DNA from: Acidimicrobiales bacterium
GTDB lineage: Bacteria; Actinomycetota; Acidimicrobiia; Acidimicrobiales; Aldehydirespiratoraceae
Assembly (NCBI GenBank): GCA_965116485.1
Contig: OZ220692.1
Coordinates: 283,152 to 347,151 of the forward strand
Direction: 5' to 3'
Length of the DNA: 64,000 nt
How positions within the stretch are numbered: the first letter of the stretch is position 1; every line of letters begins with the position of its first letter. The notes under the pieces were generated by a model, which saw nothing but the letters and a program-made list of their open reading frames with translations, did not search any database and had not been told where the DNA came from. This document shows, piece by piece, positions 1 through 64,000 of the stretch. A program made the position numbers and the translations under genes.

Positions 1-39
1 AGACCGCAAGACAACCGACAGCAGCCTTTCCTGGCCAAC

Positions 40-48
40 TGCTACAAT
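40..48 (+). promoter_or_regulatory. candidate extended -10 promoter element (TGCTACAAT) upstream of the ABC transporter genes
   Basis: TGnTAnnnT-type extended -10 at 40..48, about 130 nt upstream of the ATG at 177. No convincing -35 element. Confidence 0.25.
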
Positions 49-176
49 CCGAGTGTGCACAACCGCGGAACGAACACGCCATGAATCTTCGGTCTCGCCT
101 CCGACCGGTCGCTCAGACACAGCTTGAAGCTCGCCAAGGCCGAGGACAAGACCCGACTCCGAAACAAGGAAGCGCC

Positions 177-983
177 ATGCGTTGGCACTGGTCGCTCGGC
201 CTTGCGGTTGCGGTGCTGTTCGGCTTGGCGCTCGGCGGGTGTGGAGACGACTCAGATGGCGACGAACTGACCATAGCCGTCGAGAACGCCTACCTGCCCT
301 TCAACTATCTCGACCCCGAGACCGGCGAGCCGACCGGCTGGGACTATGAGGTGCTCGAAGAGATCTGCGAGCGTATCGGCTGCACCCCGGTGTTCGAGAA
401 CTTCCCGTGGGAGCCGATGATCCAAGCCGTCGCCGACGGGCAGTTCGACATGGCGGCCGACGGCATCACGATCACCCCCGAGCGCGCCGAGATCGTCGAC
501 TTCTCTGATGGTTACATCAACGTCGACCAGCGGCTGATGGTCCGCAAGGGCGAGGATCGCTTCGCTGACCCTTCTAGTTTCGCCGCCGGCGACTTCGTGC
601 TCGGCACCCAGATCGGCACAACCAACTACAACACCGGAGTCGAGCTGGTCGGCGAAGACCGGGTGGAGCCGTTCGAGGAGTTCGGGTTCGTAGTGCAGTC
701 ACTGATCGCCGGCGATGTGGATGCCGTCATCATCGACGAGACAGCCGGACAAGGCTACGTCGGCGAGAACGCAGATCAGGTCGAGCTGATCGGCGAGTCG
801 CTGTCGTCGGACCAGCTCGGGTTCATCTTCCCCAAGGGCAGCGAATGGGTGGCGCCCGTCAACGATGCGCTCGCCGAGATGAAGTCGGACGGAAAGCTCG
901 CGGAGATCAGCGCCCGATATTTCGGCTCGTCCTTCACGATCACCTACGATGACCTCGAGTTCCCCGAATACGACGAGGAATAA
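177..983 (+). CDS. polar amino-acid ABC transporter substrate-binding lipoprotein (family 3 SBP)
   Basis: Part of ORF 81..983. ATG at 177 follows AAGGA. Signal peptide ends in lipobox LGGCG. SBP_bac_3-like body (LTIAVENAYLPFNY, FDMAADGITIT, LGFIFPKGS). Confidence 0.85.
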   Translation: MRWHWSLGLAVAVLFGLALGGCGDDSDGDELTIAVENAYLPFNYLDPETGEPTGWDYEVLEEICERIGCTPVFENFPWEPMIQAVADGQFDMAADGITITPERAEIVDFSDGYINVDQRLMVRKGEDRFADPSSFAAGDFVLGTQIGTTNYNTGVELVGEDRVEPFEEFGFVVQSLIAGDVDAVIIDETAGQGYVGENADQVELIGESLSSDQLGFIFPKGSEWVAPVNDALAEMKSDGKLAEISARYFGSSFTITYDDLEFPEYDEE

Positions 984-1100
984 CCCGATCTGATCAGCCA
1001 ACCGCTTTCTGGGCTTTCCCGCCGGTTCAGCAGGTTCACTGCTGAGTCTTTTCCGTACTGGGCGGTCCTGCTGGCACTGATCGTCGGCTGGCTGGGCTGG

Positions 1101-1802
1101 TTGTCATTGTTCACCGAGCGCTACCGGGATGCCTGGGACCGCATCTCCGTCGGCATCGGGTTCACGATCCGGACGACCGTGCTCGCCTTCGCGATCTCGC
1201 TCGCGCTGGGGCTGGTGCTGGCGGTGGGCCGGATGTCGCGCAACATTGTAGCCCGCAACATCGCCCGGACGTACATCGAGTTCATCCGGGGGGTTCCGAT
1301 ACTGCCTTTGATCTTCTTCCTCGCGCTGGTCGTTGTCCCCGACGTCGCGGCTTGGCTCGGCTTCGACAATCGCAGCATCAGCACCGAATGGCGCGGTGTC
1401 ATCGCTCTGGCCATCATCTACGGCGCCTACATCGCCGAGGTCTTCCGCGGTGGGGTGCAATCGGTGCCTCGCGGGCAGACCGAGGCTGGTCTGTCGCTGG
1501 GGCTGAGTCGGCGGGCAACCCTGCGCCGGGTGGTCTTTCCGCAGGCGTTGCGAGCGATCATCCCACCATTGGGCAACGACTTCATCGCGATTCTGAAGGA
1601 CTCGTCGTTGTTGTCCGTGCTCGCCGTCGGCGAAGTGACTCTGAGAGCTCGGCAGTACGCTGCGGGCAGCTTCCGGTTCCGCGAGAGCTACGTGGTGCTG
1701 GTGTTCATCTACGTGAGCCTCGTCCTGGTGCTCTCATTCGCTCTCGGACAACTCGAGCGCCGGCTCAACCGGGGTCGACAATTGCACGAGACCCCCGATT
1801 GA
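1101..1802 (+). CDS. amino-acid ABC transporter permease (HisM/GlnP type)
   Basis: Multi-TM ORF with a typical EAA-loop region (GQTEAGLSLGLSRRATLRRVVFPQALRAIIPPLGNDFIAILKDSSL). TTG at 1101 is the first canonical start, but the frame is open from 984 and encodes a further TM helix (see findings). Confidence 0.85.
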   Translation: MSLFTERYRDAWDRISVGIGFTIRTTVLAFAISLALGLVLAVGRMSRNIVARNIARTYIEFIRGVPILPLIFFLALVVVPDVAAWLGFDNRSISTEWRGVIALAIIYGAYIAEVFRGGVQSVPRGQTEAGLSLGLSRRATLRRVVFPQALRAIIPPLGNDFIAILKDSSLLSVLAVGEVTLRARQYAAGSFRFRESYVVLVFIYVSLVLVLSFALGQLERRLNRGRQLHETPD

Positions 1803-1837
1803 ACTCGTTCGGTCTGGTTCGCTCAGCACTAGGTCGG

Positions 1838-2020
1838 CTATGGCTGTTCCACCACAACACCCTCGGCGTGGGTAGCAAGCACCCCTAGATCCTTGAGGTC
1901 GTTCGTCAGGACCACCCCGTCCGGTTCCGCGACCGCGACCACAACCGCGTCTAGGGGCATCCGCCGGCAATATGTTGGAAGAAATCGCCGCCACGACCGC
2001 CGTGTTGATCGTTCCGGCAC
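1838..2020 (-). pseudogene. possible PIN-domain (VapC-like) toxin remnant
   Basis: C-terminal peptide PLDAVVVAVAEPDGVVLTNDLKDLGVLATHAEGVVV resembles the end of PIN toxins. Upstream PIN-like residues lie in another frame (INTAVVAAISSNILPADAP in ORF 1734..2240). Far too short for an intact PIN domain. Confidence 0.3.
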
Positions 2021-2025
2021 TCCGC

Positions 2026-2725
2026 CTATGACCAGAGTGAAGAGATCGGGCGCATGTGGATACGATCGCCGATTTTGAGGTCGTGTTCGCCCATGTGCAA
2101 CACAGTCCCGCCGAGGAACAGTCCTGGTGCGGTTTGGTCAAGCCGGTCGCGCAGCCAGCGCAGATGGTCTGCTGTACCGGGCGACGGAGAGCTGCTTGCC
2201 TTGACCTCAACGGCCAGGATGCCGCCGTCTGGTCGCTCAAGGATCAGGTCCACTTCATGGTGGCTGTCCCGGTAGTGCCACATCGTGATGCGGGTGTCGG
2301 CTGCAGCAGTCTGCCGTGCGATCTCCCCGACAACAAACGACTCCGCTAGGAATCCAAACGCCGTTGAGGTTGGTTCCAATAGTGCTTCGGAGTTCGCACC
2401 GAGCAGGTGCGCGGCGATTCCCGCGTCGGCCATGTGCAGCTTGGGTCGCCGTCGCGCTCTGGCGACCAGGTTGCGCGACCATGCCGGAAGCTCATGAACC
2501 ATAAAAACCGTGCGAAGCCAATCGAGGTAGCGCACCACAGTCGGCTGGCTGATCCCAAGCCGTCGAGACGTCGCCGCTATCTGCTTCTTCGGTGATGCGA
2601 CGCGCCAAAGTCGTCTTTCCGGACTGTCGCGGTCCGTGCAGTACTACCACACGAAATCCCGTGAGCGCGTCAGTCAGACGGGGAGCGAGATGTCTCCGAA
2701 TGTACTGTTCGGTTGGGGCTTCCAC
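2026..2725 (-). pseudogene. AAA ATPase with DUF4143 domain, internally deleted and frameshifted
   Basis: N-terminal Walker A part (VVVLHGPRQSGKTTLARRI, ORF 2492..2725) joins near 2600, in a different frame, to the C-terminal DUF4143 part (RRLGISQPTVVRYLDWLRTVFMVHELPAWSRN...PKLHMADAG...EVDLILE...AVEVKAS). About 233 codons in total, where I expect about 400 for this family. Confidence 0.6.
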
Positions 2726-2737
2726 GATGCAAACATA

Positions 2738-2831
2738 CCCTAATTAGTAAATTTCACGCTAATTAATTAGCGTTTCGCACGTCCACTAATTATGATTTCG
2801 CATGTCGACTAATTATATTTTTGCACGGCTA
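2738..2831. repeat. AT-rich block with 4-5 phased CTAATTA / TTTCGCAC repeats
   Basis: CTAATTA-type boxes start at 2740, 2759, 2786 and 2809, plus a degenerate CTAACGG at 2829. Each of the first four is followed by TTTCAC/TTTCGCAC/TTTCGCAT/TTTGCAC. Spacing is 19-27 bp. Strongly AT-rich in a GC-rich genome. Confidence 0.6.
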
Positions 2832-4610
2832 ACGGCCGAGAGCGAACAACTGGGGGATGGCTTCGGTGGCGAGTTCGTCGATGGGGCCGGGGATGAGGCC
2901 GAAACCGACGGTGACCGCTAGGGCGATGCCGATTGCTAGACCGGCGGCGGGGTGTACCCGCCCGGCGGGCGCGTCGTCGGGGACCTCGGGGTCTTCGGCG
3001 GGTGAGCCCAGATACACCGAGAGCACGATGCGCAGATAGAGGAAAGCGGACACCACCGCCGAGACCATGGCTGTCACCGCGAGCCAGAACGACCTCGCTT
3101 CGACCGCCGCGCCGATGATCTCGAACTTCGCCACGAATCCTGTCGTGAGGGGCACGCCTGCCTGGGCCAGCAGGAAGATCGTCAGCGCGAGCGCGAGAGC
3201 CGGTCGGCGCGCAGCCAGACCGTCGAGGTCATCAAGGCTGGTCTTGCGGTCGCCGGTGCCCGACACGACCGTGAGCACTCCGAAGGTGCCGATCACCATG
3301 AAGGCGTAGGCCGCCACGTAGAAGACCACCGCAGCCGTGCCTCTGCCGGAGGCCGCCTCCACGCCCACCAGAATGAACCCGGCGTGGGAGATCGAGGAGT
3401 AGGCCAGCATGCGTTTGACGTCGCGTTGCACGATCGCCAGCACCGCTCCGACCAGCAGCGTGAGCACTGCCAGCACCGCGACCGCAGGCGTCCAATCGGA
3501 ACCGTAAGGAGCGAAGGTCACCACGAACACCCGCACAAGCGCCGCGAAACCCGCAGCTTTGACCGCCGAGGCCATGAACGCCACGACCGGGGTCGGAGCG
3601 CCCTGGTACACGTCGGGTGTCCACGTATGGAACGGCACAGCCGCGACCTTGAAACCGAGCCCGACCAGCAGCATCGCCAGTCCGGCCAGCAGCATGGCGT
3701 CTTCGAGAATCACGACAGAACCCGGAGCGCCCGAACCGAGATAGAGCCGGATCTCAACGAGGTTCAAAGAACCGGTCGCGCCGTACACGAGGGCCATGCC
3801 GTACAGCAGGAAGGCCGAGGAGAAGGCGCCGAGCACGAAGTACTTCAGACCCGCTTCGAGCGACTCGCTCCTGCGAACATGCAGCGCGGCCATGATGTAA
3901 ACCGAGATCGACAGCGTCTCCAAACCGAGGAACAGAACGATCAGATCACCGGCGCCGGCCATCACCACGCCGCCCGCCGCCGACAGCATCATCAGCACGT
4001 ACATCTCGGGTCCGTCGATGCGCTCACGGCGCAGGTACTCGTCGAGCAGCAGCGCGCAGAGCGCAACCGCCGACACGATCACCCCTGCGATCACCAGGCT
4101 GAACCCGTCGAAGGAGAACTGATCGCCGATACCGCCCACCGGATTGCCGGCAAGACCCGGAGGTCTCTCACCCGACTGCGACGGCCACATCGCCCGGTGA
4201 TGGTCGTTCCACAGCTCGGCGATCGCAGTCAAGGCGACGAGACCGGTGCCGGTGGTGAAGACCGCGTCGAAGCCGACACGCATGGTGTTCACGAACAGAC
4301 CGGCGACTACCAGCACCAAGGCGAAGAGCACCGCGAACCACGGCGTGCCGATGTCGGATTGAAGGTTCGCCAAAGGCATCTCATCGCCGACCAGACCACC
4401 CACGATCCAGGCGACCGCAACCGTGGCCGGGCCTGCGGCGATCGTCGCATAGCGTTCCGCGGTCGCCGGCAGCCGTTTGATGACCGAGCGGAACATGATG
4501 AGCAGGAACGCCCCGGCCGCCAAGACGATCAGCGGACTCAACCCGGCCAGCGAATACTCCGGTAGCATCACCCGCGGCGGTGGGTTGATCTGTGCGAACT
4601 GAGTGAGCAT
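2829..4610 (-). CDS. nuoN: NADH-quinone oxidoreductase subunit N
   Basis: Last gene of the nuo order. Polytopic antiporter-like protein (LETLSISVYIMAAL, KYFVLGAFSSAFLLYG, PFHTWTPDVYQGAPTPV). ATG overlaps the nuoM stop (TGATG). Confidence 0.93.
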   Translation of the reverse strand: MLTQFAQINPPPRVMLPEYSLAGLSPLIVLAAGAFLLIMFRSVIKRLPATAERYATIAAGPATVAVAWIVGGLVGDEMPLANLQSDIGTPWFAVLFALVLVVAGLFVNTMRVGFDAVFTTGTGLVALTAIAELWNDHHRAMWPSQSGERPPGLAGNPVGGIGDQFSFDGFSLVIAGVIVSAVALCALLLDEYLRRERIDGPEMYVLMMLSAAGGVVMAGAGDLIVLFLGLETLSISVYIMAALHVRRSESLEAGLKYFVLGAFSSAFLLYGMALVYGATGSLNLVEIRLYLGSGAPGSVVILEDAMLLAGLAMLLVGLGFKVAAVPFHTWTPDVYQGAPTPVVAFMASAVKAAGFAALVRVFVVTFAPYGSDWTPAVAVLAVLTLLVGAVLAIVQRDVKRMLAYSSISHAGFILVGVEAASGRGTAAVVFYVAAYAFMVIGTFGVLTVVSGTGDRKTSLDDLDGLAARRPALALALTIFLLAQAGVPLTTGFVAKFEIIGAAVEARSFWLAVTAMVSAVVSAFLYLRIVLSVYLGSPAEDPEVPDDAPAGRVHPAAGLAIGIALAVTVGFGLIPGPIDELATEAIPQLFALGR

Positions 4611-6235
4611 CAGTGCCCGTCCCCGCTCTCGGCCGGGCCGTTGTGGTCGTCAAAGATGATCATGTCCGCCACCGGCTCGGAGAAATCCGGCACATGCTCC
4701 TCGACATGCTCGATGAGCGCTTCGACAGCCGGTTCCATCCGCTCGATCACCGGCTTGGGATAGACCCCCATGAAGACGATCCCGACGACGAACGGCGCCA
4801 ACAGCAGCCCTTCACGCAGCTTGAGGTCGCTGATCTCGGCGTTCGCGCCCTCCGCGGGACCGTGGAACACCCGCTGGTAGGCCCACAGAAGGTAGAGGGC
4901 TGCAAGGATCACGCCGCTGGCTGCGACCACGGCCCACCAGCGGTGAGCGGCGAACGCGCCGAGCAGTGTGAGGAACTCGCCCACGAAGCCGTTGAGCCCG
5001 GGGAGACCGACCGAGGACAACGTCACCAGAATGAAGGCACCGGCCAGCATCGGGGCCGGTTTCTGCAGCCCTCCCAGCTCGGAGATCATCCGGGTGTGTC
5101 GACGGTCGTAGACCATCGCCACCAGCAGGAACAGCGCACCCGTCGAGAGGCCGTGGTTGACCATCTGCAGCAGCCCGCCCACGAGTCCTTCTCTGTTCAG
5201 AGCGAACGAGCCGATGATTATGAAACCGAGGTGGGCCACCGAGGAGTACGCGACCAGGCGTTTCAGGTCGCGCTGCATGGTCGCGGCAATCGCCCCGTAG
5301 ATGATGCCTATGGTGCCCAACGTGACCAACGTCGGAGCGAACCAGTCCGCCGCTTCAGGGAACAGGTAGATTCCGTAGCGCAGGAACCCGTAGGTGCCGA
5401 GTTTCAGCATCACCGCGGCGAGGATCACCGACCCCGCGGTCGGAGCGTTGGTGTGGGCGTCGGGCAGCCAGGTGTGGAGCGGGAAAAGCGGCACTTTCAC
5501 TGCGAACGCCAACGCGAACGACACGAAGATCCACCGTGCGGTCGGCTCGGCTATCTGTTGCGAGTCAGCCAGAGTCACCAGGTCGAAGGTGAGCACACCG
5601 GTCTCGGCCTGGTTGAGGAACGCCAGCGACAGGATCCCCACGAGCATCAACGCCGATCCGAACATCGTGAAGATGAAGAACTTGGTCGCCGCGTACGCCC
5701 GCTCGCCGTGACCCCACCTGCCGATGAGGAAGTACATCGGGACCAGCACGATCTCAAAGAACGTGAAGAAGGCGAATAGGTCGAGGGCCAAGAAAACCCC
5801 CATGCAGCCTGTTTCAAGAACCAGCAGCCACGAATAGTAGGCCTTGGGGCCGTGTTCCGCGTCGACCCCGACGATCGTCAGCGGGAAGATCAGACCGGTC
5901 AATACCACCAACCAGAGCGAGATCCCGTCCACCCCGAGATACCAGGAGATGTCGAGGCTCTCGATCCAGGTGTGTTTGTCGGTCAGCTGGAAGTCCGCGG
6001 CCCTTGCGGTGCTGAAATCGGTGAGCACCCACACCGACATGGCACCCACCACGGCACTGAACAGGAAGGCGACCTGTTTGAAGTACTCAGGTCTGTTGTT
6101 CGGCAGCAACAGCAGCACCAAGGCGCCAATGATCGGGGTGACGACGATCGCGCTCAGCACCGGGAATGAGCCCCCGACCGAACCCGCCTCAGCGGCGAAC
6201 ATAGCGTTGGCCAGCAGCGTTCCCATTACCCCCAT
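4610..6235 (-). CDS. nuoM: NADH-quinone oxidoreductase subunit M
   Basis: ORF 4610..6478 trimmed to the ATG at 6235, which overlaps the nuoL stop (TGATG). Motifs PLFPLHTWLPDAHTNAPTAGSVILA and LKRLVAYSSVAHLGF. Confidence 0.92.
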   Translation of the reverse strand: MGVMGTLLANAMFAAEAGSVGGSFPVLSAIVVTPIIGALVLLLLPNNRPEYFKQVAFLFSAVVGAMSVWVLTDFSTARAADFQLTDKHTWIESLDISWYLGVDGISLWLVVLTGLIFPLTIVGVDAEHGPKAYYSWLLVLETGCMGVFLALDLFAFFTFFEIVLVPMYFLIGRWGHGERAYAATKFFIFTMFGSALMLVGILSLAFLNQAETGVLTFDLVTLADSQQIAEPTARWIFVSFALAFAVKVPLFPLHTWLPDAHTNAPTAGSVILAAVMLKLGTYGFLRYGIYLFPEAADWFAPTLVTLGTIGIIYGAIAATMQRDLKRLVAYSSVAHLGFIIIGSFALNREGLVGGLLQMVNHGLSTGALFLLVAMVYDRRHTRMISELGGLQKPAPMLAGAFILVTLSSVGLPGLNGFVGEFLTLLGAFAAHRWWAVVAASGVILAALYLLWAYQRVFHGPAEGANAEISDLKLREGLLLAPFVVGIVFMGVYPKPVIERMEPAVEALIEHVEEHVPDFSEPVADMIIFDDHNGPAESGDGH

Positions 6236-8658
6236 CACCAGCTCGCTCTCGACAGGAACCAGGCGAACAGGGCCACGGCACCGATGGCGACCATCAGCGC
6301 ATAGGACCGGACGAGGCCGCTCTGGACCCGGCGTAGCGCGTTGCCGCCCAAGCGCACCCAGCGACCGACACGGTTGACCGTGCCGTCGACCACCGTGGTG
6401 TCGAACCGCACGACCGCGTCGAAGCTCTTGCGGCCCGGTCCGCCCATGAAGTCGGTGATCGACTCGTCGATGAACCAACCGCGAGCGAACAACGGCAGTT
6501 CAACGCGCGATGCCCAGTACTTGGGTTTCGCCGCACCCGCAGCGCTTTCATCGCTCCCGGTTTGCGGGCTCCGGCTATGCCCGGCGACAACAGCGCGCCC
6601 GGCGACAACAGCGCGCTGCAGGTAGATGCGGACTGCGGCGGCGATGCCTAGGCCGCCGCCGATCACGGCCACGATCGCCAGCGCCCATTTGACTCCCGCA
6701 CCCGAACTCAGATGCGCCTCGTTGTGGTACAGGGACGGTTCGAGCCAGTGACCCAGGAAGTGAAGGTCGCTGCTGAAGGGCAGGTTCATCACCCCGGCGA
6801 CCGCCGCGCCCGCGGCCAGCACGACCAGCGGCAGGGTCATCAACCAGGGTGACTCGTGCGGGTGGTATTCGCGGCGGGCCTTCACCTCAGCACCGAAATC
6901 GGCTTCGGCGAGGTCGCCGGTGTCGGGTTCGTCGAAGATTGAACCGTCGGCCCTCTGACCGGTGGCCGCGGCCGCTCCCTGCACCTGTTCCTGTTGTGTC
7001 TGGGCAGCCAGAACCGCCCGCTGTGCTTCGGCGTGGGCTTCAACTGCGGCCGTGATCGCCGCATCCGCGGTCTCGACTGCTCCGCTTGCCCGCTCGAGGT
7101 TCTTCGTCGCTTTCGCCACGGCTCGTTCATCGGAGGTGTCGACTTCCGACATCTCCGTGTTGCGGGAATCAAGCTTCGCTTGGGCAGACTCGCGCTTCTC
7201 GTTGGCTTTGGTGATCGCCTCTTCGGCTGAGGCGAGTTGTGCCTGCGCTTCGTCGACGGCCACCGAGGCATTGGCCACCCGAACCGACCAGGCCTCAGAG
7301 ATTTCTTCCGGTCGCACGTCGGCGAAGCGGTAGCGGCCGTAGAACGTCATGAAGACCTGGCGGCTCATGTAGAAGGCTGTGAGCACGGCTGTGAGCAATC
7401 CGATCAGCCACAGCAACTTGTTCTCCTCCCAGGCGAAGGCCAAGATCTCGTCCTTGGACCAGAATCCTGAGAAGGGCGGCACACCGGCGATCGCCAGCCA
7501 GCCGACAATGAACGTGGCCGACGTGATCGGCATCAGCTTGCGGAGACCTCCGTAATGGCGCATGTCCTGGTCGTTGTCCATGCCGTGGATGACAGACCCC
7601 GACCCCAGGAACAGCAGCGCTTTGAAGAAGGCGTGGGTGACCATGTGGAAGATCGCGGCCACATACGCTCCCGACCCGACGGCGAGGAACATGTAGCCGA
7701 GTTGGCTGATGGTCGAATAGGCCAACACCTTCTTGATGTCGTTCTGAGCCACGGCGATGGTCGCTGCCAACAACGCGGTGATGGCCCCCACCCAGGCGAT
7801 CAGCGAGGGCACCCACTCCGCCGATACGGCGATTATCGGGTTGACCCGGGTCAACAGGTAGACGCCGGAGGTGACCATCGTCGCCGCATGAATCAAAGCA
7901 GACACCGGTGTCGGACCGGCCATCGCGTCTGGCAGCCACACATACAGCGGGATCTGAGCCGACTTGCCCGCAGCACCGACCAGCAGCAGCACCGTTATCG
8001 CCGTGGCCGTCGACTGCGCCAGACCGCCTGCGTTGTCGAGCACGGCTGTGTACTGGATCGATCCCATCGTTGTGAAAGTGAGGAAAATGGCGACCATGAA
8101 GCCCCAGTCACCGATGCGGTTCGTAACGAACGCCTTCTTGCCGGCCGATGCGTTGTATTCGTTGGTGAACCAGAACGAGATCAGGAAGTAGGAACAGACA
8201 CCCACACCCTCCCAACCCAGGAAGGTGAGGAGCATGTTGTCGCCGAGCACCAGCATCAGCATCGAGAAGGCGAACAGATTCAGGTACATGAAGAACTTCG
8301 AGAAATCGGAGTCCCCGTGCATGTAACCGATCGAATAGAGATGGATCAGGGCGCCGATACCGGTGATGAACAGCGTCATCGTCACCGACAGCGGATCGAC
8401 CAGGAATCCTGCGTCGACTGTGAAGTTGCCCGCCGGAACCCATTCGAACAGGGTCTGAACGAACCGTCGGTCGCCCTCGGGACGATCCTGCAGACCGACG
8501 AACACGGCCAGCGAGGCGACGAACGAGCCGGCCATCGCCACAGTTGCGAGCCAACCGGCCGCGGGTTCTCCGAGACGGCGTCCCAACAGCAGAATCAGTG
8601 CGAACCCGACAAGCGGGAATGCGACGATAAGCCAAGCCAAGTCGAGCAACTGGTCCAC
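6235..8658 (-). CDS. nuoL: NADH-quinone oxidoreductase subunit L, with a large coiled-coil-like insertion
   Basis: Motifs LGWEGVGVCSYFLISFW, GKSAQIPLYVWLPDAMAGPTPVSALIHAATMV, and HESPW followed by the C-terminal lateral helix and last TM. 807 aa. Confidence 0.93.
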   Translation of the reverse strand: MDQLLDLAWLIVAFPLVGFALILLLGRRLGEPAAGWLATVAMAGSFVASLAVFVGLQDRPEGDRRFVQTLFEWVPAGNFTVDAGFLVDPLSVTMTLFITGIGALIHLYSIGYMHGDSDFSKFFMYLNLFAFSMLMLVLGDNMLLTFLGWEGVGVCSYFLISFWFTNEYNASAGKKAFVTNRIGDWGFMVAIFLTFTTMGSIQYTAVLDNAGGLAQSTATAITVLLLVGAAGKSAQIPLYVWLPDAMAGPTPVSALIHAATMVTSGVYLLTRVNPIIAVSAEWVPSLIAWVGAITALLAATIAVAQNDIKKVLAYSTISQLGYMFLAVGSGAYVAAIFHMVTHAFFKALLFLGSGSVIHGMDNDQDMRHYGGLRKLMPITSATFIVGWLAIAGVPPFSGFWSKDEILAFAWEENKLLWLIGLLTAVLTAFYMSRQVFMTFYGRYRFADVRPEEISEAWSVRVANASVAVDEAQAQLASAEEAITKANEKRESAQAKLDSRNTEMSEVDTSDERAVAKATKNLERASGAVETADAAITAAVEAHAEAQRAVLAAQTQQEQVQGAAAATGQRADGSIFDEPDTGDLAEADFGAEVKARREYHPHESPWLMTLPLVVLAAGAAVAGVMNLPFSSDLHFLGHWLEPSLYHNEAHLSSGAGVKWALAIVAVIGGGLGIAAAVRIYLQRAVVAGRAVVAGHSRSPQTGSDESAAGAAKPKYWASRVELPLFARGWFIDESITDFMGGPGRKSFDAVVRFDTTVVDGTVNRVGRWVRLGGNALRRVQSGLVRSYALMVAIGAVALFAWFLSRASW

Positions 8659-8659
8659 G

Positions 8660-8965
8660 TCAGCCCCTCAACACCGAAATATCGTCAGCCGTGGCGTCCG
8701 CGCGGCGTCGGTTGATGGCTACCACCAGCGCCAGTCCGACCACGACTTCGACCGCGGCCACAACCAGAACGAAGAACACCGCTATCTGCCCGGACACGTC
8801 GTTGAGCTCTGTGCCGAGCGACACGAAGCTGACGTTGACGGCGTTGAGCATCAACTCCACGCACATGAACATCACCAGCGGATTGCGGCGCACCAACAAG
8901 CCCACAGCACCGATGACGAACATGGCCACCGACAGCAGCAGATACCAGTCATTGGTAAGTTCCAT
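8660..8965 (-). CDS. nuoK: NADH-quinone oxidoreductase subunit K
   Basis: 101 aa, 3 TM. FMCVELMLNAVNVSFV motif. Position between nuoJ and nuoL. Confidence 0.93.
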   Translation of the reverse strand: MELTNDWYLLLSVAMFVIGAVGLLVRRNPLVMFMCVELMLNAVNVSFVSLGTELNDVSGQIAVFFVLVVAAVEVVVGLALVVAINRRRADATADDISVLRG

Positions 8966-9822
8966 CAGCGGGCTCTGCTTTCGCCGGGCGCAGCCGGAGC
9001 CGCGGAAGCGTTGTCGTTGCCGGGCGCAGCCGGAGCCGCGGAAGCGTTGTCGTTGCCGGGCGCAGCCGGAGCCGCGGAAGCGTTGTCGTTGCCGGGCGCA
9101 GCCGGAGCCGCGGAAGCGTTGTCGTTGCCGGGCGTAGCCGGAGCCGCGGAAGCGTTGTCGTTGCCGGGCGTAGCCGGAGCCGCGGGGTCGCCGGGCGTAG
9201 TCGGAGCCGCGGAGCCGGGCGTAGTCGGAGCCGCGGGGGGGAGGTCCATTGAGGCAGCTTCGAGGTCCTCGAGGAGTTCGCTGCGGAGCTGTTTGCGGGT
9301 CAACACCACCGCACCGATCACCGCGACCGTCAACAGGGCCGCGGTTATCTCAAACGACAACGCGTAGTCCGAGAACAGCACACGTCCGATGCGTTCAATG
9401 TCGGTGAAGCCATTGTCGAGGGCACGCTCTACGACGGTACCGTCAGCGCCGCTCTGCACCGCTCCGGTGAGTGCGTCGGATGCGACCACCACCAGAGCCA
9501 GACCCAAACCACCCAGCGCGGCGGTGACTATCACCGTCAACGGGCGTTGCCCCGCGATCGGTTCAACCGACCAATCGTCGGCGGTGTCCACACCTAGCAG
9601 CATGATCACGAAGAGGAACAGGATGACGATGGCGCCGGCGTAGACGACGATCTGCACGGCCGCCAGGAAATGTGCTTCTTGCAGGACGAACAGCACCGCG
9701 ACCCCGAACAGCGTCTGGATCAGGAAGAGGGCCGAGTGCACCGGGTTGCGCGAGATGACCACACCGACGGCACCGCTCAACACGATGACCGCGGCGACAG
9801 CAAAGACGATCACCTCGCTCAC
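8965..9822 (-). CDS. nuoJ: NADH-quinone oxidoreductase subunit J with a repeat-encoded C-terminal tail
   Basis: N-terminal 170 aa are NuoJ-like (NPVHSALFLIQTLFGVAVLFVLQEAHFLAAVQIVVYAGAIVILFLFVIM). The C-terminal 100 aa are low complexity, (AAPAAPGNDNAS)n. Confidence 0.9.
   Translation of the reverse strand: MSEVIVFAVAAVIVLSGAVGVVISRNPVHSALFLIQTLFGVAVLFVLQEAHFLAAVQIVVYAGAIVILFLFVIMLLGVDTADDWSVEPIAGQRPLTVIVTAALGGLGLALVVVASDALTGAVQSGADGTVVERALDNGFTDIERIGRVLFSDYALSFEITAALLTVAVIGAVVLTRKQLRSELLEDLEAASMDLPPAAPTTPGSAAPTTPGDPAAPATPGNDNASAAPATPGNDNASAAPAAPGNDNASAAPAAPGNDNASAAPAAPGNDNASAAPAAPGESRAR
8982..9240. repeat. 36-bp tandem repeat inside the nuoJ 3' end
   Basis: Unit GCCGGGCGCAGCCGGAGCCGCGGAAGCGTTGTCGTT, 5 full copies (8982..9161) then degenerate copies. 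In frame, 12 codons per unit. Confidence 0.9.
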
Positions 9823-10517
9823 GCCGCACCTCCGCCCGAAGTCTCCGCATCAGCATCTGCGTCGGGCTCTGGGCCGGCAGCGACCGCAACGTCTGCAGAC
9901 TGGCCGAGTTCGGGTGCCCGCACGCCGTAACCGAGTTCACCGGACCAGTGCACGACGCCTTCGTAGCGATGGTCCCCAGACGGCGATGTGGCGCGCATCC
10001 ATCCGGAGGTCAGTTCGTCCTCCCCCTCACGCCAGTCCTCCCACGGAAGCTGCTGGGGTTTGCCGTCGTCACCGACGAGCAGTTCGTCGCGGGTGTAGAT
10101 CGCGTCGTTGCGATTGGTGAAGGAGAATTCGAACAGTTTCGATTCGGTGATGGCCTGGGTCGGGCACGCCTCCACGCACAGGTCGCAATGTATGCACCGC
10201 AGATAGTTGATCTCGTAGACATAGCCGAAGCGTTCACCGGGCGACGTCGGGTTGTCGGGGTCGTTGTCGGCGCCCCGCACATGGATGCACTTGGCTGGAC
10301 ACACGCCGGCGCACAGTTCACAACCGATGCACTTCTCCATTCCGTCCTCGTAACGGTTCAGGACGTGCCGCCCGTGCAGGCGCTCGACTTTGGGGCGCTT
10401 CTCGTCGGGTTGGCCGGCTTTGGCCATTCCTCCCCGATAGTCGCCGGTGACCCGCTCCTCGAAGAGCTTCTTGAAGGTGACCGCGAAGCCTTTGATGTAG
10501 TCGGTCAACTCAGCCAC
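9819..10517 (-). CDS. nuoI: NADH-quinone oxidoreductase subunit I (2x[4Fe-4S])
   Basis: CIGCELCAGVCP and CIHCDLCVEACP motifs. Gene order. Acidic C-terminal extension. Confidence 0.94.
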   Translation of the reverse strand: MAELTDYIKGFAVTFKKLFEERVTGDYRGGMAKAGQPDEKRPKVERLHGRHVLNRYEDGMEKCIGCELCAGVCPAKCIHVRGADNDPDNPTSPGERFGYVYEINYLRCIHCDLCVEACPTQAITESKLFEFSFTNRNDAIYTRDELLVGDDGKPQQLPWEDWREGEDELTSGWMRATSPSGDHRYEGVVHWSGELGYGVRAPELGQSADVAVAAGPEPDADADAETSGGGAA

Positions 10518-11853
10518 GGAGCGCCCCCTTTGCCTGATCGTTGCTTGCCCGCTCTGATTCGCTCAGCTCATGAGCGGCTCGGGCCGCCGGTTCTGCCCTG
10601 GCCTGCCCAGAATCGGAACTGGCTTGTTCGAGGTCGACGAGACGCTGTGTACGGGCCGAGCTCAACGCCATCATCAGCAGCGCCCCGCAAAGCATGCAGA
10701 CGAACCCGAAGCCCAGTGCGAAGGCCCCCACTTCGATGCTGCTCCAGCCGCGGTCACGGCCTGTCTGGATGCCTGCCAGAACCAAGAACCACGCCAACGA
10801 CACGGGAATCAGCAACTTCCAGCCCAGGTCCATGAGCTGGTCGTAGCGGAGCCGTGGCAGCGTCGCCCGCAACCACACGAACCCGAACAGGAAGAGCATC
10901 AGTTTGATGAAGAACCAGAACACGCCGACCCACCAACCCTTTGGTACGAACAGTGCCGGGCCCGCGGGTCCGCCCAGGAAGAGCGTGACGATGATCGCTC
11001 CCATCGTTATCTGGTTCATGAACTCCGCCAGGTAGAACAACGCGAAGCGGATCGACGAGTACTCGGTGTGGAAGCCGCCCACCAGTTCCTGTTCGGCCTC
11101 TACCAGGTCGAAGGGCGGGTGGTTGAGTTCGGCAGTCCCCGCCACCATGAAGATGAAGAAAGGGATGAAACCGGTGACGATGATGTTCCAGTTGGGCAGG
11201 AAGCTGTTGAAACCCGGACCTGCTTGCGTCAGCACCATTTCATGCATCGACAACGTGCCGCTGACCAGCACGACAGAGGCGATCGACAGGCCCAACGCAG
11301 CTTCGTAGCTGACCATCTGGGCTGAGGCTCGCACCGAGCCCAGCAGCGGGTACTTCGAGCCTGAGCCCCAGCCCGCCAACATCACCCCGTAGATCGCGAG
11401 CGACGACATCGCCAGGAAGAAGAGAACGCCGACAGGCGGGTCGGCGACCTGCAGCAGCGTGTCGTGGCCGAAGATCGATATGAAGCCGTCGGGACGGTCG
11501 TCCGTGCGGTTGAAGTCTCCCCCGATGGGCACGATCGCGAACACCAGGAAAGCCGGGATGAGCGACAGGTATGGGGCCAGTTTGAACACGAATCGGTGGG
11601 ATTTCTCCGGGATCAGGTCCTCTTTGAAGAACAGCTTTATGCCGTCTGCCAAAGTGACCAGGATCCCCCACGGCCCGGCCAGGTTGGGGCCGATCCGGTT
11701 CTGCATGTCGGAAATCACCTTGCGCAGGAACCAGATGTTGAACATCACCGCGACCAGCAAGAAAACGAAGGCCACAACCACTTTGAGCAGCACCACGCCG
11801 ACTTCGGGCAGGCCGAACGGGTCGGCGAACAGCGGATCGTTGGAACCGATCAC
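10510..11853 (-). CDS. nuoH: NADH-quinone oxidoreductase subunit H
   Basis: ORF 10510..11931 trimmed to the GTG at 11853, which overlaps the nuoG stop (GTGA). Motifs RKVISDMQNRIGPN, GWGSGSKYPLLGSVRASAQMVSYE and ELNHPPFDLVEAEQELVGGFHTEYS. Confidence 0.92.
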   Translation of the reverse strand: MIGSNDPLFADPFGLPEVGVVLLKVVVAFVFLLVAVMFNIWFLRKVISDMQNRIGPNLAGPWGILVTLADGIKLFFKEDLIPEKSHRFVFKLAPYLSLIPAFLVFAIVPIGGDFNRTDDRPDGFISIFGHDTLLQVADPPVGVLFFLAMSSLAIYGVMLAGWGSGSKYPLLGSVRASAQMVSYEAALGLSIASVVLVSGTLSMHEMVLTQAGPGFNSFLPNWNIIVTGFIPFFIFMVAGTAELNHPPFDLVEAEQELVGGFHTEYSSIRFALFYLAEFMNQITMGAIIVTLFLGGPAGPALFVPKGWWVGVFWFFIKLMLFLFGFVWLRATLPRLRYDQLMDLGWKLLIPVSLAWFLVLAGIQTGRDRGWSSIEVGAFALGFGFVCMLCGALLMMALSSARTQRLVDLEQASSDSGQARAEPAARAAHELSESERASNDQAKGALRG

Positions 11854-14369
11854 AACCGCTCCACCCTCACGTCGGTGACCACTGCGGAGGCGTCGATCAG
11901 TGGCCTGCAGTCTGCGCCGAGCGTCCGCCACGGCACGGCCGCGGAGCCGACCGGAACACCCGCGTCGATCTGCACAGGCATGTCGAGATGGCCTTTGGCC
12001 GATTCGACCCTCACCACGGTGCCCTCCTGGACCCCGATCTTGTCGAAGTCGACCGGATTCAGACGCAGTTCGAGAGACGAGGCATGCCCGCTGCTTGCCG
12101 GGCTGTGGCGGAGCGCGGTGCCGTCGTCGTACATCCGTCGGGTGGTCAACAGGCGCAACGAGTAACGGTCGTTCACCGGGCTGCTGGCCCCGGCCGGACC
12201 GGGCGGTGCGATATCGCCGTTGCCGGTGAGCAGTACGCCGTCCACCTGTGAGGTGTCGAGTGCTTCTTCGGTGAGCGGTGCGTGTACCTCCGAGACCGTG
12301 GCGAGTTCCGCCCGGATCGCGGCAACAGAGTCGAAGCCGAGGTCGGTGCCCAGCCGGGTGGCGATCTCCGCGGTGATCATCCAGTCGGGTCGCGAAACGC
12401 CGGCGGGTGTGACGATCTGCCCGCAGACGCTGACCCGACCCTCGAGGTTGGTGAAGGTTCCAGCCGATTCTGTGGGGCCCGCCGCGGCCAGGATCACATC
12501 GGCTTCGGCCATGATCGTGTCGTTGGGCAGCAGGTCGACGGCTATGACGGTCCCCGCGCCGGCCATTCCGTCACGCGCCAACTCGGCGTCTGGGAAGTCG
12601 TTGAGCGGATCAGCCCCCAGCAGGATGAGCGTGTCGATTTCGCCTGCTTTGGCAGCTCGCAGAATGCCTGCGGTGTCGTGACCGACGTTCCGGGGGACGC
12701 CCGGCCAGGCGTCGGCAAAGCGGTGTGCTCCACTCTCCAGCGTGGTGCGGCCCGGGAGCAGGCCGGGTGCGAGTCCGGCGTCGAGCGCTCCGTGGACGTT
12801 GCCCCGCCGCAGCGCAGACAGGAACGAGACGTCTTCGATCCCCGACAGGGCGACTGCAGCGTCTATCGTGGCGGCCGCCGATTCGCTGAGCGAGGACCGG
12901 CCCAGCACCACGGTCACAGGCCCTGAGATGTCTCTCGCCGCGCGTTGCGCTCGCCGGGCGTAGCCGGAGCCCTCAACACCACCCTCAGTACCTAGATCTG
13001 CGTCGAGGTCGTCCTCCGAGTCTGGGTTGGTGGCGGCGGCTACCAGGGCGGCGGCCAACTCGCCGACCTCGCCCGGTCGGGGGTGCAGCGAGTGCGTCGC
13101 GATGTTGCTGAGGCCGGTGCGCTTCGGGGTGAGCTCTATGAGGGTCGCCCCGTCCTGTACCACAGCATGGCGCAGACGCAGATACAAAGCTCCCAGATCT
13201 TCTTTGGGGTCGGGGCCGCACAGGATGATTGTCCCGCCGGCGCGGCAGGCATCGTCGATCGTGGCCCTCGGTAGACCGAGAACGACTTCGGCCGGCAGGC
13301 CGTCATCGAGTTGGGCGTCGACATGATCGGTGCCGATCACCCCCTTGGCCAGCTTGGCCCAGGCGTACTGGGCTTCGTTGTTCAAACGGGCGCCGCCGAT
13401 TACCGCCACCCGGCCGGGATCGACGCCGTCGAGCGCGGCCACTGCTCGTTCGAAGGCCACACCCCAGCCGACGGTCTCGAGTCGACCTTCGTTGCGCACC
13501 ATCGGCGCGGCCAGCCGGCTCTCGCTGTTGAGCGCCTCGAAGGCGAACCGCTCCTTGTCCGAGAGCCAGCCCCAGTTGACCGGATCGGCGTCGACGCCGA
13601 GGACTCTCAACACCTGATCACGCGACGACTGGACGGTGATGCGTGAGCCGACTGAATCGGTCCATGCGGTCGAAATCGTCTCTTCGAGATCCCAGGGGCG
13701 TGCTTTGAAACGGTAGGGCTTGGCGGTCAGCGCTCCGACGGGACAGATCTGCACGGTATTGCCCGAGAAGTAGGAGGCGAACGGCTCGTCGGGGAACGTG
13801 TTGACCTGAGTGCTCGAACCTCGATCCATGAAGTGGATCAGCGCGTCGCCTGCGACTTCGTCCGCGAAGCGGGTGCAGCGGTCGCAGAGGATGCAGCGCT
13901 CGCGGTCGAGGTAGACGGTGTCGCTGATCGGTATCGGCTTCTCGAAGTGCCGCTTCTCCTCGATGAAACGGGACTCTCCGGGACCGTAGGCCATCGTCTG
14001 GTCCTGCAACGGGCACTCGCCGCCCTTGTCGCAGACCGGGCAGTCGAGGGGATGGTTGATCAGCAGGAACTCGAGCACGCCGTCCTGAGCCTTCTTGGTG
14101 ACCTCGGACTCGGTCTCCACCACCATGTTGTCGCTCACGGGGACCATGCAGCTCGGTTGCAGGCCCGATCCTCGCCCGCTGTCCACCTCCACCAGACACA
14201 TCCGGCACATGCCGACCGGGTTCATTCTGGGGTGATGGCAGAACCGGGGGATGTAGGTGCCGTTGCGTTCGCAGGCGTCGATCAGCAGTTCGCCGGGGCG
14301 GGCCTCGATCTGTCGGCCGTTGACGGTGACGCTGACCGTCGAGGTGTCGGTGGGACGGGTATCGGTCAC
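11850..14369 (-). CDS. nuoG: NADH-quinone oxidoreductase subunit G
   Basis: N-terminal 2Fe-2S and 4Fe-4S cysteine motifs (IPRFCHHPRMNPVGMCRMCLVEV, HPLDCPVCDKGGECPLQD, CILCDRCTRF), then a molybdopterin-like domain. Confidence 0.94.
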   Translation of the reverse strand: MTDTRPTDTSTVSVTVNGRQIEARPGELLIDACERNGTYIPRFCHHPRMNPVGMCRMCLVEVDSGRGSGLQPSCMVPVSDNMVVETESEVTKKAQDGVLEFLLINHPLDCPVCDKGGECPLQDQTMAYGPGESRFIEEKRHFEKPIPISDTVYLDRERCILCDRCTRFADEVAGDALIHFMDRGSSTQVNTFPDEPFASYFSGNTVQICPVGALTAKPYRFKARPWDLEETISTAWTDSVGSRITVQSSRDQVLRVLGVDADPVNWGWLSDKERFAFEALNSESRLAAPMVRNEGRLETVGWGVAFERAVAALDGVDPGRVAVIGGARLNNEAQYAWAKLAKGVIGTDHVDAQLDDGLPAEVVLGLPRATIDDACRAGGTIILCGPDPKEDLGALYLRLRHAVVQDGATLIELTPKRTGLSNIATHSLHPRPGEVGELAAALVAAATNPDSEDDLDADLGTEGGVEGSGYARRAQRAARDISGPVTVVLGRSSLSESAAATIDAAVALSGIEDVSFLSALRRGNVHGALDAGLAPGLLPGRTTLESGAHRFADAWPGVPRNVGHDTAGILRAAKAGEIDTLILLGADPLNDFPDAELARDGMAGAGTVIAVDLLPNDTIMAEADVILAAAGPTESAGTFTNLEGRVSVCGQIVTPAGVSRPDWMITAEIATRLGTDLGFDSVAAIRAELATVSEVHAPLTEEALDTSQVDGVLLTGNGDIAPPGPAGASSPVNDRYSLRLLTTRRMYDDGTALRHSPASSGHASSLELRLNPVDFDKIGVQEGTVVRVESAKGHLDMPVQIDAGVPVGSAAVPWRTLGADCRPLIDASAVVTDVRVERL

Positions 14370-15787
14370 TGGAGCGCTCCGTCACCAAAAACCACTTGGG
14401 CACGTACAGGTATCGAGTCACGCCTGGTGATCTTTGCTTCGTATTCGTGGCGGAACCGGCGGATCGTCGACACGATCGGCGCGACCGACGAGGGGCCGAG
14501 CGGGCAGATCGTCGTCTGTTTCGGCGGGAAAGGCACCGCCTCGAGGCCCTCGGCCGGGTTGGCTGCGACCGGGTAGGGGCCGGGGCTGATGTTGTCGGCG
14601 ATATCGAGCAGCATGTCGATGTCGCTGTGCCTGCCCTCGCCGTCGAGGATCCGTTGCAGGATCCTCTCCTCCCAGGTGGTTCCCTCGCGGCAGGGCGTGC
14701 ACTTGCCGCACGACTCTCGGGCGAAGAACCTGACGACTCGCAGCGTGGCCTTCACCGCGTCGGTCGTTTCGTCCATCACCACGATGGCTCCGGATCCGAG
14801 CATCGATCCGGCGGCACCGACAGGCCCGGCTTCCAGGGGGAGATCGAGGTGTTCTTCGAAGAACCAGGGCGCCGAGCCCCCGCCCGGGATGAACATCTTC
14901 AGTTCATGGCCGTCGCGGATTCCCTGGCAGTAATTGTCCCCGTAGATCAGCTCTCTGAAAGTGGTGACACCGTGCTCGACTTCGTACACGCCCGGTCTGC
15001 GCACGTGGCCCGAGACTGCGAACAGTCGTGTTCCGGGCGACGCCTCGGAGCCGTAGCTCTTGTACTGCTCAGCGCCGTTGACCATCAGCCAGCCGATGTT
15101 GGCGAGCGTCTCGACGTTGTTGACGATGGTCGGCTGGCCGTACAGCCCGATCGCGGCCGGGAAGTAGGGGGGCTTGAGTCGGGGCATGCCCCGGTTGCCT
15201 TCGAGGCTCTCGATCAGCGCCGTCTCTTCGCCGACGATGTAGGCGCCGGCGCCCCAGGTGAGCACGATGTCCACCGAGAAGTCGGTGTCGAGGATGTTGC
15301 GGCCCACGTAGCCGGCCTCGTACGCCTCATTGAGTGCGTTCGCGATCCGTTCTTGGGCGAGTGCCATCTCGCCGCGCACATAGAGGAAGCACTGGGTCAA
15401 CCCGAGCGCATAGCAGGTGATGAGGCAACCTTCGATGAGCTGGTGCGGATCGCGCTCCATGAGCAGGCGGTCCTTGTATGTTCCGGGCTCACTCTCGTCG
15501 CCGTTGACGACCAGGTAGTAAGGGAACTTCTGAGGCGGCAGGAACCCCCATTTGACGCCCGCCGGGAATCCTGCGCCGCCGCGTCCCAGCAGGATGGCGC
15601 TGCGAACCTCGCCGTGGACGTCGGCGGGCCGTTTGGCGAGCGCGGCGCGCAGGCCCTCATATCCCCCGGTTGCCTCGAAGCGGCCCAGCGTGTACGAGTC
15701 TGCGTAGCTGAAGCGTTCGCTGACGATCTTGGGGCCCTCGTTGTCGACGTATCCCGGTGCGTGTTTGACGTAGTCGTTGGTCGCCAT
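14366..15787 (-). CDS. nuoF: NADH-quinone oxidoreductase subunit F
   Basis: GRGGAGFPAGVKW, NGDESEPGTYKDR, GAGAYIVGEETALIESLEG, ESCGKCTPCREG. Confidence 0.95.
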   Translation of the reverse strand: MATNDYVKHAPGYVDNEGPKIVSERFSYADSYTLGRFEATGGYEGLRAALAKRPADVHGEVRSAILLGRGGAGFPAGVKWGFLPPQKFPYYLVVNGDESEPGTYKDRLLMERDPHQLIEGCLITCYALGLTQCFLYVRGEMALAQERIANALNEAYEAGYVGRNILDTDFSVDIVLTWGAGAYIVGEETALIESLEGNRGMPRLKPPYFPAAIGLYGQPTIVNNVETLANIGWLMVNGAEQYKSYGSEASPGTRLFAVSGHVRRPGVYEVEHGVTTFRELIYGDNYCQGIRDGHELKMFIPGGGSAPWFFEEHLDLPLEAGPVGAAGSMLGSGAIVVMDETTDAVKATLRVVRFFARESCGKCTPCREGTTWEERILQRILDGEGRHSDIDMLLDIADNISPGPYPVAANPAEGLEAVPFPPKQTTICPLGPSSVAPIVSTIRRFRHEYEAKITRRDSIPVRAQVVFGDGALQ

Positions 15788-16425
15788 CAGCTCACCACCG
15801 AATCTGCCGCATCAGCTGCGGTCTCGTTGCGCTGGAGCCACACGGGCGCTTCACGGGCGGCCTCCGGGGGCACGATCCCCGCGAGCCGGTCTGACGGGAT
15901 GCGTTGGCGTACCCGGGCGAGCGTTCCGTGGGCGGGCAGGTCATCCACGCGTCCCGCGCGGATGTCGTCGATCATCTCGTCGAACTCGTCGTTGCTGACT
16001 CGCAGCCGGTAGCGATAGTTGACCTGCAGGCACGGCGCCTCGGTGCAGGCCGCGATGCACTCCACGTCTTCGAGGGTGAACATGCCGTCGTCTGTGGTTC
16101 CCCCGGTCTTCACGCCGAGTCGTTGCTGTGCGTGGTCGAGCAGTTCCTCGCCTCCAACCAGCATGCAGGAGATGTTGGTGCAGACGTTGATCAGATAGCT
16201 GCCGACCGGACCGAACTTGAACATCTCGTAGAAGCTGCCGGTGCCCTTCACTTCGGCGGGGGTGACGTCGCAGAGCTCCGCGATCTGACGCATGGCGTCG
16301 CTTGTGACCCAGCCGTGCTGTTCCTGAGCGAGGTGCAGGAGCGGGATGAGCGCTGAGCGCGGCACCGGGTAGCGCGAAACGATCTCGCGCGCGGTGTCGA
16401 GGTTTGCCGAGGTGAAGAAGCTCAT
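15787..16425 (-). CDS. nuoE: NADH-quinone oxidoreductase subunit E
   Basis: Thioredoxin-like 2Fe-2S subunit (LINVCTNISCML, VECIAACTEAP). Gene order. Confidence 0.93.
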   Translation of the reverse strand: MSFFTSANLDTAREIVSRYPVPRSALIPLLHLAQEQHGWVTSDAMRQIAELCDVTPAEVKGTGSFYEMFKFGPVGSYLINVCTNISCMLVGGEELLDHAQQRLGVKTGGTTDDGMFTLEDVECIAACTEAPCLQVNYRYRLRVSNDEFDEMIDDIRAGRVDDLPAHGTLARVRQRIPSDRLAGIVPPEAAREAPVWLQRNETAADAADSVVS

Positions 16426-17690
16426 CGGTCGACCTCACCAAGGATCGGATCGACGCTGGAGATGATGGCGACTCCGTCCGCGATCAGGCCGCCGCGCATG
16501 AGATGCGGCAGCGTCTGGAGGTTGATGAAGCTCGGTGGGCGGACCCGCATCCGGTAGGGGGTGGCGGTGCCGTCGCTGACGATGTAGACACCCAGTTCGC
16601 CCCGTGGCGATTCGACTGCCGCGTAAGCCTCGCCCTTGGGCACCTGGTAGCCCTCGGTGAAGATCTTGAAGTGGTGGATCAGCGCTTCCATCGACTCGTC
16701 GATGCGCAGCCGCGGCGGCGGGGTGACCTTCTTGTCCTGCAGGCGATAGTCGCCGCCGGGCATCCGGTCGATGATCTGGTCCACGATCTTCATCGATTCG
16801 CGGATCTCGTTGATGCGGATCGCGTAGCGGTCGTAGCAGTCCCCGTAGGTGCCGACGATGACATCGAAGTCGACTTCGTCGTAAGCGAGGTAGGGCTCGT
16901 CACGGCGCAGATCCCAGGCGTAGCCGGTGGAACGAAGCAGCGGACCCGTGGCCGACAATGCAATCGCCTCATCTGCGTTGATCGCCCCGACGCCTTGCAG
17001 GCGTTCGCGCCAGATGGGCTGACCGGTCATCAGCACTTCGTATTCGTCGAGCCTCGGCTCGATGAGTTCGAGCAGTTCGCGCAGGTCGTCCCGCCAACCG
17101 TCGTGGAGGTCTGCGGCGACACCGCCGGGCCGGATGTAGTTGTGGTTCATGCGCAGCCCGGTGACCTTCTCGAAAAAGCGCAGCACCTCCTCGCGTTCGC
17201 GCCAGCCGTAGATCATCATCGAGACCGCGCCGAGGTCGATGCCGTTGGTGGCCAGGAACAGCAGGTGCGACGACATGCGGTTGAGTTCGCACATCAGCAT
17301 CCGTATCCAGGTGGCGCGTTCGGGGACGTCGATGCCGAGGAGTTTCTCGGTGGTGAGCGAGAAGGCCAGCTCGGAGAAGAGCGGTGATGCGTAGTCCATG
17401 CGGGTCACGTTGGTGCAGCCCTGCAGGTAGGTGAGGTTCTCGCCCTGTTTCTCCATGCCCGTGTGGAGGTAGCCGATGACCGGTTTGGACCGCAGCACGG
17501 TTTCGCCTTCCATCTCCAGCATCAGGCGCAGCACGCCGTGGGTGGAGGGATGGGCGGGGCCCATGTTGAGCATGACCCGTTCGTCGTCGTCGGGATCGGC
17601 AGCGTCACCGCCGATGAGGGCGGCTTCGGCTTCGGAGAGCCGCAGCACCGCGGAGTCGTCGCCGCGTCGCATCACCCGTTCTGCGGTCAC
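16422..17690 (-). CDS. nuoD: NADH-quinone oxidoreductase subunit D
   Basis: LNMGPAHPSTHGVLRL, YLHTGMEKQGE, ends PILGEVDR. Confidence 0.95.
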   Translation of the reverse strand: MTAERVMRRGDDSAVLRLSEAEAALIGGDAADPDDDERVMLNMGPAHPSTHGVLRLMLEMEGETVLRSKPVIGYLHTGMEKQGENLTYLQGCTNVTRMDYASPLFSELAFSLTTEKLLGIDVPERATWIRMLMCELNRMSSHLLFLATNGIDLGAVSMMIYGWREREEVLRFFEKVTGLRMNHNYIRPGGVAADLHDGWRDDLRELLELIEPRLDEYEVLMTGQPIWRERLQGVGAINADEAIALSATGPLLRSTGYAWDLRRDEPYLAYDEVDFDVIVGTYGDCYDRYAIRINEIRESMKIVDQIIDRMPGGDYRLQDKKVTPPPRLRIDESMEALIHHFKIFTEGYQVPKGEAYAAVESPRGELGVYIVSDGTATPYRMRVRPPSFINLQTLPHLMRGGLIADGVAIISSVDPILGEVDR

Positions 17691-18241
17691 CGCGGAGCGC
17701 TCGCTTCGGAGAATTGAACCGGCACGTCACCGACCGCGAAGTCCTTGCGGAGAGGATGGCCGATCCAGTCCTCAGGCATCAGGATCCGGCTCATGTCGGG
17801 ATGATCGGCGAACTCGACGCCGAACATGTCGAACACCTCGCGTTCGAGGTTCTCGCATCCCGGCCACAGGTCGAACAGCGACGGAGCGGACGGTTCGGCG
17901 GCCGACACCTGGACTCGCAGTCCGAGCCGCTCCCGAGACGTGTGGTTGATGAGTTGAACGACCACTTCGAAACGTTCGGGTTTCACTTCGGCGGGCCGGA
18001 TCCGCGCTCCGGGGTAGTTGAGATAGTCGACGGCGGTGAGGTCGATGAGCTGGTCGAAGCCGTCGTCGCGAGCGGCGGTGGCGACTTCGAGATACTGCTC
18101 GACGGTCACGAACAGCACCGTCTGCGACGATATTTCCGACGCCAACGCCCCGTAACGCTTTGTTTCGGTCAGTTCGGGCTTGGTCACTTCCGGTTCGGTC
18201 ACTTCCGGTTCAGTCAGTTCCGGTTCAGTCAGTTCCGACAC
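17687..18241 (-). CDS. nuoC: NADH-quinone oxidoreductase subunit C with a pentapeptide-repeat N-terminus
   Basis: NuoC core (LIDLTAVDY, EREVFDMFGVEFADHPD, ILMPEDW). GTG start. N-terminus SELTE PELTE PEVTE PEVTK PELTE. Confidence 0.92.
   Translation of the reverse strand: MSELTEPELTEPEVTEPEVTKPELTETKRYGALASEISSQTVLFVTVEQYLEVATAARDDGFDQLIDLTAVDYLNYPGARIRPAEVKPERFEVVVQLINHTSRERLGLRVQVSAAEPSAPSLFDLWPGCENLEREVFDMFGVEFADHPDMSRILMPEDWIGHPLRKDFAVGDVPVQFSEASAPR
18167..18241. repeat. 15-bp tandem repeat (5 units) encoding the NuoC N-terminus
   Basis: + strand units GGTCACTTCCGGTTC and variants, contiguous and in frame. Confidence 0.9.
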
Positions 18242-18243
18242 GA

Positions 18244-18852
18244 TCAGCTCCGGATGGTCAGACCGGCAGTTTGCCCATCGCGTTGCTGGACCATGATCCC
18301 CGCTCCTGTGGCGGTCTCACCGGTGCCTGTGGTCTCCCGACGCTTCAACAGTTCGCCGGTGTGGATCTTGTCGTGGAGCGTCAGGATCGCATGCATCAGA
18401 GTCTCGGGTCCGGGGGGGCAGCCGGGGGCATAGACATCTACCGGCACGACCTGATCAATGCCCTGCACGATTGCGTAGTTGTTGAACATGCCTCCGCTGG
18501 ATGCGCAGACTCCCATCGAGATGACCCACTTGGGTTCCATCATCTGGTCGTACACCTGACGCAGCACCGGCGCCATCTTCTGGGACACGCGGCCGGCGAC
18601 GATCATCAGATCGGCTTGGCGCGGTGAAGCCCGGAACACCTCCATGCCGTAGCGGGCCAGGTCGTAGTGGGCTGCTCCCGCGGCCATCATCTCGAAGGCG
18701 CAGCATGCGAGTCCGAAAGTGGCGGGCCAGCAGCTGCGCATACGCGCCCAGTTGACCAGCGACTCGACGTTGCTGGTGATGAAATTGTGCTCGAGGCCGG
18801 CGAGACCGTCGTCGGCTATTTCACCGGCTTTGCCCAGACCGGGGATCCGCAT
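18244..18852 (-). CDS. nuoB: NADH-quinone oxidoreductase subunit B
   Basis: ORF 18244..19251 trimmed to the ATG at 18852, which overlaps the nuoA stop (TGATG). Motifs [27 protein letters not shown]. Confidence 0.93.
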
Positions 18853-19379
18853 CAGGCCGCTTCTCCTGCACCGTCGGCGTGGTGTGAGTCGGCGTGGTGT
18901 GCAGCGACGGCCGGCTCGAGCGCATCGGCCGGGCCTCGGTCTTCCAGTCCCACCCGACGCACCGTTGAGGTGATCGTCCTTTCGGCCGAGGTCGCGCCTG
19001 CAGGGCCGGCCACCTGTTTGAGCGGACCCCATTCGAGCGCTCCGTTGCCGATCAGGTACACGAACGACTCGAACACCGCGAACGAGAAGATCATGATCAG
19101 CACCAGCCCGAACAGGCCGAGTCCGCCCTGGGCGATCGCCCATGGATAGAAGAAGACGATCTCGATGTCGAACACGACGAAGATCATCGCCACCAGAAAG
19201 AAACGGACGGGGAAGCGTTCCGGAGTCTCCCGGGCCGGGATGATCCCGCATTCATAGGGTGCTCCCTTCGGGCCGGTCGGTTTGCGCGGCGCCAGCAGAC
19301 CTGATGCGACAAAACTTCCAGCAGCGAACAGGGCGGCCAGCACGAAGAGCGCAAACAGTGGCAGGTACTGACCGATCAT
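18852..19379 (-). CDS. nuoA: NADH-quinone oxidoreductase subunit A with a C-terminal extension
   Basis: 3-TM NuoA core ([39 protein letters not shown]), followed by about 50 extra residues. Confidence 0.9.
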
Positions 19380-19382
19380 GAG

Positions 19383-20462
19383 CTATCCCGACCCTTTGTT
19401 GAACTCGGCTACGCGGGCCATCACTACTTTGTCCCGTTCGTGGAGCATGTAGCACAGAGCCAGGAAGATCAAGAGCGACCCGAGCGTCACCAGCGCCGGG
19501 ACCAGCCGGAGGTTGCCGAGGTTGCGGATCATGACCACCGAGACGACCGGTTCGTCGGGGTTGGCGATCGGGCGCTTGGGGGCCTGGCCGGGAAGGTTGT
19601 CGATCGACTCGGGCAGAACCGCCTGCATCTGCACGATTCCGTAGCGGGTCGGATGCTTGAGGGTCAGCGCGGTGCGAATCTGGGTTTCGATCCGGTCCCA
19701 ACGGCTCGGGTCCGAGGGCAGGCCGCGCTTGCCGCCGATGGTGAACGAGTCGAGGATCTTGAACTCGTTCTGGGAACTGAACGAGAAGTCGCCGCTGGCG
19801 AGCAGCATGGCGATTGCCGATGCCTGGGCTTCGCCTGCCTGGGCTGTCGACAGCAGCGTCCAGCCGCCCAGGGAATCGTCGTCCTGGTTGATCAAGCTCG
19901 GGGCGACGGCGGCCAGCTCGCTCAGTGTCGTCGCCCGGTTCTTGGCGTATTCCTCTTCGGCCAGCGCCTCTTGTTCTTGGCTTGTCAGGCCAGCGGTCGC
20001 ATCAGCCGTGAGGTCAGCGACGGTGACGACCCCGAACTCTTCGTTCGCCACTTCGATCTCGGCCCGCAGCTCGGGGTCCGTCACGCTGCCGAGCCCCGCG
20101 TGGGCTTCGACCACCAGATCGTGCGCGGTCGGCAGATTCTCGGATCTGAGCAACTCGGCTTCGTCGAGCGCGGCGAAGTTCAAATGCCCCTCGCCTCCGA
20201 ACCCCTCGACTATCTCCACTTGCTCCCAGCGGGGTGCGTCGCCGCGGTAGCCGATGCCGTAGATCCACCAGATCGCCGCCATGATCACCATCCAGCCGAA
20301 GAACCCGGCGAGCGCGATGAGCGTGCCCAGGCGTATCCCGGAGTTGGTGGCGAGCAGGAGCCATACCGAACCCATGAGCACCACGACACCGGTGAGAACC
20401 GCCAGGAAGCCCCGGATCTCCGGGTCCCAGGCGAGGCCTGCGATGAGATCAACCGCCTCCAT
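19383..20462 (-). CDS. unassigned membrane protein between the cytochrome c gene and nuoA
   Basis: 359 aa. Three N-terminal TM helices and one C-terminal TM flank an acidic soluble domain. ATG overlaps the upstream stop (TGATG) and the stop lies 3 nt before nuoA. No family recognised. Confidence 0.7.
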   Translation of the reverse strand: MEAVDLIAGLAWDPEIRGFLAVLTGVVVLMGSVWLLLATNSGIRLGTLIALAGFFGWMVIMAAIWWIYGIGYRGDAPRWEQVEIVEGFGGEGHLNFAALDEAELLRSENLPTAHDLVVEAHAGLGSVTDPELRAEIEVANEEFGVVTVADLTADATAGLTSQEQEALAEEEYAKNRATTLSELAAVAPSLINQDDDSLGGWTLLSTAQAGEAQASAIAMLLASGDFSFSSQNEFKILDSFTIGGKRGLPSDPSRWDRIETQIRTALTLKHPTRYGIVQMQAVLPESIDNLPGQAPKRPIANPDEPVVSVVMIRNLGNLRLVPALVTLGSLLIFLALCYMLHERDKVVMARVAEFNKGSG

Positions 20463-21781
20463 CAGAGGTTCCTCTCGTAGGCGACGATGGCGTCGATCTG
20501 TTCCGCTGTGAGCGTCGCCGGGTAGGGGATTTCGAGGTCATTTGCGATACCGGGCCCGATGGCGTCGCTCTCGACTCGGGGTCCGAAGCCTGGCATCTGT
20601 CCGTTGCCGCCCGATCCGCCTCGTCCGTATGTCGATCCGATCGTCTGACCCTGCTCGATGAACTCGGCGTGGCTCCTCGACGACTCGAATTGGGCCAGGG
20701 TCGAGCCGCCCTGCAGGTTGGGCCCGAAGAACCCGCCGGCCTGGTTGAGCCCGTCTTTGAAGTCTTCGATGGGCTCGTCTCGCCCGTTGACGCGCATGGT
20801 CATCTCCTCGGCTCCACCGAAGCTGAATCCATAGGTGTGGCAGCGTGCGCAGCTGTAGGTTCCGGCGGTTCCGGGGTTGGCGAACAGCAGTTCACCGTAT
20901 GTCTTGTATTGCTCCCAGGCGGCCGGATCGAGTCCCTCACCGCTGACCAGAATGTCGAGTGCCGCCCATCTCAGGTCCTCCGTGTTCTGGGCCAGTGCCA
21001 GCGAAGCGTCCTGTGTGATTGCCACTTGCCGGGCTTCTTCGGCCACCGCTCGGGCGTCTTTTGTCCATTGTTCCGCGTCCTGCTCGGTCGCCTCCTCGCC
21101 CGAAGCGGCGAGATGGGCACGTACCGCTTGCAGCACTCCCGCTTCGACTTGATCCGCGATGCGTTCCGGGGTGATCTGGATGCTCCGCAGGTAGAACATC
21201 ACCTCTTCGAGTTGTTGATCAGTGAGCGGACCGCCACCGGGGCCGCCCCACGCGGGCATCACTCCGTTGCGGCCGTAGTTGAGCGTGTGCAGTACCTCAT
21301 CTTCTGAGAAGCGCGAGAACACCGTGTTGAGCGCGGGAGCGTCCCAGGAGACTTGGGCGATGAACTCTCCCGATTCGGAAGTCAGTGCCACGCTGGTCGA
21401 TCCGCCGGTCCCGTCGGCGCCGTGGCAGGTGACGCACTGGGCGCCTTCGAGGTAGATCTCCTCGCCGCGGTTGGTGAATATGCGGGCGGTGTCGACGTCT
21501 CGTCCGGCTTGACGCCCCGGTTCACCGAGCCAGTACAGAGGGAGCGACACGCCGATGATTGTGAGCATCACCAGGTTGGCGCCGAGCGCGAAGTCGAGGC
21601 GCTTGCCTTCGAGGTCTTCGTCGCGGACGTCGTCGCGGCGATTCGCGGCGAGTTCGATCTCGGAGCCGACCTCGCCCTTGGCGGCTCGGATGTTGAAGAA
21701 CAGATAGACGAGTCCACCGATGAAGACGATCGCCAAAATGACGAAGCCGATGGTTCGCTGGGTGGAAGCGGCGAGCAGCAT
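20462..21781 (-). CDS. membrane-anchored diheme cytochrome c (QcrC-like)
   Basis: N-terminal TM helix. Two CXXCH motifs (CVTCH, CARCH). Directly downstream of the Rieske gene. Confidence 0.85.
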   Translation of the reverse strand: MLLAASTQRTIGFVILAIVFIGGLVYLFFNIRAAKGEVGSEIELAANRRDDVRDEDLEGKRLDFALGANLVMLTIIGVSLPLYWLGEPGRQAGRDVDTARIFTNRGEEIYLEGAQCVTCHGADGTGGSTSVALTSESGEFIAQVSWDAPALNTVFSRFSEDEVLHTLNYGRNGVMPAWGGPGGGPLTDQQLEEVMFYLRSIQITPERIADQVEAGVLQAVRAHLAASGEEATEQDAEQWTKDARAVAEEARQVAITQDASLALAQNTEDLRWAALDILVSGEGLDPAAWEQYKTYGELLFANPGTAGTYSCARCHTYGFSFGGAEEMTMRVNGRDEPIEDFKDGLNQAGGFFGPNLQGGSTLAQFESSRSHAEFIEQGQTIGSTYGRGGSGGNGQMPGFGPRVESDAIGPGIANDLEIPYPATLTAEQIDAIVAYERNL

Positions 21782-21799
21782 AAGGACGCAGAGAGGTTA

Positions 21800-22684
21800 C
21801 TAGTGGCTGGCTTGACCGATGCAGTTGGGCCCTTCGGCTTCCTGCCCGGTGGTGTTGATCCCGATGGCGGGGCCTTGGATGATTGTTCCGGTGTCGACGG
21901 TGAGAGAGCCGTCGACACCGATGGACATGGCGAAGCGGTCCATGCCCCGGGGTGCCGGGCCGCCGCGTTTCTCACCCACCTGGTTGTATTGAGAGCCGTG
22001 GCACGGGCACTCGAACCATTGCGAGGTGCCGCACTCAGGTACCCGGCAACCGAGGTGCGGACATTTCTGGTAGAGCGCCACAACTCCGGCGTCGAGTCCG
22101 AGGGTGAACCCGGCTTCCATTCCGGCCAGTTCAGGACCCGAGTACACGGCTCGGGCCTTCTCGACGGCGCCGTTGGGATATTCGGTGATCCACATGCGGC
22201 CGTCGGCCCGGTACAGGAACCCGTTGTTGTTGCGGATTTCGGCGAGGATGTCGGAGACGAGCCCGACTTTGATGGCCGACCCGAATCCGCCGCCGATCTG
22301 CGGCCAGAGGAAGGCGATGCAGGCGACCCCGAAGCCCGACAGGCCGAGGCCGAACATCAACACGATCGACCGGTTGAAGAACTGGCGGCGGGTCACTCCG
22401 AGGGTCTCGGGGTCCGGCGGCACGTAGGGGGCCGGCGGAGCGGGCAGGCGACTTGCCAGCACGAGTTCTCTGCTCGCGGCTTCCCGTTGAGCGACCACGG
22501 CCTTCTCGACCTCACGCCCGGTGAGCTCGTTGGCGGGGTCGAGCGAGTCGCTGTCTTTGTCGCGTTTTCGGGTCTCGCGTGACAGCATGCCGACGGCTTC
22601 GGAGTTCTGCCTGCCGCGCATGGCCGCGAAAGTTGAGAGCACGACTAGCGCGCCCAACACGATGATGGCGATCGTGATCGTCAT
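21800..22684 (-). CDS. Rieske [2Fe-2S] subunit of a Rieske/cytochrome b complex
   Basis: CPHLGCRV and CPCHGSQY boxes. N-terminal TM segments. RRQFF twin-arginine-like motif. Confidence 0.92.
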   Translation of the reverse strand: MTITIAIIVLGALVVLSTFAAMRGRQNSEAVGMLSRETRKRDKDSDSLDPANELTGREVEKAVVAQREAASRELVLASRLPAPPAPYVPPDPETLGVTRRQFFNRSIVLMFGLGLSGFGVACIAFLWPQIGGGFGSAIKVGLVSDILAEIRNNNGFLYRADGRMWITEYPNGAVEKARAVYSGPELAGMEAGFTLGLDAGVVALYQKCPHLGCRVPECGTSQWFECPCHGSQYNQVGEKRGGPAPRGMDRFAMSIGVDGSLTVDTGTIIQGPAIGINTTGQEAEGPNCIGQASH

Positions 22685-22866
22685 GGGGTGCTCGCAGGGG
22701 CGTGTGGTGCGGTTGTTGCAGGCGGCTCAATCAACAGAGTGTTGGACATCAGAGTGTTGGACATCAGAGTGTTGGACATCAGAGTGTTGGACATCAGAGT
22801 GTTGGACAACAGAGTGTTGGACATCGGAGTGTTGGACATCAGAGTTCGATCACAGTTCTTGATCAC
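22681..22866 (-). CDS. repeat-encoded 61-codon bridging ORF ((M/L)SNT(L/P) pentapeptide repeats); translation unproven
   Basis: The GTG start shares GTGA with the stop of the subunit IV gene. Its TGA shares ATGA with the Rieske ATG. The body is the 15-bp minisatellite. Confidence 0.35.
   Translation of the reverse strand: MIKNCDRTLMSNTPMSNTLLSNTLMSNTLMSNTLMSNTLMSNTLLIEPPATTAPHAPASTP
22735..22846. repeat. 15-bp minisatellite (7 full units plus a partial) between the subunit IV and Rieske genes
   Basis: + strand unit CAGAGTGTTGGACAT at 22735, 22750, 22765, 22780, 22795, 22810 and 22825. Followed by GATCACAGTTC twice (22848, 22861). Confidence 0.95.
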
Positions 22867-23654
22867 AGTTCGAAGAAGAGGCCGGCTTCCCAGGGGAAGA
22901 CGAAGTTGAATCCGGGTCCCCGGAAGAACGAGCCGATCATCACCAGCACCGCCCAGAACATGAGGTGGATGGTCATCAGCGAGATGGCGAACTTGCGGTC
23001 CTCGGGTTTGTTGGACGGGTTCTTGTCGATGTAGGGGGCGAGAATGAGCAGGAAGATGCCGATGCCGGGGATGGTCACACCCGCGACCATCGGATGGAAC
23101 ATCGTCAGCAGCTCCTGCAGGCCCAGGAAGTACCAGGGTGCTTTCGACGGGTTGGGCGTCTCGTTGAAGTTGGCGAGCTCCAGCAGCGGCGCGTTCACGA
23201 AGATCGAGAAGATGGTTGAGAAGGCCGTGATGAACAGGGCTGCCGCGAATTCGACCACGAGCAGATGCGGCCAGACATGCACTTTGTCCTGGGGCATCGA
23301 TTTGACGTCCTGGATCGAACCGGACTTGACGACTGTCAGCAGCCGCTGAGTGTGCCCGCCCGGCCCGGTCGCCGCCGGCGCGGCGGCTGCGGTTGCGGCG
23401 GCTGCCGCGGCGGCGGGTGCAGCGGGAGTTGCCGCTGCGGGTTCGTCGGTCTGCGGTCCAGCTGCGGCTTTGGCCGCCCTGGAGCGCTCGAGCAGATGCG
23501 CCGGAATCTTCGAGGCCGCTTCCTTCTGTGCTTCGGTCATCTCGGGCTCACCGCTTGCTGCAGCGTCGCCGCCGGCCGCGGCTGCTTTGGCAGCCTCAGC
23601 TTTGGCACGGGCCTCTTCTGCTCGTTTGCGAAGGTGTTCGGGGACTTCAACCAT
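22863..23654 (-). CDS. cytochrome b6f subunit IV-like protein (C-terminal half of a split cytochrome b) with an Ala-rich N-terminal extension
   Basis: PetD-like core (KAPWYFLGLQELL in place of PEWYF, 3 TM). About 110 aa of N-terminal extension starting MVEVPEHLRKRAEEARA. GGAGA lies 7 nt before the ATG. Confidence 0.85.
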   Translation of the reverse strand: MVEVPEHLRKRAEEARAKAEAAKAAAAGGDAAASGEPEMTEAQKEAASKIPAHLLERSRAAKAAAGPQTDEPAAATPAAPAAAAAAATAAAAPAATGPGGHTQRLLTVVKSGSIQDVKSMPQDKVHVWPHLLVVEFAAALFITAFSTIFSIFVNAPLLELANFNETPNPSKAPWYFLGLQELLTMFHPMVAGVTIPGIGIFLLILAPYIDKNPSNKPEDRKFAISLMTIHLMFWAVLVMIGSFFRGPGFNFVFPWEAGLFFEL

Positions 23655-23673
23655 CTTCTGATCTCCTCACGAC

Positions 23674-24471
23674 CTACAGCGGGCCCGAGATGCCGCCGTC
23701 TTTTCGCACCCGCCAGAAGTGGATCGCCATGAAGATGACGGCCACGAACGGGAGCATGAGGACGTGCAACACGTACCATCGCAACAACGTGTCTGTTCCG
23801 ATATCGAACCCTCCGAGCAGCACGAAACGAACTTGGTCACCGAACACGGGCGTGTAGCCCATCATGTTGGTTCCCACAGTCACAGCCCAGAGGGCAAGCT
23901 GGTCCCAGGGCAGCAGATAGCCGGTGAACGACAGCAGCAGCGTCAACGTGAGCAGGATAACGCCGATCACCCAGTTGAACTCGCGCGGCGGTTTGTAGGC
24001 CCCGTGGTAGAAGACCCGTGCCATGTGCAGGAACACGGTCAAAACCATGAGGTGCGCGGCCCATCGGTGCATGTTGCGCACCAGCAGTCCGAAGGTGACG
24101 GAGGTCTGCAGGGTGTAGATGTCGTCCCAGGCCGCGGCTGCGGTCGGGCGATAGAAGAACATCAGGAAGATCCCGGTGATGGTCAGCAGGATGAACAGGA
24201 AGAAGGTGAGCCCGCCGAGGCAGAGGGTGTAGGAGACCTTCACGGCGTGACGCTTCACCTTCACCGGGTGGAGGTGGTACATCACGCTGTTCATGATCAC
24301 GTAGCTGCGGTTGCGGGGGCTGTCGGTGTAGCCCTTGCGGAATATCGACCCGGGCCTGAAGATCGAGCTCCAGGCCTGGCTGCCTTGTATGTCGTTGCCA
24401 AGCTTCGACATCTGTGCCGACAACCGCTCCTTGAGCGGTGGTTTGATGTCGTCGTCGGTGTCAATTGCCAT
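23674..24471 (-). CDS. cytochrome b6-type cytochrome b (N-terminal four-helix half)
   Basis: ORF 23674..24612 trimmed to the ATG at 24471 (AGGAGAG upstream). Collinear with plastid cytochrome b6 as recalled from memory: YTLCLGG (b6 YCLGG), RNMHRWAAHLMV, GYLLPWDQLALWA, ending VRKDGGISGPL as b6 does. Confidence 0.9.
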   Translation of the reverse strand: MAIDTDDDIKPPLKERLSAQMSKLGNDIQGSQAWSSIFRPGSIFRKGYTDSPRNRSYVIMNSVMYHLHPVKVKRHAVKVSYTLCLGGLTFFLFILLTITGIFLMFFYRPTAAAAWDDIYTLQTSVTFGLLVRNMHRWAAHLMVLTVFLHMARVFYHGAYKPPREFNWVIGVILLTLTLLLSFTGYLLPWDQLALWAVTVGTNMMGYTPVFGDQVRFVLLGGFDIGTDTLLRWYVLHVLMLPFVAVIFMAIHFWRVRKDGGISGPL

Positions 24472-24500
24472 GTGTTCAGTCTCTCCTGCGTTGCCCGGTT

Positions 24501-24917
24501 CTAGCCGAGGCGCATTCCGTATCCGTAGCCGTGGGAATTGGTTCGCTGGTGGGCGTCGCCTTCTACCGAGGGATCTCCGATTTTGCCCATGATGATGACG
24601 CCGGTCGGGCAACGGTCGACGCAGAGCGCGCAGCGTGTGCAGACGTCGTCGTCGATCGTGAAGATCACATGGTCGCTCGGGTCGAGGCCCGGCTGCTCGG
24701 TGCCGATCGCTTCATCGATGGCGTCCGGACGCACCATGTGGATGCACTTCCATGGGCAGATGTCTACACAGCCTTCGCACATGATGCACTCGGACTGGTC
24801 GATGTGGATGAACTGCTTGGGCTTGACCGCCGCGCTGAGCCAGGCGGCATCGACTTCCTGCAGCACGTAGTCGTCGCGGAACTCCGGCATCGGCGGGTTC
24901 GCGTCGGTTGTGGTCAC
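24501..24917 (-). CDS. 2x[4Fe-4S] ferredoxin-like protein
   Basis: ORF 24501..25415 trimmed to the GTG at 24917, which overlaps the upstream stop (GTGA). Motifs CIMCEGCVDICP and CTRCALCVDRCP. Confidence 0.8.
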   Translation of the reverse strand: MTTTDANPPMPEFRDDYVLQEVDAAWLSAAVKPKQFIHIDQSECIMCEGCVDICPWKCIHMVRPDAIDEAIGTEQPGLDPSDHVIFTIDDDVCTRCALCVDRCPTGVIIMGKIGDPSVEGDAHQRTNSHGYGYGMRLG

Positions 24918-25366
24918 AGCGACGAACCCTCCTTCACCAGCGGACGACCGAAGGCCGAACGTGCGGGGGCGGTCTCTGCGGGCTTGGAGCCTCTCGACTG
25001 CCAGACCTTCCAGAGCCAGACGTTGCCGACCAGAACGATGCCGTAGATCAGCACCGCGATGATGTGCTCGATGTGCAGGTAGTTGATCGTCAACGGGTTC
25101 CAGCCGCCGGCGGGTTGCGGCTTGAGGAAACCACCCCAGCCGATGAAGTACTTGTCGCTGCGCCAGGCCAGTTCGTTCTCCGCCCAGGTGAGCCATTGAT
25201 GGGGCACGACACCGTAGGCCATGAACAGCAGGAAGAACACGAACATCGCGCCGAACATCGCTTCGCCCCAGGTGTGGGGAGCGTCCACGGGGCGCCGCTT
25301 CGCGTACGCGAGGATTCCACCGGTGCCAGCGAGAGTAACGATGACAGACAGGGTTAGGGCAACCAT
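24914..25366 (-). CDS. small 3-TM membrane protein, first gene of the respiratory cluster
   Basis: ORF 24914..25738 trimmed to the ATG at 25366 (GGAGCGGAG upstream). Hydrophobic segments MVALTLSVIVTLAGTGGILAY, MFGAMFVFFLLFMAYGVV and IIAVLIYGIVLVGNVWLW. No family recognised. Confidence 0.65.
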   Translation of the reverse strand: MVALTLSVIVTLAGTGGILAYAKRRPVDAPHTWGEAMFGAMFVFFLLFMAYGVVPHQWLTWAENELAWRSDKYFIGWGGFLKPQPAGGWNPLTINYLHIEHIIAVLIYGIVLVGNVWLWKVWQSRGSKPAETAPARSAFGRPLVKEGSSL

Positions 25367-25587
25367 CTCCGCTCCGTTGGAGTCTTGACTCTGAGTACTT
25401 CGTGAATCCTCGCACAAGTGTAGTCCCGAGCGACGAAACCGCTCAGTTGGGCGCACGGTTCTTCTGAGATTCCGCTCGGGTTTGTCGAATCTCGGGGCAA
25501 TCGCTCTATCCTTCCCCGAAGTTCCTCTAGAGTTTGACGCGCCGAGCGGCAAACCCTTCTCAGTTCTGACCCTCACCGGAGACGACG

Positions 25588-26436
25588 TTGGTCGAAGTAC
25601 CCGAGCACCTTCTACAGAGGTCCGCCGAGGCACGCGCTCGCCTCTCCGGTGAACCCGCCGCCGCCGACGCCCAGACCTCACCCGCAGGCGCGCCGGCCGC
25701 CGCCTCCCCCGCTGTTCCTGCGGCACCCGCCGCCCCACCGGTTCCAGCCGAACCGGTGGTCGAAGTTCCGGTACCCGTCCCGGACTATGTGACCGCAGCG
25801 CTGAGTCGCAAGACGATCCCCTATTGGGTCATGCCGGTCCTGTTGTTCCTGCCGATCTGGGCGATCTACTACGTCGGTTACCTTGAACGGCCTCCCGCAG
25901 ATCCCGAGGGTCTGTTGTTCGAGGGTGGCGAGGTGTATGCCGAGGTGTGTGCGTCGTGCCACGGCGGTACCGGCTCGGGTGGCACGGGCCGCCAGCTCAA
26001 CGGCGGAGAAGTGCTGCTGACGTTCCCAAGCGACGCGGCCGGTTACGACGGTCTTGCCGGCCATATCGCCTGGGTCGCGAACGGTTCGGACCAGACCGAG
26101 ATCACCGAGGGCTCCGTCTACGGCGATCCGGCCCGAGTCGGGGCCGACAGCCCCCGTACGGTCGGCAGCTTCGGCGCGGCGATGGGGAATTTCACCGAGT
26201 CTCTGACTGTGGAGGAATTGGCCGCGGTCGTCTATTACGAACGTGTCGCTCACGGTGATCTCGACAACGAGACTGCCGCCCTGGAGCTCGAGGTGCTCGA
26301 GGAGTTCGTCCACATCAACGATGCCGCCGGTGTCGGCAACCTGGCTCTGGGCGTGTCTGTGGCCGAGGTCAGCGCCCAACTCGACGAGGCTCGTGCGGTT
26401 GTCGCGGCTGCGCACGACGAGGTCGCCGCCGGTTAA
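25588..26436 (+). CDS. membrane-anchored monoheme cytochrome c
   Basis: TTG start 5 nt after GGAGA. N-terminus MVEVPEHLLQRSAEARA, Ala/Pro linker, one TM helix, CASCH heme motif. Confidence 0.8.
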   Translation: MVEVPEHLLQRSAEARARLSGEPAAADAQTSPAGAPAAASPAVPAAPAAPPVPAEPVVEVPVPVPDYVTAALSRKTIPYWVMPVLLFLPIWAIYYVGYLERPPADPEGLLFEGGEVYAEVCASCHGGTGSGGTGRQLNGGEVLLTFPSDAAGYDGLAGHIAWVANGSDQTEITEGSVYGDPARVGADSPRTVGSFGAAMGNFTESLTVEELAAVVYYERVAHGDLDNETAALELEVLEEFVHINDAAGVGNLALGVSVAEVSAQLDEARAVVAAAHDEVAAG

Positions 26437-26519
26437 GCGCTGCGATCTGGGAGAATTGTCAGCGGCGCGGGCGCGACCGGTGCGACAATCTTCTGAGCAG
26501 AACTAGCCGAGGGAGTTCG

Positions 26520-28256
26520 GTGGACATCGCAACCACTAGCGAATGGGGCACGGTTTCGGCTTTGGCCGGGTCCTTCGACAATCTCGATCTTCGCCGCCTT
26601 TTCGACGACGATCCAGGCCGGGTCGAGCGCCTGACCTTCACGGTCGGCGATCTTTGGGTCGACCTGTCCAAACACCGGGTCACCGACGAGGTTCTGGCCG
26701 CGCTGGCGGCGCTTGCGCGGCGGGCCGGCCTGAGCGGGCGGGTGCAGTCGATGATGCGCGGAGAGCGGATCAACAGCACAGAGAATCGGGCCGTGCTGCA
26801 CACCGCCCTGCGGGCACCCGCAGGCACGGTGATCGAGGTTGACGATGACCTCGGGGATCGAACCGATGTGGTCGCTGCGGTTCATGCCCTGCGTGGCCGC
26901 ATGGCTGTCTTCTGTGGGCGGGTGCGTGACGGTGACTGGCTCGGCTGCACGGGCGCGCCGATTGAAACGGTTGTCAATATCGGGATCGGCGGTTCGGATC
27001 TGGGACCGGCGATGGCCTACGAGGCGCTGGCCGCGTACCGCCATGAGCGGTTGAGTTGCCGCTTCGTCTCCAACGTCGACAGCGGTGACTTGGCGACTGC
27101 CCTGTCGGATCTCGACCCTGCGACGACCCTGTTCGTTGTTGCCTCCAAGACGTTCACCACCTCTGAAACGCTGACGAATGCGGCTTCAGCGAGGCGCTGG
27201 TTGACTGATGCTCTGGGTGACGACGCGGTGGCCCGGCACTTCGTCGCCGTGTCGGCCAACCAGGCGGCGGTCACCGGGTTCGGCATCGACGCGGCGAACA
27301 TGTTCGAGATGTGGGACTGGGTCGGGGGCCGCTACTCGCTGGACTCCGCCATCGGTCTGTCGTTGATGGCTGCCGTCGGGCCGGAGTGCTTCGAGGAGAT
27401 GTTGGGTGGGATGCGCATCATCGATGAGCACTTCGCAACTGAACCGCTGGGTCGCAACGTGCCTGCTCTGGCCGGGTTGATCGCGGTCTGGTACCGCACG
27501 TTCTGCGGGTTGCCGACCCGGGCGGTGCTGCCCTATTCGCAGGCCCTGCGCCGTTTCACCGCTTATCTGCAGCAGCTCGACATGGAGAGCAACGGAAAGC
27601 GTGTCCGCCTCGACGGCGAACCGGTCGGTTACGAGACGGGCCCGATCGTGTGGGGTGAGCCCGGAACCAACGGGCAGCATTCGTTCCATCAGCTGCTTCA
27701 TCAGGGCACCACGATCGTGCCCTGCGATTTCATCGCCTTCGCTTACCCGGATCACCGCGCCCACCGGGATCACGGTGTTGTTGCCGGTACGACCGGTGCC
27801 GAGACGACCGGTGCCGACGCGACCGGTGCCGACGCGACCGGTCACCATGAGTTGCTTGTGGCCAACTGCCTCGCGCAGGCCGAGGCGCTGGCCTTCGGCA
27901 GAACCACAGAAGAGGTCACGGCTTCTGGGATCGATCCCGACCTGGTGCCGCATCGGACGTTTCCGGGGAACCGGCCGTCGACCACGATCATGGCGCCGCG
28001 ACTGACCCCGTCGGTGTTGGGCCAGCTCATTGCTCTCTATGAGCACCAGACCATGACCCAGGGCGTGGTCTGGGGAGTCAATTCGTTCGATCAGTGGGGT
28101 GTCGAGTTGGGCAAGTCCTTAGCGGCTGCGATCGCCCCCGAGTTGAGCGCCCCCGAGATCCCGACGCTCACCCACGACCCTTCCACCAACGCGCTGATCA
28201 CCCACTACCGCGGGCTAATCCGCAGGGCCGGTGGGTCGGGTACCGCTGACGGTTAG
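26520..28256 (+). CDS. pgi: glucose-6-phosphate isomerase
   Basis: Typical PGI motifs (NIGIGGSDLGP, FVVASKTFTTSETLTNA, DWVGGRYS, GEPGTNGQHSFHQLLHQGT, FDQWGVELGK). Confidence 0.93.
   Translation: MDIATTSEWGTVSALAGSFDNLDLRRLFDDDPGRVERLTFTVGDLWVDLSKHRVTDEVLAALAALARRAGLSGRVQSMMRGERINSTENRAVLHTALRAPAGTVIEVDDDLGDRTDVVAAVHALRGRMAVFCGRVRDGDWLGCTGAPIETVVNIGIGGSDLGPAMAYEALAAYRHERLSCRFVSNVDSGDLATALSDLDPATTLFVVASKTFTTSETLTNAASARRWLTDALGDDAVARHFVAVSANQAAVTGFGIDAANMFEMWDWVGGRYSLDSAIGLSLMAAVGPECFEEMLGGMRIIDEHFATEPLGRNVPALAGLIAVWYRTFCGLPTRAVLPYSQALRRFTAYLQQLDMESNGKRVRLDGEPVGYETGPIVWGEPGTNGQHSFHQLLHQGTTIVPCDFIAFAYPDHRAHRDHGVVAGTTGAETTGADATGADATGHHELLVANCLAQAEALAFGRTTEEVTASGIDPDLVPHRTFPGNRPSTTIMAPRLTPSVLGQLIALYEHQTMTQGVVWGVNSFDQWGVELGKSLAAAIAPELSAPEIPTLTHDPSTNALITHYRGLIRRAGGSGTADG
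27786..27845. repeat. 15-bp tandem repeat (4 units) inside pgi
   Basis: GGTACGACCGGTGCC / GAGACGACCGGTGCC / GACGCGACCGGTGCC / GACGCGACCGGTCAC, encoding GTTGAETTGADATGADATGH. Confidence 0.9.
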
Positions 28257-28623
28257 ACGGTGCATGATTCGACGGGTGGTGTAGTCGGGTACGGAGTAGT
28301 GCTGCACGCAGCGGTTGTCCCACACGGTCAACGTGCCCGATGTCCAGCGGTGGCGACACTGGAATGCGGGCGACCCGATGTGCTCGAGCAGCATTGAGGG
28401 GAACGCCTCGCTCTCCGAGCTGGTGAGGCCGTCGATCTTGGTAGAATCCCGCGGGCATCTCGGAGATGTGGCTGTGGAATCCGTGTTCGCCGGTGGTGAG
28501 CCGGCTCCGTAGGGCACCGAGGGCGTCTGCCTGAGCGGCGAGCGCGGCGACTTCGGCTTTCTGATCAGCCGACGTTTCCCACTCGAGCCGATCCAGGTGT
28601 CTAAAGATCGGTGCTTGTTCCAT
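28215..28623 (-). pseudogene. TauD/TfdA-family dioxygenase remnant (N-terminally truncated, frameshifted)
   Basis: C-terminal TauD-like peptide (SESEAFPSMLLEHIGSPAFQCRHRWTSGTLTVWDNRCVQHYSVPDYTTRRIMHRLTVSG) lies in one frame. The preceding part (ORF 28198..28623) lies in another. About half of a normal length. Overlaps the pgi 3' end convergently. Confidence 0.55.
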
Positions 28624-28819
28624 CCGTGAAGGATGGCCTGCCTCGCGGCGCCGCGCCAGATCAGCGACCGAATCGAGGTGGGCATTGGCGGGTCCGCCCT
28701 GTGGTTTTGCTGCTGTTTTGCGAATCTACCGAGTTCGCGGAGGTTAACCTTTCGCTACTCGGTCGGCTCAAATGCGTATTGGGGCGACGTTACCGATGCA
28801 ATCGTGATCGAAGGTGTTC

Positions 28820-30076
28820 ATGGAGCTGTACGAGATCGACTTGGACAACTTCCTGGAGTTCTGGACTCGTCCTGAAGCGGAGATCCAGGAGGCGTTCGCA
28901 TTGTTGAGGACCACCGATCCGATCCGTTTCTGCGAGGAGCGCGACTACATTCTCGACGGCGAGATTATCTCCAAAGCCGGTCCCGGGTTCTGGTCGATAA
29001 CACGGCACGCCGACATCATCGAGGCCAGTCGCCGCGCCGATCTGTTCTGCTCAGGTCAGGGCACCCAGATCATCGACCTGCCAACCGAGTTCAACGAGTT
29101 TCTCGGGTCGATGATCAACATGGACGATCCGCGACATGCGCGGCTGCGGCGCCTGGTGTCGCGTGGTTTCACGCCGCGCACGCTGGCCCGGGTGGAGGAG
29201 CAGGTGGCTCGGGTCGCTGCTGAGATTGTCGACGACCTGGCCGAAGCCGGTGAATGCGATTTCGTGCCGGACGTGGCTGCACGTCTGCCGCTCCAGATCA
29301 TCTGCGAGATGATGGGGATTCCAGACAGTCACTACCAGGAAGTGTTCGATCAGACCAACATCTTGTTGTCGGCGGGCGATCCTGAGTATGTGGCGGAGGG
29401 AACGAATGTGCTGGACGCCTTCCTGAATGCCGGGGCGTCACTGGCCGGGATCATGACGGAGCTGGCGGCGTTCCGCGCGGACGAGCCCGGGGACGACCTG
29501 ACTTCGGCTCTGGTCCACGCGGACATCGACGGTGAGCGTCTCAGTCACCAGGAGTTGGCGTCGTTCTTCGTGCTGCTGTGTGCTGCGGGCAACGAGACCA
29601 CCCGCAACGCCATCAGCCACGGGCTGGCGGCTTTGACCGACCATCCCGAGCAGCGCCAGTTCTGGTTGAGCGATCTTGAGGGCAACACTGCGACAGCGGT
29701 CGAGGAGATCGTCCGCTGGTCGACGCCGGTTATCCACTTTCGACGCACGGTCACGACCGACGGCGCGCGATTGGGGGACCATGTGTTCTCCAAGGGTGAG
29801 AAGGTCGTGTTGTGGTACAACTCGGCGAACCGTGACGAGTCCGTTTTCGATGATCCTCAGCGTTTCGATCTGAGCCGTCATCCAAACGACCACATCGGCT
29901 TCGGCGGCCCGGGCCCGCATTACTGTCTGGGCGCCCATCTGGCGCGGCGGGAGATCGGCGTGATGTTCCGCGAGTTGCTGGGGCGCTTCCCCGACATCGC
30001 CGCGACGGCCCCGCCTGAGCGTCTGCGTTCCAACTTCATCAACGGCATCAAGCACCTGCCCTGCTCAATCAACTGA
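28820..30076 (+). CDS. cytochrome P450
   Basis: Heme loop FGGPGPHYCLGAHLAR, EXXR (EEIVRW), I-helix AAGNETT. ATG 28820 follows GAAGG (a GTG at 28814 is also possible). Confidence 0.9.
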   Translation: MELYEIDLDNFLEFWTRPEAEIQEAFALLRTTDPIRFCEERDYILDGEIISKAGPGFWSITRHADIIEASRRADLFCSGQGTQIIDLPTEFNEFLGSMINMDDPRHARLRRLVSRGFTPRTLARVEEQVARVAAEIVDDLAEAGECDFVPDVAARLPLQIICEMMGIPDSHYQEVFDQTNILLSAGDPEYVAEGTNVLDAFLNAGASLAGIMTELAAFRADEPGDDLTSALVHADIDGERLSHQELASFFVLLCAAGNETTRNAISHGLAALTDHPEQRQFWLSDLEGNTATAVEEIVRWSTPVIHFRRTVTTDGARLGDHVFSKGEKVVLWYNSANRDESVFDDPQRFDLSRHPNDHIGFGGPGPHYCLGAHLARREIGVMFRELLGRFPDIAATAPPERLRSNFINGIKHLPCSIN

Positions 30077-30111
30077 GCGGGCCGGTCAGCCGAGGGTTGC
30101 GGTCGGGGCCG

Positions 30112-30990
30112 CTAGTCAGCGCGGACGATCAGTTGGAACTCGACGATGCCCCGGTCTTCGACCGACACGACGATCGGCGCCCGCGGCGGAGTGACCCCGA
30201 AGTCTTCCCAGATGATCTCGGTCGATCCGATGATGAGACCGATGCCGCCTTCGACGATCGTGGCTTGCAGCGAGAAGGTCACCTGGTTCGTGGCGCCCTT
30301 GGCGGTCAGGTCTCCGACCACATCGACCTCGAGCGTGGAGCCTGATTCCAGGGCGTCGGTGTCGAGCTGCTTCGGCTCGGTGAGCGTGAACACCGCGGTC
30401 GGGAAGTTGCGGGAATCCAGAGCGTTGACGATGGCGTGCTCACGACGCGCGTCGTTGGACACGATCGTCGTCATGTCGACGGTGATCTCGGCTGACACGA
30501 GGACTCCGTCTGCAATGGTGAGCGATCCGGTCACTCCACCGGTGCGTCCCACGGCCGTGACTTTGCCGACCGTCAGTTCCTCTGCCACGCGGAATCCGGC
30601 GAACGAGCCGCTGGCTGTGTCGAAGTCGAAGTCACCGAAGTCGTCGTCGACTGTCCATGTGCCGTTGGCGGTGCCGACGGAGGGCTTCTGCTCGACTGTC
30701 GGTTCAGGTTGCTGTTCTTCGGTCGGCTCAAGCTCGTCGGCATCTTCTGCGGCGGCATCGGCCTTGTCGGCATCTTCTGCGTCGGCCGTGTCTGGGTCCG
30801 TGTCTTCGTACGGCTGCAGAGCAGCGTCGTCCTGCTCTTCGTCGGCGGCGAGGTCTTGTTGGAGTTGCTCGAGACCTGCTTCGGTGCTCACCGCTTCGGG
30901 CGCATCGGCACGAAAGAACAACAACCAAAGCGCCGCTGCCAGCGCCGCCAGAACCACTGGAACTCCGACTATCAGCCATCTCTTGTTCAT
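30112..30990 (-). CDS. YceI-like domain protein with N-terminal TM anchor and acidic linker
   Basis: ORF 30112..31017 trimmed to the ATG at 30990, which overlaps the hemL stop (ATGA). YceI-like C-terminal domain (FAGFRV...VDMTTIVSNDARREHAI...FPTAVF). Confidence 0.7.
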   Translation of the reverse strand: MNKRWLIVGVPVVLAALAAALWLLFFRADAPEAVSTEAGLEQLQQDLAADEEQDDAALQPYEDTDPDTADAEDADKADAAAEDADELEPTEEQQPEPTVEQKPSVGTANGTWTVDDDFGDFDFDTASGSFAGFRVAEELTVGKVTAVGRTGGVTGSLTIADGVLVSAEITVDMTTIVSNDARREHAIVNALDSRNFPTAVFTLTEPKQLDTDALESGSTLEVDVVGDLTAKGATNQVTFSLQATIVEGGIGLIIGSTEIIWEDFGVTPPRAPIVVSVEDRGIVEFQLIVRAD

Positions 30991-32315
30991 GTCATCTCCT
31001 CGGCCACCTCGCGGCATGCCTCGATCGTGGCATCGATTTCAACATCGGTGTGGGCCAACGATGTGAACACTGCCTCGTAGGCACCGGGCGCGAAGGCGAT
31101 GCCGCGGCTCAGCATCCCGGCGAAGAATTTCGGGTACATGCCGTTGTCGCAGATGCGCTTGGCGGAATCGAAATCGGTCGGGGGTTCGGCGCCGAAGAAC
31201 AGACCCAACAGCGGCCCCACCCTGGGGACGCAGGCCTCGACTCCCGCCTCGTCGAAAGCCGCGGTGAGGCCCGTTTGCAGGCCCGTCGAGGTGTCGGTCA
31301 GTCGGCTGTAGGAGTCCGGGGTCAGATGTTCGAGTACCGCCAGTCCCGCCGCGGTGGCCAGCGGGTTCCCCGACAGCGTCCCGGCCTGGTAGACGCCTCC
31401 GAGCGGGGCGAGATTGCTCATGATCTCAGTTGAGGCGCCGATCGCGCCCATCGGCAGACCGCCGCCGATCACTTTGCCGAAACACCAGATATCGGGGGTC
31501 ACACCGAACCACTGGGCCGCTCCCCCGAAACAGAGGCGGAACCCGGTGATGACCTCGTCGAACATCAGCAGTGCTCCGACTTCGTCGCAGGCCCGTCTCA
31601 GTCCTTCAAGAAATCCGGCGGCGGGTTCAATGAGGCCCATATTGGCGGCGACCGGTTCGACGACGACCGCTGCGACCGTTTCATCGAGTTCTGGCACAAC
31701 GTTGTAGGGCGCTACGACCGTGTCGGCCACAGCACCGGCTGTCACTCCCGCCGACCCGACCAGACCTTGTTGGGCAACCCCCGACCCGCCTGCCACCAAC
31801 AGTGCATCGCTGTGGCCGTGGTAGTTGCCGGCGAATTTCACGATGCGGTCGCGTCCGGTTGCTCCGCGCGCTGTGCGGATGGCGGTCATGGTCGCTTCGG
31901 TGCCGCTCGACACCAGCCGCACCATTTCCAGGCCGTCGACCCGGCGAGCGATCTCTTCTGCCAACCGCACCTCGTCGTGGGTAGGCGCACCGTAGCTTGT
32001 GCCCGATTCAGCGGCGGTCTGCACTGCTCGGGTCACAGCAGGGTGTGCATGGCCCAGAATCGTCGGGCCGTAGCTCTGCACGTAGTCGATGTATCGATTG
32101 CCTTCAACGTCGTAGACGTACGGTCCGCTCGCTTCGGCGACGAAATACGGGGTTCCGCCCACGGATCCGAAGGCTCGCACCGGCGAGTTGACGCCGCCGG
32201 GGATGACTGCCTGCGCACGGTCGAACAGTGCGCTGTTGGTGAGGGTGCCGTTGGTGAGGGCGCCGTTGGTGGGGGCGTTGTTTGCGGGGGTGCTGTTTAC
32301 GGGAGCGCTGCTCAC
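30987..32315 (-). CDS. hemL: glutamate-1-semialdehyde 2,1-aminomutase
   Basis: IPGGVNSPVRAF, DYVQSYGPTILGHAHP, FDEVITGFR, CFGKVIGGGLP. Confidence 0.94.
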   Translation of the reverse strand: MSSAPVNSTPANNAPTNGALTNGTLTNSALFDRAQAVIPGGVNSPVRAFGSVGGTPYFVAEASGPYVYDVEGNRYIDYVQSYGPTILGHAHPAVTRAVQTAAESGTSYGAPTHDEVRLAEEIARRVDGLEMVRLVSSGTEATMTAIRTARGATGRDRIVKFAGNYHGHSDALLVAGGSGVAQQGLVGSAGVTAGAVADTVVAPYNVVPELDETVAAVVVEPVAANMGLIEPAAGFLEGLRRACDEVGALLMFDEVITGFRLCFGGAAQWFGVTPDIWCFGKVIGGGLPMGAIGASTEIMSNLAPLGGVYQAGTLSGNPLATAAGLAVLEHLTPDSYSRLTDTSTGLQTGLTAAFDEAGVEACVPRVGPLLGLFFGAEPPTDFDSAKRICDNGMYPKFFAGMLSRGIAFAPGAYEAVFTSLAHTDVEIDATIEACREVAEEMT

Positions 32316-33292
32316 TGGAGTCTCTCTGCGAGTGAACGTGTGAAGTAGCTGCAGATCAGGTCGGCTCCGGCTCGCTTGATTGCCAGCGTGTGCTCGAAAG
32401 CGACGGGTTCGAGTTCCAGCCAGCCGAGCTGCGCGGCTGCGTGGACCATCGCGTATTCGCCGCTCACGTGGTATGCCGCGATCGGGACGTCGAATTCGGC
32501 TCGGGCACGAGCGATCACGTCGAGATACGGCAGCGCGGGCTTGACCATCACCATGTCGGCGCCTTCAGCGATGTCCTCGCGGATCTCCTCGGCTGCTTCG
32601 CGGGCATTGGCGACGTCTTGCTGGTAGCCGCGCCGGTCGCCGCCGCCGACGATGGTCACGTCGACGGCGTCACGGAACGGTCCGTAGAGGGCGGTCGCGT
32701 ATTTCGCCGAGTAGGCGAGGATAGCGGTCTGCTCGAACCCGGATTCGTCGAGGGCGCTGCGGATGGCCGCTACTTGGCCGTCCATCATCCCCGACGGCGC
32801 CACGATGTCGACGCCTGCTTGTGCCTGAGCTACAGCCACCTGCGCGTAGAGGTCGAGGGTGGCGTCGTTGTCCGGTTGGCCCGTGGCGTCGAGCACGCCG
32901 CAATGGCCGTGATCGGTGTACTCGTCGAGACAGAGGTCGGCGATCAGCACCATCTCGTCGCCGTGGTCCTCACGCAGTTCGGCGAGGGCGACCTGCACTA
33001 TGCCGTCGGGGTTCTGAGCTTCTGAACCCTCGGCATCCTTGTGTTGCGGTATCCCGAAGAGCAGAACCGCACTGACTCCGAGGTCGCGGAGTTGCCGGAC
33101 TTCAGCTCGCAGCGACTCCCGCGAGTGCTGTTGGTGGCCGGGCAACGACGGGATCGGCTGCGGCTCGTCGATGCCTTCACGCACGAACAGAGGGGCGACG
33201 AGGTCGTCTATATGAAGATGCGTTTCGGTCACGAGCCGCCGCATGGCGGGGTTTCGGCGCAGACGACGCAGACGACGCTGAGGAAACGGCAC
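32312..33292 (-). CDS. hemB: porphobilinogen synthase
   Basis: RRLRRNPAMRRLVTETHL, DLVAPLFV, YSAKYATALYGPFRDA, MVKPALPYLD. Confidence 0.94.
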   Translation of the reverse strand: MPFPQRRLRRLRRNPAMRRLVTETHLHIDDLVAPLFVREGIDEPQPIPSLPGHQQHSRESLRAEVRQLRDLGVSAVLLFGIPQHKDAEGSEAQNPDGIVQVALAELREDHGDEMVLIADLCLDEYTDHGHCGVLDATGQPDNDATLDLYAQVAVAQAQAGVDIVAPSGMMDGQVAAIRSALDESGFEQTAILAYSAKYATALYGPFRDAVDVTIVGGGDRRGYQQDVANAREAAEEIREDIAEGADMVMVKPALPYLDVIARARAEFDVPIAAYHVSGEYAMVHAAAQLGWLELEPVAFEHTLAIKRAGADLICSYFTRSLAERLQ

Positions 33293-33295
33293 CCT

Positions 33296-33390
33296 GTCAG
33301 GTTAGGGGGAAGCCACGGCCTAGCGGCCCGAGAGCAAACCGAACAAGAGCGGAAAGCCACCGCCTAGCGGCCCGTGTTTCCGCCTGCGCG
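33296..33390. repeat. degenerate copy of the modular GC-rich element family (reverse orientation)
   Basis: Contains GAACAAGAGCGGAAAG (A-module-like) flanked by two CCTAGCGGCCCG boxes (B-module-like). Lies between the hemB start and the end of the GPP34 gene. Confidence 0.5.
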
Positions 33391-34053
33391 CTAGAACATG
33401 CGGCCCTCGATGCGGCTCGCGGCCAGCCACACTCCCATGTCATAGATGGTCTGAGCCATCGCCTGACCGATGAGGTCGAGCTTGCGCACCTGCTCGATCC
33501 GCACAGACGCCTGTTCGAGCTCTCTGCGCGGCAGCAGTTCCCGGAACAGGCCGCAAGCGTCGGCCAGACAGATGATCACCACGTCGCGGGGGTCCGGGAT
33601 CTCATCGCTGAACAGCACGCCCATGATGCGCAGCTTCACTTCGCGTTCGGCCTTGCCGTCGATGATCGGGTAGCGGCGCGACTTGAACACCCACAGGAAG
33701 CGGTCGTCCTCACGCTCGAGGATCCCGATTTCGACCAGGCGGTTGAGCGCCTCCTCGCGGATCTCTTCGGCGTGGGTGGCTTCCTGTTCAACCCAGTAAC
33801 GGGCGTCACGCTCGGCTCCTTCACGGTCCTCGGCGATTCGGGCCAGCGTCGGGTCCAGCAGGCTGTCTCCGACCGGCGTGTCATCGAGCAGAACCAGTCT
33901 GTCCGGGTCTGTGTCGATTCGATACTCCATTGCCAGGTCCATCAGCACCGCACCGGCAAGGATCCGGTCCAGCAACCAACTCGGCACATGTACGAACTTC
34001 CCATCGTCGTCACGCAACAACAGGAGTACGACTTCCTCAGCAAATCTCAACAT
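33391..34053 (-). CDS. GPP34/GOLPH3-family protein
   Basis: N-terminus MLRFAEEVVLLLLRDDDGKF...LAGAVLMDLA is typical of bacterial GPP34-family proteins. Confidence 0.6.
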   Translation of the reverse strand: MLRFAEEVVLLLLRDDDGKFVHVPSWLLDRILAGAVLMDLAMEYRIDTDPDRLVLLDDTPVGDSLLDPTLARIAEDREGAERDARYWVEQEATHAEEIREEALNRLVEIGILEREDDRFLWVFKSRRYPIIDGKAEREVKLRIMGVLFSDEIPDPRDVVIICLADACGLFRELLPRRELEQASVRIEQVRKLDLIGQAMAQTIYDMGVWLAASRIEGRMF

Positions 34054-34107
34054 GGCCTTACGTTCCCTCCTGCCTTGGTTTGCTGCTCGATTGATCTGGA
34101 GCCGAGG

Positions 34108-35004
34108 CTAGCAGCCCTTGACAGGCGCAACCTTATCGCCTTGGGTCGGGGCGGTGCCATGGCAGTCGACGACCGCAGAAACAAGCCCGTCGATGGTGTG
34201 GGGTTCGGCCACGACGGCGACGTTCAAGCCCAACTCTCGTGCGGTGGCGGCCGTCGCTGGACCTATGCAGACGACGACTCCGGGAAGGTTGCCGGGGCCG
34301 ACGGCTGCATGCAGATGACTTACCGTCGATGACGATGTGAAGGCCACCACATCACTCTCGCGGCAGGCGATGATGTCGGCGTCTTCGACCGGCACGGCTA
34401 CTGTTCGGTACGCCGCGACGTCGTGAACGGTCCATCCCCGTTCGCGGAGTCTCTCGGGAAGCAGTCTGCGAGCCTCTGAGGCACGGGCCAGCACAACCGT
34501 CGCTCCTCGGGGGTCGGGCCGGGGGAACGATTCGAGCAGGCCCTCCGCGATTGAGCGGTCCGGAACGAGGTCGACCCTGATCCCCAGGTCCCGTGCACGG
34601 TCACGGGTGCCGGGGCCTATCACCGCGACCGAGACGCCCTCGCCGAGCGGCACCGGACCCAGAGCCTCGGCGACTTTGGTCGCACCATTGGGGCTGGTGA
34701 TGACCAGCCAGTCGCCCGGACCCAGCCCGGCGAGATGTTCGCGCAGGTCGGCGCCTCCGTCAGCTGGGTCCACGATCTCGATGACCGGTACGACGACTGC
34801 TGTGGCGCCGAGTTCTTCCAGTGCATCGGCCAGACCCCCGGCTTGGTGGCGGGCTCTGGTCACCACCACCCGAACGCCCTCGAGGGGCCGTTCACCCCCG
34901 ATTCGGTCACCCCCGGTTCGGCCACCGGCGATTCGGCCACCGGCGGTTCGGCCACCCCCGGTTCGGTCACCCCCGATTCGGCCACCCCCGGTCTGCTCAG
35001 CCAT
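34108..35004 (-). CDS. hemD: uroporphyrinogen-III synthase, with a possible Gly/Arg pentapeptide-repeat N-terminus
   Basis: HemD-like core from VRVVVTRARHQ onwards. The ATG at 35004 overlaps the hemC end by 8 nt. Internal GTG starts near 34866 cannot be excluded. Confidence 0.8.
   Translation of the reverse strand: MAEQTGGGRIGGDRTGGGRTAGGRIAGGRTGGDRIGGERPLEGVRVVVTRARHQAGGLADALEELGATAVVVPVIEIVDPADGGADLREHLAGLGPGDWLVITSPNGATKVAEALGPVPLGEGVSVAVIGPGTRDRARDLGIRVDLVPDRSIAEGLLESFPRPDPRGATVVLARASEARRLLPERLRERGWTVHDVAAYRTVAVPVEDADIIACRESDVVAFTSSSTVSHLHAAVGPGNLPGVVVCIGPATAATARELGLNVAVVAEPHTIDGLVSAVVDCHGTAPTQGDKVAPVKGC
34891..34995. repeat. 15-bp tandem repeat (7 units) at the hemD 5' end
   Basis: Units GYCACCSSCGRTTCG, contiguous. 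Encodes GG(R/D)R(I/T)-type pentapeptides if translated. Confidence 0.9.
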
Positions 35005-35917
35005 TTTCCACCGATCGGGTTTTCGTCGCCGGACCGGGGCCCTCGGCGTCGTTGAGCAGGTCGCGGGCGACCCTGCGGCCGACCTCGTCGGGGTTGGTGC
35101 CGTGTCCTAGACGCCGAACCAGCCTCTGCCCGTCGAGTGATGCGAGCATTCCTACGAGTTCGATCTGTTCGTTGCCGTCGCCGTGGTCGTTGAGCCGCCC
35201 GAACGCGCCTGCGGGGATCGTGCAGTCGCCGCCGAGTTCTGCAAGGAACGCTCGCTCGGCGTCCACGACCAGCCGTGATCGGGGGTCTTCGATGGCGGCC
35301 AGCGCGGCGATCGTGTCTTCGTCGTCGGCTCGGCACTCGATCGCCAACGCGCCCTGGGCGACCTGGGGAACCATCACCTCGAGTTCGAGCGGTTCGACCA
35401 CTTCGATGTCTGGTTCGAGGCGTTGAATGGCGGCCATTGCCATCACGATCGCATCGAACTGGTCGGCCTTGCGCAGACGGGTCGCGATGTTGCCGCGCAG
35501 CTCTGAGAACACCAGGTCGGGTCGGTGCCAGGCGAGTTGGGCGCGTCGGCGCACCGATCCGGTGGCGATGCGGGCCCCTTCACGCAGGTCTTTGAGACTG
35601 GATCCCACGAGCGCGTCGCGGGCGTCGCCTCTGGTCGGCACCGCCGCGAGCACCAGCCCTTCGGGTGTCGACGACGTGAGGTCCTTCGCGGAGTGGACCG
35701 CGATGTCGGCGCAACCGTCGAGCACCGCCTGCTGTACTTCTTTGCAGAAGACCCCCTTGCCGCCCATGGCATGGATCGGGGTGTCTGTTCGTCGATCGCC
35801 GGCAGTCGACACTTCGAGTTCGCCGACGCTGGACACCAGTCCCGTCTCGAGCAGCAGCGAGGCCACGTGACGGGTCTGCCACAGAGCCAGAGGGCTTCGA
35901 CGTGTGGCAGCCAGCAT
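34997..35917 (-). CDS. hemC: hydroxymethylbilane synthase (porphobilinogen deaminase)
   Basis: ORF 34997..36013 trimmed to the ATG at 35917, downstream of the hemA stop. ATRRSPLALWQ, HAMGGKGVFCKEVQ, HSAKDL, GSVRRRAQL. Confidence 0.92.
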   Translation of the reverse strand: MLAATRRSPLALWQTRHVASLLLETGLVSSVGELEVSTAGDRRTDTPIHAMGGKGVFCKEVQQAVLDGCADIAVHSAKDLTSSTPEGLVLAAVPTRGDARDALVGSSLKDLREGARIATGSVRRRAQLAWHRPDLVFSELRGNIATRLRKADQFDAIVMAMAAIQRLEPDIEVVEPLELEVMVPQVAQGALAIECRADDEDTIAALAAIEDPRSRLVVDAERAFLAELGGDCTIPAGAFGRLNDHGDGNEQIELVGMLASLDGQRLVRRLGHGTNPDEVGRRVARDLLNDAEGPGPATKTRSVENG

Positions 35918-35948
35918 TGTTTGAGAAGGCAATGTTCTGCGTCTCGGC

Positions 35949-37208
35949 TCAGAGGTCGTAGAGATCACGCAGGGATTCAGCCAGACGATCCCGGCGGGCC
36001 CGTCCTGCAGCATCCTTGAGGTGCGTGGTGGGTCCGTGCAGCATCTTGTTGATGATCCGCTTGGTCAGGGCCTCGACTGCCGCGAGCTGTTCGGCGTCGA
36101 GGTCGGGCAGTTTCGCGGCCAGTCGCTCGAGTTCTGCGAGCCTGATCTCCTCGGCCTGTTGGCGCAGCGCGCTGATCAGCGGGGCAACCTCACGTGCTGA
36201 GGTCATCGATTGGTATCGCTGGACCTCGGAGTCGACGATCGCCACGACGCCGGCCACCTCGCGGTTGCGACTCTCGAGGCCGCCGTCGATGAAGTCGCCG
36301 ATGTCGTCCATGTTCAACAGGGTGACCCCTTTGAGCCGGCCCGCGGCGGGGTCGACGTCGCGGGGCACGGCGATGTCGACGATCACCAGCGGCAAGTCAC
36401 CGCGTCGAGCGGCGATGGACGCCACATCGGTGGCTTGCAGGATCAGTTCCTGAGCCCCGGTTGTGGTCACCAGCACCGCTGCTCGCGAGAGAACGTCCGG
36501 GAGTTCTGAAATATGCACGGCTGTGCCGTCACACACCCCGGCAGTTTGCACGGCCCGGTCGAATGTGCGGTTGGCGACGACTATTTCTGAGGCACCGGCC
36601 CCGGCCAGGGACCTGACGGTTCCCTCAGCCATCTCGCCGGCACCGATCACCAGCACGCTGCGCCCTGCTATGCCGCCGATGCGTTGGTCGGCCAGCGCCA
36701 CCGCGGCTTGTGACACCGAGGCGATTCCGCGCCCGATCGAAGTCTCGGAGCGGGCGCGTTTGCCCACTTCGATGGCGTGGCGGAAGAGGCCGCCGAGCAC
36801 CGCGCCGACGGCTCGTTCGCCGACCGAGCAGTCCCAGGCGTCGCGTACCTGGCCTAGGATCTCGTGTTCGCCGACCACGGCTGAGTCGAGGCCTGCTGCG
36901 ACTGAGAACAGGTGTCGTACCGCGTCGGCGTCGTGATAGGCGTAGAGATGGTCGGCCACGTCCTCGGGGGCCAGACCGGCGTGACGGGCCAGGAACTCCC
37001 GCACATCCTGGTAGCCGCCATGGAAGCGCTCGGCGAAGGCGTACACCTCGACACGGTTGCATGTGGACAGCACCACCACCTCGGAGAGGTGGTCTGCTTC
37101 TGCCAGCCCGCTCAGCACCTTCGGCAGTTCATCCGCGGCGACGGTCATCTGTTCGAGCTTGGCGAGCGGAGTTGACCGGTGATTACAACCAATCGCAACG
37201 ATCGACAC
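35949..37208 (-). CDS. hemA: glutamyl-tRNA reductase
   Basis: MSIVAIGCNHRSTPL, VVLSTCNRVEVY, NAD-binding VIGAGEMAE. Confidence 0.93.
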   Translation of the reverse strand: MSIVAIGCNHRSTPLAKLEQMTVAADELPKVLSGLAEADHLSEVVVLSTCNRVEVYAFAERFHGGYQDVREFLARHAGLAPEDVADHLYAYHDADAVRHLFSVAAGLDSAVVGEHEILGQVRDAWDCSVGERAVGAVLGGLFRHAIEVGKRARSETSIGRGIASVSQAAVALADQRIGGIAGRSVLVIGAGEMAEGTVRSLAGAGASEIVVANRTFDRAVQTAGVCDGTAVHISELPDVLSRAAVLVTTTGAQELILQATDVASIAARRGDLPLVIVDIAVPRDVDPAAGRLKGVTLLNMDDIGDFIDGGLESRNREVAGVVAIVDSEVQRYQSMTSAREVAPLISALRQQAEEIRLAELERLAAKLPDLDAEQLAAVEALTKRIINKMLHGPTTHLKDAAGRARRDRLAESLRDLYDL

Positions 37209-37286
37209 AGCCAGGTTCCTCTAGTCCGATGCTGGAGCCCGGTGGCTCACCGCTCAATTCTTTAGACCTGCAGAACGGTACCGGGA

Positions 37287-37976
37287 TCAGGAGCGTTCGG
37301 CGACCCCGCCGGTCTCTTGCGCCTTGTCTCTCCGCAGCGGCAGTTGGCGTTGCAGGTGGAATCCTAGGATCTGCAGTTCGGTGGAGAGGTCGACGGAGCG
37401 AACGTCGATCCCGTCGGGGGCGACGAGGACGGTCGGGGCGAAACTGAGGATCGAGCGAACCCCCGCTTCGACGAGCAGGTCGACGGTCTCCTGTGCGGCT
37501 TCGGCGGGCGTGGTGATCATCCCGATTGCGATCTTGTGGCCGGTCACGACTTCGGCTAGGTCCTTGGGATGGTGGACGGTCACTCCCTCGATGCTGGTGC
37601 CGACCTTGTCGGGGTCGGTGTCGACTGCGGCGACCACGGGAAACCCTCGGTCTGTGAAGCCGGCGTGGTTGGCGAGCGCCTGGCCGAGATTGCCGAGTCC
37701 GCAGACTACGACCGGCCATCGGTTGGTCACTCCCAGCGCACTGCTTATCTCAAAGATCAGATGGTCGACGTTGTATCCCACGCCTCTGGTTCCGTGCGGT
37801 CCGAGATAGCTGAGGTCCTTGCGCACCTTCGCGTCGTTGACTCCGGCCAGTTCGGCCAGGCCCACCGACGAGACCGTTGTCGGGCCGCCCGCAGCCAGTT
37901 CCAGGAGGCTTCTCAGGTACACGGGAAGGCGGGCGACCGTGGCTTCCGGAATGGGTTCGTGGTCGTTCACTGCCAC
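37287..37976 (-). CDS. rex: redox-sensing transcriptional repressor Rex
   Basis: ORF 37287..38147 trimmed to the GTG at 37976 (or 37970). IPEATVARLPVYLR, DAKVRKDLSYLG, Rossmann GLGNLGQAL. Sits directly upstream of hemACD, the order described for Streptomyces. Confidence 0.88.
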   Translation of the reverse strand: MAVNDHEPIPEATVARLPVYLRSLLELAAGGPTTVSSVGLAELAGVNDAKVRKDLSYLGPHGTRGVGYNVDHLIFEISSALGVTNRWPVVVCGLGNLGQALANHAGFTDRGFPVVAAVDTDPDKVGTSIEGVTVHHPKDLAEVVTGHKIAIGMITTPAEAAQETVDLLVEAGVRSILSFAPTVLVAPDGIDVRSVDLSTELQILGFHLQRQLPLRRDKAQETGGVAERS

Positions 37977-38010
37977 AACCGTAGTCGCTGGAGGCCGGCC
38001 CCAGTTCGGC

Positions 38011-38505
38011 CTACTCGCCAAGCAGTTCAGCCAGATCCTCCGCAATTCCCAACTCGTCCGCCCATCTCTGCATGTAGCTGACATCGAGGTCGTTGATGGC
38101 AGCCATCTCGACGCAGTCTCGCCATTGGATCTCGGACCGAGATTCAAGACGCCACCGGAGTTTGGCCAGAATCACGTCTTCGGGGGTGGCAATCCACGCG
38201 TCGACCCCGAGGACTTCCGCTGGAACTCTCCGGGCTATCCTGGATCTGGTGAAAGCGTCGGTTGGGGGAACGGCGAACACGTCTACCTTGCCGCCGCTCT
38301 GCGGGTGGAGGACGTTGAAAGAACCCCCGAGCTCAATCGCTTGATGTGCATCCGACTCTGGGAAGTACACCTCGTCCGCCTTGAGCGCCTCGAGCATGGC
38401 CTCACCGGACTCGGGGACCAATAGGACGACGATGTCCACATCGCGGGTCATTCGCGCCACACCCCAGGCGGCCGCCGCTGTGGAGCCCACCACGATCCAG
38501 TCCAT
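38011..38505 (-). CDS. minimal nucleotidyltransferase-fold protein
   Basis: The GS...DVD motif (VGSTAAAAWGVARMTRDVDIVV) fits the hG[GS]x9-13Dh[DE] nucleotidyltransferase signature. The conserved-looking N-terminal helix extends upstream to a CTG at 38562 (see findings). Confidence 0.6.
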   Translation of the reverse strand: MDWIVVGSTAAAAWGVARMTRDVDIVVLLVPESGEAMLEALKADEVYFPESDAHQAIELGGSFNVLHPQSGGKVDVFAVPPTDAFTRSRIARRVPAEVLGVDAWIATPEDVILAKLRWRLESRSEIQWRDCVEMAAINDLDVSYMQRWADELGIAEDLAELLGE

Positions 38506-38558
38506 GTCGGCCGTTTCAAGCGCGCTAATGGTGCGCTCAAACGCGGCAACGAGTTCGA

Positions 38559-38831
38559 TCAGGGCTCAATCCCAACGGAGTCAGGCCACACCTCATGGGC
38601 GAGTTCCTCGCCGTAGCGGGCAATTACCAGAGCCAAGAAGACCTCGCGGTCGTTGTAGCCGGGATGGCGATCCCGCGCTGCCTGCTCCTCCATAATCGCC
38701 CCGGCTTCGTTGAGTCGACGCCACTCCTCGAGCCGGTCCGGCACCGTTCGGGCGCGGATGGAGTCCATCTGATGCTGCCAGACCCGACGTGGTGTATCAG
38801 CGGAGAGAATGGGCGGATTGCGACGCTCCAT
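38559..38831 (-). CDS. hypothetical 90-aa protein upstream of the nucleotidyltransferase
   Basis: ORF 38559..39023 trimmed to the ATG at 38831; the 5' part of the long ORF runs through a repeat. No family recognised. Contains R-x6-H (RYGEELAH). Confidence 0.4.
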   Translation of the reverse strand: MERRNPPILSADTPRRVWQHQMDSIRARTVPDRLEEWRRLNEAGAIMEEQAARDRHPGYNDREVFLALVIARYGEELAHEVWPDSVGIEP

Positions 38832-38931
38832 GACAGAGCCAATCTTAGTGGGCCCCCACGACAGTTGCCCGCAGCCGGCTTGACACAACCGAGCGCGCCG
38901 ACGGGTGCTTGCCCGGGAGCGGGCGGACCCT

Positions 38932-39073
38932 GCCCGCCGCCCGCGCGCTCGGAGAACGCCACTCGATGATGCGTGCCTGTGTGTCTGCGTCCGGCCGCCG
39001 CCCGCGCGCTCGGAGAACGCCATAGTCCCCGCGGTCGCGGCAGTCTTTCCGCTTGCCGCCCGCTCTCGGAGTC
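38932..39073. repeat. 61-bp-period direct repeats (GCCGCCCGCGCGCTCGGAGAACGCCA twice, plus a degenerate third)
   Basis: Near-identical 30-mers (one mismatch) at 38932..38961 and 38993..39022. A degenerate copy at 39052..39073 overlaps the stop of the acyl-CoA ligase gene. Confidence 0.8.
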
Positions 39074-40595
39074 AGCGGAGTTCGCGACGCAGTACCTTGC
39101 CGCCCATGCCGCGCGGGATCTCGTCGACGAAATCGATCTTGGTGGGGCATTTGTAGCGAGCCAGTTCGTTGGCGCACCATGCGACCAGATCGTCCTCCTC
39201 CACCATGTGGCCGTCCTCGGCCACTACGAAGGCCTTGACTGCCTCTCCGCTGTATGGGTGGGGGACCCCGACCACTCCCGCTTCGCGAACCGCCGGATGT
39301 GTGACGAGCACCCGTTCCACCTCGGCGGGGAAGACGTTGAATCCGGAGACGATGACCAGATCCTTGGCTCTGTCCACCAGGTAGAGGCAGCCGTCGTCAT
39401 CGACCACCGCGATGTCGCCGGTGTGGAGCCAACCCTCCTCGTCGATGACTCTGGCGGTGGCGACGGGGTCGCCGAGGTACCCCCGAAAGACGTTCGGGCC
39501 TCTCACCAGAACCTCGCCCGGGTCACCGACGTACACGTCGTCGCCGTCGTTGTCCACGAGTCGCACTTCCAGGCCGGGGATGGGCCGTCCGATCGAGCCG
39601 ATCGGCGCGTCGGTTCCGGTGGCGAGTGTTACTGTCGGGCTTGCTTCGGTCAGGCCGTAGCCCTCGTAGATGCGCAGACCGAATCGGGCCTGCGCCTCGG
39701 TGACCACCCGGTCCGGGATTGCCGCGGCGCCCGAGGCGGCCAGGCGGATCTGCGAGAACGCTTCTTCTTCGACGTCTTCGAGACGGGTTAACGCCGACCA
39801 CATGGTCGGTGGACCGGCCAGCGTGCTGACCTGCTCTTCCACGAGCAGCTCGACCATCGACACTGGATCGAATCGTTCGACCAGCACCAGTGTGGCGCCG
39901 ACCCAGAGCGAGAGGTTGAGGATCGAGTTGAGTCCCAGCACATGAAAGAGCGGAACAACGCAGACGGTCACGTCGTCGGGGCGGGCCACCTGCTCCGGCC
40001 GGGCCAGCACCTGGCGAATGTTCGACGCCAGGTTGCCGTGGGTGAGCATGGCGGCTTTGGGGCTGCCTGCGGTGCCGCTGGTGAAAAGCAGGGTCGCGAG
40101 CTGTTCGTCGTCCCTGTCGACGATCGGCACGGGTTCCGCGTTTGCGGTGGCATCGGTGGCGCCGGCCTGCGCTACGGCTGCGTCGAGGTCGATGGCGCCT
40201 TCGAGCACCGCGCCTGCGGGCACGAGGCTGTGTTCGAGGGAGGGCACCTTCGAGAAGTCGAGGCTTTCCAGGGCGGCCACTCCTGCGGGACCGGCGATCA
40301 CGGCTCTGGCATTGACGACCGCCAGCTCACGTTGGAGTTCGGCCGCGGGCGCCTGCGGGTTGAGGGGGACCGCCACCATCCCGGCCCCGACCGTCCCGTA
40401 CCATGCGTGTACGAACCGCGTGTTGGTGCCGCAGAGAATGGCGACTCTGTCTCCGGCTTCGAGGCCGAGACCGACGAGCACGGCTCGGACGGCGGCGATC
40501 TCTGCGCGGAGTCTGCCGTAGGTGACGCGGTCGCCGGCGGAGACGATGGCGGTGCGGCTACCGGGATGGTCTTCGAGCAGAGTGGCGATGTTCAC
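39072..40595 (-). CDS. AMP-dependent acyl-CoA synthetase/ligase
   Basis: AMP-binding motif LLFTSGTAGSPKAAMLTHGN, YGLTEASP, GWLHTGD, and the C-terminal GKVLRREL. Confidence 0.9.
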   Translation of the reverse strand: MNIATLLEDHPGSRTAIVSAGDRVTYGRLRAEIAAVRAVLVGLGLEAGDRVAILCGTNTRFVHAWYGTVGAGMVAVPLNPQAPAAELQRELAVVNARAVIAGPAGVAALESLDFSKVPSLEHSLVPAGAVLEGAIDLDAAVAQAGATDATANAEPVPIVDRDDEQLATLLFTSGTAGSPKAAMLTHGNLASNIRQVLARPEQVARPDDVTVCVVPLFHVLGLNSILNLSLWVGATLVLVERFDPVSMVELLVEEQVSTLAGPPTMWSALTRLEDVEEEAFSQIRLAASGAAAIPDRVVTEAQARFGLRIYEGYGLTEASPTVTLATGTDAPIGSIGRPIPGLEVRLVDNDGDDVYVGDPGEVLVRGPNVFRGYLGDPVATARVIDEEGWLHTGDIAVVDDDGCLYLVDRAKDLVIVSGFNVFPAEVERVLVTHPAVREAGVVGVPHPYSGEAVKAFVVAEDGHMVEEDDLVAWCANELARYKCPTKIDFVDEIPRGMGGKVLRRELR

Positions 40596-40720
40596 GGCGG
40601 TGGGTCTCCCTTGGTTGGATCAACCACGGTGGGACCGCCGAGGTGTTCGGATCAACACCGCGGGATCACCACAGTTGGATCACCGCAATGATGGCGCGCT
40701 GTCCGATGCCCGGGCCAAGC

Positions 40721-40920
40721 GCGCGCAAATAGGCAAGTCTTCGAGTTGCAAAACGTTGTTTCCCGCTCTTGTTCGCTTCGCTCACCGGGCCGCTTGAGCC
40801 ACGGGCGGGCCGCTCGGGCCACGCGCGGGCCGCTCGAGCCACGCGCGGGCCGCTCGAGCCACGGCCCCGCAAATCAAGCCGTTCGCACTCGGAAATCCCC
40901 TGCCTGTTCGCGGGGCCTCT
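40721..40920 (+). mobile_element. modular MITE/BOX-like GC-rich element, copy with A x1, B x4
   Basis: Left end CGCAAATAGG (40724). A module GTTTCCCGCTCTTGTTCGCTTCGCTC (40758). Four roughly 20-bp GGGCCGCTCGAGCCAC-type modules (40784..40862). Terminal hairpin GGCCCCGC...GCGGGGCC (40863..40917) whose outer arm is an 8/10 inverted copy of the left end. Confidence 0.6.
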
Positions 40921-41019
40921 AAGCGACCGGCGGAGCAGTTCACAGCAGTAGGAACTGAACCGCTGAAGCACCCAGGATCAGCATCAGCAGAATCACGATT
41001 GCGATGGTGGTGCCGCTTC

Positions 41020-41934
41020 TCATTGCTGATTTCCCTTTCTTTGGATCTCAACCGTGATGGTCGCCCCACCCCTTTGGTCGCCGGTTGCTGTGAGGCTGTC
41101 GGTTGCTGTCAGGCGTATCTCGTCGCCTTCGGCCAGGTCGAATTCGCTCGCAGCCGATCCTCGGGCGATCGCCAGTGAGAGCAGGCCGCTGGAGTCGACC
41201 ATCAGGCCCGCGCGTCCGGTGGGGATCTGGTCGTAGGCTTCGGTCCGCATCCCGATCTTCTCCGTGTTGGGCATGGCTACCAGCATTGTTGTGCCGAACT
41301 GGTCGATGTCGACGGGGTCGACGTTGAGCTGGCAGTTGCCGAAGCGGTCGATCCACAGCACTTCGGCCACTAGTTCGTCGCCTTCCATCTGGCTCACCGG
41401 CAGCACGCCTGGTACCAGGCCGGCGGTGTCGATGTCTTCTCCGAGTTCTTCGAGCGGGACCCCGTTGCACAGGTGCGCTGCGGCCGGCGCGAACACGTCG
41501 CGGCCGTCGAAGGTCGCGCCTCCGGCCAAGGGCAGTCGGTGGTCCTGGGAGGTTAGTTCGACGGCTCGGGTGGCGCCGCCGACAAGACCGACTGCGGGGG
41601 CCAACAGTCCGTTGTCGGGCCCGACCAGATACGACGCTCCGTCGCCGACTTCGATTGCCACCGCTCGCCGTCGGGTTCCGACGCCCGGGTCTACCACTGC
41701 GACGACAACGCCCGGGCACAGGTAGTTGGCGGACCGCGCGAGGGCCAGGCCCCCTGCCCGGGTGTCGTGGGGGGTGATTCCGTGCGTGACGTCGATGATC
41801 GACACATGAGGGGAGATCGAGCGGATCACCGAGTGGACGACCCCCACGAATTCGTCTTGGTGCCCGTAGTCGGAGAGGAACGAGACGGTGTCGAGTCGGG
41901 CGGCCATGTCGATCTCGTCAGCTTCCGAGCTCAC
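41020..41934 (-). CDS. SAM hydrolase / SAM-dependent halogenase family (DUF62) protein
   Basis: FLSDYGHQDEFVGVVHSVI, IDVTHGI and overall length fit the family. An alternative ATG at 41907 would remove the 17-nt overlap with proC. Confidence 0.7.
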   Translation of the reverse strand: MSSEADEIDMAARLDTVSFLSDYGHQDEFVGVVHSVIRSISPHVSIIDVTHGITPHDTRAGGLALARSANYLCPGVVVAVVDPGVGTRRRAVAIEVGDGASYLVGPDNGLLAPAVGLVGGATRAVELTSQDHRLPLAGGATFDGRDVFAPAAAHLCNGVPLEELGEDIDTAGLVPGVLPVSQMEGDELVAEVLWIDRFGNCQLNVDPVDIDQFGTTMLVAMPNTEKIGMRTEAYDQIPTGRAGLMVDSSGLLSLAIARGSAASEFDLAEGDEIRLTATDSLTATGDQRGGATITVEIQRKGNQQ

Positions 41935-42703
41935 GCGATCTCTGCGTGGCCGCCCGCACCACTCTGCCCACGAGCGCGACCAGATCTGCCTCGGCGAGCA
42001 CCGCCAGGCCCGCTGCGGTGGTGCCTCCGGGCGAGGTGACGTTGCTGCGCAGCACCGCGGGGTCTTCGCCCGATTCGCAGAGCAGCGCGGCTGCGCCGAG
42101 GAGGGTCTGGCGGGTGAGGGCGTCGGCCGTTTCGGGGGCCAGGCCTTCGGCGATCCCGGCTGCGGTCAGCGCCTCAGCGAGGTGGAAGATGTAGGCGGGG
42201 CCTGATCCTGACAGTCCTGTGACCGCGTCGAGGTCGCTCTCGTCGACGAGTTCGACAGTGCCTACCGCGCCCATGATTCCCGCCGCCCAGTCGAGGTCGT
42301 CGGGGCCTGCTGCGGCGCCTTTGGCTATGGCTGCGGCGCCTTTCCCTACCAGCGCGGGTGTGTTGGGCATGCATCGCACGACCGCAGTGCCTGCCGGAAG
42401 CTGCTGTTCGATCATCTCGGTTCGCACTCCTGCGGCGATGGACAGGACGCGGGTGACTCCGGCTGCGGCGAGACCACCGAGGACCGCGGCCACGACGTCG
42501 GGTTTGACGGCGATGAGCGCGTCGGTCTCGGCGACCGGTTCGGTTCCTATCGACATCGACGGATGCTCGGCCGAGAGCAGCGCCCGGCGCTCCGTGACGG
42601 GTTCCACGACGTGCAGCTCGTCGGCTGCGGCCCAGCCCCGACCGACCAGCCCTCCGAGCAGCGCTTCGGCCATCTTGCCGCCGCCGATCATCTGCAGTCT
42701 CAT
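41918..42703 (-). CDS. proC: pyrroline-5-carboxylate reductase
   Basis: MIGGGKMAEALLGG, VRCMPNTPALVGKGA, GSGPAYIFHLAEAL, VTSPGGTT. Confidence 0.92.
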   Translation of the reverse strand: MRLQMIGGGKMAEALLGGLVGRGWAAADELHVVEPVTERRALLSAEHPSMSIGTEPVAETDALIAVKPDVVAAVLGGLAAAGVTRVLSIAAGVRTEMIEQQLPAGTAVVRCMPNTPALVGKGAAAIAKGAAAGPDDLDWAAGIMGAVGTVELVDESDLDAVTGLSGSGPAYIFHLAEALTAAGIAEGLAPETADALTRQTLLGAAALLCESGEDPAVLRSNVTSPGGTTAAGLAVLAEADLVALVGRVVRAATQRSRELGS

Positions 42704-42771
42704 CCGACGAACGGTACCCCGCCGGGCGCCGTTTCATTGGCAGTCCCCCTGTTGGGCAGTACGATGCGCGT

Positions 42772-43692
42772 GTGCATGCGGGGGACTTGTTGGCTGAGTC
42801 TTGTGAGTCGACGGGTTCGGTTGCTTGTGTGGGTTTGGACCCCCGGCCGGAGCTGATCCCCGCAGAGATCGTCAGGTCAGCGGTCGCTCAGACCGATGAT
42901 CCGCGTCAGCAGGTGGCGATTGCTTTCGAGACTTTCATGGTGTCGATCGTGCGCGCGGTGGCGGGCCATTGTGCGGCGGTGAAGCCGCAGGCCGCGTGTT
43001 ACGAGGCTTACGGTTCGGTCGGGTGGCAGGTGTTGGAGGGGATTGTGGCTGAGGCTCGCAGCCTCGGTGTGCCGGTGATTCTGGATGCCAAGCGCTCCGA
43101 CATCGGATCGACCGCTGTGCACTATAGACAGGGCCTGCTCACGTCGGCCCCTGGGCTGGTCGGTTCTCAACTACTGCCCGGGGTTGGTGCTGACTGGATC
43201 ACCGCGAACCCCTACCTGGGAGGTGATTCGGTCGAACCGCTGATCGGTCGTCCCGAGGAGGGCAAGGGTGTTTTCGTGCTGGTGCGCACCTCGAATCCGG
43301 GCGCCGCGGATTTCCAGGATCAGGTCGTCGGCGGCGGTTCGCTGCTGAAGGTGGTGGCGGCAAAGGTTCACGAGTTGGGGCGGGGGCGACGGGGCGCGAG
43401 CGGATTTTCTGATGTCGGGGCTGTGGTCGGTGCGACCTGGCCCTCCGAGGCGGCGGAGTTGCGGGCGATGCTTCCCGACACGTTGTTCCTGGTACCTGGA
43501 TTCGGCGCTCAAGGCGGCGACGCTTCACAGGCAGTGGCCGGCTGCACCGATCAGGGAAGGGGGGTCCTGGTCAATTCGAGCCGGGCGATTCTGGGCGCCT
43601 GGCAATCGGGGACCGACCCCACCGACCCGGTCGAGGCTGCCCGCGCCGAGCTCGACGAGATGAACCGGCAACTCTGCGCCGCGCTGCCCTAG
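42772..43692 (+). CDS. pyrF: orotidine 5'-phosphate decarboxylase (type 2)
   Basis: CVGLDPRPELIP, ILDAKRSDIGSTA, FLVPGFGAQGG. GTG start. Confidence 0.88.
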   Translation: MHAGDLLAESCESTGSVACVGLDPRPELIPAEIVRSAVAQTDDPRQQVAIAFETFMVSIVRAVAGHCAAVKPQAACYEAYGSVGWQVLEGIVAEARSLGVPVILDAKRSDIGSTAVHYRQGLLTSAPGLVGSQLLPGVGADWITANPYLGGDSVEPLIGRPEEGKGVFVLVRTSNPGAADFQDQVVGGGSLLKVVAAKVHELGRGRRGASGFSDVGAVVGATWPSEAAELRAMLPDTLFLVPGFGAQGGDASQAVAGCTDQGRGVLVNSSRAILGAWQSGTDPTDPVEAARAELDEMNRQLCAALP

Positions 43693-43701
43693 CCCCGATT
43701 T

Positions 43702-43752
43702 CGTTCTGGCGGCGCGAAGCGCCAGTTGCCGACCCATGGCACCGCCAGAACG
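43702..43752. terminator. hairpin (11-bp stem CGTTCTGGCGG / CCGCCAGAACG) after pyrF
   Basis: Perfect 11-bp inverted repeat with a 29-nt loop that itself contains GGCGC-GAA-GCGCC. Lies between convergent genes. No U tract. Confidence 0.35.
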
Positions 43753-43766
43753 ATGGGGGGTGGTGG

Positions 43767-43813
43767 GCGGGACGTCGAAGCAGCAACTTCCCCGAAGGCT
43801 CCGCCGTCCCGCC
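43767..43813. terminator. second hairpin (9-bp stem GGCGGGACG / CGTCCCGCC)
   Basis: Perfect 9-bp inverted repeat, followed by a roughly 40-nt AT-rich tract (43822..43860). Confidence 0.3.
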
Positions 43814-43876
43814 TAGCCGACAACCAATATACATCAAATCATTTAAAAATCAATATAAATTCGAGACAGCCTTGGG

Positions 43877-44338
43877 TCAAGCGAACCGAGAGGCGAAGCC
43901 GATCCGCAGTGCCGGCTTGAAACAGAGCTCGACCGCTGCCCACAAAGACCCCAGTATTCGGTCGAGTTCGGCTTCGGTCACTGCGGCTACCGGCAATGAG
44001 CCGCTCAGGAACACGGCGTCCTCCTCACCGATCTCGAAGCTGAGGCCTGTCAGCTTGTGATTGCGCCGCAGCAGGTGGCGATAGAACTCGGCTTCGTGGG
44101 TCTCGGGCGCCGGCATCACGTAGGTCTCGAAGGCCAGGGTGCGCTGCCCCAGTGTGAGCCAGGCGGTCCAGACGTCTTTTTCTTCGCCGAGCACACGAAC
44201 GAACCAGCGGACAATGTCGTCGGTGCTGCGCTCCACGGCGTCAACCAGAGGATTGGTGGCCTCTGCCTGTTCGAGCCAGTTGTCGATGCGCTGCTCTACG
44301 GCTGCCAACTCGGCGGGTGTGGCGAGAGGCGGTTCCAT
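43877..44338 (-). CDS. YbjN-like (type III secretion chaperone-like fold) protein
   Basis: Size and pattern (FVRVLGEEKDVWTAWLTLGQRTLAFETYVM) fit the YbjN family. It sits immediately downstream of mshA, a synteny I recall from Mycobacterium (Rv0486-Rv0487). Confidence 0.55.
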   Translation of the reverse strand: MEPPLATPAELAAVEQRIDNWLEQAEATNPLVDAVERSTDDIVRWFVRVLGEEKDVWTAWLTLGQRTLAFETYVMPAPETHEAEFYRHLLRRNHKLTGLSFEIGEEDAVFLSGSLPVAAVTEAELDRILGSLWAAVELCFKPALRIGFASRFA

Positions 44339-44367
44339 CGCGCGACATTACCTGTGGTGTCTTCGGA

Positions 44368-45576
44368 TCAAGTGCAGTCGACCGGCACACGAGCGGCGAT
44401 GTCGTCATAGACGCGGCGCAACCGACCCGCCATTGTCGTCCAGGTGTAGGACAGCGCTGACGACGCGGCGTTGCGCGACAGTTCGTCGGCGAGCAGCGGT
44501 GAACCCAGGATCGAACCCGCCGCGTCGGCGAACTCGACCGGGTCGCGGCCGGCGATGCGAAAGCCTGTGCGACCATGCTCCACGAGCGTGCGCAGCCCTC
44601 CCACGTCGGAGGCCACAACGGGCGTCCCACAGGCGGCTGCTTCAAGGGCCACGAGGCCGAACGACTCTGAACGGCTCGGGACCAGGCAGACGTCGGCCGC
44701 CCTGTAGTACGTTGAGAGCAGATGGTGGGGTTGCGGCTCGACGATCTCTACCCGCTCGGCGAGGCCGTTGTCGGCTATGAGTTTTTCCAGGCGGCGGACT
44801 TCGGTGACGCCACTGGCGCCGCTGGCCCCTCCAACGACCACCAGTCGAGCCTCGGGATCGTTGAGCTCGGCCAGTGCTTCGACCGCGACATCGGCGCCTT
44901 TGAGGGGCTGGATCCGTCCGACGAACAACAGCAGCGGGCCTGATCCCAGTCCGAGGGCCTGACGTGCGCCGTGCTGCGACCCGGCCGAGAAGAAGGCGTG
45001 GTTGACTCCGGGCGGCACGATCTCGATGCGGTCGGGGTCGGCCCCGTAGTGCGACACGAGTTCGTGCAGTTCGGTCACCGAGTTGGCGGTGATCACGTCC
45101 GAACAGCGGATCACCTCGATCTCGGCGTCAATGCGCAGTTGCGGTTCCGGGTCGCCGGTTTCGGCTTTCACCCGCGCCAGAGTGTGGAAGGTCGCTACCA
45201 GCGGAAGGTCGAGTTCGTGCTTCAGCCGATGGCCTGCAACCCCGGACAACCAGTAGTTGGCGTGGATCACGTCGACCGGATCACGCAGCAGGTGGTCCCG
45301 TACCCGGTCGGCGAAGCTGTCGACGATCCTCGGCAATGCCTCTTTGGCGAGGTCGACGGGGCCTGCTTCCACATGGACGACCCGGAATCCGGGCTCGACG
45401 TCGACATGTTCGGGGAGCGCTTCGTCCCACCGGCGGACGTAGACGGTGGCATCGGCCCCAGCTTGCGCCAGCGAAGAGACGAGCTCTCTGACATAGACGT
45501 TCATGCCGCCTGCGTCGCCACCGCCGGGTTGCACCAGCGGCGAGGTGTGCAGCGAGAGGACTGCGACCCTACTCAC
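44368..45576 (-). CDS. mshA: D-inositol-3-phosphate glycosyltransferase (mycothiol biosynthesis)
   Basis: ORF 44368..46107 trimmed to the GTG at 45576. VAVLSLHTSPLVQPGGGDAGGMNVYVRELV is the hallmark MshA N-terminus. GT4 C-terminal domain (PSRSESFGLVALEAAACGTPVVA). Confidence 0.9.
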   Translation of the reverse strand: MSRVAVLSLHTSPLVQPGGGDAGGMNVYVRELVSSLAQAGADATVYVRRWDEALPEHVDVEPGFRVVHVEAGPVDLAKEALPRIVDSFADRVRDHLLRDPVDVIHANYWLSGVAGHRLKHELDLPLVATFHTLARVKAETGDPEPQLRIDAEIEVIRCSDVITANSVTELHELVSHYGADPDRIEIVPPGVNHAFFSAGSQHGARQALGLGSGPLLLFVGRIQPLKGADVAVEALAELNDPEARLVVVGGASGASGVTEVRRLEKLIADNGLAERVEIVEPQPHHLLSTYYRAADVCLVPSRSESFGLVALEAAACGTPVVASDVGGLRTLVEHGRTGFRIAGRDPVEFADAAGSILGSPLLADELSRNAASSALSYTWTTMAGRLRRVYDDIAARVPVDCT

Positions 45577-45660
45577 GGGCCCACCCCACTGGGTCTGCTG
45601 ACGCGCTCGGGTGGCGATCCATTCGCTGAACGATACCCAGCCTTTGCGCCGACAACGCCG

Positions 45661-45809
45661 GCGCGATGCTGCTGCTACGGGCGGCGCCGCAGACCCGCCG
45701 GCGCCGCTCAACCCCCCGACACCGGGGGCAGCACCGCGCGATGCTGCTGCTACGGGCGGCGCCGCAGACCCGCCGGCGCCGCAGACCCGCCTGAGACGGG
45801 GGGCAGCAC
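45661..45809. repeat. 75-bp tandem duplication spanning the MoaD-like 3' end
   Basis: A 47-nt identical head (45661..45707 and 45736..45782), each followed by a 27-nt tail that encodes VLPPVSGG on the minus strand. Confidence 0.9.
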
Positions 45810-46019
45810 GGCGATTTCGTCTCTGTCGGTGACCTGGTCGCTGTACTCGGTCGGTTCGCCGTTGCGCCAGACTGCGCACGTCTCGAGCACCGCTGCGAAT
45901 TCTGCTCCGTAGCTGGCGACTGCGGCGTCGAGGATGTCGCCGACGGTGGCGCCGGCGAACACGTCGCTGCGGCGCCCGGCTGCTTCCCGTGCCGAGGCGA
46001 ACAATCGGATCGTGGCCAT
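45750..46019 (-). CDS. MoaD/ThiS-family sulfur-carrier-like protein with an 11-residue extension after the Gly-Gly
   Basis: MATIRLFASAREAAG...DRDEIAVLPPVSGG is a typical MoaD/ThiS pattern. The ORF continues SAAPAGLRRRP before the TAG. Confidence 0.75.
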   Translation of the reverse strand: MATIRLFASAREAAGRRSDVFAGATVGDILDAAVASYGAEFAAVLETCAVWRNGEPTEYSDQVTDRDEIAVLPPVSGGSAAPAGLRRRP

Positions 46020-46133
46020 GACCGCACGCTACCGGCTGGCCGGGCTGCCGGGTGCTTTCGCTGCTGCGGGGTGTCATGGGCAACGGTGGTATCCCCGATC
46101 TTGTCACACCGCGCCGGTACGGTCGGCTCCATC

Positions 46134-46727
46134 ATGTTGAACGTGTTGATCGCCCGCCATGGGCAGTCGGAATGGAACCAACTCGGGCGCTGGCAGGGTC
46201 AGGCCGACCCTGAGCTTTCTGAGTTCGGGTTCGTTCAGGCGGCCGATGCGGCGGCGAATTGCGGCTCGTTCGATGCGATCATTTCCAGCAACCTTCGGCG
46301 GGCCGGCCAAACCGCTGTTGTGATCTCGGAGGCCACGGGCATCGGCCCGGTGCTCATCGACGAAGCCTTCTCAGAGCGCGATGTCGGCTTGTACCAGGGG
46401 TTGACCCACCAGGAGATCGAAGAGCGGTTTCCCGGCAAGCTCGCCGCCGGCGTCTGGCCCGAGGGTTGGGAGACCGACGAGTCGGTGTTGCAGCGGGTTC
46501 TGGGCGGGCTGGAGAACCTGCGTCAGCGGTGCGCCGACGGTGATGTGCTCGTTGTCGCCCACGGTGGGGTCATCTACGCCTTGGAGCGCGATTTCGGCCT
46601 CGAATACAAGCAGATCCCCAATCTCGAAGGCCGTTGGTTGCACCACGACCGCACTTCTTGGCACCTCGGCGAGCGGGTAGCGCTCACCCAGAAACTGGAA
46701 CCTCAGAAACAGGACCTGATCTTATGA
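46134..46727 (+). CDS. histidine phosphatase superfamily protein (GpmB/PhoE-like)
   Basis: ORF 46071..46727 trimmed to the ATG at 46134. RHGQSEWN catalytic motif and a downstream VVAHGG. Confidence 0.85.
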   Translation: MLNVLIARHGQSEWNQLGRWQGQADPELSEFGFVQAADAAANCGSFDAIISSNLRRAGQTAVVISEATGIGPVLIDEAFSERDVGLYQGLTHQEIEERFPGKLAAGVWPEGWETDESVLQRVLGGLENLRQRCADGDVLVVAHGGVIYALERDFGLEYKQIPNLEGRWLHHDRTSWHLGERVALTQKLEPQKQDLIL

Positions 46728-47308
46728 CCGATATTTTGTCGACAAGAAGGATGTCATCGCGCTACCCGGTGGAGGTGATCCGCAGTGATCGCCGAGTCAA
46801 GACCGTCTCGGCCCGCATCGTTGAGGGGGTGATCCGCGTGCGGATTCCCTCCTGGATGTCTGCTGCGGAGGAGAACCGGTTCGTCACCGACATCGTCGAG
46901 CGCATCGAGGTGCAGCGCCGCTCCAACGGCATCGACCTTGAAGGGCGCGCGAGGGTGTTGGCGAAGAAGTTCGACCTCCCGCTGCCGGCTTCCATTCGCT
47001 GGTCCAAGAGGCAAGGCCAGCGTTGGGGGTCATGTTCCACTCACAGCGGCCATATCCGCATCTCGGACCGGCTCGTGGATGTGCCGCCCTGGGTGCTGGA
47101 CCACGTGATCGTACACGAACTGGCACATCTTGTGGTTCCGAACCACTCCGCCGAGTTCGACGCGCTGGTTGAGCGCTACCCGCTGACCGAGCGGGCGATC
47201 GGATACCTGATGGCTCTCAACGATCGAGCCGACCCGGTGACCGAACTCCCCACAGTCACCGACTTGCCGGTTCAGTACGGCGACGGTGAATTGCCTCAGG
47301 CTGGCTAG
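46724..47308 (+). CDS. DUF45/YgjP-like (M48-related) metal-dependent hydrolase
   Basis: The ATG at 46724 overlaps the upstream stop (ATGA). HEXXH (VIVHELAHLV) in the typical context RWGSCS...I.I...L...P..VLDHVIVHELAHL. Confidence 0.8.
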   Translation: MTDILSTRRMSSRYPVEVIRSDRRVKTVSARIVEGVIRVRIPSWMSAAEENRFVTDIVERIEVQRRSNGIDLEGRARVLAKKFDLPLPASIRWSKRQGQRWGSCSTHSGHIRISDRLVDVPPWVLDHVIVHELAHLVVPNHSAEFDALVERYPLTERAIGYLMALNDRADPVTELPTVTDLPVQYGDGELPQAG

Positions 47309-47403
47309 CTCAGCTGATCCAGCCCGCTGATCCGGCCCGTCGGCGGTGCCGATGCCTGCTCAGTTCGCGCGCAAATAGGTAAGCCCTCAAGTTGCAGCCC
47401 GCC

Positions 47404-47564
47404 GTTTCCCGCTCCTGTTCGCTGCGCTCCATTTCCCGCTCTTGTTCGCTGCGCTCCGTTTCCCGCTCTTGTTCGCTGCGCTCCGTTTCCCGCTCTTGTT
47501 CGCTGCGCTCCGTTTCCCGCTCTTGTTCGCTGCGCTCCGTTTCCCGCTCTTGTTCGCTGCGCTC
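47404..47564. repeat. 27-bp tandem repeat, 6 copies (A modules)
   Basis: Unit GTTTCCCGCTCTTGTTCGCTGCGCTCC. Copies start at 47404, 47431, 47458, 47485, 47512 and 47539. No spacers. Confidence 0.95.
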
Positions 47565-47662
47565 ACCGGGCCGCTCGGGCCGCGGGCGGGCCGCTCGAGC
47601 CACGGGCGGGCCGCTCGAGCCACGGGCGGGCCGCTCGAGCCACGGCGGGCCGCTCGAGCCAC
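47565..47662. repeat. 20-21-bp tandem repeat, 4-5 copies (B modules)
   Basis: Unit GGGCGGGCCGCTCGAGCCAC, containing the 8-bp palindrome GCTCGAGC. Confidence 0.9.
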
Positions 47663-47717
47663 GGCCCCGCAAATCAAGCCGTTCGCACTCGGGAATCCTC
47701 TGCCTATTTGCGGGGCC
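47663..47717. terminator. 12-bp perfect-stem hairpin at the element end; possible bidirectional terminator
   Basis: GGCCCCGCAAAT (47663..47674) pairs with ATTTGCGGGGCC (47706..47717), 31-nt loop. Sits between the 3' ends of convergent genes. Confidence 0.4.
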
Positions 47718-47741
47718 TCTAAATTGTGTTGCCGGCGTTGA

Positions 47742-49232
47742 CTATTTCGGTGTCGGAGCGGTGGCCTCAGATCCTGCGCCATTCCGAACGGTCTTTCTGG
47801 CCAGCCAAGCCGCTTCGGCATGGCCCATCGGTGTGCTGGGCGGCGCGTCGGTCCACTCCCAGAGCTCCTCGGAGATCCTTCTCCAGTTGGCCGTGGCGCC
47901 GAGCTTGCCGAGAATGGAGAACAGGCCGAGGTTGATGCGTTGAATCAAGGCGAACGTGGGCGGCACGTTGGCGTGCTTGAGGATCGCGTGGGTCTTGGCG
48001 TCGAAGGTCTGGCGGAGCAGTCGGGTGCTGTAGTCGGAGGTGAACTTCACAGGGGCGTCGTCGAGGATCATCTCGTAGTAGGCGGCGAACCAGTCGAAGA
48101 CCTCCTGATCCGCGAACGGGGCATCGGCGCGCAGGACGTTCACTTCCTCGGCGGTGCGGCGGAATTCAGCGGGGTCCCTCCGGATCATCGCCCGGATCAG
48201 CCGGGCGAACTGCTCCACCTCGACGAGTTCGAAGTGTTTGACGAGTCCGAAGTCGAGGAAGGCGATGCGGCCGTCGTCGGCGAGCAGACAGTTGCCGGGG
48301 TGGGGGTCGCCGTTGAACACGTGCAGGCGGTTCAAGCTGCGGAACACGAATCGGTAGACGACTTCGGCAACGCGCTCCTTCACCTCGTCTGTTTCGTCGT
48401 AGACCGACTCGAAGGGCCTGCCGGCGACGAATTCGGTGGTCAGAACCCGATCCGACGAACGCTGCTGGTCGACATCGGGCACCCATATGTGCGGGTGGCC
48501 GCGGTAGTAGTCGGCGAAGAGGGTCTGGTTCGCCGCTTCGTGGCGGTAGTCGAGTTCCTCGCTGATGCGGGCGCGAAGTTCGGCGACGAGGTCGTCGGGG
48601 TGAAGTCCCGGGTAGACCATGCCCAACAGTCGGGCCAGGGCTTCGCTGTTGTCCAGATCGGCCGCGATCGCTTGGGCGATCCCCGGGTACTGGACCTTCA
48701 CCGCCACCGCCATGCCTTCGCTGGTGACGGCTCGGTGTACTTGGCCGATCGATGCTGCGGCTATCGGTTCCGGGTCGATCTCTGCGAACAGTTCGTGGAG
48801 CGGCCGGCCCAGTGACCGCTCGATTTCGGTGAGGGCCAGATCGGAGGGCATCGGCGGGGCGTCGGCGCGCAGAGTGGCCAGCGCCTGGCGCATGGCGCGG
48901 GGCATGCCCTCGTCGAGGTAGCTCGCCATCTGCCCGAGCTTCATCAGCGCGCCTTTCATCTCTCCGAGGGCCGCCACGACGTCTTCTGCTTCGCGTCGTT
49001 CGAGGTCTGCCTGCAGGCGTCGCCGTGATCCGTCCGCGGCGAGTTTCAGGCGTGCTCTGGTCATGCTCCTGTCGAAGGCGCGGCGGACCATCAGGCGCGC
49101 CATCCCGGCGCGGCGTTGCGCGCGGCTCAGGGCGGCGATCGGCGAGGCCGCAGACTGTTTCGGGCGTCGCAGACGGAGCAAACCCGCGACTGCGCCCAGC
49201 AGGGCGATCAGGATCACGAGGCCGCGGCGCAC
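47742..49232 (-). CDS. ABC1/UbiB-family atypical kinase
   Basis: ASIGQVHRA, AVKVQYPG, HVFNGDPHPGNCLL, IAFLDFG. Confidence 0.88.
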   Translation of the reverse strand: MRRGLVILIALLGAVAGLLRLRRPKQSAASPIAALSRAQRRAGMARLMVRRAFDRSMTRARLKLAADGSRRRLQADLERREAEDVVAALGEMKGALMKLGQMASYLDEGMPRAMRQALATLRADAPPMPSDLALTEIERSLGRPLHELFAEIDPEPIAAASIGQVHRAVTSEGMAVAVKVQYPGIAQAIAADLDNSEALARLLGMVYPGLHPDDLVAELRARISEELDYRHEAANQTLFADYYRGHPHIWVPDVDQQRSSDRVLTTEFVAGRPFESVYDETDEVKERVAEVVYRFVFRSLNRLHVFNGDPHPGNCLLADDGRIAFLDFGLVKHFELVEVEQFARLIRAMIRRDPAEFRRTAEEVNVLRADAPFADQEVFDWFAAYYEMILDDAPVKFTSDYSTRLLRQTFDAKTHAILKHANVPPTFALIQRINLGLFSILGKLGATANWRRISEELWEWTDAPPSTPMGHAEAAWLARKTVRNGAGSEATAPTPK

Positions 49233-49246
49233 AATGTCTGCGGGGG

Positions 49247-49525
49247 TCAGCCCTCGTCGGAGGGTCGGTCTTGCAGCTGATCCGCAAGTTCCTCCGCCAG
49301 CTCAAGGTCGTCTTGATCCAGCGCTTGCATCGCTTGATCGACAAGATCCAAAGCGTTGCTGTCGCCGATGACTTCCGCATCGGATCCGCTGCTGTCCGCG
49401 GTGGAGGAGTGTGCTTTGTCCTGAGCGGAATCGGGGGGAGGGGTCTCGTCGGGTGACGGTTCGTCTTGCATCACCGGTGAGGGTAACCAACCCGGACCGT
49501 GCTTTTGCCCGACCCGATCTGACAT
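49247..49525 (-). CDS. hypothetical small acidic protein
   Basis: ORF ends 14 nt before the ABC1 kinase start. Acidic, low complexity, with an amphipathic C-terminal helix. Start uncertain (an internal ATG at MQDEP is possible). Confidence 0.35.
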   Translation of the reverse strand: MSDRVGQKHGPGWLPSPVMQDEPSPDETPPPDSAQDKAHSSTADSSGSDAEVIGDSNALDLVDQAMQALDQDDLELAEELADQLQDRPSDEG

Positions 49526-49554
49526 CTGCCTGCGAGGCGGGGCAGGCTAGAGCG

Positions 49555-51501
49555 ATGGAGAACCGTCACCCCCATGCCGGCGAGCCGTTCAGCGACGACG
49601 ACGAAGCGATCGGCGAGGCTCTCGAAGAGGTCAGCATCCCCACCCTCATGTGTACGATGGTTCACATCACCGGGGACCTCGGCTGGGTTCGCGGCGACAT
49701 CAAGCCGGCCGGTCTGTTCCTCAACGAGTACCAGGGCTTCATGGACGAGGAGTCCAAAGCCGAGGTCCGCCGCCGGGCCTTGCCCGAGATCATCGCCTAC
49801 CGCGACAACGGGTGTGTCCTGCCCGAACCGCAGCCGGACGCCGAGGTTCTGCACGAGATGATGAACTTCATCGGTTGTGCTGAGATCCCCGCCGAAGTCG
49901 TGCCGATGATGCTCGACGAGATGGGTCTGGGAGATACCGACGTCAACCGCGTGGCCTGGTCCGACGAGGTGTCCGAGAGTGCCAAGAACGATTTCCCGGT
50001 GGTTGTGATCGGCTGCGGCGAATCGGGCGTGTTGGCCGGTGTTCGTCTGGCCGAGGCCGGTCTGCCGTTCACGATCATCGACAAGAACGGGGGTCCGGGC
50101 GGAACCTGGTGGGAGAACCGTTATCCGGGTGCTCGGGTCGATGTCGGCAGCCACTTCTACTGCTACTCCTTCGAGCCCTCAGACCATTGGACGGAGTACT
50201 TCTCTCAGCAGCCCGAGCTGCAGCAGTACTTCGTCGATGTAATGGAGCGCCACGGGATAACCGACCACTGCCGATTCGACACAGAGGTCACTGGGGCGAC
50301 CCTCGACGAGTCGACGGGTATCTGGTCAGTTGCGATCCGTACTGCTGACGGCAGCACCGAGACGCTGCAGGCCCGTGCGATCATCAGCGCTGTCGGTTCC
50401 CTGAACCGTGCGAAGATGCCCGAGATCGACGGTATCGACGACTTCGAGGGGCCCTGGTTCCACTCGACTCGCTGGGACCACAGCGTCGACATAACCAACA
50501 AGAGGTTCGCGCTCATCGGGGCCGGAGCGAGCGGGTTTCAGATCGCGCCGACCATCGCCGGCCAGGTCGATCATCTGTCGATCTTCCAGCGCACGGCGCA
50601 ATGGATGTTCCCCAACCCGAACTACCACGAGAAGGTCCCGGAGGGACAGAAGTGGGCGATCCGGCATCTGCCGTTCTTCGGTCGCTGGTTCCGGTTCCTG
50701 CAGTTCTGGCCGGGTTCGGGAGGGGATCTGAGCAGCAGCCGCATCGATCCCGACTACGACGACAGCGACGGGTACGCGGTCAGCGAACGGAACCTGGCCA
50801 CCCGGGGCTTCTTCGAGGGTTGGCTGCGACAGCAGGTCGGCGACGACGAGGCGCTTCTGGCCAAGGTCATTCCCGACTATCCGGCGACCGGGAAGCGCAC
50901 TCTGCAGGACAACGGTTCGTGGCTGAAGGCTTTGACACGCGACGATGTCGACCTCGTCCGCACCGGTATCGAGCGCATCGAGCCGGCCGGGGTGCGCACC
51001 GTCGACGGTGAGCTTCACGAGGTCGACGTGATCTGCTACGCCACCGGGTTCCACCACAACCGTTTTCTGTGGCCCATGGACATCCGCGGCCGCGGCGGCA
51101 GGCTTCTGAGCGAGTATTGGGGAGAGGAGCCGACTGCCTATCTGGGGATCACCGTCCCCGAGTTCCCCAACCTTTTCTGCATGTACGGGCCGGGCACGAA
51201 TCTGGCCCACGGCGGGAGCCTGATCTTCCACTCCGAGTGCCAGATCACCTACATCATGGGGTGCTTGCAGCAGCTCCTCGACGGCGACCATCGCATGATG
51301 GAGCCCCGGCCCGAGGCGCACGACGCCTACAACGACCGTCGCCGCAGCGAGATCGACCAGATGGTGTGGAGTCATTGGTCGATTCCCCACACGCATTACA
51401 AGAACGTCAACGGCGATGTCTTCACCCTGTCGCCGTGGCCGATCCACACCTACCAGCAGTGGACCAAGGCCCCCGACCCCAGCGAATACATCTTCACCTA
51501 G
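49555..51501 (+). CDS. flavin-dependent Baeyer-Villiger-type monooxygenase with an N-terminal extension (HAPMO-like)
   Basis: ORF 49411..51501 trimmed to the ATG at 49555. FAD GxGxxG (VIGCGESGVLAG), BVMO-like GGTWWENRYPGARVDV, and a second dinucleotide motif IGAGASG. Confidence 0.85.
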   Translation: MENRHPHAGEPFSDDDEAIGEALEEVSIPTLMCTMVHITGDLGWVRGDIKPAGLFLNEYQGFMDEESKAEVRRRALPEIIAYRDNGCVLPEPQPDAEVLHEMMNFIGCAEIPAEVVPMMLDEMGLGDTDVNRVAWSDEVSESAKNDFPVVVIGCGESGVLAGVRLAEAGLPFTIIDKNGGPGGTWWENRYPGARVDVGSHFYCYSFEPSDHWTEYFSQQPELQQYFVDVMERHGITDHCRFDTEVTGATLDESTGIWSVAIRTADGSTETLQARAIISAVGSLNRAKMPEIDGIDDFEGPWFHSTRWDHSVDITNKRFALIGAGASGFQIAPTIAGQVDHLSIFQRTAQWMFPNPNYHEKVPEGQKWAIRHLPFFGRWFRFLQFWPGSGGDLSSSRIDPDYDDSDGYAVSERNLATRGFFEGWLRQQVGDDEALLAKVIPDYPATGKRTLQDNGSWLKALTRDDVDLVRTGIERIEPAGVRTVDGELHEVDVICYATGFHHNRFLWPMDIRGRGGRLLSEYWGEEPTAYLGITVPEFPNLFCMYGPGTNLAHGGSLIFHSECQITYIMGCLQQLLDGDHRMMEPRPEAHDAYNDRRRSEIDQMVWSHWSIPHTHYKNVNGDVFTLSPWPIHTYQQWTKAPDPSEYIFT

Positions 51502-51629
51502 CGGCGGAGGCCTGACGGGCGGCGGCGCCCGAGGGTGTCAAGTACCAGCAGCGGGCGAGGTGCCGCGGGAGGTGTCACAGGTGTCGTCTATGCTCCGAAC
51601 AACCCCACGCTGGGTCGGAGGAGAGTGAC

Positions 51630-53141
51630 ATGACCGTGATCGAGACGACAAGGGCTGACTCGAGTCGGCTCGTCGCGGCCGAACAGCTTCGACGTCTCGC
51701 CGACTCACTGAACGAAGAGTTGGAACAAACCAACGACCGTGGCCGACGGTCTGGTATTGGCCAGTTCACAACTCCCTCGGAGGTCGCTCGTACCATCGGA
51801 TCGTTGGTCGAGCCCCAAGGTCGAACCCTCAGAGTTGTCGACGCAGGTGCTGGTGCGGGCGCATTGATGCTTGGTCTCATAGCGAGCCTTGTCGAACGGA
51901 ATATTGCGGTGCCTGTCGAAATCGACCTCGTCGAGACCGACGACGTTGCGCTCAGATTGCTGCGAACTGCCACACAAGAGGCAAAGACAACTGCTGCGGC
52001 TTGCGGATTTTCAGTCGAGACTCGGATCGTCGAAGGCGATTTTTGCGATGCTGCAAAGTGGGCGGGCAACCGTCGCTTCGATGTTGTGGTCATGAACCCC
52101 CCCTTTATGAAACTTGGGTCTGGAGACCCTAGCCGTCGGGCGATTCTTCATCGCCATGGAATCGATTGCCCCAATCTCTACGCCGCCTTTTTGGGTATCG
52201 CCACCACCCTGTTGGATGCGGGAGGGCAACTGGTTGCCATCACGCCGCGCTCCTTCACCAACGGGCTTTACTTCGCGAACTTCCGCACGGAGTTGATGAA
52301 CAGGGCTGCTTTCCGCAGGGTCATCCTTTTTGACAGGCGAAACCGGCTTTTCAAAGCTTCGTCGGTACTCCAAGAAACAATCATCTTCTCGCTTCAGATG
52401 ACCAGGCCCCTTCGTGACGACTTGGTACGCGTTGAAACTCGCGCAGACCACCTAGCCGAGCCACACCGAGTACACGATGTCACACACGACAAGATCGTGT
52501 TTCCTCGAGACAGTCAGAAATACATCAACCTCCCGGCTAGCCCCGCGGAGACACTGGCAACCAGCCAGGTGGCATCACTGCCTGCCGACCTGAAATCGCT
52601 GTGCTTGGGTGTGTCAACCGGACCTGTCGTCGATTTTCGATCCCGTGAAGCGCTTACGTCGGCAGGTGAGTCAGGATCCGTGCCCTTGATCTACCCGACG
52701 AACATCAAGGCCCCTAGAGTCGAGTGGCCGGTTCCGACCACTAAACCTCAGGGCTTCATCGTCGGCGCCAAGACCAAGCGGATGCTATTTCCCAACGGCC
52801 CCTACGTGCTGATCAAGCGTTTCACCGCAAAAGAAGAACGCCGACGGGTAGTGGCGGGGGTGTATCTTCCCATCAAGTGCTACGACTACATCGCGTTCGA
52901 GAACCATGTGAACGTCGTTCACCGCAATCGAAGCCCGATCAAGGAGTCTGAAGCGGTGAAACTAGCGGATTTCCTCAACAGCGAACTAGTCGATACGTAT
53001 TTTCGGATGTTCAGTGGAAGCACCCAGGTAAACGCCTCAGACCTGCGACGAATGCGCTTCCCTCAATTGGGAGGCATCGATTCTGAGATTCATCCGGAAA
53101 TCCGGTTGTCTTTCGCTGACGCTGCTGACCATTCGCAATGA
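51630..53141 (+). CDS. N6-adenine DNA methyltransferase, PstI/BsuBI (Eco57I-domain) type
   Basis: Motif I VVDAGAGAGAL and motif IV VVMNPPF. 503 aa, which is the size class I recall for M.PstI. Translationally coupled (ATGA) to a BsuBI/PstI-type endonuclease remnant. Confidence 0.85.
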   Translation: MTVIETTRADSSRLVAAEQLRRLADSLNEELEQTNDRGRRSGIGQFTTPSEVARTIGSLVEPQGRTLRVVDAGAGAGALMLGLIASLVERNIAVPVEIDLVETDDVALRLLRTATQEAKTTAAACGFSVETRIVEGDFCDAAKWAGNRRFDVVVMNPPFMKLGSGDPSRRAILHRHGIDCPNLYAAFLGIATTLLDAGGQLVAITPRSFTNGLYFANFRTELMNRAAFRRVILFDRRNRLFKASSVLQETIIFSLQMTRPLRDDLVRVETRADHLAEPHRVHDVTHDKIVFPRDSQKYINLPASPAETLATSQVASLPADLKSLCLGVSTGPVVDFRSREALTSAGESGSVPLIYPTNIKAPRVEWPVPTTKPQGFIVGAKTKRMLFPNGPYVLIKRFTAKEERRRVVAGVYLPIKCYDYIAFENHVNVVHRNRSPIKESEAVKLADFLNSELVDTYFRMFSGSTQVNASDLRRMRFPQLGGIDSEIHPEIRLSFADAADHSQ

Positions 53142-53687
53142 CTACCATCGCCTCCGTCGATGATTGTCGTTCGTTGCTGCGCAATCTCGTTCTAGACCAT
53201 GAGCGTCGAAATAAGCGCTCGGCGCTCGTCTTGCTTTCGCTTCTAGCCCTCGCGCCCGGTGATTCGTGGTCAGATGCAAAGGCAGTCCCACTCAGGACGG
53301 TAGAGATCATGGATTGGATCCGGGAGCGCTACGGTATCGCCTACAAGCCGAACACCCGTGAAACAATTCGACGACAAACCCTCCACCAGTTCATTCAAGC
53401 CCACCTAATCATTGAGAATCCTGACGACCCACATGGAGGACCGAAACTGGCTTGTCCTGCTTGAAGCAGCGTCTACTCACGGACCCGTCGACCACACACG
53501 CCACCTCGAACTCAAGCATTTGTTTCGAAACTGCGAAGCTGGACTCGTCTTCGTCTCCTGCTTCGCAGATCAAGCAACAATGAAGAAGTACCTCACTGAT
53601 ATCTCGTGGGAGACTGAGGTTTGGACCGCGGACCATCCCACGCACTTGGTGCACTTCAACGGTGATCGGTTCTTGGGACCCCGTTAG
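53138..53687 (+). pseudogene. BsuBI/PstI-family restriction endonuclease, internally deleted and frameshifted
   Basis: The N-terminal domain (SALVLLSLLALAPGDSWSDA...YKPNTRETIRRQTLHQFIQAHLIIENPDDP) joins near 53432, with a +1 shift, to the extreme C-terminus (RNWLVLLEAASTHGPV...ISWETEVWTADHPTHLVHFNGDRFLGPR). About 183 codons, where I recall about 320 for R.PstI. Confidence 0.75.
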
Positions 53688-53837
53688 TTCAACTGCCAAG
53701 CTGGTTCAACCGGCCTTGACAGTCGACACTCGGATGCCCAAGTTCAAGGCCGCCCTTGCTTCTCGCTCAGTTCTTTGCTCCCCGATCAGTTAAGGAGTAC
53801 GGTTTGTTGAGCCGACTACGATCGGAATCGAGGGAAC

Positions 53838-54446
53838 TTGACGAAACAAACGGATCGTGACCTACGGGCTGAATGGCGGATGATGTACCGTGGCGTGCCG
53901 CCTCTGGTCGCGTTGATCGCCATCGTAGGCGCCGCGTTCTTTGGCGTAGCGGTGGCTAACGAACTGACTCCAGCAGACACTTCCGGTGGCCAGTATGCGA
54001 GGAACTTTGGTACCGAACGCGCCGAGTTCTGCGCCGAGGATGGCGTCTTTGACCATATGCAGCGCAGTCTCAGCGACGCTCCAGTGATAGGACACGCGAC
54101 GCCGGAGAATGCTGTTCGCGCATTTGAAACTGATGTTCAGCTGGCGGCTATCCCAAGTTCCCGAATCAAGGAAATTGCGGGACAAGAAGTGTTCGACGAA
54201 ATGGTTGGGCTGCTTGCGCCGTCGAGATCGTTCCAGACGACTGAGTCGCGATCCGTCGAGTCGGATTCTGGGACCGTCCATTACTTCGACAAGCCCTCCG
54301 TTAGTAGCGGTGTGCTCGAAGCCCGAGTGGTCGTCGGGCAGATTGCTGATCAGTGGGTCGCGCTTGAAGCGTTTCGCTGCGAGTCCATGATCGTTTCGGA
54401 CTGGGATCGATTCAAGGAACTGCGAGTTCAGGAGGTGTCACAATGA
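53838..54446 (+). CDS. hypothetical membrane-anchored protein
   Basis: One N-terminal TM helix (VPPLVALIAIVGAAFFGVAVA). Stop overlaps the next ATG (ATGA). Lower-GC island. Start uncertain (TTG 53838 or internal ATGs). Confidence 0.55.
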   Translation: MTKQTDRDLRAEWRMMYRGVPPLVALIAIVGAAFFGVAVANELTPADTSGGQYARNFGTERAEFCAEDGVFDHMQRSLSDAPVIGHATPENAVRAFETDVQLAAIPSSRIKEIAGQEVFDEMVGLLAPSRSFQTTESRSVESDSGTVHYFDKPSVSSGVLEARVVVGQIADQWVALEAFRCESMIVSDWDRFKELRVQEVSQ

Positions 54447-55117
54447 TCGACCGAATGCGCTCCCTCAGCACACGGACCATTGTTGCGCTTACCGCGATCG
54501 CTTTCGTTGTCGGCTTGCTGGTCGGCACAGAACCACCAGTTAACGCACATTCCGGCAGCGCCTTTTTCCCTGGAACCTGGGACGCGGACCCCTACTACAA
54601 ATTTGGCCAGCTGGAGGCACCATTCAACACCAATGCCGCCAAGTCGTCGATCCACGCCAGTGACGACCCTTGGAACAATGTGACTGACAGTTGGTTTGAC
54701 TTCCAACAGGCTCAAGGGGAGAACCCACATGTGCAATGGCTAGGAACCGCTTGCGCTACAGCTCCGTCCAACGGAGTTTGGATCCTTACAGACGATCTCC
54801 CCAGCACATCTATAGCGAGAGAGAACACATGCTATGACGGAGACCCGATAATCAAGTCAACTATACGGTTTGATCATGTAGGGCCGAACTGGTACACGGG
54901 AGCCTCATCTTCGGTGCCTTCTGGAAAGAAAGATCTGCGGTCAGTAGCTGTCCACGAATTCGGCCACGCGGCCGGTTTCAATGGCCATTTCACAGGACCG
55001 TCGGTTTGCAAAGGCTCGACACGCCAGACCATGTGTCCTGGGCCAATACAGTCTGGAACTTCTTATCGTCGAACCCTCGGAAACCATGACGCCCACACAA
55101 TTGCATCAGCATACTAA
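54443..55117 (+). CDS. secreted zinc metalloprotease, metzincin-like
   Basis: Signal/TM segment, then HEFGHAAGFNGH (HExxH plus a downstream G and H, one residue longer than the canonical HExxHxxGxxH), and a possible Met-turn (RQTMCPG). Confidence 0.65.
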   Translation: MIDRMRSLSTRTIVALTAIAFVVGLLVGTEPPVNAHSGSAFFPGTWDADPYYKFGQLEAPFNTNAAKSSIHASDDPWNNVTDSWFDFQQAQGENPHVQWLGTACATAPSNGVWILTDDLPSTSIARENTCYDGDPIIKSTIRFDHVGPNWYTGASSSVPSGKKDLRSVAVHEFGHAAGFNGHFTGPSVCKGSTRQTMCPGPIQSGTSYRRTLGNHDAHTIASAY

Positions 55118-55216
55118 GCGAACACTCGCACGCGCCCGCGCGCCGCTCGTTCCGACTCGATCAGATTCGCGGCGTTTCACCTGATGCACATTGCGGTTCA
55201 CCGGTCTTCTCTGTCG

Positions 55217-55687
55217 ATGTGCTTTTTTTGCAAACTCATGATGGCCATGGTGTTGTTGAGCGCATGTGGCGCTCCGGCTGAAACTGTCGTTCCAGAAGAA
55301 ACTGAAGCGCCAGCCACAGCGACTACTGAGTCACCCGAGTTCCACACAGATTCCCTTCCGGCAGGGAACACGCCCGAGAACGGAGTCCTGGCGCCTGCCG
55401 AGTTCCCAAATTGTCAGATGTGGGAAGACGTTGAATCCTTGCCAGCGGAGGGACAGGGCTACTCAACAGCTCGCGAAGCTCTCATTGAATTCCCTGTCAC
55501 CGATTTTCCCTACGAGATTTTTGAAATTACAAAAAAGACCAATCGGACTGTGATTTGGGAGATGCGCGATGCGAACAACACCCGAGCTGGCGAGGTTACA
55601 GCACGAAAGTCGACTTGGGGGTGGGTGGTGTCTCACGGCGCGTGGTGCGTGCCGAGTCGAACAACGAAAAAGCTGAACCTGGAATAG
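55217..55687 (+). CDS. hypothetical lipoprotein
   Basis: ORF 55184..55687. An ATG at 55217 gives MCFFCKLMMAMVLLSACG with the lipobox LSAC. No family recognised. Confidence 0.55.
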   Translation: MCFFCKLMMAMVLLSACGAPAETVVPEETEAPATATTESPEFHTDSLPAGNTPENGVLAPAEFPNCQMWEDVESLPAEGQGYSTAREALIEFPVTDFPYEIFEITKKTNRTVIWEMRDANNTRAGEVTARKSTWGWVVSHGAWCVPSRTTKKLNLE

Positions 55688-55694
55688 TGGCCAG

Positions 55695-57095
55695 TCAGGG
55701 ATTTGACGCCTGACGGGAGGCGGCGGAGCCGGAGGGATAGCCGATCAGCATCACCACCCCGGAGACGACGAAACAGGCCATCACCCACACGAACCCGTTG
55801 TAGATGCCGTCGTAGCTGAATCCTGCGGCGAGTGTGCTCACCACGCTGATGCCGATCGCGTATCCGATCTGTTGGAAGGTGCGCAGCGTGGCGTTGGCGC
55901 TGGCGAACTGGTCGACCCCGACTTCTGCCATCGCCGCGCTCTGGTAACCGGCGATCGTGGCCCCGACGCCCACCCCGATCAGGACCGCGGAAGGCAGGTA
56001 GACCCACACGTAGTCCTGTTCGGAGGTGAACGTGAGCAGTATCCAGAGGTAGCCGGCGGCGACCACCCAGCAGCCGATCGACACGATCCAGCGGTGCCCG
56101 ATCCGGTCGGCCATCCCTCCCAAGCGGGCCGATGTCAGCGCGGCGATCAGCGGGCCCGGGGTGAGCCCGAACCCGGTCTCGAGCACGTTCATTCCCCATA
56201 GCTCTTGGAACATGAACGAGTTGAGGAAGAACCCGGCCGTGAAGGCCAGCGAATAGACCCAGAACGCCGCGGTCGACACCGAGTAGGGGCGGCCCTCGAA
56301 CAGCGAGAGGTCGAGCAGCGCCCCCGGGTGGCGCTTTGATCGCCACACGACAAGAGGGACCACCGCGATCCCGGCCAGGATCAAACCGAGCACGCTCTGG
56401 TCGGTCCACCCGTGCTGTTCGGATCGAACGATTCCGTACATGACCAGCGCGACTCCCGCCACGCCGACGGGAACGCCGATCAGGTCCAGCGGTCCTTCGG
56501 CTGATTGATCGCGTGTCTCGGCGACCAGGTGTCGGGCCAGCACGGCGACGATCAGCCCCAACGGCACGTTGATCAGGAATATTCCCCGCCAACTCCAGGC
56601 GCTGATCAGGACCGCACCGACGGAGGGGCCGAAGGCTGCGCCCAGCGCACCGGCGGCGCCCCAGATGCCGATGGCCACGCCTCGTCGCGAGAGCGGGAAC
56701 TGCGGGAGGACCATCGCCAGCGAAGCGGGCATGAGGAAAGCGCCGCCGGTCGCCTGCACGACTCGGGCGACGATCAGGGTCGTGGGGCTGTTGGCGATTC
56801 CGCACAGCAACGAGCCCAGCAGGAACAGGTACAGCCCGGCGGTGAACGTTGCCCGTCGTCCACGGCGGTCCGCGGTTCGGCCCGCCAGGAGCAGCAGTGA
56901 GGCGAGGGCGATGTTGTAGCCGGAGATGACCCAGGGCAGCTGCGCTGATGTCGCCCTCAGGTCGCGTGCTATCGACGGCAGGGCGACGTTGACGACCGAC
57001 ACGTCGAGCACTACCAGAAACGCGGCGGCGGTGACGACGATCAGCGCCAGCCAGCTCTCCCGGCTGATCTCTTCGGGAGCGGCAGCGGGCATCAA
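55695..57095 (-). CDS. MFS transporter, DHA2 (EmrB/QacA, 14-TMS) type
   Basis: Polytopic protein. LAGRTADRRGRR-type motif A. 466 aa. Confidence 0.88.
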   Translation of the reverse strand: MMPAAAPEEISRESWLALIVVTAAAFLVVLDVSVVNVALPSIARDLRATSAQLPWVISGYNIALASLLLLAGRTADRRGRRATFTAGLYLFLLGSLLCGIANSPTTLIVARVVQATGGAFLMPASLAMVLPQFPLSRRGVAIGIWGAAGALGAAFGPSVGAVLISAWSWRGIFLINVPLGLIVAVLARHLVAETRDQSAEGPLDLIGVPVGVAGVALVMYGIVRSEQHGWTDQSVLGLILAGIAVVPLVVWRSKRHPGALLDLSLFEGRPYSVSTAAFWVYSLAFTAGFFLNSFMFQELWGMNVLETGFGLTPGPLIAALTSARLGGMADRIGHRWIVSIGCWVVAAGYLWILLTFTSEQDYVWVYLPSAVLIGVGVGATIAGYQSAAMAEVGVDQFASANATLRTFQQIGYAIGISVVSTLAAGFSYDGIYNGFVWVMACFVVSGVVMLIGYPSGSAASRQASNP

Positions 57096-57195
57096 CCGCC
57101 GACGGTAGTTCAGAACTGCGGTTTCTCCACGCCGCGCCCCGACTTTGTGTGCTGCGTGGCGTGCCGCTTCGGCTCAACAGCGCTAGACACAACCC

Positions 57196-57891
57196 GTGGC
57201 ACAAGTCCTCGACCGTGATCTGCGTCGCTTTGCGCGCAGAGCTGTGTTCCTTCGTCTCGTGAGTCGTCTGCTGTGCCGCACGGTCCATACTTTCGACGGC
57301 CCGGTCGACACTCTCGGCAGGCCTGTCGTGGTGGTCGCCAACCACCGGAGCTTCTTCGATGTGCCGGTGGGTTTCGCTCTGCTGGAGAGCCTTTCTCTGC
57401 GAGCCCGGATCCTGGTGCGCGCCAAGTACTTCGACATTCCGCTGGTGGGCTGGTTCCTCAGATCGGCGGGTTGCATCAGCGCCGGCAGCGGATGGCGGGC
57501 AACGATCAACACTGCTGTTGAGACGCTCGAGGCCGGCCGTCCTGTGGCGGTGATGCTCGAGGGAAGGATCGTGCCCCCCGAAAAACGTGACGGGTCGGGA
57601 CTCGGCAAGGTTCGCAGGGGGTTTATGGAGATCGCCAGAGCAGCCGATGCGGTCGTGCTGCCCGTCACCCTTGTCGGTTCTGACGAGGTTTGGCCCACCG
57701 ACAGGAGGTTCCCTCGGCTTCCATGGCGCGGCCGACCGTTGGTGCAGATCCATGTCGGTGAGGTCATGGTGATCGACGACCTCACCAACCGCGAGGCCCT
57801 CGAAGCCGTCCGTTCGGTGATTGCCTCCCATATAGCCCGGATGACCGAAGCCCCGCAAACTGGCGACGGGTCTCCGAGCGCGAACATCTGA
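57196..57891 (+). CDS. 1-acyl-sn-glycerol-3-phosphate acyltransferase family protein
   Basis: HX4D motif (ANHRSFFD) and an EGR motif (MLEGRIV). The last 13 codons lie inside a repeat-element hairpin. Confidence 0.8.
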   Translation: MAQVLDRDLRRFARRAVFLRLVSRLLCRTVHTFDGPVDTLGRPVVVVANHRSFFDVPVGFALLESLSLRARILVRAKYFDIPLVGWFLRSAGCISAGSGWRATINTAVETLEAGRPVAVMLEGRIVPPEKRDGSGLGKVRRGFMEIARAADAVVLPVTLVGSDEVWPTDRRFPRLPWRGRPLVQIHVGEVMVIDDLTNREALEAVRSVIASHIARMTEAPQTGDGSPSANI

Positions 57892-57985
57892 TTTGCGGGG
57901 CCAAGGCCCGAGCGGCCCGGTGAGCGAAGCGAACCAAGAGCGGGAAACAACGGACTGCAACGCGATGGCTCGCCTATCTACGCGT
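57850..57985 (-). mobile_element. modular MITE/BOX-like element, minimal copy (A x1, B x1), reverse orientation
   Basis: Hairpin CCCCGCAAA (57851) / TTTGCGGGG (57892). B module CCCGAGCGGCCCGGT. A module GAGCGAAGCGAACCAAGAGCGGGAAAC. Terminal CCTATCTACG (57973) is an 8/10 match to the family terminal repeat. Confidence 0.6.
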
Positions 57986-58010
57986 GCTCTGAGCGTTCTA
58001 CGCTGCGGCC

Positions 58011-59489
58011 ATGGCCAAACAACCCAACATCTTGTTGATCGTCTCCGATGAGGAACGACGCAACGACTGGCTGGCCGGCAAGGCCGACCTCCCGGCCCAT
58101 GACCGGCTCCGTGCCGACGGGTTGACGTTCAACCGTTACTACACCCACTCCTCACCCTGTTCACCGTCGCGGGCGAGTCTCTACACCGGCAGCTATCTTG
58201 CCGAGCACGGGGTGGTCGACAATGTCTCGTTCCCGGCTCACACGGCTCTCGATCCGGCGATTCCGACCATCGGCAGCCTTCTGGCCGAGCACGGGTATTA
58301 CAGCGCTTACCTGGGGAAATGGCATCTTTCGCACGAGCACATCCCGGAGATGACCGCCCACGGGTACCAGGATTTCCGGGGCAACGACATGCACTACACG
58401 GGTTCTGCGTGGAGCGGGCGTTTCTTCGATCCGATCATCGCCGCGGATGCCATGGACTGGTTGCGCAACCACGCCGACGACGACACGCCCTGGCATCTCA
58501 CGGTGGCCCTGGTGAACCCGCACGACATCATGTGGTTCCCGATCGATCATCCGAGTTATCAGGCCGAGCACCCCAGAGACGCCAAGGTGTTCGAGTTCAT
58601 GCGCAACCTGCGCCTCGAGGGGGTGCCGGTGGAGGCCATGTCGGAGGACTATCCGGAACGGTTCAGCGATCTTCCCGCCAACTTTCACGATGATCTGCAT
58701 TCCAAACCGGAGATCCAGAGGGCGTGGCGCCAGGTGCGCAACCACGAGCACTTCGTCGGGCGGATGGACCTCGCCGATGAACGGTCCTGGTTAAGGCAGC
58801 TCGACTACTACGCATACCTCCATGAGGAGCTCGACCAGAATCTCGGTGAGCTGCTCGACACGTTGGACGAACTCGGCGTCTACGACGACACGGTCATCGC
58901 CTACACGTCTGATCACGGTGACGCTTGCGGCAGCCACGGCCTGCGCGCCAAGTTGCCCTGCGTCTATGAGGAGGTGATGGGGGTGCCGCTGGTCATCAAG
59001 GTTCCCGGTGTCACCGAGGCTGCAACGTCGACGGATGCTCTGGCCACTCATGTTGATCTCGCCGCGACTCTGTGCTCGCTGGGCGGGGTCGACCTCGACG
59101 AGACGCCTTCGTTGTCGGGTGTCGATTTGATGCCGGCGCTTGCCGATCCGAGTGCTCGACCACGCGACCATGTCCTGTTCTCACAGGACAGTGCCCAGTC
59201 TTCGTTGATTCGGAACTGCCGTTACGCAGTCCGCGGCTTCTTCGACGGTGTCACCAAGTACGCCCGTTACTACGGGATCGGCGGCGGCATCGAGCGGGAC
59301 GGCACGCGTTCGTCCGTTCCCAAACTCTTCGATGTCGACGCTGCCTTCGAGGACCACGATCATGAGTGGTACGACACGGTCGAGGACCCTTTGGAGTTGG
59401 TGAATCTGGCTCATGATCGCGGTCGGCGCGATGAGCTTCGCGACAATTTTCAGCGTTTGTTGAGGTTCGAGGCCGAAGCGGAGGTGTGA
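58011..59489 (+). CDS. sulfatase (Cys-type formylglycine motif)
   Basis: CSPSRASLYTG (C-x-P-x-R), GKWHL, DHGD. Confidence 0.9.
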   Translation: MAKQPNILLIVSDEERRNDWLAGKADLPAHDRLRADGLTFNRYYTHSSPCSPSRASLYTGSYLAEHGVVDNVSFPAHTALDPAIPTIGSLLAEHGYYSAYLGKWHLSHEHIPEMTAHGYQDFRGNDMHYTGSAWSGRFFDPIIAADAMDWLRNHADDDTPWHLTVALVNPHDIMWFPIDHPSYQAEHPRDAKVFEFMRNLRLEGVPVEAMSEDYPERFSDLPANFHDDLHSKPEIQRAWRQVRNHEHFVGRMDLADERSWLRQLDYYAYLHEELDQNLGELLDTLDELGVYDDTVIAYTSDHGDACGSHGLRAKLPCVYEEVMGVPLVIKVPGVTEAATSTDALATHVDLAATLCSLGGVDLDETPSLSGVDLMPALADPSARPRDHVLFSQDSAQSSLIRNCRYAVRGFFDGVTKYARYYGIGGGIERDGTRSSVPKLFDVDAAFEDHDHEWYDTVEDPLELVNLAHDRGRRDELRDNFQRLLRFEAEAEV

Positions 59490-59526
59490 GGCCGTAGCCC
59501 CGGGCAAGGCCGCTAGCCTGCTGGGT

Positions 59527-59599
59527 GGGCCGCTAGCTCATCGGGTAGAGCAGGAGACTTTTAATCTCAAGGTGCCGGGTTCGAGCCCCGGGCGGCCTA
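59527..59599 (+). tRNA. tRNA-Lys (anticodon UUU)
   Basis: Cloverleaf folded by hand: acceptor GGGCCGC/GCGGCCU, D stem GCTC/GAGC, anticodon loop CTTTTAA, T arm CCGGG-TTCGAGC-CCCGG, discriminator A. CCA is not encoded. Confidence 0.9.
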
Positions 59600-59708
59600 C
59601 GAAGCCCTTTCATGCAACCAAAAGCCTGTTCTTATGACATGAGGCATGGCGGTGTGTGATAGGTTCCGAGGTGTCCGAAGTTCCATCCCCCAGTTGCTTG
59701 GTTGAGCC

Positions 59709-60491
59709 ATGTCACCACGTCAGATCGCAGTAACTCTGGTCGCCCTGATCTTCATTGTCGCAGCAGCCCTGCTCATTATCAGTCGGGGCGATGACGACTC
59801 CGGGGACGACGCGACAACGACGACTAGTAGTTCGGCCACGCCCACTACCAGGGCGCCGAGCACTGATGGTGACGCCGGCGGCGACGGGGCTGACGACAGC
59901 GCTGAGGCGACCGAGACCACGGTCACCACGAGCACGACGACTACGGTTCCGCTTTCGGTTCCGGTCAACGTTCCGGTTGTCTGCACTGCCGACATTGCCG
60001 GTGCCCAGGTGGTTGCTGAGGCTGCCGACGACGCGGTGCCGCAACTGGGCGCCAACTCGTCGATCAGCACCGTGGGGCTCGGTGCGGTCTCCTTCGGGCT
60101 GACGGTGCCGAATGCAGCTCAGGCGAGCGGGTCTGCGATGCTCGCCTGCGAGCCTGTCAGCGAGTGCTATCACGTGTCGCCCGCCGCATCTCCCGGGGGG
60201 ATCAGCTTCCTGGTTCATGCGTCGACGATTGAGCGGGTTGACATTGTCAGCGGGCCGATCACGACACGTTCGGGGATCGGGATCGGAACGAGTGCCGAGC
60301 ATCTGGTCAACACCTTCGGAGACAAGCTGGAGCGGCAGGTGATCGACGCTGACACGGTCAACTTGGTCTTCGTGCCGACGGACGCCTCCGACGCCGACTT
60401 CCGGGTTGTGTTCACGGTCGAGGACGGTGTTGTGACCACTTATCGGTCGGGTCGCATGCCGATGATCCTCCAGGACGACCCCTGCGCCTGA
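59709..60491 (+). CDS. hypothetical membrane-anchored Thr/Ser-rich secreted protein
   Basis: N-terminal TM helix, T/S/D-rich linker, and a C-terminal domain with conserved-looking Cys residues. No family recognised. Confidence 0.55.
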   Translation: MSPRQIAVTLVALIFIVAAALLIISRGDDDSGDDATTTTSSSATPTTRAPSTDGDAGGDGADDSAEATETTVTTSTTTTVPLSVPVNVPVVCTADIAGAQVVAEAADDAVPQLGANSSISTVGLGAVSFGLTVPNAAQASGSAMLACEPVSECYHVSPAASPGGISFLVHASTIERVDIVSGPITTRSGIGIGTSAEHLVNTFGDKLERQVIDADTVNLVFVPTDASDADFRVVFTVEDGVVTTYRSGRMPMILQDDPCA

Positions 60492-60530
60492 TCACTCAGC
60501 TCGAATACCCGGCCTGACTGCCCGGGCTGA

Positions 60531-61037
60531 CTATTCCAGAATCTCGTCGGGGATCTTGGTTTCGTAGCTGCGGCATTCGACGACCACCGAACCGATTCCA
60601 GCAGGTGTGTATTCGCCTGTTTCGATGTTGAGTTCCGTGACGAAGTCCACGTTGTCGAACCTGATGATGTCGTGCTCGAAGGTGAAGTCGAGCAGCACTC
60701 CCAAGCGTGGCTCGAAGAGCACTTCTTCGCCTTCTTCGCCGACCTCTAGACCTACGTAGGGTTCCCCGACATACGCCTGAACAAAGGCGTGGACGGGCTT
60801 GTTGTTGACGTCTCTTCCGACCCCTGCGGCAAGGATCTCTCCCGCGCCGCCGTCGACGCAGGTGAATACGAGGTCGTAGGCGGCGGGGCCGACACGCACC
60901 AGGCCCACCGACTGCGGGGCCGCCGTTTCGCTCGCGGCCGGCTCTTCGACGTTCGGCGTGGCACCGTTGTCGTCGGCATCGTCGAGCAATGAGCAGCCCG
61001 CTACGAACACGGTGAACAGGCACAGCAACCGACGCAC
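60531..61037 (-). CDS. hypothetical lipoprotein
   Basis: MRRLLCLFTVFVAGCS lipobox. Composition is typical of real coding sequence, unlike the overlapping Arg-rich ORF 60496..61089. Confidence 0.6.
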   Translation of the reverse strand: MRRLLCLFTVFVAGCSLLDDADDNGATPNVEEPAASETAAPQSVGLVRVGPAAYDLVFTCVDGGAGEILAAGVGRDVNNKPVHAFVQAYVGEPYVGLEVGEEGEEVLFEPRLGVLLDFTFEHDIIRFDNVDFVTELNIETGEYTPAGIGSVVVECRSYETKIPDEILE

Positions 61038-61324
61038 GTTGCGAGGCTACAGAACGCTTGGAGCCGGTGCAGGCAGACGGTATGTTCAACGGCAGTGGCC
61101 ACCAACCCCAACACCCGCAAACGGCGTGCCAACACCAGAGAGGCCCGCCACGCTCAGGCGGTGTCCCGGTACGAGCAACGCCGGCGACGCTTCCAACTCT
61201 GGTTGGTTCTCAGTCTGGCCGTGTTGATGATCCTGCCGCTCGCCGCGGGAATCATCTTTACTCTCTTGGGTTAGCGTCCGCTGCGGCCGAGAGTTGGCCG
61301 AACCCGCCGATATCCTGCGATGTC

Positions 61325-62263
61325 GTGAGTACCGAGAAACGCGCCCGCCAGAAGTCCAACCGAGCCAGTCGGATCGCCGCCGCGCAAGCGGCCGAGGCGA
61401 AGGCCAGGTCCCGCCGTCGGATGATCCGCTTGGGAGCGGTTGCTGTAGTCGTTGTGGTCGCGATCGTCGGTGTTGGCTGGCTCGTGAACGGCGATGACGA
61501 CGAGCCCGAGTTCGATCCTGTTTCGACGGCGACCACCACGGAACCCGAGCCCGCTGAACCCGAACCCGCCGAACCCGAACCCACCGCACCTGAACCCGAG
61601 CCCGACAGCACCACGTCGACCCCGCAGTCGGTTGAGATTTCCGAGCCGTCGGATCCGGATTGCCCGGCACCCGACAAGAGCAGCCCTCGCACTCTTGATT
61701 TCGCCGGTCCGCAGCCGATGTGCATCAATCCTGCCCACAGCTACACCGCCGTGTTCGACACGTCCGAAGGTGAGATCGTCATCGAACTCGACACCGAGAA
61801 CACACCCAACACCACCAACAACTTCGTGACGCTCGCCCGCTGGGGGTACTACGACGGCACCACTCTGTTCCGCACCGATCCGAGCATCGACATCATCCAG
61901 GGCGGGTCGCCTCACACCAATTCGGCCGGCGATCCGGGGCCTGGGTACACGATCCCCGACGAGCCGACGTTCAGCAGCGAGGGCGGCGTTCTGACGGGAC
62001 CGTACCGGTACGTTCCCGGCCAGTTGGTGATGGCCCGCAGTGCCGGCCCTGATTCTTCAGGTGCGCAGTTCTTCTTCACCACCGGCCCCAAAACGGCTCT
62101 GCTCGACGGCCAGGGCACCTACATCGTGTTCGGGCAGACCGACGAAGCCGGTCTCGGCGTGATGCAGGACATCATCGGCTTGCATCAACCCGACGACAGC
62201 GGGCTCGGGGGCAGCCCGTCGCGCACGGTCACCGTCAACTCCGTGACGATTCTGGTCAGCTGA
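61325..62263 (+). CDS. membrane-anchored cyclophilin-type peptidyl-prolyl isomerase
   Basis: ORF 61058..62263 trimmed to the GTG at 61325 (STEKRARQKSNR N-terminus, TM helix, EPEPAEPEP linker). Cyclophilin core (FHRTDPSIDIIQGG-like, GQLVMARSAGPDSSGAQFFFT). Confidence 0.85.
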   Translation: MSTEKRARQKSNRASRIAAAQAAEAKARSRRRMIRLGAVAVVVVVAIVGVGWLVNGDDDEPEFDPVSTATTTEPEPAEPEPAEPEPTAPEPEPDSTTSTPQSVEISEPSDPDCPAPDKSSPRTLDFAGPQPMCINPAHSYTAVFDTSEGEIVIELDTENTPNTTNNFVTLARWGYYDGTTLFRTDPSIDIIQGGSPHTNSAGDPGPGYTIPDEPTFSSEGGVLTGPYRYVPGQLVMARSAGPDSSGAQFFFTTGPKTALLDGQGTYIVFGQTDEAGLGVMQDIIGLHQPDDSGLGGSPSRTVTVNSVTILVS

Positions 62264-62288
62264 GCGGCTCTGGCCACCGGACTGCGGC

Positions 62289-62918
62289 TCAGCTGAGCGG
62301 CTCCAGTGGGCTGAGCGGCCAGCGCACTTTCATTTCGACGAACGGCCGGAACGGGGCCGACACGGTCGGCACCTCGAATCGTTCGAGGTCTGTGATCGTC
62401 ATGCCCGACGCCCGGATATCGGCGGGCAGGTCCCAGTCCAGGTGCAGGCCTCCGACGGCACGGCCCAGGCGCCCGACGACTGCGAGCATTCGTCCGGTTC
62501 GCCCAGCGCGCACTACTGGTTCGAGGAACAGCAGCCGTCCGTGGGGTGTCAGCAGGTCCGTCAGCGTCTTCAGGAAGCGATTGAGGTCGGCCACGAGAGG
62601 TGTGCGGATCAGGCTGACGATGGTGTCGAAGGGGCCGTGGCCGGCTCCGGCGAGTTCTTCGGGGTCGGAGTCGATTCTGGTGACGCCTTCGGGGTCGTGA
62701 GCGGAGGTTCCGGCGCGGATGTCGCCCAGGCGGTCGAGCATGGTTACCGAGCCGACCTCGGTGCCGATCCGATAGCTGTCGAGGTGGTCGGACCAACCTC
62801 CGAGGTCGAGGACTTCACCTTCTGCTGCGGTTGCCAGACTGCTGCGGCGTTTTCGGAGCGCGGGCGCGAGTTCCACCGGCAGCGGATTCATCCAAGCGAC
62901 CAGTGGGGGACTCACCAT
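62289..62918 (-). CDS. probable class I SAM-dependent methyltransferase
   Basis: VLDLGG motif I-like, DTIVS, and LLTPHGRLLFLEP as in the Methyltransf_11 family. Weak. Confidence 0.45.
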   Translation of the reverse strand: MVSPPLVAWMNPLPVELAPALRKRRSSLATAAEGEVLDLGGWSDHLDSYRIGTEVGSVTMLDRLGDIRAGTSAHDPEGVTRIDSDPEELAGAGHGPFDTIVSLIRTPLVADLNRFLKTLTDLLTPHGRLLFLEPVVRAGRTGRMLAVVGRLGRAVGGLHLDWDLPADIRASGMTITDLERFEVPTVSAPFRPFVEMKVRWPLSPLEPLS

Positions 62919-62974
62919 CTCGGCAACCTAGCGCACTCTAGCCCAGAGGCCGAGTGGGTTGTGGCCAACAAGAC

Positions 62975-63072
62975 TCTCTTGGTGCGAGGCCGTGGCCCGA
63001 GCGGCCCGTGAGCAAAGCGAACAAGAGCGGGAAACAACGTTTTTGCAACTCGAAAGCACGCCTATCCGCGCA
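62975..63072 (-). repeat. partial copy of the modular element (left end, A x1, B x1), reverse orientation
   Basis: GGCCCGAGCGGCCCGTGAGCAAAGCGAACAAGAGCGGGAAACAACGTTTTTGCAACTCGAAAG...CCTATCCGCG is nearly collinear with the left half of the 40721 copy. The right hairpin is not recognisable. Confidence 0.6.
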
Positions 63073-63090
63073 GCCTCTAATTTCTATGCA

Positions 63091-63762
63091 ATGCCTGTCG
63101 AGCCGTCGCGCAGTCCGTGGAACTTTCCGCCGGTCGAGAGCGCTGATCCCTCGGGGCTGGTCGGCGTCGGTGCCGATCTGGAGCCTGGGACGATCCTGGC
63201 CGCGTATCAGTCGGGGATTTTTCCGATGCCCGTGCAGGCGGGCGGGTTGATCGGCTGGTGGTCGCCTGATCCGCGGGGGGTTCTCGAGCTTGATTCGTTG
63301 CATGTGAGCCGTTCGTTGCGGCGTTCTGCCAAGCGGTTCGAGGTTCGGGTCGATGCTTCCCTGCCTGCGGTTATTGATGCCTGCGCTGATTCTGGCAGGC
63401 CGCATGACTGGATCGATTCGCAGATCCGCGACGCCTATGTGCGGCTGGGTTCGCTGGGGTGGGTCCACAGTGTGGAGACCTGGCTCGACGGGGAGTTGGT
63501 CGGCGGTTTGTACGGTGTTGCGGTGGGTGGTCTGTTCGCCGGCGAGTCGATGTTCCACCGTGTCACGGACGCTTCTAAGGCCGCGGTGGTGGCTCTCGTG
63601 GAGTTGCTGCGTGACGGCGACCGGCGGCTGGTGGACGTGCAGTGGCATACTCCGCATCTCGCGACTCTCGGCGTGACGGAGTGGCCCCGAGTCCGCTATC
63701 TCGACGCTCTGCCGGAGTTATTGGCAAGCCCTCTTCCAGCGGCCTTCGAGTATCCTGGCTAG
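63091..63762 (+). CDS. aat: leucyl/phenylalanyl-tRNA--protein transferase
   Basis: ORF 62959..63762 trimmed to the ATG at 63091. ILAAYQSGIFPM, WWSPDPRGVL, GGLYGVAVGGLFAGESMFH, DASKAA. Confidence 0.9.
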   Translation: MPVEPSRSPWNFPPVESADPSGLVGVGADLEPGTILAAYQSGIFPMPVQAGGLIGWWSPDPRGVLELDSLHVSRSLRRSAKRFEVRVDASLPAVIDACADSGRPHDWIDSQIRDAYVRLGSLGWVHSVETWLDGELVGGLYGVAVGGLFAGESMFHRVTDASKAAVVALVELLRDGDRRLVDVQWHTPHLATLGVTEWPRVRYLDALPELLASPLPAAFEYPG

Positions 63763-63764
63763 CT

Positions 63765-63849
63765 GGAGGGATGGCAGAGCGGACGATTGCACTGGTCTTG
63801 AAAACCAGCGGGCTTCACGGCCCCGGGGGTTCGAATCCCCCTCCCTCCG
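63765..63849 (+). tRNA. tRNA-Ser (anticodon UGA)
   Basis: Acceptor GGAGGGA/TCCCTCC, anticodon arm CTGGT-CTTGAAA-ACCAG, long variable arm, T arm GGGGG-TTCGAAT-CCCCC, discriminator G. Confidence 0.9.
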
Positions 63850-63864
63850 CAGTGACTTGCGGTA

Positions 63865-63985
63865 AACTGACCACCTGCACGGGTATGACAGCCCTGTGCG
63901 AGCCGACAAGGGCCTTGAGGACACCCAACCAGCCTGCGCGCGCGAAGTGGGCCAGTGGACTGGCGTCGAACACGAGGGTTTCCAT
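63865..63985 (-). pseudogene. N-terminal fragment of a PIN-domain (DUF3368-like) protein running into the tRNA-Ser 3' end
   Basis: The ATG at 63985 gives METLVFDASPLAHFARAGWLGVLKALVGSHRAVIPVQVV, a typical PIN N-terminus. The frame then reads into the tRNA gene, so at most about 40 of the expected roughly 150 codons are present. Confidence 0.4.
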
Positions 63986-64000
63986 GGGGAACGACGAGGG

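Follow-up and report, generated by a model that had tools for sequence, protein, structure and literature searches.

A cassette of seven minus-strand genes at 19383-25366 of the 64,000-nucleotide window (the whole stretch of DNA that was analysed) encodes a b6-type Rieske/cytochrome b complex together with a 2x[4Fe-4S] ferredoxin and two orphan membrane proteins (Table 1). The window derives from a bacterium of the Acidimicrobiia, probably of Ca. Aldehydirespiratoraceae. Among Rieske/cytochrome b complexes, the one encoded here is a member of the APWY clade (subfamily G). We see an even chance that the cassette specifies a menaquinol:cytochrome c oxidoreductase of this type in which the ferredoxin acts as an n-side wire to hemes bH and ci. 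Acidimicrobiia and some deeper Actinomycetota appear to use its product as their complex III. The clade itself was already known, and n-side FeS partners within the same cytochrome b subfamily have been proposed for anammox bacteria (PMC5600118, PMC12954380). The cassette provides a bacterial setting in which to test the old and disputed idea of electron exchange between ferredoxin and a b6-type complex. From its gene content, motifs, conservation and synteny we infer how the products might associate, which cofactors they would load, and which path and direction the electrons might take.

Table 1. Coordinates of the cassette genes and neighbouring features in the window
Feature	Position	Strand	Basis or remark
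nuoA-N, 14-subunit NADH:quinone oxidoreductase	2829..19379	-	starts 3 nt past the cassette; Pfam
Orphan 359-aa membrane protein, last cistron	19383..20462	-	homologues; profile matches in deep relatives
Diheme cytochrome c, membrane-anchored, 439 aa	20462..21781	-	Pfam Cytochrom_C
Rieske [2Fe-2S] protein, 294 aa	21800..22684	-	Pfam Rieske
Tandem repeat, 15 bp x7.4	22735..22845	.	within the 178-nt subunit IV-Rieske gap; TRF score 208
Subunit IV-like protein, 263 aa	22863..23654	-	Pfam Cytochrom_B_C
Cytochrome b6-like protein, 265 aa, four helices	23674..24471	-	Pfam Cytochrome_B, E 4e-46
2x[4Fe-4S] ferredoxin, 138 aa	24501..24917	-	Pfam Fer4 families
Orphan 3-TM membrane protein, 150 aa, first cistron	24914..25366	-	homologue set; three-helix AF2 model
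Divergent intergenic region, 221 nt	25367..25587	.	separates the 3-TM gene from the opposite-strand cytochrome c gene
Monoheme cytochrome c, membrane-anchored, 282 aa, divergent	25588..26436	+	Pfam Cytochrom_C; CxxCH at residue 121

Verification of the coordinates confirmed the seven cistrons of the original prediction, with nuoA next in line. Its tight junctions were recovered as well, measuring -4, 29, 19, 178, 18, -1 and 3 nt in cassette order through to nuoA; the first is the predicted GTGA, shared by the ferredoxin start and the upstream stop, and this overlap was counted in favour of the ferredoxin being a subunit. A bridging ORF (22681-22866) that had been proposed to fill the 178-nt gap was rejected as a cistron. 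It overlies the 15-bp repeat, which was not found in the closest relatives (L002-L004) and is specific to this genome. RNA of the repeat region is less structured than its shuffles (z = +2.0), and no terminator-like fold was found in it. Upstream of the cassette, the divergent intergenic region is the one extended piece of non-coding DNA and, judging from the sequence, likely the promoter region of the seven genes; a search of it for a sigma-70 consensus returned none.

The prediction that cytochrome b is split in the manner of b6f was borne out, with one protein carrying the Cytochrome_B half and a separate one the Cytochrom_B_C half. HMMER alignment to four solved b6 chains (6rqf, 1q90, 2zt9, 7r0w) placed the ...GGISGPL end of the first half on the b6 C-terminus, and Cys84 of its CxGG motif on b6 Cys35, that is, in the heme-ci column where it had been expected. 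This cysteine is kept in 80/80 relatives, and the heme-ligand histidines 135, 149, 236 and 251 are all conserved. The N-terminal n-side region of the protein is invariant and basic (W.SIFRPGS ... YHLHP.KVKRH). Subunit IV has the Qo motif APWY, in 75/75 relatives, and is extended at its N-terminus by about 125 aa, in which a (V/I)P(E/A)HL..R(S/A) motif occurs twice. The motif is found also as VPEHLL.RS at the N-terminus of the divergent monoheme cytochrome c, whose gene sits at this place in most loci from Acidimicrobiia. For Acidimicrobiia, a cytochrome b that is split and carries CxGG is not without precedent, being on record for Ilumatobacter, whose protein is among the split cytochromes b that Kao & Hunte 2014 placed either in the APWY or in the PEWY-cyt c clade (PMC4122944). 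Other members of the APWY clade, or subfamily G, are Geobacter ExtP and those anammox complexes that have n-side FeS/NAD(P) subunits.

The Rieske protein possesses an extra N-terminal TM segment, an internal twin-arginine motif (TRRQFFN, residue 98) and the cluster boxes CPHLGC (I) and CPCHGSQY (II). A Ser-Tyr pair in box II is a high-potential signature (PMC4122944), and by this rule the pair predicts an Em above 260 mV. Its closest solved relatives are Kuenenia 9rk3 and 9rk4, whose source complexes carry n-side FeS/NAD(P) subunits and whose Rieske potentials were measured at +303 and +335 mV. Electrons from the Rieske protein presumably go to the diheme cytochrome c, which has its CxxCH motifs at residues 116 and 311 and a pair of TM segments at its N-terminus. 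The protein of the last cistron begins with two TM segments, continues with a domain of about 250 aa and closes with a C-terminal TM segment (AF2 model, pLDDT 76). It had no Pfam or NCBIfam family and no PDB fold match; its 674 homologues, all named hypothetical, are of constant length (alignment A3), and its profile also matches the equivalent ORF in deep relatives.

The ferredoxin, translated from a GTG start, contains two CxxCxxCxxxCP motifs (residues 44 and 93) and is acidic (pI 4.45). Neither a signal peptide nor a TM segment was found in it, so an n-side location is reasonable. Among 2114 homologues, the best 120 are at least 80% identical, and both N- and C-terminal extensions are conserved (alignment A1). 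The 3-TM protein has 687 homologues, each of about 150 aa; the constant length of this set and of the 359-aa set indicates that both orphans are real genes. Its AF2 model consists of three helices (pLDDT 81), followed by a C-terminal tail, predicted to be cytoplasmic, with a conserved FGRPLV(K/R)EG motif (alignment A2).

About 160 independent loci show the arrangement in full, which places it beyond chance. Among loci from GTDB species genomes that were anchored on the ferredoxin, 80/80 have the same gene order. A second census used metagenome loci anchored on cytochrome b, with the evaluable loci for each gene as denominators. Here the ferredoxin gene lies directly upstream of cytochrome b in 67/67 and the 3-TM gene directly upstream of the ferredoxin in 60/60; subunit IV was present in 56/57, Rieske in 50/50 and, further downstream, cytochrome c in 42/42 and the 359-aa gene in 34/34. 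The expected synteny of the ferredoxin and 3-TM genes with Rieske/cytochrome b holds in all evaluable loci except L088, where a ferredoxin homologue (49% identical) has no cytochrome b nearby within the contig, and which was counted against the ferredoxin being a subunit. In four deep relatives (L083, L084, L085 and L087; ferredoxin 34-49% identical) all seven genes are contiguous and co-directional, flanked by genes for cytochrome c maturation, oxidase and heme biosynthesis and with no nuo near the cassette, while the locus of L082 ends after the Rieske gene. Retention of the order without nuo identifies the cassette as the conserved unit.

One could speculate that the extra genes are unrelated neighbours, retained by the general synteny of a slowly rearranging lineage. 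The whole region is indeed syntenic within Acidimicrobiales, nuo and the divergent cytochrome c included, and synteny alone is therefore weak evidence there. However, the deep relatives swap every flanking gene and leave the seven together, starts and stops overlap within the cassette, and the co-occurrence of ferredoxin and 3-TM genes is complete in the cytochrome-b-anchored loci. This already disfavoured explanation appears very improbable.

As a mechanism for the oxidoreductase with a ferredoxin wire, we propose that the APWY Qo site would oxidise quinol, the first electron passing to the Rieske cluster, predicted to be of high potential, and from there to the diheme cytochrome c. The second would cross the membrane via hemes bL and bH to the covalently bound heme ci. 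The ferredoxin would be a stoichiometric cytoplasmic subunit, docked by the tail of the 3-TM protein and the invariant N-terminal segment of cytochrome b6, and its two clusters may wire the bH/ci pair to a diffusible cytoplasmic redox partner, reversibly in principle. The 359-aa protein may be an accessory subunit on the p-side. The acidity of the ferredoxin, its lack of TM and signal sequences and the basic, invariant character of the b6 segment were counted in favour of this placing of the ferredoxin. The heme-ci cysteine, the Ser-Tyr Rieske, its kinship with Kuenenia, and the menaquinone biosynthesis encoded by Ilumatobacter, a member of Acidimicrobiia, were counted for this explanation as a whole.

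If the ferredoxin is a subunit, we lean slightly towards electrons leaving through it, at a little short of an even chance; inflow is possible at somewhat less than that, and other roles have a small share. In the exit mode the low-potential electron of Qo bifurcation would go to a ferredoxin-type acceptor, as proposed for anammox complexes. The Ser-Tyr Rieske is no specific argument for exit, since it is common to the APWY clade, even to the Geobacter Ext complex that has no FeS partner; and an aerobe with this as the sole complex III of the cell could hardly keep up a stoichiometric loss of every second electron. Alternatively, soluble reduced ferredoxin or another low-potential donor could feed the two clusters and, through ci/bH, menaquinone at the Qi site. 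The cassette would then encode a hard-wired ferredoxin:quinone reductase, resembling the cyclic flow proposed for b6f and the role of NdhI in photosynthetic NDH-1. In support of this speculation, the best family-level matches of the ferredoxin are NuoI/NdhI-type subunits, as well as polyferredoxins, and transfer from typical [4Fe-4S] potentials via heme ci/bH to menaquinone is downhill. Furthermore, inflow leaves the normal Q cycle undisturbed, which suits an apparent main complex III beside oxidase, maturation and nuo genes. Yet no locus examined links a ferredoxin-reducing enzyme to the cassette, the surplus driving force of a Ser-Tyr Rieske with menaquinone is left unexplained, and the authors of the anammox work argue that inward flow wastes energy. 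As an account of the whole cassette we regard inflow as rather unlikely.

Conserved operon membership also fits an assembly factor, and was counted against the ferredoxin being a subunit. The ferredoxin and 3-TM protein might then serve biogenesis or regulation instead of being stoichiometric redox subunits, for example by attaching heme ci on the n-side, as the CCB system does in chloroplasts, by delivering FeS clusters or heme, or by sensing the redox state. We know of no heme-ci maturation system beyond cyanobacteria and plastids, and chloroplast CCB1 is likewise a small multi-TM protein. The two genes are the first cistrons, always co-inherited with a CxGG-retaining cytochrome b, and genes for heme biosynthesis and cytochrome c maturation are frequent neighbours. 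However, the 3-TM protein matched nothing in Pfam (CCB families included), NCBIfam or PDB folds, and Firmicutes, which attach heme ci, are not known to use such genes for it. Assembly factors also usually evolve faster than core subunits, whereas the ferredoxin (83-98% identical to its relatives) is as conserved as cytochrome b6 (76-98%), and more so than NuoB (69-97%) or NuoD (71-93%), which fits a core subunit. A role in biogenesis or regulation is in our view distinctly unlikely.

Pfam matches in the nuo operon cover NuoA, B, E, F, G, H, I, J, L, M and N; nuoC and nuoD were called from position and tblastn matches at the Complex1_30kDa and Complex1_49kDa gene positions of L001. The original prediction of n-side extra subunits co-expressed with complex I stands as regards cassette synteny, ferredoxin conservation and Cys84, but the coupling to complex I proved lineage-specific. 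All 80 genome loci from Acidimicrobiia show the fusion to nuo, within the reach of their contigs, whereas in cytochrome-b-anchored loci nuoA is downstream in 24 and absent in 8. It is upstream and divergent in L094, L121, L128 and L129 (one counted in the strict tally), and the deep relative L086 has nuoA-D downstream of the cassette. Adjacency to nuo is thus a trait of the lineage, outside the conserved cassette. Co-directional fusion to nuoA-N in Acidimicrobiales probably results in co-expression of complexes I and III, outside the mechanism proposed here. The fusion would make sense if complexes I and III formed a supercomplex in which the ferredoxin, on the n-side, was shared as a subunit or served for docking. 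This idea has some appeal, given the family-level resemblance of the ferredoxin to NuoI, the linkage seen in the 80 Acidimicrobiia genome loci and the short junction to nuoA, which lacks a terminator-like excess. The nuo operon, however, has its own NuoI, the ferredoxin-bearing cassette is unchanged where nuo is absent or divergent, and a C-terminal GY.YG.R motif is kept equally in ferredoxins of lineages not linked to nuo, all of which makes such a link highly unlikely.

Compared with known systems, the cassette resembles the b6f complex of cyanobacteria and plastids (PetB/PetD/PetC) in the cytochrome b split point and its ...GISGPL end, the CxGG cysteine, the four heme histidines and the Ser-Tyr Rieske box II, and b6f chains are the best PDB matches of its cytochrome b (E ~5e-48). 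It differs by an APWY instead of a PEWY Qo motif, by lacking cytochrome f and PetG/L/M/N, by N-terminal extensions on b6 and subunit IV, and in that it would use menaquinone instead of plastoquinone. Whereas interaction of b6f with ferredoxin is hypothetical and transient, here the ferredoxin gene is in the operon. Geobacter ExtO/ExtP/ExtQ are likewise of the APWY type, and the cassette cytochrome b scores above the NCBIfam equivalog cut-off of cytb_ExtP (308.8 versus 290 bits), with a weak match of subunit IV to ExtQ. However, ExtH, I, J, K, L, M, N and S of extHIJKLMNOPQS (rhodanese, porin, multiheme cytochromes) are all missing here, and the Ext cluster is without ferredoxin (PMC5877670); to call the cassette a "selenite/tellurite reduction operon" would be to misannotate it.

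QcrCAB of Mycobacterium and Corynebacterium, from the same phylum, shares the diheme cytochrome c accepting from Rieske, the extra N-terminal TM helices of Rieske and its internal twin-arginine motif. Its cytochrome b is unsplit and without the CxGG cysteine, it has no ferredoxin subunit, and the cassette scores far below the NCBIfam cut-offs for QcrA (19 versus 275), QcrB (116 versus 500) and QcrC (16 versus 200). The b6c complexes of Firmicutes (Bacillus QcrABC; heliobacterial PetCBD-diheme c) have in common the split cytochrome b, covalent heme ci, menaquinone, a Gram-positive host and, in heliobacteria, the diheme cytochrome c. Bacillus differs by a subunit IV fused to cytochrome c, and the Qo motifs are mainly PDWY in Firmicutes, where such complexes pair with low- to mid-potential Rieske proteins, and PEWY in heliobacteria; no ferredoxin or 3-TM genes have been reported for them.

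The anammox complexes Kuste4569-4574 and Kustd1480-1485 of Kuenenia stuttgartiensis belong to the same group as the cassette according to the literature, the APWY clade including Planctomycetes and subfamily G planctomycete operons with NAD(P)/FeS oxidoreductase genes. Kuenenia is a menaquinone (MK-7) user with high-potential Rieske proteins, the best solved matches to that of the cassette, and its complexes have an FeS-containing n-side partner, the proposed taker of the low-potential electron (PMC12954380, PMC5600118). That partner is a large FAD/NAD(P) oxidoreductase, whereas the cassette has a small ferredoxin with no catalytic domain plus the 3-TM protein. Their subunit IV has five helices, unlike that of the cassette, and on the p-side multiheme/HAO-like cytochromes stand in place of the diheme cytochrome c and the orphan 359-aa protein. 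Finally, the anammox complexes are extras in an anaerobe, whereas the complex described here seems to serve aerobes as their main complex III.

Seven minus-strand ORFs occupy positions 19383-25366, at exactly the coordinates predicted originally from the sequence, and encode in order a 3-TM protein, a ferredoxin, a cytochrome b6-like protein, a subunit IV-like protein, a Rieske protein, a diheme cytochrome c and a 359-aa protein. The cistron junctions, counted up to nuoA, are as tight as described before (-4 nt at a shared GTGA, then 29, 19, 178, 18, -1 and 3 nt). A 14-gene nuo operon with nuoA as its first gene follows the cassette, and Pfam confirmed NuoA, B, E, F, G, H, I, J, L, M and N. 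The nuoA ORF continues about 55 aa past the Oxidored_q4 domain and is overlapped by the longest nuoB ORF; the start codon of nuoB is ambiguous. For the two proteins lacking a family model, a fold search of the PDB with AF2 models (pLDDT 81 for the 3-TM and 76 for the 359-aa protein) gave no match at E <= 0.001, and they are therefore unlike the known supernumerary subunits of solved bc1, b6f and bcc complexes.

Positions and supporting observations for the cassette genes and other features of the window
Feature	Strand	Position	Length	Observation
3-TM protein	-	24914-25366	150 aa	687 homologues of constant length; no Pfam or NCBIfam match
Ferredoxin	-	24501-24917	138 aa	Pfam Fer4, Fer4_7 and Fer4_21 above cut-offs; CxxCxxCxxxCP twice (residues 44-55 and 93-104)
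Cytochrome b N-terminal half (b6)	-	23674-24471	265 aa	Pfam Cytochrome_B, E 4e-46
N-terminal segment of b6		24196-24375		residues 33-92
Subunit IV	-	22863-23654	263 aa	Pfam Cytochrom_B_C; Qo motif APWY
Shared peptide, subunit IV	-	23507-23645		opens the protein
Tandem repeat		22735-22845		15-bp period, 7.4 copies
Rieske protein	-	21800-22684	294 aa	profile search; box II CPCHGSQY
Membrane-anchored diheme cytochrome c	-	20462-21781	439 aa	CxxCH at residues 116 and 311; two N-terminal TM segments
359-aa protein	-	19383-20462	359 aa	674 homologues of constant length; no Pfam or NCBIfam match
nuoA-N	-	2829-19379		14 genes
nuoA and nuoB region (length given for the nuoA ORF, which has a C-terminal extension)		18244-19379	175 aa	
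nuoB, longest ORF		18244-19251		overlaps the nuoA ORF
Shared peptide, monoheme cytochrome c	+	25597-25640		opens the divergent protein
hemL and hemB	-	30987-33292		Aminotran_3 and ALAD; about 6 kb upstream of the cassette
Low-GC region		51630-56000		GC 0.555-0.569 vs about 0.64 elsewhere

The 178-nt gap between the subunit IV and Rieske genes had been thought to be filled by a bridging ORF. This ORF is not a cistron. The gap holds a tandem repeat of perfect period (unit GATGTCCAACACTCT on the coding strand, 95% matches), and the spurious reading frame exists because that period is divisible by three. The closest relatives lack the repeat, and the same gap spans 52-95 nt in them. The repeat RNA is unusually unstructured, folding worse than shuffled sequence (z = +2.0). 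Terminator-like matches in the window were at background (7 observed vs 5.1 +/- 2.3 expected) and all lie within genes; a search for sigma-70 promoters gave zero matches, its consensus being uninformative for the host phylum, and an Rfam scan of the whole window returned two tRNAs and nothing else. The low-GC region, which encodes an Eco57I-type restriction-modification methylase and ORFs without a family, is probably a horizontally acquired island.

The conservation of the cassette was followed from the ferredoxin, using one genome per GTDB species. At least 588 species possess a relative, and the best 80, examined as loci, all belong to Acidimicrobiia; the closest, 95-98% identical, are from MAGs of Candidatus Aldehydirespiratoraceae (Acidimicrobiia, Acidimicrobiales). 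The synteny of the ferredoxin and 3-TM genes with Rieske/cytochrome b genes, on which the original prediction had been staked, held in tblastn searches of these 80 loci as far as the contigs reach. Their shared order is a divergent cytochrome c, followed by the 3-TM, ferredoxin, b6, subunit IV, Rieske, diheme cytochrome c and 359-aa genes and nuoA, B, C and D. According to an all-against-library search the ferredoxin family is small, and its divergent full-length members are from Actinomycetota where named. The contigs of seven such ferredoxins (34-51% identical) were inspected as deep relatives, and in six of the seven the ferredoxin gene lies directly upstream of a split cytochrome b. Four of them (L083, L084, L085 and L087) carry the complete seven-gene set without nuo flanks, being bordered instead by cytochrome c maturation, heme-copper oxidase, hemL/hemB or Rex-like genes; the contig of L082 stops after the Rieske gene, and L086 retains nuoA-D downstream. 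Profile matches at the equivalent ORFs were obtained for the 3-TM protein in all four deep loci tested and for the 359-aa protein in three. The only exception to the ferredoxin-b6 linkage is L088, where the place after the homologue (positions 672-1085, 49% identical over its full length) is taken not by cytochrome b but by a 511-aa protein without a family; paralogy or a rearrangement of the locus could explain this.

Anchoring on cytochrome b in 80 metagenome loci gave the same picture. Counting evaluable loci only, the ferredoxin gene is immediately upstream of cytochrome b in 67 of 67, and the remaining cassette genes are in place in all but one case (3-TM 60/60, subunit IV 56/57, Rieske 50/50, cytochrome c 42/42, 359-aa 34/34). 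Since the order is kept from both anchors, including loci without nuo, the seven-gene cassette is an evolutionary unit. The proposed coupling to nuoA-N stands for the window and the Acidimicrobiia loci, but not as a general feature: nuoA is downstream in 24 of the metagenome loci, absent from eight, and upstream and divergent in four (L094, L121, L128 and L129). The nuo fusion is thus a lineage-specific addition. In the four divergent loci nuoA/nuoB lie 2.2-6 kb upstream on the opposite strand, so that nuo and the cassette remain near each other even in loci where their directions differ. It might be supposed that the ferredoxin serves as a bridge to Complex I, its cassette being joined to nuo in the window; this is disfavoured by the cassette being unchanged where nuo is missing. 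As for other neighbours, the cassette has genes of heme biosynthesis beside it in L001, L083 and L085, and genes for cytochrome c maturation (ResB/CcsA or Ccm) or a heme-copper oxidase in L082-L085 and L087.

Cytochrome b is divided as in b6f, as the earlier reading had it. HMMER searches identified separate Cytochrome_B and Cytochrom_B_C ORFs, and the ...GGISGPL end of the first falls on the C-terminus of b6; the split after helix D leaves four helices in the first protein and three in subunit IV. The proposed heme-ci cysteine was likewise borne out, Cys84 of YTLCLGG being aligned by HMMER to Cys35 of b6 in four solved b6 chains. The CxGG motif is kept in all 80 relatives, and Cys84 is a predicted covalent heme-ci site. 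Furthermore, the four histidines that ligate the hemes in the b6 chains (helices B and D) have their counterparts in His135, 149, 236 and 251. The Qo motif of subunit IV lies in KAPWYFLGLQE, and APWY is present in all 75 relatives compared.

The Rieske box II has the S-Y signature, which recurs in about 70 relatives and belongs to the Mid+/high-potential type (S-F or S-Y) of the APWY clade. S-Y has been associated with an Em >260 mV, and Rieske proteins of the APWY clade are always Mid+ to high (PMC4122944); an Em >260 mV is accordingly predicted from the signature of the window protein. Its residues 1-128 comprise an extra N-terminal TM segment, a cytoplasmic loop of about 75 aa that contains an internal twin-arginine motif (TRRQFFN, residue 98) and then a second TM segment, much like the dual Sec/Tat arrangement reported for the Rieske proteins of actinobacteria.

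The APWY clade of Kao & Hunte 2014 (PMC4122944), a mixture of Deltaproteobacteria, Chloroflexi, Nitrospirales, Planctomycetes and Actinobacteria, corresponds to subfamily G of Dibrova et al., which includes planctomycete operons with large NAD(P)/FeS oxidoreductase genes. Kao & Hunte 2014 (PMC4122944) assigned the split cytochrome b of Ilumatobacter, together with those of Rubrobacteridae, to the PEWY-cyt c or APWY clade, so that a split b6-like gene was already on record for Acidimicrobiia. From the motifs, the score against the NCBIfam cytb_ExtP profile (308.8 bits, curated cut-off 290) and the published Ilumatobacter gene, we infer by motif-level criteria that the complex is a member of this APWY/subfamily G b6-type family. 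Despite the ExtP score an identity with the Ext system was rejected: genes of the extHIJKLMNOPQS type (porin, rhodanese, multiheme cytochromes) were found neither in the window nor in any relative. The name does not transfer because the Geobacter ext cluster, with its multiheme cytochromes, porin and rhodanese, is without a ferredoxin (PMC5877670), and the model, named "selenite/tellurite reduction operon b-type cytochrome", would probably misname the Acidimicrobiia gene in automated annotation. A QcrCAB bcc complex was rejected as well, cytochrome b being split and the QcrA, QcrB and QcrC exception models scoring far under their cut-offs (19 vs 275, 116 vs 500 and 16 vs 200). The picture of actinobacterial complex III as an unsplit QcrCAB thus fails for Acidimicrobiia.

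The ferredoxin lacks hydrophobic segments, its pI is 4.45, and it should therefore stay in the cytoplasm. Against the PDB it gave only generic polyferredoxin and NuoI-like matches. Its extensions beyond the cluster core are conserved, including a C-terminal GY.YG.R; this tail occurs with or without adjacent nuo, and the idea that it tracks nuo adjacency was rejected. At the C-terminus of the 3-TM protein is a conserved FGRPLV(K/R)EG tail, placed in the cytoplasm by the positive-inside rule. The N-terminal segment of b6 on the n-side (W.SIFRPGS....GY....R.R......N...YHLHP.KVKRH) is invariant and basic and is kept across deep divergence; searches of 168 loci gave 162 occurrences of its histidine motif. 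This basic region and the 3-TM tail are plausible docking surfaces. A peptide (T/V)E(I/V)PEHL(L/R)(K/Q)R(S/A)..(A/R)RA opens subunit IV, where a second copy reads IPAHLLERS, and also opens the divergent monoheme cytochrome c; it has the same positions in loci L001-L081, being found in 80 of the 81. A PDB search with this shared peptide was empty, and it may be a cytoplasmic docking peptide.

The original prediction took the ferredoxin and small membrane proteins as possible n-side subunits of a b6-type complex. The ferredoxin, with its conserved place in the operon and its predicted cytoplasmic location, is probably a stoichiometric redox subunit on the n-side. The main rival explanation is a function in biogenesis or regulation, for example in heme-ci attachment. 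It would suit a gene beside that of a CxGG-bearing b6, but is disfavoured by the very high conservation of the ferredoxin (83-98% identity across Acidimicrobiia loci; b6 76-98%, NuoB 69-97%, NuoD 71-93%). We conclude that the cassette probably encodes a single menaquinol:cytochrome c oxidoreductase of the b6 type, three of whose subunits are specific to the lineage. The ferredoxin would act in it as a two-cluster wire on the n-side, joining hemes bH/ci to a partner that diffuses in the cytoplasm. Having no flavin or nucleotide domain, the ferredoxin cannot itself be the terminal enzyme.

Actinobacteria generally use menaquinones. Ilumatobacter, of the same class, encodes menaquinone biosynthesis. 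Given a redox subunit on the n-side, electron exit has a little less than an even chance, being favoured by the anammox analogy and by an S-Y Rieske combined with menaquinone; the S-Y Rieske is a trait of the whole APWY clade, also of members without FeS partners. Electron entry, which we hold somewhat further from even, is favoured since this is apparently the main complex III of aerobes, needing a working Q cycle. A full electron-bifurcating menaquinol:cytochrome c/ferredoxin oxidoreductase in aerobic Actinomycetota is rather unlikely. In such a complex, strongly exergonic electron flow from menaquinol through the high-potential Rieske protein and cytochrome c to the oxidase would power a second electron, which would pass via bL, bH, ci and the 2x[4Fe-4S] subunit to a low-potential cytoplasmic acceptor. 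Reduced ferredoxin would then have a source in the respiratory chain, and the complex would be the first of b6 type with a ferredoxin permanently docked at heme ci.

Literature searches for a ferredoxin-b6 module in Acidimicrobiia found no description. Judged by the searchable literature, four features are new: a small ferredoxin of its own, the invariant membership of two orphan membrane proteins, the breadth across Acidimicrobiia and deeper Actinomycetota, and the nuo operon fusion. Ever since b6f structures first appeared it has been disputed whether ferredoxin exchanges electrons with heme ci at the n-side of b6-type complexes, and the question is hard to test because the chloroplast interaction is transient. 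Here the link is a genetic one, a CxGG-bearing b6 being hard-wired to a ferredoxin-like subunit and to two orphan membrane proteins. The aerobic bacteria concerned form a large and widespread group, in which at least 588 GTDB species representatives carry the ferredoxin and at least one member, Salinilacustrithrix flava (L063), is a cultured isolate. An n-side FeS branch thereby becomes tractable for cryo-EM, EPR and enzymology.

The closest solved structures to the Rieske domain of the window are 9rk3 and 9rk4, the Rieske proteins of two Kuenenia complexes carrying NAD(P)/FeS subunits on the n-side. For these Rieske proteins Em was measured at +335 and +303 mV, and the organism uses MK-7. The authors of the anammox studies argue that, with quinol and Rieske so far apart in potential, the b hemes must have very low potentials, and they concluded that a low-potential electron can exit on the n-side (PMC12954380, PMC5600118). 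Their AlphaFold3 models also predict one more heme b, at the interface of the dimer, liganded by an N-terminal histidine of cytochrome b, and we speculate by analogy that the three histidines of the invariant YHLHP.KVKRH motif in the window's b6 could match it. If the cassette works as proposed for the anammox complexes, the n-side FeS design would prove to be no anaerobic curiosity. In function the cassette most resembles those Rieske/cytochrome b complexes of anammox bacteria that have FeS modules on the n-side; PsaC, for electron exit, and NdhI of photosynthetic NDH-1, for entry, are formal analogues of its ferredoxin.
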